Assembly (NCBI GenBank): GCA_000934665.2
Contig: KZ538013.1
Span: forward strand, 1-64,000
Direction: 5' to 3'
From: Catajapyx aquilonaris
Lineage: Eukaryota
Length of the DNA: 64,000 bases
Positions 1 to 64,000 of this stretch are shown here, piece by piece. The first letter of the stretch is position 1, and each line of letters starts with the position of its first letter. Below the pieces are notes generated by a model, which saw only the letters and a list, made by a program, of their open reading frames with translations, made no database searches and was not told where the DNA came from. A program made the translations under genes and the position numbers.

Positions 1-259
1 ACAACGGCGTAAGTCCGACGTCTCTCCGACCTCGGGAAGTGGGAGATCTTTTCCATCCTATATCCTCCTCGGATTGGGGCTTTATATATATTAGATTTCC
101 AGGTAGTTATGATTTCCTAAAATCAATGCAAGTAGCTTCCTTCATCAGCCATGTAGGTGTCAGTGTTTCTATTTCTTGTTCAGGCCTAAACTTAGTTCAA
201 ATGATAATGCACGTCACTTTTATTTTCTCATAATTCACGAGCTGTTAATTTTATTCTAG

Positions 260-1405
260 AAATCGCGCCTGGAATTTACAACTTAAAACGTGGATCACTC
301 TGCAGTATTATAAGTGGAGGAGGTGATGGAATGGTGCAGACATGGACATTCAAACTTATGGTTAGAATTTCAGCAAAATCCGAATGTGTTCATTTTTAGC
401 GTTAAACTACTCGTATAAGCATAAATTACGATTGTCACTCAGGGTTTCATTATAACACTCATTTGTCACATCCTACTCACAGACTGTCAGACTGACAGGG
501 GAAATTGAACTAGCGAGATGGACAAGAAAGATTTATGTCAGCAATATTAATGACAAGAAACACTCATTGCATGAGTACAAAAGCTATTATATACGTACAA
601 TCACAATCAAATCTCTTCTATTTGAGCTAATACTACGAGCCAACTGACCGAAAAGTAATATGATTTTGTGGAACTTTTTTTCAGCCGAAGGCAAATTGCT
701 TCATACACGTGGAGTGTCCGTGCAGAAACTTCAAGTTGTGGAAAGGAACTTGCCTGAGAGCCATTTCAGGAGAGAGGAAAGGGTTTGTTCATATTATTAT
801 TGATAGTGAGCTAGTGCATGTCCCTTTATGCCTTTCAGTAAGCAGCAATATGTAGCCCTATATTTCATTTCATTTGATTGCAGAGAATGTATTGGTGCTA
901 GAGTCAAGGCACGTCAATTTATCATAAATGCACCACCAGAAGATAGGGACTTCTTATGCCGCGTGTATTGCATAAGACCAGGTACAGTATATTATGACTA
1001 TCATCCTGCTATCATCTTTATTAGAATGAAATTGATTTCAGGATTCAAATTGTGTTTTTACACATAACTTAGACTACAACAGCATTTCCATAGACCTGCA
1101 CATGATGGGAATTATAAGGCCATCGTGCAATAATGAAGTAGTCGTACTGTAGGCCTACATATAGTGCATGCGTAACATACATCATAGCCATTATTTTGCT
1201 GAAATTAATACTGCGTAACTGACATCCAACCATTACAGGTGACTTTCTCGACATGCCGCGAACAGACTGCGGTTTTGGTTACGATGGCACAGAAAGACCA
1301 CCGACATACACCGTTACTGTCATAGTAAAACCCACCAATGCAACCACCAAGCCCACAACGGCTACGACAAAACCTACCACGACAACTCCAAAACCTGCTG
1401 GATGA
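260..1405 (+). CDS. Secreted Cys-rich/Thr-Pro-tail family, copy 1 (5' partial; exons 1-2 lie upstream of the window)
   Basis: Exons 260-360, 685-782, 884-981, 1239-1405, all GT..AG, phases 1/0/2/1 as in copies 2-5. Translation: IAPGIYNLKRGSLCSII..QTWTFKLM|PKANCFIHVECPCRNFKLWKGTCLRAISGERKG|ECIGARVK..FLCRVYCIRPG|DFLDMPRTDCGFG..KPTNATTKPTTATTKPTTTTPKPAG*. AATAAA at 1505-1510. Confidence 0.85.
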
Positions 1406-2381
1406 TAATAATCGGCCTTTATTTTGCTGCACGACTTGGCATCCCAATATAATTTATGAACACGATCATTTTGTAACATTCTCGCAACATTAAGCAATTA
1501 CCGCAATAAAACGTGCCTAAAGGATGGTTCCTAAACGCACAGTATCATTCAAACAATTAACAAATAACTTACACGATACCCATTATTTTTAAGTTCATTA
1601 ATTTTGACCGTAGGCTCCATGGTACGTAACATTACTATCCTTAAAAGCTAGCGATTCTACCCGTCTATACCTCTCCGGATACCATAATCTTACATTCTGA
1701 GGCAATTCTTTCATTAATGTCACTTTGCCCAGAGCAGTGGTGATACATGACCCGTCTTTTAATCCTTGTACTGGTAATTAAAACACAATCAAGGTCCTAA
1801 TATAAGAACAGTATTGTGTTCAATAAGTAACTCCCTTCTTCAGCAGCAATTTGTTCATTGCTCCTTGCTAAGATTTATCTGATGCCATGAGCCTGGTTGA
1901 GGCTGCTAGAGGGGGGCTAAAGTGGCAATCTCTCCGCCTATTATTGGTTCTTTGCGGATTTGAAAAATCTTTTGCATTTCGCGGAGGAGAATACAAAAAT
2001 ACAAAGAGTGAATATGTCATTTTTAAATTTCTTCAGTAAAAAAAATCATTGCGATTTGTGACACCCCGGGTGGCAACAATTCTTTGGTTGTTCATTGCTG
2101 TCAACAGGAAACGAATCTGTTATCTGAGAGAAACTACAGTTCATATTTTTACCCGTATTTTTTATAATCATTTACTTTTATCATATAATTACTGCCCTAT
2201 ATCTTCACTCAAGGGTGGGGTATTTTTCCGCACATCTATACATACTGTAGGCTACAAAATGAGTCTTCGATCAATTTGGTACATTATGTGATTGTACAGT
2301 ATATTAGGTGAACTGATAATTTCCATTTAAAATGTCGCTGATAGCCTACATTTTTTTTGTAAAATTGCAGCTGCTGGAACG

Positions 2382-2447
2382 TTGATGGGAGCGAACCTGT
2401 TATGTCACCTGTTATGCAATATAGCATAACAGGTTCGCTCCCATCAA
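2382..2447. repeat. Perfect 23-bp inverted repeat with 20-nt spacer (hairpin or collapsed MITE)
   Basis: ttgatgggagcgaacctgttatg (2382-2404) is the exact reverse complement of cataacaggttcgctcccatcaa (2425-2447). Confidence 0.85.
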
Positions 2448-4482
2448 AAAATGGTGTTCTTGGGTCACATTTTGTGGAATAAAAACATATGGCTAATCAA
2501 GAGAAGCCTCACTCATCGACTCATAGCTGCTGGAATGGAACAATGGAAGACCTCTTCATCAAGGGAGTCATCGGCTCATCGCATTATACAACATACTGTA
2601 GAGCTCTGCTAGTTGTCTTGATCAATGATGCCGAGTAGTCGGCCCAGAACTCTAGCGTGATTGAATATGAGTGTCACATGTGTGCGTTGTCGATTGGTAC
2701 TGGCTCTGAAAGCACATAGGCACAGGACAATGAAGACTACTACTGTGTCACATGATTCAAGGAAAGGTATGTATTGGAGAACAGCTGCTTATTGAGTTTT
2801 TGAGTTTGTCTAATATTGTATAACTGTAGTGTATAAGTACTCGTACAACGAAGGGGAATATTACATTGCAAGACGGAGGTAAATCACTAATGCATTTGGT
2901 CTTCGTAGAGAAGGGTTTGCATACGACACTGACACTTGTATAAAGTGGAGAGTATTCCATTTACACCAATACAGACTACAAAAAAGAAATGTGACACTAA
3001 AGTGAGCTACTAGTTACATGTTCAGGTTGTTTGGGAGTCTCCACAGGTTCGAATCCCTGTGGATATCGTCCTGAATTGTGTTTTGGTGGTTTCTGTGATT
3101 GCCCTTACCTTGTACACACGAAACGGAGAGACGTATACGTATGTCATATGACACACACACAAGACAAAACGTGTCAGGAAATCTCATCAATGCGTTTTTT
3201 TCGTCAAATGACAGAACTGCGTGATATGTGGTAGTAATATATTCTGTTATGTGCAAATACACTCCAAAACGTCTCCGATGACAAGTGTTGCAGGATGGAA
3301 GGATGAGACTGTCTTATGTATGCCATTGGACAACCGTGTGGTTTTCTGTGGCAAAATGTGTCTTTCAGCTCGTATTTTCATGTAATGTATACATTTTACT
3401 CCGCCGCGCCGCGCCGGTTTCGGAAAAGTCACACATTTTGTTGTGTCGAAATATACGATATACAGCATACAGTATACTCGTACACAGTACTCTAATGATG
3501 CAATACCTCAATGAGTAATACGTTGCAAATGTTTAAAAATTATACTGACCAGAAAAGTAAATGCTGTTCTCAGAGCATGTGCTTTAAACAGAGTTATAAA
3601 CTTATGCAGATTTTGAAACAGCCACTTTAAGTCAAATCATGTGCGATATCCTACATCTTAATACAGTAATACTGTATTGGTTTTACTGTTGTGACGTACC
3701 GTTGCCCCATCACACTGTGTAATTTACATGACGAAAAGGGACAAACCTACTTGTCGTAGGTTGAGTATAGTCTACAGATGCACACTATACGGCTACGCAA
3801 GGACATCTTTCAAAGTGGAGTTGATATATAATCTCTGTTGCAAGAAAGTAAGCTAAATGGCCCAATTTTTACAGGCCTGTTCCCGAATAGAAGTAGTTCA
3901 TAACATGATGAATTTCACAACTGTAAGTAATGTAGCTTCTGGTTATCATGCTCTCCACAATGATCTCAAATGGATATAAAACACTGCCCAAAATCCCCAT
4001 CATTTTGATTACGTTGCAGTCATTTCGTGACCTCGCCAGCCCCTCTTTCGTGCCTGATTCGCCTGGTGTCAAACCACAGCGAACACTGCTCGTCTCCATA
4101 TGACGCACATGCCCCAAGGGACTCATTGTCTCCATTAGAAGCCTGCGTATCCTGCCGTGAGCAGTTTTCCTAAATTAACACATACGATGTCTCATCCTGT
4201 GGCTCAAATTTCCCCGAGCCAACTCCTGTTGGTGTGACCGGTGTGACCTAATGAGGTGTAATGCCTTACTCATCGTATTCAATGTCATGAAACATTTAAT
4301 CGCATGAAAGACGAGGAAGACGCTCCCTGTCACACATCACACCTGCTGGTACCCGTACTTTCGCATTGGCAGGATGCACTGTATAACAGTGATAGAATCT
4401 TGCGGTCGAAGGGACTTGCTGTTCGTGAGTCACCTGTGGCAAAATAAAAAGAGAGGGCAAGGCAACAGCATCAGCACCCACC

Positions 4483-6227
4483 ATGGCGACCATGATGGCG
4501 ACCGCTTCATCAGGGGCAGTCACAGGACTGCATCTGCTTCTAATTCTCTTAATTAATGTCCACATTAGCAATCAGGCAAAAAAAGTAAGTTTTATCCTTT
4601 TCATACTATCTAGACTGTATAGAGGGTGCATGATTGTGTATTGTAAACTCGTGGAGTTAGTCCAATTTATTGCAAAGTATATTTAAGTTACGCGTTATGA
4701 TTGTCATTCGGAAAGTCCTGTGTTTGAAACCCTGTGCCTGCAGATTTTCCCTGGTCGACATATTCTGTTCTTTTCTCTATTTGACTACCAGAGCAATTTA
4801 GAAACTCCGAAAAGGTCACATATGCAGATGGTAACTTACGGTGACTTACTTCTCTATTTGTCTCCCTAAACGCTATGATGATATTCGATTTTTTCAGGCT
4901 CCTACCAGAATACTAGGGCAAGTGTTGGACCCAGAGGAATTTTACGCCGGTATGTTACTGTTTTGTTTACATTAGATTGCGATTTGGCTGTAATAATGCC
5001 ATTAATAAGACCTCGTTTTGTTGGTACCACCTTAATTTCCAGTTCGTTATAATTACCTACTATCTAAGACTATAGCTTTCTTAATCATTCATGCAGGCGG
5101 TCAGTGGTTCATAATTCCTTGTTCAGGCCTCAACTTGTCTTAGTTGAAAAGATAAGGAGCATCCCTATTACACAGTATTGTCATATTTGACGAGCTATTA
5201 ATTTTATTATAGAAATCAATCCTGGAATTTACAGCTTGAAGCGCGGATCACTCTGCAGTATTATGGGTGGAGGAGGAGATGGAATGGTGCAGACATGGAC
5301 ATTCAAACTTATGGTACGAATGAAGAAAATATAGGGACAAAGGATAGCAAATGCATGCTTATGGCCTAGTCAAGTGAGCATTCAGTCATTTAAATTAACT
5401 GTGTTGTTAACGTCTCAATTTGTCCAGACTGAAAAAACACCATAATAATTCGAGCTAATACTACAAGTACAAGCCACCTGACCTAAAAGTCATATGACTT
5501 TGTGGACTTTTTTTTCAGCCGAAGGCAAAGTGTTTCATACACGTGATGTGTCCGTGCGGACAGATCAAGTTGAAGAAAGGAACATGCCTGAGAGCTGTTG
5601 CAGGAGAGAGGAAAGGGTTTGTTCAAATTACGACTATTATTATTTATAGTGATCTACTGTGGTGCATGCCCTTGTATGCCATTCAGTTTGTGGCAAGATG
5701 CGTTCTCATTAAGTACACTTTTATTTTATTTCATTGCAGAGAATGTACCGGTGTTAGAGTGAAGTCACGTCAACTTATTATAAGTGTACCAGATGATAGC
5801 GAGTTCATATGCCGGGTGTATTGCATTAAACCAGGTACTAATATCATCATTATGATAATGAAATTGATTTCAGGATTCAAATTGCGTATTTAAACATAAC
5901 TTATTACACTACAACAGCATGTCCATAGACCTGCACATGATGTGACATACGGTCATCGTGCAATAATGAAGTAGTCGTACATAGTGCATGCGTAACATAT
6001 ATATACATCATAGCCATTTGCTGAAATTAATACTGCGTAACTGACATCCAACCATTTCAGGTGACATTCTCGACATTCCGCGAACAGACTGCGGTATAGG
6101 TTACGATGGCACAGAAGAAACACCGACGTTCACCGTTACTGTCATAGTAAAACCCACCAATGCAACCACCAAGCCCACGACGGCTACGACAAAAGCCACC
6201 ACGACAACACCAAAACCAGCTGGGTGA
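4483..6227 (+). CDS. Secreted Cys-rich/Thr-Pro-tail family, copy 2 (about 204 aa)
   Basis: Exons 4483-4584, 4898-4949, 5213-5313, 5519-5616, 5740-5834, 6061-6227 (615 nt, open frame). Hydrophobic signal (LHLLLILLINV), 9 Cys including CPC, tail KPTNATTKPTTATTKATTTTPKPAG*. The start codon could be any of three nearby ATGs. Confidence 0.88.
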
Positions 6228-7171
6228 TGTTGCTGTGTGCAGAGGCGTTTCTGCGGAAAATGACGGATATGGCAAGGACTGAAATTGCGTCCCTGCCCAC
6301 ACATCTGAAACACATCTTTCAGATAATTTTTATCATTAAATCAGCGGCTCAAATATACCAGACAAAACTTCATGAATATTTTATTGACATATGACACTAC
6401 TCATAAAAATTACAACCGCGCCTTCCTTGCTTTCACTGATGCAATTTGGTCTATGATGCGCGGTAAAAGTCAGTTTTTGTCAGTTTTTTCTCTTTATACA
6501 CTCGGCAGAGCAAGATAAGAGAGTCTGGTGCGTTGATCCGTGGAGAAATCGTAGTGCTTCTCGCTTCTATGCAACACGATATTTGTCCATGGGACTTCAT
6601 TTCCATAGTTCCTTAGGTCACTCGTATAACTCATATAATGACATTTCATTTTGTCTGACCTTTGTTTTTGACCCAGGGGCATTCAAAAACCCGAAGTCAT
6701 CGAAATATGTGTCATTTCAAATCAAATGGGCCGAAATTCTGCTTTAGACCATCTCAGATTTTGGTGAAAAAAATCACAGCTGTACACACCTATAGACCTA
6801 TAAGTTTGCGTCTATCGTGATTGAATATGAACATGCACTGAACATGTGTGCGTTCTCGATTGGTACTGGTTCTGGAAAGCCCATAGGTACAGAACAATGA
6901 AGACTACTGTGTTACACGATTCAAGAAAAGGTATTGGATGAACAGCTGACTATTGAGTTTGAGTTTGTCTAACGTAAGTGTAAGTACAAAGAAGTGGATA
7001 TTACATTGCAAGACGGAAGAAAATCATTAATGTATTGGTCTTCGTAGATAAGACTTAGCATATAGGACACTGCTATAGTATTACAACACTAAAGTGGAGA
7101 GAAGACGTATTTTCGTGTAGTGTACATTTTAACACTATGCCGGTTTCGGAAAAAGGACACATTTTCTTGTG

Positions 7172-7172
<1 letters not shown>

Positions 7173-7244
<72 letters not shown>
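7173..7244. repeat. (CAT)24 microsatellite
   Basis: Uninterrupted CAT run; absent from the paralogous position near 3445. Confidence 0.95.
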
Positions 7245-7967
7245 TTAAATGTAAGTAATCCCTGGTATAGTCTACACACTACGGCTATGCAAGGAAATCT
7301 TTCAAATATGAGTTATCATAATATCATCTTTGTTGCAGGGAAGGAAGCCTGATGCCCCAATTTTACATGCATTTGTCCAAATAGTAGTTATAAACTGATG
7401 AATTTTACAACGGTAAGTAATATAGCTCGTAGTTAGCATGCTCTTCTCAATGTTATCAAATGGGTATAAAACACTGCCAAAAATCCCCATCACTTTGATT
7501 ATACACTATTGCAGTAATTTCGTGACCGCGCCAGCACCTCATTCGTGTCATATACTCCTGAGTGTCAAAACACAAATGAACACTGGTCATCCGCATGTAA
7601 CGCACATGCCACAAGGGACTCATTGTCTCCATTAGAATTCTACGTATCCTGCCGTGAGTAGTTTTGCTAAATTAACACATGCGATTTCTCATTCTGTGGC
7701 TCAAATTTTCCAGAGCCAACTCCTGTTTGGTGTGATCTAATGAGGTGCAATGCCTTGTCCATCAGCCAATGTTGTGAAATTCTTAAGCATGAAAGACGAG
7801 GAAGACAATCGGTGTCACACATCACACCTGATGGTACTTTCGCATTGGCAGGATACATTGTATAATAGTGATATAATGTTGCTGTCGAAGCGACATGCCT
7901 TTCGTGAGTCACATGTGTCAAAATGAAAAGAGAGGGCCAGGCAACAACATCAGCTCCCGTGGCGACC

Positions 7968-10004
7968 ATGGTGGAGGCCGCTTCATCAGGGGCAGTCACC
8001 GGACTGCTTCTGCCTCTAATTCTCCTACTTAATGTCCACATCAGCAGTCAGGCCAAAAAAGTAAGTTTGAGCCTCGTCCTCGTATCATACAGAAGGGTGA
8101 CTGAACACTGGGTGCTATACATACAGAATGTGTTGTAAACTCGTTGACGGTATTGGCACTGCACTGGTATGGGACAATGCAAGTATGTGACTCAAGGAAG
8201 TAAAGGAAGAAGTAAATTATGATGTTGAGTTAGTCCAATTGCGAAGTATAAAATTATGTTATCCATTGTGGTTGTTTTTCGTATTCGTAATGTGCAGTAT
8301 TCTTGCTTATTTTTCCTGATCAAGTTTTTCTGGGGTGTTCCCGGGTTTATTATCGCTCGTCATGTCGCTTACATGTAATGCACCTTGAACCTTTTTTTCT
8401 CAGCCTCCTACACGAATAATAGGGCAAGTTTTGGACACGGAGGAATTTTACGCAGGTATGTGGCTGTGTTGTTTTCATCAGATTATGAAGTGATTTGTGT
8501 GTAATGATACTGTAATACTGATCATACCTCTCTCTTTCTTTGCCACCTTAATTAAGTTATATTATTTCCAGTTAGTTATCATTTCCTGCAATCAGCGCAT
8601 GACTCTTCCTTCATCAGCCATGTAGGCGAAAGTGGTTCATAATTCCGCCTTGTTTAGTCCTAGTATACTTGGTTGTTATTAGTTCAAATAATACTGCACG
8701 TCACTTTCATTTTGTCATAATAATTCACGAGCTATTAATTTTCTTCTAGAAATCGGGCCTGGAATTTACAACTTAAAACGTGGATCACTCTGCAGTATTA
8801 TCGGTGGAGGAGGAGATGGAATGGTGCAGACATGGACATTCAGAATTATGGTAAGGATTTCAGTAAAATCCGAATGTGTTAATTTTGAACTTTAATAAGC
8901 ATCAATATTACCATTTTGTCGCATGAAGTCCGTTCTCAGAGCTTCATTATAACACTGAGAGGATTGTCATGCATCTTACTCTGAAGCAGAGAGCTAGAGG
9001 GATGGACAGGCATTTATGTCAGTAATTAATGACAAGCAACCCTCATTACATGAGTACACAAGCTACGAAAAATCACAACCTCTTCTCTATTCTCCCAAGC
9101 ACCCAGCTGCACCTGCTATAGCATGGACTAGTGCACTAGGACCAATAACGTCGTAATTTGCCCATATTGAAAAATTTGATCAATACTAAAACTATACTAC
9201 ACGCCACCTGATAGAAAATAATGTAACGCAATATTAATTTGTTAAACTTTTTTCAGCCGAAGGCAAAGTGTTCCATACACGTGAAGTGTCCGTGCGGAAA
9301 GCTCAAGTTGAAGAAAGCGGGAACATGCTTGAGAGCCCTTGGAGGAGACAGGAAAGGGTTTGTTCACATTATTATTGATAGTGATTATTATAATTCATGT
9401 CCTTGTATGCCGTTCAGTAAGCAGCAATATGTAGCCCTATATTTTATTTCATTTTGTTGCAGAGAATGTATTGGTACTAGAGTCAAGTCACGTCAACTTA
9501 TCATAATAGCACCAGAAGATAGCGACTTCTTATGCCGCGTATTTTGCATTAGACCAGGTATGACTATCATCATTATGAGAATGAAATTGATTTCAGGATT
9601 CATCTAATTGTGTTTTAAAACATAACTTAGACTACAACAGCATTTCCATAGACCTGCACATGATGGTAATTAAGGCCATCGTGCAATAATGAAGTACCCG
9701 TACATATAGTGCATGCGTAACACACCACGTACATCATTACCACTTGCTGAAATTAATACTGCGTAACTCACATCCAACCATTTCAGGTGACACTCTCGAC
9801 ATGCCGCGAACAGACTGTGGTTTAGGTTACGATGGCACAGAAGAACCACCGACATACACCGTTACTGTCACAGTAAAGCCCACCACCAAACCAACCACCA
9901 AACCAACCACCAAACCCACCACCAAACCCCCAGTGGCTACAACAAAACCGACAGTGGCTACAACAAAACCGACGGTGGCTACAACAAAAAAACCTGCTGG
10001 GTGA
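7968..10004 (+). CDS. Secreted Cys-rich/Thr-Pro-tail family, copy 3 (about 219 aa)
   Basis: Exons 7968-8060, 8404-8455, 8750-8850, 9257-9357, 9463-9557, 9787-10004 (660 nt). Tail (KPTT)4 KPP then three VATTK units, ending KPAG*. ATTAAA at 10103. An in-frame upstream ATG at 7923 is also possible. Confidence 0.88.
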
Positions 10005-10944
10005 TATTAATATGCGGATTGGCCTTCACTCTGCTCCACGACTTGAAATCCCAATTTGAACCTAATCATCAGTAACATTCTCAACATCAAACAATTACCG
10101 ACATTAAAACGTGCCTGAAAAGGGTGCCTAAATGCACAGTACCATTCAATCAAATAACATAGATTATTTATACATTTCATTAATTTCGACTGTACATTGT
10201 AACTAGCTTGAAAAGCTAAAGATTCTACCAGTTAACCTCTAAGAATACCATGTAACGGGATACAATTCTTTCATCAATGTAACTTTGTTCAAAACAGTGA
10301 TTACCCTTCTTTTATTCCTTGTACAGTACATGTAATTAAAACACACCCAAGGACAGAATTAAAATAACGCATACATAATTATGTTGTATTTTATTATTTT
10401 ATTGAACAATCGCCCGTATTCTGTGATGTACTGGATATGATGTATACGGTAATCAGAATATTCACTCTGTTTTGGAAGAATACTTTTTCATCATTACATC
10501 AGCAGTGTATAGGTGACGTGCTCTTGATTTTTACTGCATCGATGAAGGTTTCGTTTTGGCAATTAACTACCCTGTGCCCTGGCGGCCCTGGAGCTCATCC
10601 ACCTCAAGATATCCTTCATAGCTTTAAATCGTTACCACTACTTGTCTAATAATGCGATGATCGTCGAAAGGCCTGGATGGCAGCACCAAACCAACATCGA
10701 AATATTGAGCGAGGTCACTTACAAAAAAAAAAGGCCAATCCAAACAACCAGTACTAAGGGAATCGTCATGGTCAGGTTTATTGTCCGTGTAGCGAATAAA
10801 AAATCTATGTTACGCCTGTTATTTACTCCTGTTTTGCCCGTGAAAGTGACAGTTTTATGTGGCGGATGTGTAAAAGGCCAGTGCGTGGGGGAATCCTCCA
10901 TATATGCGGATATGCAAAAATACGCGGTAGTCTGTGAGTGTGAA

Positions 10945-12864
10945 ATGGACCACCAGAATCGGGGGCTGCTGGCCATTGCTCTAATTTTGATATTTTCTCC
11001 ACTGCAAGTCCTAGCAGAGCTCGCCGTAGATGATGGAGAGGTGGTGAAAGACGTAAGTGACAGGTTTTTTTGCGATTTTTGCTTCATGGTCAGTATATAG
11101 CCATGTTTTACGCCCGTATAAGAACGGAGCCCTCTGCCCTCCTGCTAAATGCAATATTAGCCATAATGACAAGTTATCATTAGCACAGTTTTCGAAACAC
11201 CTACAGTATTATACTGACTGCTTTGCCCCCCAGAGAGCCGGAGAACCCGAATTAGAAAGAAGCTCCAAGCAAATGAATGGTGACCAGCAGAGCTATGATC
11301 GACAGAAGAGAGCGCAGAGAAGAAACATCACGCTTCTGCGATCCAATCAGATTTACCAAGGTATACTGTAACTAGAAACCAATGTTATTGCTTGCAATAT
11401 TGCTCTGAAATTTTGTAGGTTTGCCACCTGGTAGCTACAGGATGCTGTCGAACTCAGTGGCTGTCATCACCAATCAAGATCGATTCGGAAGCAAAGGTCG
11501 ACCCAACAAGACTTCGCGTAATAATGGACTGGGGCCTAATGTAGTTGTACTTTCTGCCAAGTCATACACCTTTGCAGCTGGGGTAAGCTTTCCATCATTA
11601 TAATGGCAGCTAATATAGGTCACTGGTTCTTGAAGATCGACGAATTTTTGTCACCCACGACACAACTACGCTAGTATTGACTCTAATTTCCTGTGCTCAT
11701 TCTCTGACTGATACGTGTGAAATAAGACAGTTTTTCCTCTTCACACTAGCCCAGAGCCGGATGCCTAATCAGTGTCAGATGTCCCTGCGGAAGAGTCTAT
11801 TTTAGGAACAGAACTTGCATCAGGATAACCAGAGGACCCAACCGAGGGTAAATAATGACAAGCGACTGACTCATTTGAAGACATCTGCCCATATCTCACA
11901 CATTCCTTCAGGTTCATGGGATATATAATTATGACAGACACAAAACCCAGACAAATGAGGGAATTTTCACGAAATTTCATCATCTTGGCTGGGTGTTAAT
12001 TTTTGGAAAGAACTAAGAAGATACATTGTTAAGTGTCATTCACAACACATATACTTACTTGATTTGATTCTTGGTAAATATAAAAAATGGTACCATATGC
12101 TGACTATTGTGCCAAGTTGTTTCCAGAACACCTATCAGCATACACGTTACGCAGAAAATATAACGTTTGTTGACTTGGAGTTGGAGACATGATTGTTTTT
12201 AAGACTTGTATGAATTCCTACATAGATTTTAGAGGAATTCTGCATTTGCATAAACCTAACGAAAATAATAATTTTATTCTAGGCGATGCAGCGACATGTT
12301 ATTTGCAAGAAAGCAGCGCGTCAGGCTAAATATAATGCCCAACTACCAGTTCAATTGTCGGGTGTTCTGCGTGCAGAGAGGTATGTACAGTATATAGAAT
12401 TCCTTTTGTTTATATAGCTGAGAAATATTCTCCTGTAATTTATCACCTGTCTTCCGCCGTGAGTTCTATTGACAATTCGGTGCTGATGTCTTTCAGGACA
12501 AGTGTTGGCTCTCGCACCTGTAGACTGCAGTGTTCCTGATGGAGACCAAGACATTACATCAGAGCCTCCCACAACTAATACAACCATCACAGTCACTGCC
12601 TCTACTGCCACCCGCAACACAACTACGACTAGACTCACTACCACCACCAGGCCAGCCAACACTACAACCAGGCCTACAACCAGATCACCGACAACGACTC
12701 GGCCTACGACAACTAGGCCTCCAACTACCACTCCCGCAGCCACGACCACAACCAGGCCCACAACCAGACCTACAACCAGACCTACAACCAGACCCACAAC
12801 CAGACCCACAACCAGACCCACAACCACGCCTGCAACGACAACCACAACAAGGCCTTCTGGATAA
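10945..12864 (+). CDS. Secreted Cys-rich/Thr-Pro-tail family, copy 4 (divergent, about 320 aa, with pro-region)
   Basis: Exons 10945-11052, 11234-11360, 11419-11582, 11750-11847, 12283-12380, 12497-12864 (963 nt), same phases. Signal MDHQNRGLLAIALILIFSPLQVLA, RQKR site, PRAGCLISVRCPCGRVYFRNRTCIR, FNCRVFCVQRG, (RPTT)6 tail ending PSG*. AATAAA at 12902. Confidence 0.85.
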
Positions 12865-14426
12865 GAGAATGTCTGTTTTATCCACATAAACATTGTCGAA
12901 GAATAAAATGGGTTTGTTCCAGATCATAATGACTGTAACATTTGAAGATATTATGCAGAGTGGACAGGGGGTAAGAAAACCCAGAAGAATCCCTCACGAA
13001 AATAAAACTGAGCGTTACAAAATACAGTTTCATTAATTGTTGCAATTAACATAATAAATCAGAATTGGACAGTGATAGGATGAATAGCAACAGCTTTTTC
13101 TGCATCCACAAGCAAAAAATCGAGAAAACGTCAAGTGTTAGCATATTTTCTACAGCAAGTCTGCTCTCGACGGTTACATAAAATCAAGGAAGTCCTATTA
13201 ATTGCCATTTCCACAAATATATGCGGTCATTACTTTCAGTTCCATGTTGAGCACTTCACATGTCGGAAAATGAAGGTGACTTGTTCGCATGTCCAACTAT
13301 TATAACACGGGAACCTGCAGGAAAAACCATCCTGTCGTATAGCGGAAATATTGACCAATGTCAACACTTTCAAACACAGCAGTTGTAGGTGCAAAATGAC
13401 AGAGGAAATATCCAAGGTTCAGCCATGGTCGCAGGCATGTCCAAGAATATAGTGACAGCTGTGGAAGTGCGTGAGTGACAAGCAGGATTTTCTGATGTAC
13501 TTGTCCTACTAATTTTTTTCCAGTTGGAACTTCGGGCCTCTGTATTGGGAAGTTTCCGGTCAAATAGAAAATGCCATGCTACAGAATTACACATTAAGTA
13601 CACTTGCGTTTAATGTCGCAACAAAGAGCAGGCTACATGGTGAACTACTGCATACAGGCAGAGGACAGGACACGCTGCGACAATGTATTAAAATGAGCAC
13701 ACATTGTAAAGACATTCCAAAAGCACGTATATCCAGCAGTTTTTCAGGCAGGATTTCCGACTTTGAGAAAGCACCCTGAAAACACAGGTAAAAATGCAGG
13801 GAACTTGCCACGACAGGAGGGAATTACGTACTGTACTTGCCATAATACTGTTATTGCATCGTATGCTTGTTATTTAAAATATGCCATATAACTGCTGTAT
13901 TAATCCTTACAAAGTTGGTAATTTATCATGTTATGGATCCAGCCCTAGAAATTGTGTAATTATTATTTATGAAGTTGAAACATCGCCCGGTATTTATGCC
14001 TTATCAATAAACCTACTGTGCATTATTAATATTGTATATAACATGAGTTACCATATTATATTTATGAGGCTGCGCATTTTGCTATGAGAGAGCAGTGAAT
14101 AAGTGTCATGCAGTCATGGAAAAACCTCATTGCATTTTTGACTCCTCACGAAACATGAAATCGTGTAGTGAAACAAAGCTGTCAATCCATGATGACACAT
14201 AACAGGGATTTGCATCCTCCAAATGACACGCAAATTAAAATTGCGTGACAAGTCAGCAAAAAAAGGGAGATCCCCTGATGTTAAGAATCAGAAGGCAAAC
14301 CAACATTCATCTCGCATCAACTTCCGCTATGTTATGATTCACAATACTTGGAAACAATACACCTCAACTTCCCCCCTAATCACGTGACAGGTGACTCGCA
14401 TGTAACAGATATGGTTTTAGTTAATT

Positions 14427-14456
14427 TATAAGCTTCTGCCTGTAGGTGCGAGCAGT
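14427..14456 (+). promoter_or_regulatory. Candidate TATA box plus initiator-like element for copy 5
   Basis: TATAA at 14427-14431 and GCAGT about 25 nt downstream, roughly 50 nt before the caccATG at 14505. Confidence 0.35.
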
Positions 14457-14504
14457 ACGAGCTTATGGTGAACTGTGCTGGGGGCTAATAAGGTGATTGG
14501 CACC

Positions 14505-17500
14505 ATGCAACGATTACTTATTTCTGCAACTGTTGCATTGATTTTGGGTTCTGCCATAGCAGATGCGGTAAGCAGAATTTTAGATATTGTTAATAAGCTT
14601 CAAAACCACTGTGTGATAATGTGTAATCACGCACAATCCCAGACGAGTATAAGGCCCAATATTCACCTTCAGAACGTTGAATATGCATAATTACAATTAC
14701 TTATGCCTCCAGGGCGTAGCAAGGTATTCCACATGCCGCACATAAGAAACTGATCGGCTATAATAATCTTTTACGTACAAATACTGTAACCTGAGATGTC
14801 AGCGGAAGAGATGTTCATTCTGAATATTTTTTCAGCAACAAGTGCATCTACCAAATGGAGGCAAAGGACCCCTTTTGAAGAGGACGAATGGAGGCGTGCA
14901 AGGTAGTTTTTTAAAAATACGAACTTGCCACTGCAATTTCAATTTTTATCTTACGCTGCAGGTGTTTTATTATTGTAATAGAACCGATATAGCTTCTCGC
15001 AGTCCATAGCCAAATAATAATACCCTTATCTAACCAAACACCGCGGCCCAAACGCAATAACTTGGGTGACGAGGACCCCCCCCCCCCTCCCTGGAAGACG
15101 AGGACCCCNNNNNNNNNNNAAAAAATATTGAGATTAAATTAATTCGAAGTTCAATATTGTCTCAATTTTTCTCCAACGTAGTACTTTTAAAATTATCGTA
15201 AATATTTATGATACCTTGACGAAGACCTACGTTATCGGATTTGAGTTGGAGTAAGTTATTATGGGTGGGGTAATGATAGGATAGTGGATATGAATTGCCA
15301 CAAGCAATTAGTGATGCGAGGACATAGGTGAGTATTATTTAATTATTGTGACAAATTGGTGATTGTGACATATTCTTACAGGTGTGGCTTCTGGAACGTA
15401 CACTATGGAATGCGGTAGCATCAGAAGTATCAAATCAGGCGGAGGAAAATTATATTGGATGTTTCATGCACAAGTCAGAGTAGTTCCAACACGCAATAGT
15501 AATTTTTAGATCGATCGTTTTTTTTGATTAAAACCATTTACTACTTCAGGATGGATGCCTCTTAACTCTGCAGTGTCCTTGTCGGAGTCCGTTTGGGAGA
15601 AAGTGCCGCCGGGAAGGGCCTAACCAAGAGTGGTAAGTTATGTGAAAAACTCATTTAGATAAAGAAAATAGTATTACAGTACGGCAGTTCAAAATCCGAG
15701 TGTTACTGTTGCTTATTTCATGCCACAGTTTCTCTCTCCCCTGACCCCACATTTAGTCCTACCACTCACATGCATCCTAAACATAGTCCTATCGGGCATA
15801 CGATACACCACCAGTTATTATTGGTACGATGCATATTGTACTTTTTTCAATGTTACAGTAGTGTCATTTGATTTCAGGAAGTGTCAAGATGAAGAAAATG
15901 CAAAGCTTTACATGGAAGAGAAAAAGATTAAAGTTGACTTGGACCCTAATAAAATACAAGATTTCTTCTGCTACGTGTACGCTGCAAAAAAAGGTACGGT
16001 TTTCCAGTTAGTGCCCGTTTTACGCCCGTAATTGGTTACAGCAAAATGCGGCGCGCGGTAAAGTGAAAAGGCGTATAACGAGAAAAAATTGTGTCGGACG
16101 TAAAGGAAATAGATTCAAATATTTCCACACTTATCCCTCAGACAGTACTTATATTGGTGTTTTTAATGCTGACTATTATTTTGAAACATTTATTAGTATA
16201 TGCATATTTAATCGGAGGTTCCAGGTTGAGGGTCATGGGTTCTGAGGCCTCTTTTGGCAAGAATTGGTACACGTAGGGTATTTAACAGACTTCGGAGAAG
16301 GCCGAGGACAACAATACCGTACGTACTGTATTTATCGATAGACTCTGCCACAAAGCACCACGAAAAACAAAAAAAATAGCATTTATGGTTTTGTATTTGG
16401 ACTCAGAAGTGTTGCAGTGATGTGTTTATGTTCAGATTGTACTGTTATCGTCAAATGTCCACAAGTGTTCAATTTTTAAATTTTTAAACGTTATTTTCAA
16501 AACGTCGTTTATGTGAAACGGCGTAAAGCAGGTACCTACTGCACTGTAGTTAGTATATCGAGATATATTCGGCATTGTTAGAATCCCCCCTGTAATCGGT
16601 GTTACTCCATATTAATGAATCTGAATTAGGCTAACTACGAGTTTGAGTTAGGTATGGCGGTAAGTTTGGCGTCAAAAATCATTTAAAAACCGTTGATTCC
16701 AAATATGTGGCCAGTTTCAGTAACAAACGTAGCGTAAAATTTATATTTCAAGACAACCAAGTTTTTAAAAACTATATAAGTTGACCATATAACGATTAAA
16801 TGAGTCGTCTTTTTGCTTGAAAGCACTTGTGTTACTTTAGTTACTAAAACTGACGGCATATTAATTTTGTACGTAATCAATACCTTTTTTGTGATTTATG
16901 TTAGTTCAACATATCTAAATATCGAGCAGTCTTAGAGCATCTGAGCAAATCGCATGTGAGTTCAACATGAAACTGAGATATGCTCGTTATCATGAATGTA
17001 TAATTTCAAGTAAATCAATCTTTTCTTTTGAAATGGTTAGGATACCCATTTCACCCCAAAATTATGGTACTAGTGTATAAAGAATTGAAGCACAATAAAT
17101 GGATGTCCCATACAATAGAAATAGAAACCTTGCTTGTCAATTATCTTTTAATCTTACATAGTCTATGTAAAGCACACACTTTTTTGGTATTAATTCATTT
17201 ATGGTCACGGCTACCTAACCCACTTCTACACCTCTGAGAGAGCTTAAACTTGGCACACTGATGTATTACATGCCCCGGATTGCAGGAAAAGTCCTAAAAT
17301 GCACAACTTGTGAAGCTAAATATCAAAAATGTAGGTTTTTGGTCTGCTCCTACTCTCCCCTCCACCTCCCTCCCCCCTTCCCTTCTCGTGCCATATCCAA
17401 ACTACACTGTTTATCCCATGTGAATTTTACTCTTATTTTTCTTTTTAACAGTGCATTCACATTAGAGAGGAGTACGCTGGACACAAATATTTTGTGGGTT

Positions 17501-19820
17501 ATTTCGGAATGCTTCCATTTCTTTCCACTTTCCAAAACCTCTCTCCCTCTATAGATAACCTTATGTGCTTTGGTAAAGTCTTTGGCTCCCCCAATCAGCC
17601 AAACAACCAACTGATGGCATATTGACATTGCAAAACAGCAGCAAGAAAATTGTCACGAAAATAGATCATACAATGCCGCATTTACTGTACAAAGCTGTGT
17701 CAAAAACCAACAGATAACAGTTTGCTCAATAATGTGCCAATGAAATAATCTGCGAAATGGTTATGAAAGTGAAATTTACGGCACAACATTACACTTTGGG
17801 ATAACTTTCTTTGAACATATACCCTGGCCTATTACTTTGAAAACAAACAAAAAAATCCTTATTAGTTTTGAGGAAATTCATCTGCTGCCACCGAGTAACA
17901 ACACTTAAATTTAATGTTAATAGAATCAATATCATTTTATCAAACTATTGCAGCACGTCACTACAATAAAGGCAGTTTATTGTACGTGGAAACGGGATAG
18001 TAAAGAGGTCGATTATGTCAAAAGTACAAGGTACATAAAATTCAATCCGGATATAACAGACTTCAGGAAAAAGTATGTTATAACCGAGGTCTGTAAGCGA
18101 TTTCGCCACTTTTGAAACGAATACAAGCGAAGATTTCTGCTTTCAATATGCCTATAATGCACACTATTGCACACTGATGAATGAAACTATCCACAAAAAT
18201 GCAAAATTAGCTCACCCAAAAATTATACAGGGCGAAAGAATCCTAATTTTCTGAACAGAAAAAATGTACTCCTCAACCTTGCGGTGCAAAGCATGCGAAT
18301 AGGAAGCTTATAGATCAGTGACAGATGCGAAAATCACCCCCGCTCCAGTATTCTATCTCTGCTTTCCTGCGCGTGGGAAAGGGAGCTATGAGTAATCAAA
18401 AACACCATATTTGTCTACCGAGGGGCCAAGAAATGGTCTGTTACAGCCGACGTGAGGTGAAAATGAGTATGTTATGTCAGGAGTAAAAAAATACCCCAGG
18501 CCTTATGGAATGTTGGAAGAAAGAAGAAAGGAAAGGCTGATATCTCTCTCTTATAGTATGTCTCCTGCCCCAAAGACCAAGGTCCGGCTTGGGAGACCCT
18601 GCCAGTAGACGAAGCTTCCAACAGCAGGGGACCCGTTCTGTGCACGGGGATTGGTAAATGAAAAGATCTCTGTATAATCTGAAGGCCTTTTTTCTCCGTG
18701 CGAAGAACTGGTACCGCAGCTAGTCCTGATATACATCTGCTTCATTTTTTTCTTATCCAACGTTTTGTTCAGATGCTTTATGCTGTGTCGGGTATAAGAA
18801 TTGACTTCTCGGTTTCTTGTTGCACTAACAAAGATTCTTTCAGGACGCAAAGTACCCATGCCCAAGGTGAATTGCCGAGGAGGAGAAGGAACAAATCCAG
18901 GAGGAGTCACTCAATATCCTCTCACGCAGATAATAACTGGCACTACACAAGTGATAATTATTACCACACAAATAGTGTACGTGACTAATCAGCCTGCCTC
19001 TCAAGTATATGTGACAAATCCGCCACCTGGAGTTGTCACTCGAGTTGTCACAAAAATAGTTTATGTAACCACTCAGCGACCCGCCACCAGAGTCGTCACT
19101 AGAGTAGTTTACGTCACTAAGAGGCCTGCAGCCACGACACCACCTTGCTGCTGCACTAAAGTAGTTACCAAGAAGAAAGTCGTCACTAGAGTTGTCACCT
19201 CCAAGAAGTTAGTTAAGAAGCCCATCAAGAAACCAGTCAAAAAGAAACCAGGAAATAAGAAACCAGTCAATAAGAGGCCCGGCACTAAGAAGCCAGGCAC
19301 AAGGAAACCAGGCACAAGGAAGCCCGGGACAAGGAAGCCCGGGACAAAGAAACCTGTTAGAACCACCAAGAAACCAGTTGCCACCACCAAAACACCGTCT
19401 GCTACCACTGCTACTGCTACCACTGCTACTACTGCTACTACCACTCTTAGTGCTACTACCGCGAAGGTTACAACTACTACCGCGAAGGTTACAACTACAA
19501 CCACCAAAGTGACCACTCCCACCACCAAAATGACAACTGTCACGACAACAACCACTACAGTCACTACCACAGCACCGACTGCTCCACCTGTCACTGTGCC
19601 AACCTTACCTCCCGTCACCGCACCTACCATACCACCAGTCACCGTACCCACATTACCTCCCGTCACAGCACCCACATTACCTCCAGTCACAGTACCCACA
19701 TTACCTCCCGTCACTCCGCCAACCTTACCACCTGTCACCGTACCTACCTTACCACCCGTCACTGTGCCTACATTACCGCCTGTCACTGTGCCTACATTGC
19801 CTCAGGTTCCGGGTGGGTGA
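14505..19820 (+). CDS. Secreted Cys-rich/Thr-Pro-tail family, copy 5 (most divergent, about 465 aa, long block-repeat tail)
   Basis: Exons 14505-14567, 14836-14902, 15382-15473, 15550-15632, 15878-15993, 18844-19820 (1398 nt), same phases. Signal MQRLLISATVALILGSAIA, DGCLLTLQCPCRS, FFCYVYAAKKG, then VVTRVV, CCC, (K/R)KPGT, Thr-rich and (PPVTxPTL)9 blocks ending PGG*. AATAAA at 19970. Intron 2 contains an N gap. Confidence 0.82.
15109..15119. other. Assembly gap (11 N)
   Basis: N run preceded by poly-C and a duplicated gacgaggacccc. Confidence 0.99.
16011..16535. mobile_element. Possible degenerate MITE in copy 5 intron 5
   Basis: gtgcccgttttacgcccgt (16011) is an imperfect inverted match to acggcgtaaagcaggtac (about 16518-16535). 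A similar gttttacgcccgta occurs at about 11105. No TSD identified. Confidence 0.3.
19584..19799 (+). repeat. Coding tandem repeat, 9 x 24 nt (PPVTxPTL/I)
   Basis: Nine octapeptide units; synonymous positions vary between units. Confidence 0.95.
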
Positions 19821-20509
19821 GTCTAAGACGCGATGGAGAGGGCATGCCTATCCATTCTGTGACCCAATATTGTATACATGTCTCGCTGATAACTCCAGCG
19901 ATTTTCGCACTCTATATAATTTTCCAGGTTTTCCTGGAACCTACTGTATAGTATGTGTGCATCTCTTTAAATAAAATATTGCCGTGCTGATTTATGTACC
20001 GTATGTTAATCTGTTATGTGTTGTTGTTTTTTGCCGACATCGTGCAATGATTTTAAATTCGGCGTTTCTCAGCAACCTGTTACTTGCTTTGTCAAGGTTT
20101 ATGAAATGGGAAATATCCCTGGAAATTGTTTCGCTTGGGATAATTCCCAGTTATCCAGAGAAGAACCACTTTCTCATCATGTATATCATGTGAGTACCGG
20201 TACCAATAAACTGACACTCACATGCATAGGCCTACTAAGTGCATAAAAATAAGTTCCGCGTAAGTCTGCATTCTTTCATTGCTCCAAATAAGCATCTAAT
20301 TTTAAAAATAATTATATCGAGAAATATTTCATCAGTGCAGTTAGGTTACAACCCATATAATTAGAACAATAACTCCATAAGAAAATGAAGTACTGTAGCG
20401 TATAAAACTAATAATTTTAATATAGTCACCAAGAAAAGCTAACATTTTTTCCCATGCATTTATCTTCGAGGAAATTAAAAATTGTGTGCGACCAAGTCTG
20501 AAGCTGAAC

Positions 20510-21055
20510 ATGCTGGGCCTGCAAATGACTCTGGCAGAGCTAGAAAAATCCATGCAGGAGGACCTGAGTGTCAGGTTGGCCGAAACTACTGCCAAGGCCA
20601 ATCTTCAACTAGCTATAGAGCATATGTCCATCACAATATTGGAACAACAGAATGACTACAAGAGGCTCCAAGGTATCATCGGTTATTCATTAACAGTCCT
20701 TGTTAATAACCTATCGAAATGTATACTTCCAGAACAAATGGAAGAGCTAAAAACCATTCGAAGGCAAGAAAGAGAGAGGATGTTACAAGCTTTGAATCAG
20801 GCATTGTTATGGAGAAGTTGGTATTGCCAGGCAGAAAGGAGATGTGTGGCCCTTCGGAGGACACTGCAACAAAAAGCCAAAGTGTCTATAGAGCTATGCG
20901 TCAAATTCCTCCAACTGCGACAGAAGGTGGTCCAGCAACCATCGCGAACAACGCTTTCGGGGTTTGAAAGCGACTTCAGCGAAAATACATTCTTGGTTCC
21001 ATCTGAAAGCCAACACAATGTCGAAAGGCCAGTGGGAGATCTGATCATCTTCTAA
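20510..21055 (+). CDS. Putative coiled-coil protein of unknown family (start uncertain)
   Basis: Open frame rich in E/Q/L/R/K. A probable 60-nt in-frame intron at 20673-20732 (GTATCA..CTTCCAG) joins KRLQ-EQMEELK when removed. AATAAA at 21141. No homology recognised. Confidence 0.45.
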   Translation: MLGLQMTLAELEKSMQEDLSVRLAETTAKANLQLAIEHMSITILEQQNDYKRLQGIIGYSLTVLVNNLSKCILPEQMEELKTIRRQERERMLQALNQALLWRSWYCQAERRCVALRRTLQQKAKVSIELCVKFLQLRQKVVQQPSRTTLSGFESDFSENTFLVPSESQHNVERPVGDLIIF

Positions 21056-22388
21056 AGAAGTAAAGGTGGGGAAGATGCATCAGGCTTATCACATATCATA
21101 TTTGCATGACTATGGTGCCTTGGAGTTACACTATGTGTATAATAAATAATTATTTACATCATAACTGCTGCTATAATTTCTAGCCCTTGTTAGAAGGTCA
21201 CAGTATGTATATTAGCTGCTAATATTGTTCAAGACGAATGGGTTTCATCTTTCATGCAACATAATATTAGTAGCTGCAACTTGTGATAACTATTGAAATT
21301 AACAGCATACAACTAAGCAATTAGTGCCAAAACTTGTTTCAATTTTAATTGGAACTTGTAAAATCTATTGTACTTGTATATCTGGCTACTGTGTCATGAT
21401 TATTTATACTCCTCACGTCCCGTCGCGAAACTGGCAGCAAGGCCGATGCATCAAGCTACGTATTTCATCTTGTGAAGGTCCATAATAATTATACAAAGTA
21501 TATACGTAAATGAGCATATAGGCTATTACTGCAGCAAGTACGAAACGGCAATTAACCATGCAGTCAGCCCATTCAGCCATTAAGCAATCAATGTGTTGTT
21601 GTTGTTTTTGCCAAATAACCTTGGCAGGTTCTGTCAAGGAAGTTTAACTACACGACCGAATTCAAGGTCGAATGATACATCTGAGGCGGGCGTGATTATT
21701 ATTAATTAACCAGGTTCGGACAATCAGAAGAATAATTTGGTGAATCTCGTAGTGTCAGAGGGTGAACCTCTCATGTAAGATCACAGAGCACCTTTGGTGA
21801 GCCATAGCCATAGGGAATGTTTGTGGGAATTTGGGACATCTTAGGCTTCCCACTATCGAGTCCACTCGACGCACCGTAGGCGATACCACCGATCCAAGTC
21901 AACTACCAGATAGTTTTTTCCAACCTGCGCACGATCCGTGATAGTGTCCGTGATCCATACAGCACATGATGTCTGTCGCAGCAACGGCCCGTAATTTGGT
22001 CCTGTGGGCGAGGATCCCACTCCTTCTGCTGCCCAGGGCCAACTGCCCCGGGCTCCTCGTCGGGGCAACCCTGCAGACTCCACCGGTGGGGAGGCCCAGG
22101 TGGATGGTGACTTCCACCTCCAGCCAGACCAAGGCAGCCAGGTAAAGGGGGATGGCAGGGGCAGGGTAGGGGCAGGGTAGGGCGTCACACGCAATGCAGC
22201 CCGCAGGTGTCATCGCCCTAGTTGTTTACATACTGTCCACTCTCAAGGTTGCAGGCGGTTGATTACGGCTAGTTGCCTGGTGATCAGTTGAAAAACTGGC
22301 AGCCAAACAGCCACTGAAATCTGAGACTGGGCACATACCCCACACTGTTGCAATGATACATGTGACTGACTCTTGCATTGGTTTCCAG

Positions 22389-25300
22389 GACAGCCCACAA
22401 GGTGTTGGTGGGAGACATCAACATTCACTACGAGAGAGTTGGGAAGGGACCACATGCCATCCTCTGCCTGCCAGGGGCACTGGGTACGTGTCTACCTTTG
22501 CATGTGTTATCCTGTAGGTGGGTTGGGAGCAGATATCACTTCTCAGGAATTGCAAAATACTGAAATTTTTGCGACATAAGAATTAGTGTTACTGCCAGCT
22601 GGCCTGCTGGAAGGGGATAGTCAAAGAGGTTTTTAACTAAAACTATGGTAGATTGAAATAAAAATGTGAGTTGCAGATTGTACTATAGGCCATCCTGTCT
22701 CACCTCTGACACATGTTGCTACTCTTGCTAGGTACACTAAATGGCAACGAAATATATCCCAGAAAGGATTTGAAGTAGGTATGAGGTTAGGAAAAATAGG
22801 ATTTATTGGATGCTGTTATGCAATAATGAACCAACCCACATGAGACCAGTTTTCAGAAAAAGGGCTTTGAATGTCACGCCTGTGAAATTAATTCAGTGTC
22901 CTTTTCAGTCATTTATGGCAGAAGTATGCAGATTTCATCAGCTTTATTTTAACTGAATGAAGTACAATCCTTTGGGTATAATAATATGTTCCTGGGCTTA
23001 ACTCAATTTTGACATTTTTGTGGGTTGACACATTATTGCATAACACCGTCCAATTAATCCATTGATTAGTAGCTCAGGCCTGCTAATGCACCCAAGACCC
23101 CCTGTTATTATCACCTATCTCTATGCAAACTTTGGTGGTCACTGGCATTAAAGCTCGAGCCCCCAACACCATTGAAGTGACACAAATATCATTTCATGGC
23201 TTCCATATATTACATGTTATGGACAAATGTGATCAATGGCCTACTTCAAGGAGGGTGTAACTGAACTAAACTGGAGCTTACATTAGAAATGTTCTGTGCT
23301 ATGCATTATATCAAGCTATCCAAAAGTAATACTGGAGTCAGTATAATTTACTGCATTTAAGTGAAGTTATCTTCCCACTTCATTATGGGACTTACACTTG
23401 ATAACTGCTCCCATACAGGTTCAGCGCAGACTGACTTTGGTCGTCAGCTGGAAGGACTGAACCAAGAGAATTTGACTGTGATTGCCTGGGATCCTCCGGG
23501 TTATGGCTACAGCCGACCTCCAGACCGAGACTTTAGTGGTGAATTTTTCCAGCGTGATGCTGATGTAGCAGCAGGGCTCATGAAGGTTAGTGAATTCACT
23601 GAATTGAGATTGAGATATTGGGATGTTTCCAAGCTACATTCAGCTGATTATACTTCCAAGTAAGACTGTCCCGTGGACTACCAATGATTTAAATTTGGTA
23701 CATTAACCACTTCACAAGTCTTATTTGATGCCCTGTTATCAGCTAACCAAACATGACATTGAGGTGATTGCTTGACAATGGATTTAAAATGATGAAAGGG
23801 TCTTATAATAATTCTTCTTTCTTTTTCCATGGGTCAACTTGTGAGATGGTGTTGTATGTTAATTTGGAAATTTCATTAAAAAAATGTCTCTGTAAAAATC
23901 AATTTGAAAATGAAACACAATCAGACACATGGACATGATTGCGAAGTATATTGAGGAAATGTAATTGTTAGGCTTGGGTAAGGTCTCATACCAGTCAACT
24001 GAAGTAGTTGAAAACAGAATGACAGCAGTGGCAATAAAAATTCAATAGCGGACCCCCACCCATCAATTTGAGCCCAATCAAGGGTGGGTGAGGCTGACAC
24101 CCAGATACGAAATGGAAGGTGGAAGAAAATGAGAGGTGCATGGCTGGTGTGATAGCACTTCTCGTCTAGTGTGAATTGATTTCAAGGTGTTTTGGGAACT
24201 CAAACGGTGTTTGAAAGGCAACTAATTTTCCAGTAATACTGAGGTGGGAAGTTGCATGTCAATTCTCTATTTATTAGCAATCACTGTTCACGCACAGTTA
24301 ACTGCTAAGATTTCATTTTATTCTCCCTTGTTGAATCAACCACTTTTTGTTCAGATGGCCATGTTGTAGAAACCTAGGATGCATTTACCTGCATATGTAC
24401 AGAGTTATAACAGCGATTTTTTGCATATGTTCCCTCAGACTTTAGGGTTTGATCGCTACTCCCTCCTCGGCTGGAGTGATGGAGGCATCACTGGTATCAT
24501 TTTGGCTGCTCGGTATCCCAATGCAGTTCGGCGCCTTGTTTCATGGGGTGCCAATGCATATGTGACAAAAGAGGACATTGACTCGTATGAAAGTAGGTTG
24601 GACATACAAGGTGTCCATGATGAGAGTGATGGATTGCAAAGCACTACTGCTCGTATATCTTGTTGTTTACCCAAACCTTGCCTCAGTCTGTAATCTACAT
24701 GCTGCATGTGAGACTATGTGAGATGTCTTTTAATTGCTTGTTCTATTACCTCCTAAGAAATGTATGCTCATTCTGAGGTAGGCTTCACTTGAAATTTTTT
24801 GTGCTGCCATTACTGCAGAGGTTTTTCTGCATGCATTAGACTAGTTACAAGGTCTCCTGAACCTTTTCAATTGAAATGTCCATTTTTCATAATAGAAGTA
24901 TGAAGTCACATCATGGGCAGTGTGTCATTGCATAGAAGGTTTGGCTAATGCATAAGCAGTTGTTTTGTAGTAGATTACTCGATAATGGACACCATATTGT
25001 GTAGTGTGGAATGAGGACAAGAACACAGAAATTTGTGTCTTTTGCAGGAATTCGCGACATTGACAAATGGTCTGAGAGGATGCGTGCTCCCATGATAGCA
25101 CTCTATGGGGAAGAGTACTTTCGTCGCACATGGAGTGACTGGGTTGATGCATTTGAGCACATATACAAGGAAAATGGTGGGAACGTTTGCCAGGATGAAG
25201 CATCTCGAGTGGTTTGTCCCACTCTAATTATCCATGGGGCAAAGGATCCTCTAGTGGGCATGGAGCATCCAAATTACCTTCACAAGAATATAAAAGACTC

Positions 25301-25482
25301 CAGGTCAGAGTTTACATCCCATGGATGGGGTGGGGTCAATGTGAGAGCCCAAATTAATTACAGACTGTATGACTATTACTCCTCTCAGATTGATTGTGAT
25401 GCCTGAGGGGAAGCACAACCTCCACATCTCATTCGCCAAGGACTTCAACCAGGCAGCAGAAGATTTCCTGGCAGAAGATTAA
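22389..25482 (+). CDS. BPHL: Valacyclovir hydrolase / biphenyl hydrolase-like alpha/beta hydrolase (first coding exon unresolved)
   Basis: Exons 22389-22483, 23419-23585, 24439-24592, 25048-25303, 25389-25482. Motifs: LPGALG, AWDPPGYGYSRPPDRDF, nucleophile GWSDGG, PTLIIHGAKD, GKHNLH. AATAAA at 25515. Confidence 0.92.
22799..23060. mobile_element. MITE-like element with 42-bp terminal inverted repeats in a BPHL intron
   Basis: ggatttattggatgctgttatgcaataatgaaccaacccaca (22799-22840) vs reverse complement of 23019-23060, ggattaattggacggtgttatgcaataatgtgtcaacccaca: 36/42 match. Non-coding AT-rich interior. Confidence 0.75.
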
Positions 25483-28400
25483 GCACTAAGGGCCTGTCAT
25501 CTACAGAATTCATGAATAAAATAAGGTCTTCCAAAAATAAATTGACATTCCGCTCCCCCCTCATTTTTCTCTATTTCTTTCCTCCCTGCCTCTCTATAGC
25601 AGCTCGGAGCCCTTCCAAGTACAACAATCTTACAAGGATGATCCCAAACCATCATGTACTAGTAGGTTATTTATTAGGCTACCTAAATGTTGACCAGGTC
25701 AGTTGGAATGAGTAGGTAAGGTGTCAGATTTTCACCTCGACTTGATTTGGCAGTATGAAAAAGAAGAACTGAATAACTGATCAAAAATGAAAATTCAAAC
25801 AGCATGAAAAACAATGCCATCCTGATATCTTATCCTCCTAATGGGTCCATTAGAATTAAACACATATCGTGTGGCAAGGTTGCAATGCGCAATAACTCAT
25901 CACAGCCCCACAAATCTTGCTTAAAGGCACAACAGGGGTCCTGGTAACCCTAGGTGGTCCTGACTGTAAAGCCCCACTTGTTCATCTTTTTTTTTGTCCG
26001 ACTCACCCCCACACACGTGAGTGTGTGGAAGGGGTTACAAGTCACAACCTCCCTCCAAGGCGAGAAATAGCAGGTCGTAAACCTGCCAGGTTTTATTAGT
26101 CACCTATGGGGCTGAGGAGGCATCCTGGATGGCCCACCATTCATGCCGAATGGACAGCCAGGAAGTGAGGTGTACATTATACGTTGTTACAGCATGTTTG
26201 TACATTATGATAATAAAACCACGCCTCTTTTCACTGCTCGTTGACACCTACTCTTATAGGGCTGGTTTCAGAGGGAATTAAAATTCGAGGAATTCCAACC
26301 GCCCCTAGATGAACTTGACTCTTGGCAATGCAAATTCGAGCCAACTTTCCCATTAAAGATTCGGTGGTGTAGAAATCGTAAGTACAAGGACCATTGTGGA
26401 GGCGGAAAATTTTTGGGAGGAAATGCTGGAGAAGCCGAATCCAAATTTGGGATTCAATTATTCCGGTCGGATTAAGAAGTTGGGATACGCCCATCTGTCG
26501 CCTACCCTACTGGAATTTTGGATTTAAGTGACTTTGGAAGTCGCATGCACCTATCCAATCTGAAATCCAACTGTCGATGAATGACTTCGATTATACGAGT
26601 TTGGATATCCTTTGTAGGCAGCCTGAGATTACGTGATAATAATATTTTCTAATCTAAACTTACGACAATGTAGGCCTATACAATGGGTGTTCCCACCCAT
26701 GTTATCCAATACAGGTTGTTACCCAATAGGCCATCGCGTGCGGGTCTTTTCCATATCTGTACTGCTTTGACATGTGTATAGAGCAGTAGAGGTGGAGTAA
26801 TTTCAGTGCCGTTGTGGATGGTTATTGATATTGATTTCGGTGTGTGCCTATCACTATAACTCATAGGAAGGTCTGGAGTGTTTTTTTTTTTTAGAAAACT
26901 CTGCCATGCCAAATGTAATAAATCCGAGTGCCACCCACGCTCTTTCGCATATATACGGCGATGCCACGGCTATCGATTACCTGATTTCCATCGTGACACT
27001 GTCGCCCGCAGATAGTTGATTTTGATCTCTCTCCGATATGCTGCTCCGATCTCTATGAAAATCTCGGCTAGGATATTGTGTGATACCACCATTAGTGTAA
27101 ATGAAGCCCAAAACGATAGCGCGCACAGTAACTTATCTATGCACGTAATATATACCAGAGAGCACTTTCAGAGAATTTACTATCACATAAAATTGGACGG
27201 AAAATTGTAGTGTACTGTATTTAGAATGTGACTTTTTCAATTTCTATAAAACCTACAGAAAAACCGTTCCGATTCCTGCGTTGACTTATATCCTGTCTGA
27301 ATAAATCCGATGGAAGATGACTACACATATTACCTTGCACGACCAATAAACCCTCCAAAATATGACCATGCTTCAATAGCAATCATCCCTACATTAGTAT
27401 TTCAACCTTGATTTTTTGAGCGAGCAGAAGCGCAACCATAAAACTTGACACACTTCTGGCGCCAACTGTAGCGTAAACCTGAGAATATTTTCAGGACCAT
27501 TACCCCCATCCCCAGACCTACATTTTTCAAGGTGTTCACCAGAATTAACGAGACCCCCACCTCCATACATCTGATTATGTCTGGTCATACACCCTGACTC
27601 CAGTAATGTGCCATCACGTCTTGATTACCCCACACTTTATTCTGATTATTCCAGGTCACACCAAAATATGACCAGGTCAGGGACCATCAAAAGAACCTAC
27701 CTCACTACTGTAATGGCAAATTCCTCCAGCACGAAGAAGGAGCAGCTCTGTACAAGCAAAGCACCTCATTACACCTTGGCTAACGATCCTCCTGATTTTT
27801 GGACGCCAGTTGAGGAAACACCCACCGCGTATGGAATGCCAAATGTGGCCGTATGATCCTCCCCACTTAGTACCTGCACCTAGAGAGAGATATTTGGGTA
27901 ATTACAAGCCACGATAAATTGTGGTTCCTCTCAAAAGCGACCCCCACAGGTAAAGCTGCAGAACAGGCTCCTCCCTTCCAGGTAATGGCTTTTTAATTCA
28001 AGTAGGACTTTGAACGGGGCTGGTCGGACGAGTTGAGCAGATAGGCCCTTCTGACCGGCCTACTTGACCTGTACCCGCCTGGATTTATGGAGAAGAGCAC
28101 GTATGGCCGCTGGGGGGACATACGCACACACATTTGCTGTGCTCCATCTCCCCTACCCTCCGAAAATGAGGTCGCACATATCTTATCCACCGTGCACAAA
28201 ATGCCGTGTAATATTAGTGTGTCGAGGTCCATGGGGGCACCCGCCGATTTGCATAACCCCTTAACTAACGACGGAAATGATATGTTGGCAGTTGCAATTA
28301 TTTCCTATGAAAATACCAATTTGAAATCCCGCCCTGTTCGTAACTAATATTAATCATTACGGGAGCAGTTGATTAGCACTAATTAGGATGAATGAATGGG

Positions 28401-31400
28401 GCGGAATGGGCTCGTCGCCACGACGACTATCACGCCCTATTGCCGCTCTTTTTAAGCAGGTACACAAGAAGTGGTAAGTAATGCACTCACCCTTGCTCCG
28501 CTTAATATATCGGCGTCAGTAAACATCATGTGGTGGAAAGAGGGCCAACTCCGGGAGCCAACACTCCATAGCCTAATATTATTCCCTGCCAAGGCTCCTG
28601 ACGTAATTACTCCTTATCTGCTACACCATCTTTTTCATCGGCGCAAGACAGGGTAACACTTTCTGCTTTTTTCCACCCACTGAAGCCTTATCTAAATCGA
28701 CTCAAATGTAGCCAAAGTGATGGCCTTTCAACCAGGAAAAATGGGTAGGATGGCGAAGCGTGTTTGCACTGGCAAGTGCCCGTGGGTACCTGCTGGGTAA
28801 CTGCTTTCATGAGTACGTCGAGCAGTTTTATGACCGAGTACCAGGCACAAATGGTCTTTCTCGTGGACCGCGATGCCAGCCAAGTATATCTTCTCTCTAC
28901 ACGTAATACTATCGGTATGTGTATCCGGTGAAAAGACCTACGAGAAGGCTAATTGGAGATGCTTGAAGTAAATAGTCCAGATGCATTGAATTAGCAGCAT
29001 GTAGTGAAATTGGCGCGTTATACCTTTCGGCGAACATAGACTCAGCAGAAATATATTATGTGTCCGAAGATAAATATGTCGTGCAACATTTGTATTTCAG
29101 CAACAGTGTAGATTGAAAACATTGGCAGGCACGTGAACCGTAACTCCATACAAATTCATTAAGGATAGATCATCATAGTGAAATGCACAGACATTTTCGA
29201 GTTTCAAATCTAATTCAGATATAATATATGGTGTTTGTGGATCCCATCCTTGCACTGTGTCCACTACGAGAATAACCGCATCAATTTCATGCAACTATAT
29301 GCAATTTGTATTATCCTTCTGTTCTTCAATCCAAGCCTCCAACGTCGAACGTCCCATAAGGTCACGTTTTCACACAAGTCGAAAGAAATAACGAGGCCAT
29401 CGATCTAATACCTGAGTGAAGTTCTTAAAGCCTCAGAATAATTGTCGTCATATATAGGCCTGTCAATCATAAACTCATTAGGCAGCTAATGGTAGCCTAC
29501 TAACGGGACATTTGTCCCCTTTTACACAAAATGCTAAATTGTTGATGGTAACTTATATTGTAACCATTATGACTGCATTCTGATTATTATTATAACCACT
29601 ACATCAAGTACGTATGATTCATAACGGTTTACTTCCATTCAGCATCGACTATTGATGTGTGCTTTGCCATACTTTTTGTTTGTTGATGGCATGTGCCTCC
29701 TCCATTATTTATTTGATCTGATTGGGAAGAAGACAAAGAAACTAAACCATTTTTTTGTTGTTGGTGTCACTTAAAGATGCAAAAGCATTAAAATGTACAA
29801 TAATGATGACTATTGAATGACTTAAAATTGTATTTCTAAAATTTAACCGAAATAAACAGTAAAGAATTGAGTGTACTGAGAATGGGTAATGGTTACTGGT
29901 TGTTTGAAAACTAAAAGTGATGATGTTACATATAGCATCCAGGATATGAAGTACCGTAATCTTCTGCTACACACTAAAGCTGCATTGGTTTCAACGATCT
30001 TCTGATCTTACGATGGCTTCTCTGGAGATCAATACTGTATATATGATGCGATTGCCTGCTTATGCCGTATTGTTTTTCCGAGCCTTCCAAGCCTCCAATT
30101 ATTATTATCCCGCACGAATGTCCAGCGAACAAGACAACCATGCACACGTTATTCCGAAACGAATTCCATTATTGCAAGTCAGTGCTTGAAATAGTTCTTC
30201 CAGCTGCTAGTATACATGTATGATTGTGTTCTAAGAAGTACAAAACAATGTCACTCCAAATAGATTCCGAGAAAAATGTCGCACTGACACTGTAGGCTAC
30301 CACTTCACTTGACAGGATAACTTACTGTGCTGCTCCTACAATGGCATTAGGTCTTCATTTAATTAAGGAAGCTATAATGGAGCCAACAAAGATGATTTAC
30401 CGGTGGACGAACTTATTCGGATTAAAACCTAACTTTTGCCAGAAGTTATTTGTCTAACTGGAGGAATCGGCGCAAACTTTTGGGTGTTGCAGGGAGTGGT
30501 CCTCACGTGGGCATCGAATATAATCTTTGATATCAGTTGGCCCCATCCCAAAAAGAAACTTGTTTTATGAGTTAGTGTGGATCCACGTGCCCCATCTGGC
30601 ACCTCCACCCCCCTTTATCCTCCATTTGTACCCACCTCCCCCCCGCCTCTTTCCCTCCCATCCCCTCTTCTCCCCACACCCTGCACTAAAGCCCCTTGTA
30701 AAAGCGGGAGAGGACTCAGTTGGCTCGAGAACAGGACCAGGTTCGGCGGGACTTCTCAATTCGGTTTACTTCACACGCGACAACTCAAAAGATACAGACC
30801 ATTATTTTCGTCCGTGGGAGAGGTGGATGGGGAGGGGGGAGATGACGGGAGAGGGGGTGACTTGCCAAATGTAAACAATTCTCGTGTGTTGTTTCCTTTC
30901 AACTATAATGATAAAGGAAGTGGATGAAGGCGCCTTCAAGTGTCAACAGCTGGTAAGTACCACAATATCTTCCACATTAATGGTTAGTGTAAGTTATGTT
31001 ACAAACTTTCTACATGCACATTATAGCTGAATATAATTATCGTGGGGCTCGTCGTAATTTTAAACATGCCGCTATAATAATAATTTAGTGTTGTGTTTGC
31101 CCAAATATCAGACAGAATCATTGGTTACAAATACTTCATCTAAAAGAACATCTCAGCACTTCATAATTTTTACAGCCGGCCACAGGTACTGTCATAAATC
31201 AATATTGCACAATATACTGCAAAAAACCGTACAATATGCATAATTATACAATATACCGTCAATACTGTAATAAAATACTTTTGTTTCAATTTAATTCACA
31301 AATTCAGACAAATATAATCAGTGTTTGATGCGCTAAATTTACATTTGCGTAATATTTTCAAATTGCGGGTAACTGAAACTGTACGTCTCCTACAACATTA

Positions 31401-34400
31401 TGAAATTAGCGCTGCGATGCTAAAGCAGAACCCCCGCACGATTTTCAATGTCTCCTAAAGCTTACCTCTATACTTTAATAATTTTATACTGAGCACTTGC
31501 AGTTGCACTGCTATGTTTGGAACTGGATGTCGCCACCAAATTAACATCTGTTGTGATGAATTTTTCCAGCGATTTTATTACATTGTATCTTTTTCCCCAT
31601 TACAAATCGATATCAGTCGAGATTGGAGGAAACGGTCAGTAAAACAATGCATGGGATGCGATGTAAAAGTTCTCACAGTTTTTACCGTTCCTCAGCGCAG
31701 GTTAATCGTACCCAAAAGCACTGCCATAACATCATTCCGCAACTTTCCTCTAATATCCCAGGTTCGAACCAAAGACCTGCACACTCGTGGGCGACAACAT
31801 CATCGTTGCACCATCTCGTCTTCCCATACTCGGAATTAAAAAGTGCGTCTAACTATTGGCCAGCTCCTAGAGCGCCAGTAATAAACGCTGGGTTATTAAA
31901 AAATGTGCTTAGCTGAATAAATAGAATCCCACCGATAAAGCAGGCAGGCCTTATTAAAATTCTAATTAACCCCTATGTCAACAGGCATTAAGCCAAGGTG
32001 CTTTTTGTTCATGGCATTGTCCTCGCAACTGAGTCATTTAGTGCGGGGGGAAATCTACTCGGTGTTAAAGGTAGCACTAACATCACACCTATTATGTCGC
32101 TTACTCTCTACGTATTTTTTGGGGATATTTTGTGTATACATCCTGATCATGAATATTGTAAGGTGTTGTGAAGTTATTGTACGCAAAAAAAATTTGCCGG
32201 CTTTACGCCATGTTAAACGATCATTACACGATCATACATGTACTTCTGTATAAAAGGGTCGCCTTTAAAACAAATAATGCAAGGAATGAGAAAGGGAATG
32301 ACTCGTATCTTATCCAAACATTGTTATAGAGAGTGGCCCATCATGAAAGGCATCCTCCTTCCTTCCTTTCTTCTCTCGGGGACTCCTCAAGTATCCCTGC
32401 TCATCATTTTCTCCGCCCATCCGGTTTGTCTGAGCCAGGCAGCCACTTATGTGACATAACCCGCAAACGGCTAGATCGGTCTCTATTTGCCTAACGAGTC
32501 TGGGCATCGATTTCGGGGGTCCCAAAATCGGGTCGTCGCTCCGCTAGCTGCCAACTTCTGCCTAGATGAATAATATATTTCTTCCCGAATCGATCACCAA
32601 AAATAGAGCAACTTGACTCATTTTCACAGCTTTATACCGGCCTGCAATTAAACCCAATGGACTAAACACAAACAAGTTGACACAAGTGTCGTCGTAACTC
32701 TTCTTCCCAAAACAAAATTTTTACGCCCTACCGTATTTATAGATCAGAGTTCGCCAAAAAGAGTGGCGTACATTTGAGGTCAAGTGGGTATATAGGACGC
32801 TATGCACTGTATGCAAGTGGCCGCATAATAATCGCGTTTGTCATCTGGCAGCCTCATCATCCACGTACTGTATAATGCATGTGCATGGTTCGACTGCCAG
32901 CAGGACAACACGTCCTGCATCTTTTTCCCTGCAAATTTAAACTTTAAAAAATGGAGCATATTCTGCACTTTTTACCAGCAACAATACACTGATTTTTTAG
33001 CATTTATATATTTCAATTTTTTTTTGTGGCGGCTAACCACAATGGGATCTCCACCCCGGCTTTTAACTTCAAAGGCGCATCCTGAGTGGCTCGTGTGTCC
33101 TTTCATTGTGGTCCTATATACTAATAGGGCTCAAATGCACGTTTGTTGACACAGGAGCGGCTTCCGTGCAAGGAGGCTCATACAAATATTATGAGCCAAG
33201 CAAATGGCTTTTGGGGGTGGATATAAGGCATGGAAGAATGGGCATGAAGTTTTCCTGGGGGTCAGGAGAAGAATTCCGGAGGTCTGGAAAGTAGCAGGTT
33301 CCAGATTGCGAGGTCGTTTCGGGCAGGAATTGCGTCGTATCCGAGGCGGACAGACCTTTGTCGAGGACCAGACCCCCTCCATTTCTCGGATGTTCATTAC
33401 GGACCATCAACTTACAACACTTGCACTTCCCCACACCAAACACTTCATTACCATCTTCTTCTACTGCTCTCTTCACTTCCGAGATCCGAACCACACATCC
33501 ACGCCTTGAATTGTCAGGGAGGGCAGAATGTATACCAGAGGGCCTATAGTTCTCATGGTGCTTTTTGAGGTGATATTAACGTCGTCCTCTATTCCATACC
33601 ACAAATACTGTCGCCCATAAACTATGGCCCTCCTTCTTTGCATATGCCGGTAGTTTGTGTAAGGCCATCTAAGATAACCTCCTGAATGTGACCACTTGTT
33701 GAGCTATTCTCTGCAAGCACAGTGCGGATTCAAGCAGAAATTCTTCTCTCTTTGGCCTCCCACTTTTCTTATCAGAACCTTCCCTTCTTTTATCCTTTAA
33801 AAAAACCGAGCATAAATCCAGTTCCCCCGTAATGTGGACCTAGAACTCTGCATTTTGAATAGAGGCACTGCCTGGCTGCGACCAACAGGCGTCTGGAAAT
33901 AAATGAAAGAAAGAGAAGAGGAGAGAGAGAGAGAGGCTGCAGCTTGAGAATCAATTCGGCAGGCAAACAATCGCAGGTCCATCGGGGTGAAAAATGGCCG
34001 CATTCAACGCCCCAGCAAGGTCGGGAACGTGACAACCAGTAAGAAGGATCGAGACGGGAGGCTGCTGCGAGAAGTGCGAATAGGATAAGGGTGAGAGAAA
34101 GAGAGAGAGAGAAAAAGAACGGCGATGACTCGCGAAGCTTTTCTTGCCTTATAAAGGGTCAGGCGGCGTTCGAAAAGGACATGAGAAGAATTACATGAGA
34201 TGTAATACCGCCGTCACTATGTGTGAAGTATGCGTGTAAAAAGGTACGATGTAAATGGCTAGAAATGAGGCGAAATGGTAATTTGGGCTTGTAAGAAAAA
34301 TGAAGATGGTGAAAAATGTTGCAATTGCGTGCTGTTATTCAACAGTGGGCTATTGGTGAGTGAAAATTAGCGGCTTTTGAAAAATGCGGTGATGCCCGTC

Positions 34401-37400
34401 ATGCCGAATCGGGAGGGTGTAGCTTTCCATCATGTAACAGGGCAGTTATTGTACACTTGCAGGCAAAAACTGGGGGTCATTGTGTTCTAAACCTGCTTGA
34501 AACGAAGGGCCAACTCATATTCTTGTCAGGTGTTTTACATGCGATATTAATGATTTCAATTATGGTTTCCTCCTTTCCAATCTATTCGACGTCCAGTAGC
34601 AATGTCATCTGGCATTGAATGACTTATTGAATATTGGCGTTCACACGCTGAGATTGAAATTGCACGAGCACGACCATCGTATTACACTTGAAACCAAGGC
34701 CTCCAGTACAACATTCAAGAGCACTGTCGGATGCAGGAACTGTTGGAGCATCACATGCTGTGAGTTGGTCTGGAAATCTGTTATCTCTCACCATACAACT
34801 TTCTTTCACGGAACAGGCTAGAAAATGGCTCAAATTAAGTTGCTCGCGGAAAAAGATTTCCACTTTTGAAAGAAAGAAGGAGCCAGCACAGGGGTTGGCA
34901 GACTTGCGAATCTCCAAGGGAATTTACGATTGGTCGTAAAACCCGTATAGTCTCTATTCAGTCTAAACTTTTCGCGACGGAAAAAAATTTGATTGAATCA
35001 AACCCAACCGGCGCGTGTCGATTCTATCAGTGACTAGAACGGTTAAGTGGAAATGCCCGCCTTTTTATTCATTGATTGAAGCATCAGCATTCCTCAAACA
35101 TCCCTGCGAAATTGGTCATAATTGGTATGATAAAGCTTACCTTATCGCAGGTGTCTCGTGTAACGGGCTTTGCGGAGGAATCGGGCCATAAAGGTCGTGT
35201 GGGAGGTGTCAAGAATCTTGCGACTTCTTTTTACGATGCCGCCGACTGCTCGTAAAAATGGACGGACAAGTTGCCGCCAACCACCAATTTGTCATTTCAG
35301 TTAGCTTCGGTTCTTATATTTTCATGTGGTCAATTTGACGGGAATCTGCCACGTAAACAAATTTTTTGTCCACAAATATGTTGATGTTTTGACCTCCAGC
35401 CGGAGATGGCCATCTTCACACACTTCCATTTGTGGAAGGTGAGAAAAAGGCCTTGCCCAGCACCTGCATTGTTAGTTTCCTGTTGGGCTCCAGACCTAAC
35501 TCTTATGGGCAAGCCCCTCGGTTACCTGTCGTGCCTATTGACAACGCCAATTATTTACTGCCTCCGTGTGTAGGTGTCTGAAATACACACGCCGGCACCT
35601 CCAATCATCCGGTCTTTATGACTAATGAATTGTGTGACAACCGTAACCGATGCCACAATTTGTCTCGTCAATAACAGGACAGTTTGCGACAGGTGCTGCC
35701 GGTGTCTCTTCTTTTTATTTCCGGCTTGTTCGCTAGTGATATAAAAAATAAGAGGTAAAAACAGCCATTTGTATGCGTGGTTCGCAGGCAATCCAAACCG
35801 ATTAAGGAGCTTTCCCTGTCGAGAGACTTCGCAATGGATACGGGATACGAATCTGGCGAGCACGCTTAACTAGTCATTTGCATGTTGTGCGGCTTTGTAG
35901 GCATTCGGGAAAGGACTTGTTATCTGCCCATGCGTCGACTTGCAGAAAAAAAAAAGAAAGCAACGGGACAGATTTATCTCGTCGGGCTCCTCCGGGCTTT
36001 CAATCGGCGTCACATGGCTTCATTACGCATGACAAACTTCAACTCGCTCTGTAAAATGGTTGTAATTTAGTTCGGGAATTATTTATGACCCGCGCCAACA
36101 GAATTCTGAATCTGTGACAGCCATAAGCAGGCACCCATCTGGTTGGTCATCACCCTAGGGTCACCAGGGGTCGGATGAGAAGACAATGGGGAGGTTTCTC
36201 CAAGCGCCTGCTTTCTCCACAGTTGACCCATATTATTTTCTTGCCAACTCACATCATTTGCTTACGCACATTTTGCAAATACAGCTGGTTTGGTGCCGGA
36301 CTGTTTGATCAACCGCGAAGACTTGGCATGTCATCCACAGACCCGTAAATTCCAAGTCACGAGTTTGGCCCTAGTCTTGAAAGAGGCCTTCGGGGAATTC
36401 CAGAAACAGAGCCTACATGGGCATCATACTGGAAACGGCTCGTGTACTCTCTTACAAATGGTGGCTGTCACACAAGAAAATGATAAAACGCTACCGACCT
36501 CTGAGAAAAATTTCTAACTCGATTAATCTGACCAATAAGTTAATGTCGAATGGGTCCGCTTGGGAGCAGCTTCATGCCGTTTATTTTTACAGTGGCTGTC
36601 ACTTGTTGTTCTCGGTCCATTCCTCACGCGTCTTCTGCGCAACCGGTGAACATCAACATAGTAGGAAGCTTGGCTACTTATTCCTTAGGAAATCCTCCAT
36701 CTTACAGTGTATGAGAAAATAATAACCCTTCGGACCAAGCTGGAAACTCTCCGAGGAATGAAGCTGCTGGAGTTTAAGCTTCATCCGCGAACATGTTAAT
36801 CTACTCAAGTCGGGCATTTCCAGCCAAAACTGTCCTAGGAACTTCCAGAACAGCTTTGCTAAATTAGCACTGGAAAGGTCGCCTACTAAAGCTGCGCCAG
36901 AGCGAATTCTCTCCGTGACCAGAAATTGCAGGATGCTCAACTAGCTCAAAGATCTCTTTCATAACAGAACTCACTTATTACCATCATCATCATCATCATC
37001 GTGATGTCCTGAAAATATTTCGTAATAAGAAAGTGGCTGCAGTTTTCACGAATATGTAAATGTGCCTTATTGGATATTCATGGTAATTCTCGCATATTTA
37101 GATGGAAGTTGGGGCGTAACATAGGTGGGACATATATGAAACGAGTTCTGGCCAAGTGCCTTGAATTTCCATTCCAAAGGGCACTCTGGGTTAGCTGGGA
37201 ATTTCTGTCGGTGACAGAAAAAAAAGGTGACAGGAGTCATTTCCTTTCATTCCTCCGAAGGTATCCTATAATATACCTTGGCAAAGAAGATTGTTTGTGC
37301 GACCACTTCGGTAAGCTGTGTAGCCAGCATTTATTAGAACTCTTTCAAGAAAACATCCGTACCGATATCGTGCCAGTGCATTCCGTTTTTGGCCCCACAG

Positions 37401-39836
37401 ACGCCCTTTCACATAGAAAGTGAAAGCTCTTGTTGGTTTTGGCTCGTGATATTGATTTCTGATAAGTCCCAACAAAAATGGAGCATCAAATAACATGTCT
37501 TGGGTTCTACACATTTTTACAGTGCAACGTACCGATACTTGTCAACTCAGCTCTGTTTACTGCCCCCTTTTTTTCTTTAATAAACGCTACAATTCCATTA
37601 TTTTCTCAGCATTGTGCATCTACAGCCTCCCGCCGCGCCTCTTGTCTCCATGGTGGTGTGACAGTTGGCTACGACCAAACCGGAAAAGACACTTTCATTT
37701 GCAAGTCAAAACATGGCGCGGAACGTGTTAAATTTTCGCCCGCCGAGCTCTCTTTGTTAGTCTTGTCCAATTAGAGGATTTCCCGCGACAGGACTTGGAC
37801 ATTGATACGCTGCCGGAGAAGAAAATCTGCAAATATGGCGCTCATATTTTTGTAATACTCGTGACCTTTCCCAGAAATGGTCACATGGGCCATTACAGGT
37901 GCTCACGAACTGTTCACTGGATGTACATTTGTTAGCGGTTTTTTTGAAAAATAAACCTGAGATGAATTTATGGCTCATCGTTGATGGAGTCTATCCATCG
38001 TGGACGTTCATGGAGCTGGTTGATAATATTAAAGCCAAGTGAATATATAGGGGGCAAATAGGGTGTGGGGGTGGGGCAGAGAATGAATAGCCCTGTCATT
38101 TCTCTGCGCCACCGGCAGCTCTTGACAAGCAATAAAGCTGCAGAGCTGAGCTAAAATAGTAATTGACCCTAGAGGACGGAAGAGCAGGGGAAAACCACAA
38201 CTTTTTACATAGTTTTCATAATTTTAAGGCGGCTCAGAAGTGCAATTATAAGGGTCTAATCTGATTAATTGCTTCCACGAGTTTTCTCCACTTTAGCGCC
38301 TGTTATTCAATCTTTAGTGTGCTCGCTGTACTGTGACTGCCTTATCATCAATATCAATTAAACTGTAGTGAACAAGGGAGCCCGAAATTGAACTCATGAG
38401 AATGCAATTTGCTCCATGTAATTACTCGCTTGATTTACAGCCTGCGACTGTACCATTCGGAAGTCATTCGGCCAATCAGCCGTGATATTTAGACAAGCTT
38501 ATTGCCAGTACCGTGTATATCCGATCAGTTTCACGACTGACTAAAATAGCCTTAGAACGAACAGAGCCTGCTTTCTTAACAGTTCCATAAGTAAAAATAA
38601 CTATTACTCGTAAAAAAATCACCACATGTCGTCGCTACATAACATTCTGCATGATGATGTATATTCTTCCTCCTGCCGTTGATATTAACTTGAAGTGGTA
38701 TTTACACTCCGCATAATGAACCCTATAATGTTCCTTTTGCTCACAGCCTGAAACGATCCTGGACCTGCCTTAATACGCTCGGTGTAAAGCTGTTCAGAGT
38801 TTGGTCTGGGCTTTTACTTGGGGGTCTCCTCGCCCCATTTGCTAAGCTCTGGGATCTAAAGGTAAATGGAGGCTGGTGCACTGGGCTAGTAGATGGGACC
38901 CGCCCGAATAATTCCTCCTTTCCCCTCCCCCTTAGAAAAGGCTTCCATGACCACAAAAACCTCACCGACAGAGATAGATGGTGGAGGTGTAACCCTTCCT
39001 GCAAATATCACTCTTCAGGGGGGGTAAGAGGAGGAAGATAGGTCCTCCACCCCCCATACCCGCACCAAATCTTGTCCACACGAAATAGTGGCCGGCTATC
39101 TTTCACGGGTGTAGCAGGCAGGGACGTAAAAAATTGCCCGCCACAGTTAAGCTGTATTAACGCCATGAGGAGTAAGTCCCTGATAAATTCTGTCAGGGTG
39201 TCCAGTGTACCGTATTTTCCACTCAATTTATCTACCGCCGTGTCTGATGTTTTAATACTGTATGGTTTAAATCTTTCAGCGGGAAAAATGGTGTACAGTA
39301 TGTACAGTATACCTTGGTGCTGTGCATTCGAGAGTGAAATCGATTTTTCCAGTGTACTCAGGCAAGTCGGTCTACGATCGGTTGAAAGGAAACTGCTGTT
39401 GACTCCACTCCCAACGACTGAAAACTTCTCTTTTTCCTTTTTTCCCCTCTCTCCTTATTCTTGGGTCTTGACCAACTTCAGAAGGTCATTAGAGGGTCTT
39501 TCTTCCAAAGTGCAGCGAGTTTCTTCTCTTTATATGAAATCATTGCCTCGCTGGAAAAGTTGAGAGGACGGTTCAGCTGCGCTGATCTTGGCGGAATTGA
39601 GCAATTTCTTCGGGTGTGAAAATGTTAACTTAAGTAACAAAAATATTGGATACAGGATATCACATAGGATATGAAAGTGTAGCCTACAACAAGTAAGATT
39701 TATTGGCTCTAATTGATTTCTCCAACTGTTGACCAACTGCTTCTTCTTCCAGGCCAAGGTGGCGCTACGGGTCCGGTGACGTCACCATGTCCTCTTCTGT
39801 CGCCGGGGTCAGTGACCTCGGCCTCGAAGTGACCTG

Positions 39837-42800
39837 ATGGAGACCACCTGTCCCACGAGCCTGCTACCGTGGAGGCGAAACGAGAGCCAATTGGAGGCTG
39901 CGAGGGACCAAGAATCCTCCACCTCGCAGCCCCCCAACACCACCTACAATGCTTCCTTTGTGGAGGCCACCACCGGTAAGCCTGCGCCTCCTTCATGCCC
40001 ACACCATCCATTTCATACGGGGTGTTTCTTTTGTAATTTATCATTTTTGCCTCCTCCTGAGGAGTGGACCTGGAGGCCCAGTTCCCGGTGTACCTCCGTC
40101 CGACGGTGACAGTGGTATGCGCGCTCATCCTGGCGGTGGGCGTGCTGGGCAACCTGCTGGTGCCCGTGGTGGTCTGGCGCACCAAGGACCTCCGCAGCTC
40201 CACTAACCTCTTCCTGGTCAACCTAAGCGTGGCCGACCTCCTGGTCCTTCTGGTCTGCATGCCCCCGGTACTAGTCGAGGTCCATGGCCGACCCGACGTA
40301 TGGCAACTAGGACCGGCCATGTGTGAGTCTTCTATTGTTGCCTTCCAGTCAACACCCTTGAGCGCATGATGCGACAGGTGCAGGTCCAAGAACTGTCGCC
40401 TCCCCATGACTTTTTTTCCCTTTCACCCCACTCTGTTACCACATCATCCGACTGACAACAACAGATTGGCTCCAGGGAAGACTCGGCGTGTCGGACTGAC
40501 AGCCCCAAAGACTCCCGCTGCCAAGGCCTCCTGAGAAAAGGAATGGCCTGCTTGATGGGCTCGTGTCAGATTCGTCGCTTCGGCCTTGCACGTCCCAAGG
40601 TTATTATAAGCGAACCGGTGCTAGCCATATGCGAATCGCTATTTTCGCTCAAAATCTGAAAGATAAATAGCGAAGGAGATGAATAAGGAGGCCGATGCGT
40701 CAATATTAGCACAAGACATATAGAGGTGGGAGATGCGCCCCATAACCTCTTCCGCCGATTATATTTAGCCGACTGCGGTAGGAATGCCGGTCGTTACGCT
40801 ACATGTATCATTATTATTACTACTCCCACTCATCCAGCTACAGCTCCAACTGGGCCGGAAAATTGGGCCCGCTGTCAAGCCAGCTACTGCCATGTCCACA
40901 GTGCAAATTATCACGTGGAGATCCATTTATTTCATCCGGACAAGCCCTTGCTCTCGAAAAAAAAAATATTAGCCTGAAGGCAAGCTAGTTGTAATTCACT
41001 TTGCGCCTGCCGATTATGCAGAAGGGTTGTCCCGGTTGCATACAAGGTAGGATGGCTGGTGGGTGGCCCCCCATCTCTTTTCTTCTGAATATTGCGAGGG
41101 CGGACCACTCTGGGTCCATTAAGGTGGGCGATCTTTTGTGGCTTCTCGGTTTTCTACTTGTCAGACGTGTCTAGGGTGGGTATGCCAGTTGCATCATTAG
41201 GGTTCATATTTGGCGGTGGGCACACAAATCGATCTAGATTTGCCAGACACTGCCTTCCGCTTCTATTAGTGTCGTAATGGATCACGTGACGATTCTTCCA
41301 GCTCGGCTGACGGTACTGGATGCGTGCAAGGGATTATAGGGTATGTGTTTAACAATCAATAGGCGGGTCTTCCTAGGTCCTTTGGCAAAGACGAGATCCA
41401 TCTATCAGAAGAAGGGGGTTGTAAAGGGGCGCGGAAGGAAGTGAGGAGTAATTCGATTAGGGCGAGTCAAAATAACAGCGCCCCAGGATTGAATTCCGAT
41501 GCAATTAAGCTTATGGGAAGAGGCGGATGAGAGGAAACATCCCACAAGACTTTTAGACAACCAGTGGAGGTTGTGTTGCATTGACTCACCACGTGCCTTT
41601 TATTGCTGAGTGTAAAAAGGGGCAGGAGGGCATTGATTTATATTGTAAAGCTTACAATGAAGGGAAAAAAGTGAAAGGAGATATATGGTTGTCTTCCAGG
41701 AAATGGCTTTTCTTTGTAGCCCCGTCCCGTTTGTTTGATCAGGTTGGGTCGGACATAAACGTGGTAAATTGCACACTCGGCTCCCAACCCCTGGGCAGGC
41801 AGCAGGCCCCACCAATGAATGGTTATTCCCAGTGAGATTTCCAGCAGGGAGCGACTGATACTATAGGGCTTCCGTGTCGTCCTATATGTATACCCTCTAT
41901 GTCTATACACCCTCTCTATACCGTGATGTCTGTTGGGAAATGCTATTATAAAATTGTCATTTATGACACATTTCTTTTGACTTATGGGCAGTATATCAAC
42001 GTGTAGTGTTTTGCTCGTAGAATTATATCTAATCTGATGGCATTTAATGGCAAAAGTCACATTTTAATAGAGCTTTCGTTGAAATCGGTTATGGTACACT
42101 ATCAAATATTGTTTTCAAAAATGTCTCAAAAGAAACGCTCTTATTCACTTGAAGATACAGTATCAACAAGAATGCAAATCCATGCAATTCATCCACACAA
42201 CTATATAGGTTGTCACCATGTCACGACTATATTTATATGGAAGCTCCAACACGCTGTAATCTGATACCGCTTCCCCATGCCATGCCACGTACTAAATGCA
42301 TAAACGAGCACACATTTGACATTATCAGGAAATGAAATTCAAAGCAGGCTTTGACTTGCTGCTGTTTGTTCAATTCAACCAGAACAGAAGCAGCAATCAC
42401 TCTTCTGTGAAAACAGCTAATGTATATAGTTGTGCAGAGTTCTTGGCCAGCATCAACACTTGTGGGTAACTGGAGTCTTACAGTGTGCCGATGTGTGTCT
42501 CCTGTTAGGTAAGCTGGTGCCATTTGTGGAGCTGACGGTGGCACATGCTTCCGTGCTGACCATCCTGGCCATCAGCTTCGAACGCTACTACGCCATTTGC
42601 CAACCCCTGAGGGCCGGATACACGTGCACCAGAATGCGGGCCTTGGCCGTGTGTCTTGGAGTCTGGCTGGCTGCCATCATCAGCACCAGGTGGATAAGAT
42701 ACCCTCTCATCAGTTCCCAACGCCCTTCAATATCGCACGTGGAATATAATGCGGTGTCATCTTCCACAGCCCCATGCTGGTGATAGCCGAGTACACGCAC

Positions 42801-43715
42801 GTCACGTACTACGACGGAAGTGACGTACCGGCTTGTATGACTCAGGCGCAGACTTTTTGGTCAATGTGCTACTTTTTGTCGGCCATCAGCATTTTTTTCT
42901 TCGTTCCTTTCGTGGTGCTCCTGGCTCTCTACGTGGTCATCGCTTGTCACCTGGTGGCCGACCCGGGGACGGCAGCTAATCCGCACCTCAGATCCAGAAA
43001 GCAGGTCACTCACTCACTGTCAGAATAATCTGCCCGTTGGAGCGGATGATAGTCATGTATAACTCCGGCATTCCCGTGTATCCGACAGGTGGTGGCCATG
43101 CTGGCGGCCGTGGTCCTGGTCTTCTTCGTCTGCCTGCTGCCCTTCCGCGTCCTCACCCTGTACATCGTGCTGGCATCCAGCGAAGATCTGCAAAACCTGC
43201 CCGTAGGAGCTTACTACAACCTCCTCTACTCCTCTCGAGTCATGCTCTACCTCAACTCGGCCGCAAATCCCATCCTGTACAACGTCATGAGCTCCAAATT
43301 CCGGGATGCATTCCTCAGGTCAGGGTTCACTCATGTACTGTATACCACTTAGGACATCTCCCCCAACTTACGCTTACATTGTAATACGTACAGGTTAATT
43401 TTGGGCCTGGCTGCCAAGGGTCCTCGAAGGCATCTGAGCCGACAGAGCACCTTCACCACCACGACGACCACCACAACTTCTGGCTCCAGTTCGTTTTCCA
43501 GCACTGGCAGCGCTCTGTTCAAGATGAAGTTTTCTGGAGGGAACGTGGGAGGCGGAAACCACAACAACAACGGGTTGGCCCGGGGCAGGGGTCGGAGGCA
43601 GAGGAGTGTGGATGAGGTGCTCCTCAACATGGCCTCAACGTCCGGAATCGTGCAGTCCGGAGGGCGAGGGACACACAAAGCCGTGGTTTTCGCCAGAGCC
43701 AACAGTGTCGTGTAA
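39837..43715 (+). CDS. ETHR: Ecdysis-triggering hormone receptor-like class A GPCR (A-type 3' half), about 455 aa
   Basis: Exons 39837-39975, 40062-40322, 42509-42689, 42770-43004, 43089-43318, 43394-43715 (1368 nt). GN in TM1, STNLFLVNLSVADLLVLLVC, VPFVELTVAHASVLTILAISFERYYAIC, RKQVV, YYNLLY, NPILYNVMSSKFRDAF match ETH receptors as I recall them. 5'UTR acceptor at 39752. Confidence 0.9.
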
Positions 43716-45635
43716 CATTTGACTCACATCGAAACGACAGGCTAAATTCCATATTTCTGTTTTAAAAATATTGTACTGTGCCAGAATTACAGACGAATTA
43801 TCGCATTGTTTAAAGCACATGTGCACTAGAGATAAATTAGTGCAGTGTTTAATTTGTAACATTGTGCAAGTTTTGGAACCATCTTGCTGTTCACAGGCGT
43901 GCGTCCAAATAATTAATGTTAATTGTATTAGGCACCGCGAATAGTATTTTTCTCAGCTCTTGGCATGCTTGGAGAGCCATCCAGTTTGTGGCCTTTTTCT
44001 TGCATCACAGCATTGCGCTGGCAGGAAGGAATGGATCAAGAGAAGCAAATGTGAACACTCCTGAGTTGAGACACCCTCTGCATATTGCAGACGGATAGAA
44101 ACCCCTTTAAAAATAATCCCCCCTTGACGTTTTCACCCCTGTGCGATTTGTTGCCACAAAATTACTAGGTCCATCCTCTCAGCACTCCATTACACGCCTC
44201 GGACAGACCAATCATGAGTGATGTATTGATGTTTTCTTTTTTTCTTTCTCTCTCGTTCTGGGACCAACCCTGCTCCTCCCCAACCCCACGTCCCGTTTCC
44301 CTAGGGTGAACAAACCCAGCACGGCAATATTATTGTTCCAACTCTAATCAATCAATATTCCCTTTCGTACCTGATATGCATTGTCAAATGGGGACAAATA
44401 AATGTATGACATCAACTTCCCCTCCATACCAGAAATACCACACCTCCCCATCCCCACAATTTTTCATTGAAAACCAAATGGAGGGGGCGGGAGGAGGGGA
44501 CGTGTGTCCCTCTAGCTTACAGTAATGGCGTTGCCAGGATAGCTATTACTCTCTGCCAACAGGACTCAAAAAGGTATCGAACCACGTCGCGAAAAACGCA
44601 CAATTCACATTGTATTCCTCTGGATCAAAGTGACGTTTGTCATTATTCAACACCCAGTATGTGTACTCTTGCCAAGCGGGAATTTCTCCCTTTTTGTCAT
44701 ACATTAAAAGTCTTCCAATTCGACTTTGTCGTTTTGAGTCCTGTTGTGAGTGCCCGAGTCCTATTTTAGGTGTGACTATGGATTATGGACGCTGTGTAGC
44801 AATCTCCTGATGCTATAGACCCGACGTTACCGACAATAACAACCAAAAATAAAAGCACCTCTTTGCACTAAAAGTGCCCCTAGATTGTGCTGTCATCCGA
44901 AACAGCAGACTATATTGCTGGTTTTAGGCTGCCTCGCGTACAGATATAATTATGCACAAGAAGCTCTAGGATAATAATTTATTAATGTATACCCGTTGTG
45001 TATCTATGTATACTGTACGAACTGTATTAATTTTAGTGGATCTAGGCTTCATCTGCACGGGAGCAGAGCTGTACAGGTACCTTTGAGGTCTGATAATGCG
45101 CGTTCACTTTAAACTGGGCAACACTGAGAACCAAGGATATGACCGTTAGTAGAAACAAATTAACCGACATGTATCTCCCAATATATTCGCTGCAAAGCGT
45201 TTCTACGACTGGTTTTTGGAGACTTTAATATTTGTTCAATATTAGTCTACTCTTCTCCGTGATAATAACGATATGATCGCGATGGAAAAATTTGCGCATA
45301 TGCCGAATCCACAAGAGAAATAATTGATATAAGCAAAGAACATAAGTCTGTCACTTAATGTACTGAGCTGTATATAGTTAGGCTAATGAGTAATGATTAA
45401 TAAAGATGGGTGATTCTTGTAAAATCTCTCAATTTGATACAATAATATTATGCTCTTGGAATGATGATACTGCACATCGTTGCTGTAGAAACACTACCAT
45501 TATTGTCATTATGGAAACTAAATTCTTGTTCATTACACCTACACCAAATTGATCATGGACGAAATCTTCAGCCCTTCGTGACCCCCATGTGCACGGCCTG
45601 GTGTCCTACCCAAATTATCAGTATAGAGGAAAATC

Positions 45636-48600
45636 ATGTCGCGCCACTCTGCAGTTCTGGAATCAGTAAGTGACACAAGTGTTCATCGCTTCATCCCCAT
45701 ACATGACAGTTACATCATTTCACCCTTCACTGGTAACCAACACAATTGCATCCTCCTCTCTCCTCCTGAAGAAAAGTCAGGCCGCAAGCCTTGGTGGGCA
45801 TGCATCTATCCGGGACATCCGGTCCACTTCATCTCGAGACCTCAGTAAGCCAAGAAAGTCATCCTCAAGAGATCTTGGCAGGAGACAAAGTGGTAAGAGC
45901 ATCGACAAGAGCAAGCAGTCCTTCCACACTGCAGTTGCATCATTCGACCCTATCCCTGTGGTGCCTGATGAAATTGTCAAGGTTTTGATGGAGTTCGACA
46001 GGGTGCACATCAAGGCAGTCAAAAAGGGGGCAGACTATGCCAGGTTGCGCCGTTACCTCTACAAGGATCAGCCAAAGACTGCCAGGAAGCTGCAGCTCAT
46101 TACACTGCATGCCACCAAGAACGACTTACTGTCTAGGCAAGTGGCTCAGCAAGTTGTGGAAAACTTCATCCGGCGAGAGGGTATAGTAAGTTCACAGAGA
46201 CATTTCCTGTTTCCATTCTTCACCAATGGCAAATACTGCAACTTGAAACCATGCATCTAATGGTTAGGTAAAGGCATTCCTTATACAGTATATGAGTCGC
46301 TTATTTTAAAGCTACTGCTGGAATGACAATGATGATAATGTGCGAGATGAGAATACTGTACTCCCATTTTTACACTGAATGGATAGCTTATACAAGAACC
46401 TAAACAATGACAAACTCAGTTTAATTTCCCACATTAATGTTCAATTCGCTATATCATTGAACACACATCTGAAAAATACCAGGCATGTACACCATTGACA
46501 TGCACCACAATCATCAACCACAATCACAAATGCTTCCTTTTGCAGGCATGTGTTAAAGGCTATTCCAAGATCTTAGATTTCCTTCAGCATGAACTTCATC
46601 GCTTATTCAGTCATTTCCACTTAGCCTATCTAAGTTTTTTGTTCCAACCCTCTCAGTATGGCCAGGTGCAAAGGGGAAGATTGAACAAATGCAGGAAATA
46701 TGACGAACTTAACCTGGGCTGACTATACAAAAGTTGGAGGAGAGTAGTGAAAAGTGGCATAATTGGAAAATATAACATCATGTAATGACAGTCATGTAAC
46801 TTAGATCTGTCATGGCCTATGAATATTCTCACTGCCTGTCACATGGAAACATTTAAAATGTTATTTGCATATTAATGGAAAATAGCACATATTGAGTTAT
46901 ACATTTTATTTTAAAATCTTAACATCAATACAGTGTATGAACATGGTACATATGAAAGAAATGATATGAACATGTAACAGAAATGATCTCAATGGATGTA
47001 GTCCTCAGTGAGTGTTGCCATAAACCTGTGACGCATCCTACAGCGTTTTGCCTTCCTGGAAACGGTTACTCGGCGCATAAAATATGCCTGTAAAGGTAAA
47101 CAAAACAGGTTTAAATAGCACCACTTGAATAAAATTTAGTCATGCTACAATCTACAGTATATCTCCTTATGCAATATATGCAGACCATGTTCTTCTATTC
47201 CAATGCTCCCATTCACCACAGCACTCAATTTATTGACAGCATCATCTTCAACAAAATGGAGGAGGATATGCTATGGTATGAGTAGGGAATTAGGCATGAT
47301 GGCCCCTTCATACGACTTTTTGCTGCCAAAGAGATTATACTCTAACTAATAATGGCAGAACAAAAATCAATAGACAAAGAAGGAAGTGGCTGTGGACATT
47401 CAGATACGGAAATTATTCTGGAATATTATTGTCCTAGAAGTCACCAGGGAGAGAAGGGAGGGGGGAAGTGCTCAATACTGCACAACAAAGTTGGAATCTC
47501 CCAAGTCACTTTATATTTAATCACTATATGCTGGTAAGTGGGGAAGAGGGTAGAGAGCACTTATTAGTGACTGGGTGCAGTAGGAATAGTAAAACATCAT
47601 CAGCTTATATAAAATGTATAGTTGTCTTCAAAGGATGCTCTCGCATGTGACTTTATTTGTGACTTCACATTTTTGTTGGATGGATTTGTCAAGAAGTGGA
47701 AGCAGAACCATCTGGAGAAAAAGCATGCAAGCATTGAGATTATGCCCTGAAACACAATCCTCGTGGCTCTCTGACTGGGCAGCGAAACTCAGTAGATCAA
47801 CGTAGGGTGGAAGGGGAGCCAGTTACATAAGCCACTATGCAAACCAGGGACCCACAATTCTGAACAGTAATCTGTGGGATTATAAGACAAAGATTCCTTT
47901 TTCTAATCCTATGCCTTCAAAAATAAACTTGTAAAGTATTCAGATTATAATAATGCATTACGAAAAACCAGTCAGTCATGGATATACCACAGTGCATGAG
48001 CCTAACAACTATCCTGCCAAAACACATCCACTGAACACTTGTACAGTACAGATAAGTATCAAAATAATTCCTCAACATCAACTACAAACCCATGGAGTTG
48101 GAGGTCTGAGTTTATTCTTGTAGGCCTTCTTCTCTGGTTCAGTCCACTGTACCTTGGGGTATTTCATCAGAAGAGAGTGTCCTAAGGCATGATACTGCCA
48201 CCTGTTCTGCCCTGGGTTGTCATTCTCGATGTACCTGTTGTTACTGTACACAAGACATCAGTGATTTCAAAAGTGTGCAAATTTTTTAATGAATATCAGC
48301 CAATATCAAACTTTGGTGCTGGCATTTGAAAAAATCAAGTAGAACTTGCCGTTTGCATTGGTTTAACAATTTCTCATTAACTTGGTTTAATTACATGCTC
48401 CAAGCTACCTTGGCACTAGGTCCTCAACTCCAACTTGCCATTTAAACTGCAGCAGGGCCAATTGGAGTCCAAGAACCTAGTCTGGAACTAGTTCGGAGCA
48501 GACAAATGAAACTGGTTGTAATTTTCACAAAAAGAAACAAAAATGAGCACTCGTAAGGGAGTACCCAAAGTTCCGAATGTATTTTATTTAAACTGAACCT

Positions 48601-51600
48601 CCATCCGAAGATCGTTCAGCTTAATTTAACCGTCGATTGTGCTTGAATTATCGCAAAATAATTCTGATAAGTCCACGATGGTTGGCCATCTCGTATTTCT
48701 ATTTTGTGCCAGGCACAATTATTTTGTAAAAAGTTCACATTTTTGTACTTTGGAATAATTCCAAACTGTTTGATTTTGTGCTCCATTTTTGTCCTCAAAA
48801 ATTATGCTGGCGGAAACAGGAAACCATATTAATGAAAAATTATTCCACCAGAAATTCACCTATTTCATTTTCCCAAATATACTCACTCCAAATATGCAAT
48901 GACCTCATCCCTCATGAGATTCTCCATATGTCTGCACATCTGAGGCTCACTCTCTCCTTCCAGAAACTTCTTGAGGATCGGCGAGAAGGGGGGTAGATCA
49001 TGAGGCCAGTTCTGGGATGGAGGGCCAGACATGTCCATCAAACTTTCCTCATCTGACATGCTGCTTGGAACGTAGTCTGAGTAATAGCGGTTGGAGTATA
49101 TATTGGCAATCTCACACATATTTGCGGGCCTCTTCATCAGACTACTTGGTGGCTTTTGAAAGAAAAAAATACACTCATTCAATCACTAATTATTGACTGC
49201 CACTGACTTCACACATTGACTTGAATGGATTAAAAACTACAATCATTGTTAGTTTTTTTGCCCGTCAGCAGCTTCTCTAAAAATATCACTCAAAAATATG
49301 CCTGATAATAAGTAGCCAAAATATGGTAAACGAGATGGCTCTGCAGCTATAGCTGTTGAAGTGAGCCTACCAATTGTAGGACAAAAGCAATTGTTGCTAC
49401 CTCTCAAACAATCTCTGTACCGTTGCCATGATGCCTACCCCCACTTCCCCGCCCTACGTTAGAACTTTATAGACTCGCATATCTAGTTTCATTCTCTCCT
49501 GCAACAATCAGCGACAATTGGCAATGACCCCAACAAACTTGTTTATGTATGCAGCATAGGAGGTTTCTACATGTCTGCGCTTAAGCATCTCTATGGCTTC
49601 AAAAATGGTTCAATTGACATATGCTTGCACGAAAAAATAGTACATGATCTAGCGCAAGTCACCCAGTTCATCTTTTTCCCATTTTCGGCCTAGAAATGAC
49701 CTTGTGGCGAATTTCAGGGAGAGGAAAATGGCTTTTCCGAAAAGTCCATTGAACACAGCGAAGAAATCGCGACAAAATGGGGCTCGCTTCTGTGCTCGTA
49801 TCTCCACGATTTTAATGCGATCGTGTCTAGTGTGGTTCTATTGTCAAGTCCAAACCTTTGCGCAGGGTTCACGAAGAAAATTTATTTTCCCTACGAAATG
49901 CGTTCTACAGCATTTTTGCTACTGCGCCACCTTAAAGTTGTCAGAGAACAATGAATGAAAATTGATCATGCAGAAAATACAGCATACCACACTAATAAAC
50001 TTGAAATTGTGATTTATACATTTAGGTGCTAGCATTAGCTCTTGGTGCTACGCCACACTGAACTCAATCATATTCGAGTTTCTCAATTTTGTTGATTAAA
50101 AAAAAAAGTAGTAACAAAGAAAAGCTTGTGATTTTTTAATACAATTCCGTGCTCCTGGAAATGGGTACAAATACTTTTAAATGAAGTCATCATACTATAC
50201 TTGTTAGTTGTTACTGGTTATTTGTAACAACATCACATAAAAAAGTGGGTAGTAATGCATTACCTTCACTTAACTACTTAACATTTAACGTGTTTCCAGC
50301 ACATACTCACTTCATCTTCACTTCCACAGATGGTGTGCAAAACATCATCACATTCTTGCTTAATTTGCACTGGATGACTAGGCTCTGACTCAATTGGCCT
50401 GTCATGTTCCTGTGCTGTTTCTGTCAAAGAAATGCCAGCTCAATGCAGCCACAAAATTTGCAGTTTTAATCCTCACAATAAGTTAACATTTAAGAGTTTA
50501 TTTTAATAATTTACTTTCCTTACTCATGTAGCCTACACTACTGGGACTACACTGGCAGTGGGGAGGAGGAGTGGTGCTGCAGTAATGAACACGCACATGC
50601 CCATGGAGGGAAGGGTCCTGGGTTTGATCCCAAGCCTTTGGGTTTGCCTCCCTTCCATGTCATGCTGTCTCTGGTGGGATTCCTTGAGACTAACCACCCA
50701 AGAGAACTTCCAAAATGATCAAGCATTAACAATGCACTTGCACCTTGCACTTCTCCTCCTCCTACTCACCCCTGCCAATGGACCCATGTGCTTCAGTCCT
50801 TCACAAAAATGTTCCACCCATGCATGTTACAGTATAAACAATGAAGGTTCTGTGCAAGGAATACACCCAATTATAGTAAAATACAATAACCACAAATACA
50901 CTTCAAGTCATAGTAGAAAAATTGCTGTGAACATTCCAGTTTCAAAACTGGCAAAACCCAAAAAAAACATTCCTCTTACCTCCCACCCTGGCATGAACAG
51001 CAGGGGCATGCCCACAGTAGTCGCACCAGTGCCACGGCCTGCCATACCCCACCAGGACCATGCTCCTGGCATACTTGTCACAGTCACAATTTCCCTCTTT
51101 GCACCATCCCCTGGCCACCCCACGAATATCCACGTGTGTAAACTCCATCTCTCGTCTCTCTACAAAAATGAGACGAAAATGTTGACACATTGCAAACATT
51201 ACCAAATGATTATAAAAGGACCACAACTCCATGTACAATTTATTATACTTCCAATTATTCCCTTCTCCATTTTTCAGCGTTTGCAAAAAGTAATGGACAA
51301 TGTGTCTGAGAAGGAGATGTGGCAAAAGATCAAGAGGATTGAAAATATTGTCAACAAGAAGCGTTATGGGACAGATATACAAACAGAAGTGCAGTACGCA
51401 ATTCATGGATGCGAAAATAAGGTACAGAGAGAGAGAGAGAGAAAAGAAACTGCTTGTTGTTACTCTTATTATTGCACCGTATGGTCCCGCCGCCTGCCGC
51501 GCCGCCACCTGCAGATCTGAGGAGCTGGAGCCGGTCTCCAGCCCTTATTCCCTGCCCTACACCCCGCTCCTTATTCCGTGTGGCCGGCTACGTCGTGTGC

Positions 51601-52957
51601 CCCAGCTGAGGCCGGCAATCGGGCATTGACGTGCCCAGATGTCACAATGTTTGGAGATGAGATGAGAGAGAGGGATGCTGCAGGTGACAGGCGGACAGAC
51701 TCCTCTCCAGAGAGAGACTATATGTCAATTATATCAATGATAATCCATCGGGTGCGATACCATACCGATTCTGGCACCACTGGATACGGTAGCCCGCTGC
51801 ATACAGTACTTTGCTTCGGGCAATAATGCGGAGTAAAATATTCAGGTGCATAAAGCCAGCTATAAAGCTAATTGCGCAAAGGTTCGGCGCGAATGCCTAA
51901 GGCGAGAATTGTCCCTCTTCAGCAATGTCTCATTACACCATAATGAATATTTCCACTGTAAATCTTGGTGCTTGAATCCCTATGTGTTTTGGCTTATTTG
52001 ATCAGATAGGTTATTGCAGCCGGTTTCAGCTGTATAGTAACTAACTTGCTAATGTGTTTGATACAGGCACATGTAAATATGTAGGCTACTCTATACTTGC
52101 CTGATGTAAATTTTGACAGGTGCGTCGTGAAGTCTACCGTGACTGCATGGATCTAATGGCTGTGATACGCACTGTCATGACATCCAGGTTAAAAAGCTCA
52201 GCACTTGAACACGATGATTATGATGACGATGAACGTGTTGACCCCAGTGTTGCCATGAACTTTCTCTACATCTGCTGCCCATGCTGCTACACAAAGTCAG
52301 TGATTCCTTTTTGTCTTATTTATTTAACAGTCATAACTGCATGTAATAACATACCGTACCTAAAGGGATTGTGCCAAGGCAAGCATTAATAGCATTCATT
52401 CAGGAGGGAAGCCTAAACAGTTTTAAGGCAGGTCCAGATGTGCAAAGGGGAGGATTGATAATTCATAATAGAATTAGTAAATCATGACACACTACATATT
52501 TTTCACAAAAAAAACTGAAAATCTAATCCAATATAGGTGGTGAGATGTCCACTCTAATGGAGTCGACTGTCTATCCAACTAAAAGTTGCATTAGCCATAT
52601 GGGGAATGACAATTTTAGTATGCATCCAAAAGGTACGTTAAATTCAAGCGGTCGTCCCTATACAATGTGTTCCTAGTATTCGAGTACTTTTATCTATTAC
52701 AAATTTCACTAGAATTTATTTTTATGTTGTGTTTTTCACCTTGATTGAGGTGCCCATTATTTACAAGCTGATATATTTGACCCCACCTGGAAATTTGGCA
52801 AAATGCGATATCTAAAAGGACTCAGATACTTCAAACACCCTGTATATGCAGTTGACCATGTATTTTTGTGCCAAAATCAATACAAGTTATGACCCCTTTT
52901 TTTTCTCTTGGCAGATTGGTGTACCCTCAGAAGTACATTAAGCCTTCCAAGGTGTGA
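45636..52957 (+). CDS. Orphan protein of about 268 aa (Ser/Arg/Lys-rich N-terminus, helical core, C-terminal CCPCC)
   Basis: Exons 45636-45665, 45772-46185, 51278-51421, 52120-52295, 52915-52957 (807 nt, phase-consistent). TCAGT initiator-like motif at about 45618, AATAAA at 53040. Extra exons within the 5.1 kb intron cannot be excluded. Confidence 0.6.
46989..51148 (-). CDS. Cys/His finger plus helical-domain protein of about 262 aa, nested antisense in the host intron
   Basis: Minus-strand exons 51148-50980, 50420-50311, 49152-48887, 48234-48090, 47087-46989 (789 nt, phases 1/0/2/0). N-terminal RGWCKEGNCDCDKY..CDYCGHAPAVH, IKQE motif, C-terminal LPPFSPILKKFL..YHALGHSLLMKYPK..PWAYFMRRV. Minus-strand AATAAA at 46910-46905. 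An acceptor at 51160 implies a further upstream exon. Confidence 0.75.
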
Positions 52958-54010
52958 TGAAGGTTTTTCCTCATTTAAATGCCACATATCCTGCCAAAGT
53001 GGATTAAATTCGGAGTATTTTACTGCACCTCTTGTTAAAAATAAATTATTTATTGCATTCCCCTGCCACAAACCTGTGCCCAGTTACTGTACCATAAAAA
53101 CCAGGCTGGTTGATGCATGCAGCCTATTGAGGTAACATTTGGTCAGCATCAGTCACCCCAAGAGGAGACTATTTTGGATTTGACCAACTATTTTTGATGG
53201 AACAGGAAAAAACCTCTGAAATAATCTGGAAGAATAATATAACCAATTGTCATGGTTTAAACCAAAATTTTATTTCATCTGTATGAAACTGATTCCACTC
53301 GACACAAAAAGCTCTATTTCACACTTTCAGCATCTTGATTGATTTGCCTCTCCACCTGCTAACAAATACTTCTGCAGGAGCTCAAGGAGAAAGCAAGTCC
53401 TGCCATCCTTATTATCACCCACTCTGATATTCCTAGGTCTTTATCAGTGTTCCTAAAATCTTTGAGAAAAGTGACATCTTCACCACTATTATGTAGGCAT
53501 CAAGTTGGATCCCAGAGATCATCATTATTCTTTGACAATGACATAGCCAAGTATGAGGCAACTCTTTCCATCTCTATTGATTTTATATCAGATCATCTTT
53601 TATTTTCGCTTGAGGCAGTCTTTGATAAAACCTCCACTACAGTGTGTAAGGGTGTGCCAAATATTTCTCCGTCCAGTTATGGATTTTGACAATTTGGATT
53701 ACTTATTTTATTGACTTTAAGTTACAGAGAAGCTGAGAACTTATTCACATTGTAATGTATTATGCTGATGCTCTTAGCCACAATTTTCCAAAAACTAATT
53801 AATACTGCCTACGTACAGTACTGCACACCTGCAGTAGTTTGTTATGACAATGCAACTTTCAAAAATTGAATTCTTGTGCTCCTGCTTCAATATGCACACC
53901 TCATTGCATAAATGTGCACAAACTACCTTGTAATACAGATACAGAGGTGATAAAGGGATTATTTAAAATATGCCATTCAAACAAAAGTTAGCAACCAACA
54001 TTTTCTGAGA

Positions 54011-57000
54011 TTAGTGTGCAAGAGCCATAGAAATCCAGTCTCTATAAGCAGGAACCCTGGTGAAGACAGAAGGCATGTCTGGCACGGCACAACCTCTGAT
54101 GGTGCCAAAACTTACAATTCCTTCCAGATAGTAACGTCCATCTTTGTTGATGAGGAGAGGACCTCCACTGTCACCCTGCAATATAAAGGTGTTTGGCAAG
54201 TGTAATAGGCAACTTCTCAGTTGAAGTCTTTTTCTTATGGCTGATGGTAATAATAATCATAAAGCTGCAAAGGAACATTGCAGCTACTAATGACTAGAGA
54301 TGAATATTTGAGGCAAAAACCTTTCCTGTGAACTCTTACTAAACCTGATGAAATGAAGGTGTCTATCTCTTTCACAATTATTCCAGGACCTAAATAATTG
54401 TGCCATTATGTAGTGCATGCTTTTACAGGCCTACTTTTAATAGCGTTCATAATCTTTTAATTACAAGACCTACAAATCCAATCTCGGCTATTGATTATTG
54501 CAGATATAATATCCCATAACTGAATTTAAGAAATTCCACAATCTAGTTTCTGCCAGCATAAAATTCAAAAATAAAAACAAATGTACAAAATAGCTGCACA
54601 AAATAATGTACAGTCCTGAAGGGCATGTGTTTTCATCATTCATATTTTAAAATATCAGCCAGGTAATGTTGCTTCAAATTACACAACTGTCCTTGACTGG
54701 AAGGATTTAAAAATTGAAAAATCATGGATGATCACATTTTCATGGAGATAAAAACATGCACTGGTAAAAAAAAAAAAAATCAAATGTGTTCATAGATAAC
54801 TAGCCACATGAATAATATGTTGAAGACATCAATAATTGACAGAGATAACCCAGTTCCAGCCCCCTGACACAAATACGATACGGTAGTTTAATATAAAAGC
54901 ATTAAAAGGCTCCGCTAGGCAGGGAATTTGGCGCTGGCGCACCTCCACAGCTGGCTACCAATGCCAGCCACCCGAACCCTAGTCTGCGAACGCCCTGTGA
55001 GGAAAGAACGGTTTGGGTTGGTTCTGAATGTGGCCAACCCGAAGAGACCCCTCACTAGCCGGCTGTGAGGGTGCGCCAGCGCCAAATTCCCCACCTGGCG
55101 GAGCCTTTTATATTAAACAACCTTCAACACAGGGCTAGGCTGGATGTGTCAGGGAGCTGCCCAGTTCAATCTTAATGCCAAATCCACAACATAGTGTTTT
55201 TACAGAATTACAAATAAAAAACAAATTTCCCCATTGAAACCAGGCAGATTCGTAGGGCCACTGTAACTTCCCTAACATGATTACAAGAGAGAAAATGTAA
55301 TTCCTACATTGCAGACTCCAGATTCACCTCCACCAGCACAGATCATCCCTTCCTGGACTAAATTGGAAGACCACCTCTTTAGGCAATCAGGAAAGGACAC
55401 TATCGGCAGCACAGCCTTCCTCAGCCGATTGGACACTACACCTTCTTCAGTCCTCCCCCAGCCCACAGCCACAGCTCTCTGCCCACTATACTCATAATCT
55501 AAAGTAAACAAACTCATCAGTCATCTCTTTTAAATTATTGCAATGATACGCAATGAATGACGGTGACAAAGAACCTTATAAAAAGGATTAAAGATGGTTA
55601 GATAAGAAGAACATCACCTGAGCTGGGCAAGCACACAGGTCGAACAGAGTCAGTTATCTGCACAGGTCTGTCCAAGAGTAGCAGTGCCAGGTCATTTATA
55701 ATCCGGTCCTGTGTTTGAAACTCAGGATGAAGCACTACACGGGAGACTCTTCGTGTCACATGATTGCCCTCAGATGATGTGCTCAGATCATGGTCACCCA
55801 GCCTCACAGTCATGATGTCAACCATAGGGATTTGGGGGTGCCTGTGTTTGAAATGAGATTATTGCATGGATTATTGCCATACTTTACTCTTACTGTATAA
55901 CTTGGGGAAGAAAAGTTAGCTCAGATCTATACAGTATAAGTGGAAATGTCAGGTATGCTCTGAGTCATGTTCCTGCTCTAGTTGCAAGGCACTGGAAATG
56001 TATGTAGTGCATTGCACCTTCTCTTCTCTTGTCATAGTTGCCAACTTGACTCAGAAGCATGCACTTTCCATAACTAACTTTAGTTCCACATGGTATACTG
56101 CCACACCCTTTAAGTTTCAAAACTTACAGATCAACACAGTGAGCAGCAGTTATGACCCACTGCGGTGAAATTAGTGATCCCCCACAGTAGAAGCGTTCAT
56201 TCAACATCAGTGCTGCCTGCCATGGAAATTCATGCAGGAGCGTTTCATTCCCATTGACAATCTTGAGCCTTCCAATTCCCTCCATGGACAGCAGGTTGGA
56301 CTCCAAAATGCGCCTCACATCTGCATAAAACTTAAATTGTTGTCACTTGAACCATACAGACTCTACAGGAAATATTACATTAGCCATTTAAAGCTTTTGG
56401 GCAATAATTATTATCATGATCCCCCAGGAAACCCTAGTTTTTATATGATTCTCATGTTTCATTACGAAGGTGAATGCAAAAATCTGTTAAAAATTGTTTA
56501 GTCTATGTACAACCTGTTAGCAATGCTTGGTGAAAAAGTAAACATATGGGTTCTGAAATGTGATTAGATCTAAATACAGTGAAATCTGTGTATCACAGAA
56601 CCACTCTTCTACTCTAGAAATAAATGTCTTATTGCTCACCACAGTTCTCATGCTCAAGCATGCCACCAGACTTTTGAACAAAGGCAAGGGGTGATATGGC
56701 AGTGGTAGGAATTGCTGAGACACTTGCAGCAGATAAAGGCATCACAGGGTATGTTGATATTCCACAATCACTATTGGCTAGAGGGAATCATAATAAGTGT
56801 CTTCAAAATTCCAATCAGCTTTCTCCAGCTCCCTACCTGGTGGGTGAACTTCAGAGCACTTGATCTGTGTTACTGTAGCGTACCAGTAGCTGCCACGTTC
56901 CAGGCCCATGGCAACAATTTTGACCGATTCGCCAGCTTGAGCAGGAACAACCACTGAAAATGACAATGATATACTTCTATATATGACATTTGTAATGAAT

Positions 57001-58124
57001 TATGACAAGTCTTTTGAGTGATGCAGACTGGAAGCAGCAACAAAAACAATGTGACACTCCATTTTACTTAACCTAAACTCCAATCATGCAATCAAGATGA
57101 ACAGATAAGCAATGTAGTACTACTGGTACAGTCTCCATGAGGTGTGGATGTAATGTCATTTATGTGCTATGCACAAACAACCAGGCATTTTTATATATGT
57201 TGCCACGCTACTAACTGCAAGTGCTTTCTTATTGGTGGAGCATGACTACACTGGACCTCTTATTGCATTTTGTCCGTCATAGTGATGTTAACATGCAGAA
57301 ATATCACTTACTGGAGTATCTCTTAAGTAGGCCACACAATGAAGTTGACGCTCTTCCTTCCCCACTGCCAATAGTGATTGAGTTTGACGTGCAGTATTTG
57401 CCTTGACGATGTAAGAAAGCACTCTCGATGTCCACTCTGTAAGTTGTAATGTGTGCAGTGAGACAGTCAAAATATTTCACTGGCATTTATATAATTTTAG
57501 TTACTAAGGAATCATGCATAAGATTCATTAGGTGTCAAACCATCTGAAATGTGGAGATTCCAACCAGCACTCCGCATTCACTTTTCACTTGCACTCCCCA
57601 AAGTAATTAACATTCAGTGAATATAATACTGCAATGCATGATCATACCTCATCGCACATGTGTCCATTCGTGCATGCACTCGGTGGACACATACTCTTCC
57701 TTCCTGTTCCTCTTTGGGGTACGACGGATTAGCAAAAATAGAGTGGTCCGAGTGAGTGCTGACGGAGCAAGTCTCAAAAGCAGTGGTTTCCATTTCATTA
57801 TCTGCGATAGAACATCTTGTCATGAGGGGGTTAATGTAATCCTTCACATATTGCTTACTCAGGCAGCATGTGCTTTCAGGTGTCATGTTGCAGTAACCTC
57901 CAAAACGGCCTCCAATTTGCATGCAGTCCAGCCATTGACGACAAGTTCCTTGGACACCTTCTGCAGAAGCACAGCTGGTTGGGTGCTTCAAGTGAAGTCG
58001 AGGGAAATGAAACGCAACGCTGAAATTTAAAACTGGAGTAAGTGAACAGACCAACTGTACTTGTAAACACACGAAATAACCTGCAGCTAACTGCCAGCAA
58101 GAACAGCAGCAAAGCACGAAACAT
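54011..58124 (-). CDS. Secreted CUB-domain trypsin-family serine protease (about 503 aa)
   Basis: Minus-strand exons 58124-58081, 58019-57859, 57801-57648, 57436-57312, 56953-56837, 56777-56640, 56320-56128, 55841-55618, 55498-55308, 54175-54011 (1512 nt). Signal peptide, Cys module (GTC..DC..GG..GYC..CC), CUB (FANPSYP..LCG), linker DCG, activation site K-IVNG, triad TAAHC / NDLALL / GDSGGP. Confidence 0.92.
54856..55159. mobile_element. MITE-like long imperfect inverted repeat in the last protease intron
   Basis: aaaaggctccgctaggcagggaatttggcgctggcgcacctccacagctggcta (from about 54904) pairs with tagccggctgtgagggtgcgccagcgccaaattccccacctggcggagcctttt (about 55056-55109). Outer arms tttaatataaaag/cttttatattaaa and cagccccctgacac/gtgtcagggagctg. 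Confidence 0.75.
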
Positions 58125-58971
58125 TATGGCAACTAAAGTTCCTCTCATTAACCTCAACTTATATATCACAGTGTGCATGCCCACTATCTTAATTACTTGC
58201 ACTGCTGATATCTGATCTGTTGCTGATGGAGACACGACTTGGTCTGCCCCTAATTGACTTATAATTGCCTAATGGTCAAGGTTAATGGTCAACAAGAAAA
58301 GCAAAATTTGAGAACATGATGCTGGTACGTACCAGAAATGAGGTTCTGTTACCTCGTAAGATATACGTACCATCGCAAAATTCTGCTAGGCGTAGTGGCA
58401 ACGGTCTCATTCTCAATGTAACCTTCCTCGCTCCACAGGAGGAAAGCCACACAGGCGCCGATTTATCCGCACACTTCAGAAATCATAATCTATCGTGTCG
58501 TATGAATTATTTTCCTTTCAAATGCAAGCACCACACGTGAGCATCACAAGCAAGGGCAAAAATATTCTGGGTGCGTTCACGCAATACTTGACAATACACA
58601 AATACAGAAACAAAATTTTGTATTACTTGTTATTGTAAAGTTTTTAGAATTTTGATATTAGCTTATTAATATTATTATTACTTGTCCAAATTGTTGCCTT
58701 ATCGTTACATTCTCGAAATTACTTCATTTGTTATGATTGATTGAACGCGCCTCAAATCCAACATGGCTGCGCTCATGTTGTAATTTTCTCGTCGCTTTGC
58801 CTTGCCACACTGATGACCAGGCTTATAATTTTTTCCCCCTTACCGCAGGGCCGCAGGCACACGATCAGCGCAATTCTGTACGCGTCGGGTTATTTTGTGC
58901 GCCGGACGACATTGTGCGAATTAGGTGAGTAATGTTGAGGTATGTCATTTTGTATGCCATTTCTGAACTGA

Positions 58972-62110
<3,139 letters not shown>

Positions 62111-62324
62111 AATAAATATGTTTAATTTATTCCATGTGTGATATACATCCTACCCTGACTTGTTTTGTTTTTGTATGTAAGACATTTTTTGTAGCAGACA
62201 GACCACATGCTGCTCATGACATCATCAACCCTACCAGAGAGGAGAGAGGGGGGAAAAAATGTTTGGCTTTCTTCCCAGAGCTATTTTGAATCAACCTGAG
62301 CCAGAGAACTTTTCGGCACTGAAA

Positions 62325-64000
62325 ATGTGCACTGTGGGTAAATGGAGGTTTCTTCCAGGCATTTTTACTCTTCTTGTCATTGTTGGACAGGTCGTCAGTG
62401 ATGATAGGTTTTGTGAGTAATTTTCTCCTACATTTTATAATCATTACTCAACTTGATTGAGTTTTTAAAAAACACAGCATAGCAGCATCTATTTTCAGAG
62501 CTTACTTGACATTCCCAATAGGCAGACAGGAGCCATGCTTTCACTGTGCAATAGAAGATAATTCTGGCAAATTTATGAAACACTTTATTTGTAATTGCCG
62601 TATGACTTTTTTTGCTTTAAAATATAAATATGGACCTAGAATTAACAAAGTTTTCACCCCTGTGATTGTTTGGCATTGTCATTTTGCTGCTGTCAGATAA
62701 GCTGTGCCTGCCAGATGAACGTCTACCATACCATGATGATTGGTATGTTAACTTTAAATCAGGAGCAGAGAGAGTGCAGCCTCCAGTTCTCAGACTTCAT
62801 TGGGTCAAAGGCCGTGACAAGTGAGCAATTTAAATAAGGACTGTCTAGTGCAGACACTGTAACACAGTCCCTGATTCTTACATTCAATTTCCTTTGAGGA
62901 TTGACTGCCTTCGCAAAGTAAGAGATGGAGAAGCAGATGTTGTTCTGGCTGATGTTGCCCTGCTTCGTGTTGCAGCCTTGCACTTCGAGGGCAATTTTTC
63001 CATTATTGGGACCATTCGTGAAGAAGGAGAGGAGGATGGTAAGGGTACAATTTGTACAGTCTTTGAACATGTAAAAAGCAATCACCTCTAGGTCATTGAT
63101 GGATTTTTTTTAATGTAATTTTTTATTTATTTGTTATTTTTTTGCATTTTATTGCATTTGGTCAAGAAAGTTCTCGATATACTGCCATTTTATCTTTCTA
63201 CACTGTACTTCTGATTATCTGGGTGCAGATCTGTGTTATGAATTAATTATCTGTGCATTGCCAAATAATTAAAAATGCAAGTCTGAAAAATTGTCAATAT
63301 GTCTTTGCAATGAAGAAATATAACATACTTTTTCTAGAAGACAAACTCAAATAATCTATGGTAAGTTTCATAATTTTGATTAAATCTTAGTTAAAGTCTC
63401 AGCATACACCAGCAAGTACAGCAGTACATTTTAATAATAATAATAATAATAATAATAATGGATACCCTTGATAGGTCTTGGGCCTCTTAGGGGATCATCT
63501 TTTTGTGAACCGACTTTAATCATTGCCTGCGTGTGATGAATTTTGATTGCGGGAGGAAACGGGAGAACCCCGAGAAAACCCACGCGAACACAGAGAGAAC
63601 CCATCGAAACTCTATCCACATAAGTATCATCTGCGCGACCAGGGGATCGAACTCGGGACCTTAGAGGTGGAAGGCTGTGGCGCTAACCACTTCGCCACCG
63701 TGTCGCCCTCGTACAGCAGTACATTAAAAGTCTCATTTGATGGTATCTAGGTGTAGGTCCATTTTCCGATTATCCTTGTTTTCCGGTTATCTGGCAGCAC
63801 CCGTGCATTAATATATTAATCCAGATAATAGGGAGTACAGTGTATAATGATTGACAGCTTCAAGACAAAATTATTTATATCCATTTCCTGTATAACATGA
63901 TCTTTACAGAGGAATTTGCAAGTGAAACAGTGGCTGTGATCAAGGATGCCCAAGATGACACTTCTAACCTCAAAGCCATGAAAAATAAGGGAGTCTGTAT
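62325..64000 (+). CDS. Divergent transferrin-family protein (3' partial)
   Basis: Exons 62325-62412 (signal MCTVGKWRFLPGIFTLLVIVGQVVS), 62697-62820, 62899-63038, 63910 to window end. YKLCLP..GRDKIDCLRKVRDGEADVVLAD..IREEGE..EFASETVAVIK..NLKAMKNKGVC follows the insect transferrin N-lobe pattern (YKLCVP..RDRVECL..AD..D..FRYEAVIVV..LKG..SC). Confidence 0.8.
63431..63710 (-). mobile_element. tRNA-derived SINE with V-domain-like core, (ATT)n tail and 15-bp TSD
   Basis: Minus strand reads gggcgacacggTGGCGAAGTGGttagc (A box), gaGTTCGATCCc (B box), core gcgtgggttttctcgggg..tttcctccc, then an (att)n tail. Identical gtacagcagtacatt flanks at 63416-63430 and 63711-63725. Confidence 0.92.

Follow-up and report, generated by a model that had tools for sequence, protein, structure and literature searches.

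A tandem family of five predicted secreted proteins with Cys-rich heads and Thr/Pro-rich tails in Catajapyx aquilonaris

We describe a tandem family of five genes in a 64,000-nucleotide stretch of DNA (hereafter the window, meaning the whole stretch analysed). They are predicted to encode secreted, mucin-tailed proteins, for which queries with exon pieces detect no relative in Pfam, PDB, the ESM Atlas or sequence databases; this much of the earlier note on this DNA holds. Judging from sequence features, we tentatively take the cluster for a lineage-specific, fast-evolving glycoprotein family that arose by tandem duplication and whose members would combine a binding head with a stalk bearing O-glycans, as parts of a gland or epithelial coat. 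The more specific link to glue, silk or cement that had also been put forward is unsupported, the likeness to Drosophila Sgs3 being compositional only.

Gene models and relationships among the copies

The proposed same-strand arrangement with matching intron phases is borne out by exon models derived from coordinates: all five genes lie on the plus strand, and copies 2-5 each comprise six exons by predicted splicing, with shared phases 0,1,0,2,1. The first of their five introns, in phase 0, follows codon 21-36. Copy 1 (260..1405; exons 260-360, 685-782, 884-981 and 1239-1405) contributes its last four exons (154 codons seen), with phases 0,2,1 and a matching acceptor. Its start (exons 1-2) must lie upstream of the window, and its homology with intron 2 of copy 3 reaches back only to about position 87. 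It encodes a head with 9 Cys followed by a 43-aa Thr/Pro tail. The models of the other copies give 204 aa with 9 Cys for copy 2 (4483..6227; exons 4483-4584, 4898-4949, 5213-5313, 5519-5616, 5740-5834 and 6061-6227), 219 aa with 9 Cys for copy 3 (7968..10004; exons 7968-8060, 8404-8455, 8750-8850, 9257-9357, 9463-9557 and 9787-10004), 320 aa with 8 Cys for copy 4 (10945..12864; exons 10945-11052, 11234-11360, 11419-11582, 11750-11847, 12283-12380 and 12497-12864) and 465 aa with 11 Cys for copy 5 (14505..19820; exons 14505-14567, 14836-14902, 15382-15473, 15550-15632, 15878-15993 and 18844-19820). Intron 2 of copy 5 holds an 11-base N run (15109-15119), and its intron 5 extends over 2850 nt. 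All 23 predicted introns (3 + 4x5) are of the GT-AG type, and the five frames are free of internal stops. Poly(A)-type hexamers lie on the plus strand 38-150 nt past each stop (at 1505, 6335, 10103, 12902 and 19970; span 1505..19975), which lends weak support for so common a hexamer (the two strands together hold 171 matches, versus 143 expected). A scan of 2764 six-frame pieces from the window turned up no sixth copy, and no protease exon was detected within the cluster (best E 0.15).

The heads are 77-81% identical among copies 1-3 and 26-33% identical in pairs that include copy 4 or 5, a comparison that used the head of copy 4 with its C-terminal end trimmed. Against a profile built from copies 1-3 only, copy 4 reaches 57.7 bits and copy 5 reaches 27.1 bits, and neither value was attained by any of 1000 shuffles; by this measure, both copies are genuine, if distant, paralogues of the other three. 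Among copies 1-3, dN/dS is 0.67-0.89 over 114 codons, a range that relaxed constraint fits equally well as diversifying selection. The value near 1 for one pair (0.89), together with the replaced 3' flank of copy 2, whose match to copy 1 breaks off exactly at the stop codon, might suggest recent pseudogenes or faulty models for part or all of the family. We consider this extremely unlikely, however, given five models without stop or frameshift, splice sites that are canonical in every case, exon indels that are always multiples of three (4/4 exon length differences among copies 1-3, with intron lengths varying freely) and Cys residues that are kept even at 26-33% identity.

Secretion signals, tails and C-termini

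A hydrophobic N-terminal stretch in copies 2-5 (best 9-residue mean 2.6-3.6, with Kyte-Doolittle hydropathy as the single measure) agrees with the signal peptide that had been proposed for them, and hydropathy reveals no later membrane-span-like stretch in these copies (best 19-residue mean at most 1.41). The short segment past the signal peptide contains basic sites of the K-K, K-R or R-Q-K-R kind; the last is a furin-type site at residue 59 of copy 4, which also has six N-glycosylation sequons. Tails consist of 28-41% Thr and 12-18% Pro. Two features of mucin-like (PTS) proteins, a signal peptide (here the hydrophobic N-terminus of copies 2-5) and a Pro/Thr/Ser-rich region, are found.

The description of the tails as cationic is strongly true of copy 5 only (net +42) and fairly so of copy 4 (about +10), but the tails of copies 1-3 (43-60 aa; net +3, +1 and +6) are only weakly basic. 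That of copy 3 is lengthened by 12-nt and 21-nt arrays (9879-9989), and that of copy 4 contains a 12-nt array of the T-T-R-P type (12727-12855). According to repeat and composition analysis, the terminal exon of copy 5 (18844..19820, plus strand) encodes a block-structured tail: a block rich in Val/Thr (residues 181-257, net +12) that includes a Cys-Cys-Cys triplet, a Lys/Pro/Gly block (net +26) with 15-nt repeats in its coding sequence (19227-19354), a Thr/Ala block with 58% Thr and an uncharged octapeptide array (24-nt unit, 19584-19803, about 9 copies). Lys and Arg are absent over its final 80 residues. All five proteins end in P-x-G-stop (P-A-G in copies 1-3, P-S-G in copy 4, P-G-G in copy 5), though Gly makes up 1-2% of tail ends; this ending is possibly an amidation signal.

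The Cys-rich head and its possible CUB origin

In copy 2 the head occupies 5213..6110 on the plus strand, that is, exons 3-5 (about 98 residues between phase-1 introns) and about 15 codons of exon 6, where the last conserved Cys is found. Across the family it has 7-9 Cys over 100-115 residues, and seven Cys positions are common to all five copies. The head pattern noted earlier, G-x-Y..(W/Y)xF..C-x5-CPC..C..C..FxCxV..C, recurs in all five copies with one exception, the Cys four residues past F-x-C being absent in copy 5; a later D/N-C in exon 6 is present in 5/5.

Searches for relatives were silent. Pfam assigned no family to 10 family exon pieces, and on 18 exon pieces its lone match was MUCL1 (E 0.066, below the cut-off and compositional). 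A word-based protein search with exon 4-intron-exon 5 of copy 2, restricted to longer proteins, gave 11 candidates, all of them with E above 1. The profile of exons 4-5 (105 positions, about 40 of them intron columns, with exon 5 of copies 4 and 5 represented by its last 13 residues only) had no match among 1.84 billion representatives and a single chance ribosomal match, on the intron part, among PDB sequences. The ESM Atlas returned one bacterial cluster at 0.78 and no usable named match, and AlphaFold on the contiguous exon 4-intron-exon 5 reading gave an unusable model (pLDDT 35). A literature search, mostly at listing level, found no description of this five-gene family or of CUB intron phases. 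This silence is weak, because the queries were exons 4-5 with the intron read through and because Pfam on exon pieces missed even the plainly CUB-like domain of the neighbouring protease. The label 'unassigned' may also go too far, given the possibility of a degenerate CUB domain in the head.

From sequence comparison, we regard a CUB origin of the head as about an even call. A global profile alignment places the head end to end on the pancrustacean-type CUB, and CUB motifs follow in order: L-x2-G-x4-I (9 of 12 reference CUBs; a slightly loosened form in four of the five heads), the aromatic of C-x-W, an I-x-V/L-x-C strand and F-x-C, with F-x-C-x-hydrophobic present in 12/12 reference CUBs and 5/5 heads. 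Length is similar, both are secreted, and several references carry a Thr-rich linker after the domain. Unlike CUB, however, none of the five heads has an S-P-x-Y-P loop or the first disulfide (C..G and C-x-W, whose Cys is missing); they also have no acidic D-Y-L-type strand and no protease domain, are about 10-15 residues shorter between the two shared Cys, and possess an extra C-P-C and terminal Cys. Phase-1 intron boundaries are typical of CUB and many other extracellular modules; the two that flank exons 3-5 in copies 2-5 are not specific to CUB, and the internal intron positions of the head differ from those of CUB loci L004 and L018 and of the neighbouring protease. Kinship with that CUB-like protease (54011-58124) was rejected (0.2 bits, 480/1000 shuffles).

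Once controls are applied to these sequence comparisons, the CUB assignment is without statistical support. A pattern search for references gave 22 loci, comprising seven full CUB domains used as seeds, ten chance matches and five intron-split CUB loci left out as seeds (L001, L004, L009, L012 and L018). A 70% identity limit reduced 134 CUB domains to 33, of which 12 are pancrustacean-type and 21 canonical; CUB-serine protease references were loci L003, L005, L007, L010, L011, L019 and L021 and proteins P0123-P0231. Head profile means lean toward CUB (1.1 bits on 127 CUB pieces versus -0.8 on 165 non-CUB pieces of the same proteins), but the top single score (12.1 bits) fell on a non-CUB piece and all CUB pieces scored at most 5.4. 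Pfam PF00431 did not match the exon pieces, local CUB profiles on spliced heads gave at most 4.7 bits, hhalign of head against CUB returned a probability of 1-3% (P 0.016-0.054), and the global CUB alignment score was matched by 20/150 shuffles. A test with hand-picked blocks (0/500 shuffles) does not discriminate, because blocks left free to optimise reach 35.9 on CUB and 28-39 on windows from trypsin and NDOR1; moreover, the reference CUB pattern was set with copy 5 in view, so two blocks are biased toward CUB.

That the head is not CUB-derived, but a disulfide-rich domain of a new kind or some other known domain, for instance the chitin-binding peritrophin-A, has in our view nearly an even chance and would be compatible with any function. 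The failure of all statistical CUB tests against controls, the C-P-C and seven shared Cys that are foreign to CUB and the empty search of the 1.84 billion representatives all point this way, whereas motif order, length and phase-1 boundaries fit CUB and the silent searches are weak. As for peritrophin-A/CBM14 (PF01607, six Cys over about 60 residues), the Cys-rich exons gave no match at E up to 10. As precedents for the CUB reading, excerpts from PMC6891600 describe stand-alone single-CUB proteins in assassin-bug gland secretion, and excerpts from PMC4013018 report divergent CUBs in hermit-crab antennal transcripts (16.5-31.8% similar to a lobster reference) and antennal glands that stain for CUB. 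If the head is CUB-derived, it would show how far a binding module can drift, with its signature loop lost, disulfides gained and databases blind, and repeat slippage in a single exon would have yielded a set of stalks differing in length and charge.

Possible roles of the proteins

It is tempting to picture the products as follows. The signal peptide would precede a short pro-segment, perhaps cut at the basic sites, and a head of about 100-115 residues held together by disulfides. This head would most likely be a beta-sandwich, with roughly equal chances of being a degenerate pancrustacean-type CUB or not; a CUB-derived head would have lost the S-P-x-Y-P loop and the calcium-type acidic residues. 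The head may bind a protein, glycan or microbial surface. By its composition, the Thr/Pro stalk would be O-glycosylated, extended and hydrated, and repeat slippage in the last exon would make its length and charge vary among copies. Odd Cys counts (9, 9, 9, 11) would permit dimers or networks joined by disulfides, and conversion of the terminal Gly to an amide may occur in secretory granules. Such products would be binding or coating parts of a gland or epithelial secretion (cuticle surface, gut mucus) rather than enzymes or membrane receptors.

Resemblances to known systems are instructive here. Like the Drosophila glue mucoproteins Sgs3, Sgs1, Sgs4 and Eig71Ee, members of the present family have a signal peptide, several Cys and Thr/Pro/Lys repeats (K-P-T-T-type units in copy 3), and like Sgs genes they are clustered, fast-evolving and of long and short kinds. 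According to excerpts from PMC9409817, however, what defines the Sgs1/3/7/8/Eig71Ee family is sequence similarity at the termini together with an intron around codon 10; the present genes do not have this structure, having six exons and a 100-residue head ahead of the tail, and give no Pfam match on exon pieces. Mucin-like peritrophins and JiangShi likewise join a signal peptide and a Cys-rich, chitin-binding N-terminal domain to a Pro/Thr-rich region (excerpts from PMC9339309), but their domain has about 60 residues versus about 100-115 here, and our proteins are without a C-terminal Cys-rich motif.

By analogy, a true glue, cement or silk could be built from the proteins of this cluster. The long cationic copies 4 and 5 would then form fibres or a coacervate cross-linked by the short copies 1-3 through spare Cys, as has been suggested for long and short Sgs proteins. 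The same excerpts from PMC9409817 describe Drosophila glue as a combination of long Pro/Ser/Thr repeat proteins and short Cys-rich ones, and long and short members indeed share our cluster, where copy 5 has blocks rich in Val/Thr and in Lys as well as a Cys triplet. Yet Thr/Pro tails beside Cys-rich domains also occur in ordinary mucin-like proteins such as JiangShi, the gene structure differs from that of Sgs genes, and copies 1-3 have short tails with little net charge, so that we find this unlikely. Still less do we expect the head to be a new disulfide-rich fold and the cluster the cement or silk system of an unsampled pancrustacean lineage, made of short and long cationic, C-terminally amidated glycoproteins cross-linked through spare Cys, with the Val/Thr, Lys-rich and octapeptide blocks of copy 5 as the fibre-forming part; this we would call very improbable. 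Should the proteins be bioadhesive, their combination of basic head, block tail and possibly amidated end would be a new design among arthropod glues, few of which have been characterised.

Spermadhesins are single-CUB gamete-binding proteins, and the family might by analogy act in the reproductive tract (seminal fluid, spermatophore, egg coat). Rapid protein divergence with intact frames, tandem expansion and heads that form a single basic domain (net +6 to +8 for copies 1-3 and copy 5) are consistent with such a role; however, spermadhesins are not known to carry mucin tails and the CUB origin is itself about an even call, and we think the role rather improbable. An equally small chance goes to mucosal immune effectors, whose basic head and Lys/Arg-rich tail would bind or clump microbes at gut or cuticle. 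A predicted pI of 9.1-11.4 and fast evolution would suit them, as would the antimicrobial defence proposed for crustacean tegumental glands with CUB-proteases (excerpts from PMC4013018), but O-glycans could mask the charge and no known antimicrobial domain was matched by Pfam on exon pieces.

As a side observation, NDOR1, a neighbour of the cluster, falls with the rows from Daphnia and copepods in a quick, unfinished tree that has a long branch and no other pancrustacean classes.

Gene models and paralogy

The models of copies 1-5, five tandem + strand genes at window 260..19820, were obtained by reading positions 1-21000 and locating splice sites, and their splicing is predicted. Copies 2-5 have six predicted exons each, with intron phases 0,1,0,2,1, and would encode proteins of 204, 219, 320 and 465 aa, respectively; for copy 1, cut by the window start, the final four exons are visible. 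GT-AG boundaries are present at 23/23 predicted introns and the five reading frames are free of internal stops, in agreement with the tandem family of matching phases proposed in the earlier note. A scan of 2764 six-frame pieces of the window turned up no sixth copy.

Judging from the alignments, copies 1-3 are recent duplicates: their heads (the Cys-rich domain of exons 3-5 and the start of exon 6) are 77-81% identical, and their introns and 5' flanks align at 73-83%, as do the 3' flanks of copies 1 and 3. Copies 4 and 5, with 26-33% identity in the heads, are by the same comparison old paralogues. A profile built from copies 1-3 only gave 57.7 bits for copy 4 and 27.1 bits for copy 5, and 0/1000 shuffles reached either value. 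Among copies 1-3, exons that differ in length do so by multiples of three in 4/4 cases and intron lengths vary freely, a pattern which argues for live coding genes. Their dN/dS ratios (0.68, 0.89 and 0.67 over 114 codons; dS 0.12-0.19) indicate fast protein change, which would fit relaxed constraint as well as diversifying selection.

The paralogue match of the copy 2 3' flank (window 6228-6810) ends exactly at the stop codon, and that of copy 1 intron 2 (window 1-86) ends at ~position 87; both breaks look like insertions or replacements. A 66-base inverted repeat lies between copies 1 and 2 (window 2382-2447); between copies 2 and 3, a trinucleotide is repeated perfectly 24 times (window 7172-7244).

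Protein anatomy and possible CUB origin of the head

The previously noted secreted start (copies 2-5), Cys-rich head and Thr/Pro tail are borne out by the models. Exon 1 of copies 2-5 encodes a hydrophobic stretch, with no membrane-span-like stretch downstream; the basic sites that follow it read K-K (copies 2 and 3), R-Q-K-R (copy 4) and K-R (copy 5). Exons 3-5, flanked by phase-1 introns, encode ~98 residues; when the start of exon 6 is counted in, seven Cys of the head are common to copies 1-5 (total Cys in order: 9, 9, 9, 8 and 11). The tail consists of 28-41% Thr and 12-18% Pro, and its length rises from 43-60 residues in copies 1-3 through about 115-130 (copy 4) to 313 (copy 5). It had also been called cationic, which is apt for copy 5 (net charge +42) and extends to copy 4 (about +10), whereas copies 1-3 carry just +3, +1 and +6. 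The copy 5 tail is built of blocks: one rich in Val/Thr that carries a Cys triplet, one of 15-nt repeats encoding Lys/Pro/Gly, a Thr/Ala block and an uncharged octapeptide array. All five proteins end in P-A/S/G-G-stop, with Gly accounting for 1-2% of the last 55-100 residues; since three independent lineages end so, chance seems unlikely. Peptide amidation uses C-terminal Gly as substrate.

By eye, the head was likened to pancrustacean-type CUB domains, those of CUB-serine proteases. CUB references were fetched by a degenerate pattern (22 loci, 7 full domains, PF00431 in 7/7), then widened and cut down to 12 domains of the pancrustacean type and 21 of the canonical type; the set is mostly one subfamily, and its seed pattern was drawn up with copy 5 in view. 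A global profile alignment pairs head and CUB end to end, with L-x2-G-x4-I, an aromatic residue, I-x-V/L-x-C and F-x-C in register, at a score matched by 20/150 shuffles. F-x-C occurs in 12/12 reference CUBs and 5/5 heads, and L-x2-G-x4-I in 9/12 references and, once loosened, in 4/5 heads. The head profile averages slightly higher on CUB pieces (1.1 bits) than on other pieces (-0.8 bits), the pieces not being independent of one another. Against a CUB origin, the hhalign probability for head versus CUB is 1-3%. Hand-picked blocks were equalled by 0/500 shuffles; optimised blocks, however, did no better on CUB (35.9) than on trypsin and the NDOR1-like reductase of the window (28-39). S-P-x-Y-P is missing from 5/5 heads, and intron positions in two genomic CUB reference loci are unlike those of the copies. 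Some vertebrate CUB genes may have a phase-2 intron two codons ahead of the fourth Cys, which is where the phase-2 intron of the copies sits. We do not class the head as CUB; on these comparisons, its derivation from a CUB domain appears evenly balanced.

Searches for relatives and a candidate role

No relative was found by Pfam on single exon pieces, by a word-based protein search or a profile run against 1.84 billion representatives (both with exons 4-5, intron read through), or in PDB sequences and the ESM Atlas queried with single exons or exons 4-5 including the intron. As a control, exon-level Pfam found the trypsin exon of the neighbouring protease yet overlooked its CUB-like domain. 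The blank searches show that databases lack a close relative; a new fold is not thereby shown. One predicted structure (pLDDT 35) was unusable, and literature searches brought up nothing on the family.

The family combines a secreted-type start, a Cys-rich head and a Pro/Thr/Ser-rich (PTS) tail, without anchor or catalytic domain. The tail might form an O-glycosylated stalk, the head a ligand-binding part, spare Cys could cross-link proteins and the terminal Gly could possibly be amidated. Tentatively, we favour products that act as a binding, coating component of a secretion from a gland or epithelium. Glue or silk proper is an unlikely alternative reading of the same features. The likeness to Drosophila Sgs3 drawn in the earlier note holds for composition only and does not extend to gene structure, the Sgs3 family being defined by similarity at the termini and by an intron close to codon 10 (PMC9409817). 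JiangShi likewise joins a Cys-rich head to a PTS region, which is also ordinary mucin design (PMC9339309). Mucosal defence and a reproductive secretion both seem rather improbable, and a new fold together with a new cement system is more doubtful still. As to the favoured secretion, precedents are single-CUB proteins in assassin-bug gland secretion (PMC6891600), and divergent CUBs with CUB-positive glands in hermit-crab antennae (PMC4013018).

Host lineage and neighbouring genes

The NDOR1-like diflavin reductase (window 59810-61587, + strand; among its coding exons a very long one of about 400 codons) shows about 50% identity to its best animal matches. In a quick tree it groups on the side of the Tigriopus, Acartia and Daphnia rows, with a long branch and an open fork, and a branch with 100% SH-aLRT divides it from the named myriapod, chelicerates and non-arthropods. 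The host is likely a pancrustacean of a poorly sampled lineage, although the tree does not settle its class; such under-sampling by itself helps to explain why relatives of the copies are missing from databases.

On the - strand, window 54011-58124 holds an intact secreted trypsin-type protease gene (eight exons, 476 codons). Its protease part, in which catalytic His, Asp and Ser motifs are all found, is preceded by an N-terminal segment rich in Cys and by a CUB-like domain that bears an N-P-S-Y-P motif. Pfam on exon pieces of this gene recognises the trypsin part only, and the gene shows no similarity to the heads of copies 1-5. The other features are on the + strand. A multi-exon class A GPCR (about 40055-43715; Pfam 7tm_1) presumably resembles the ecdysis-triggering hormone receptor, and a multi-exon alpha/beta-hydrolase gene (about 23420-25482; weak Pfam hydrolase matches in one exon) is one we take to be BPHL-like. 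Two open frames lack a Pfam match: one of 209 codons directly 3' of copy 5 (20426-21055), helical and coiled-coil-like by eye, and one of 196 codons (45670-46260), Ser/Lys/Arg-rich, then globular-looking, with a likely splice donor near its end.
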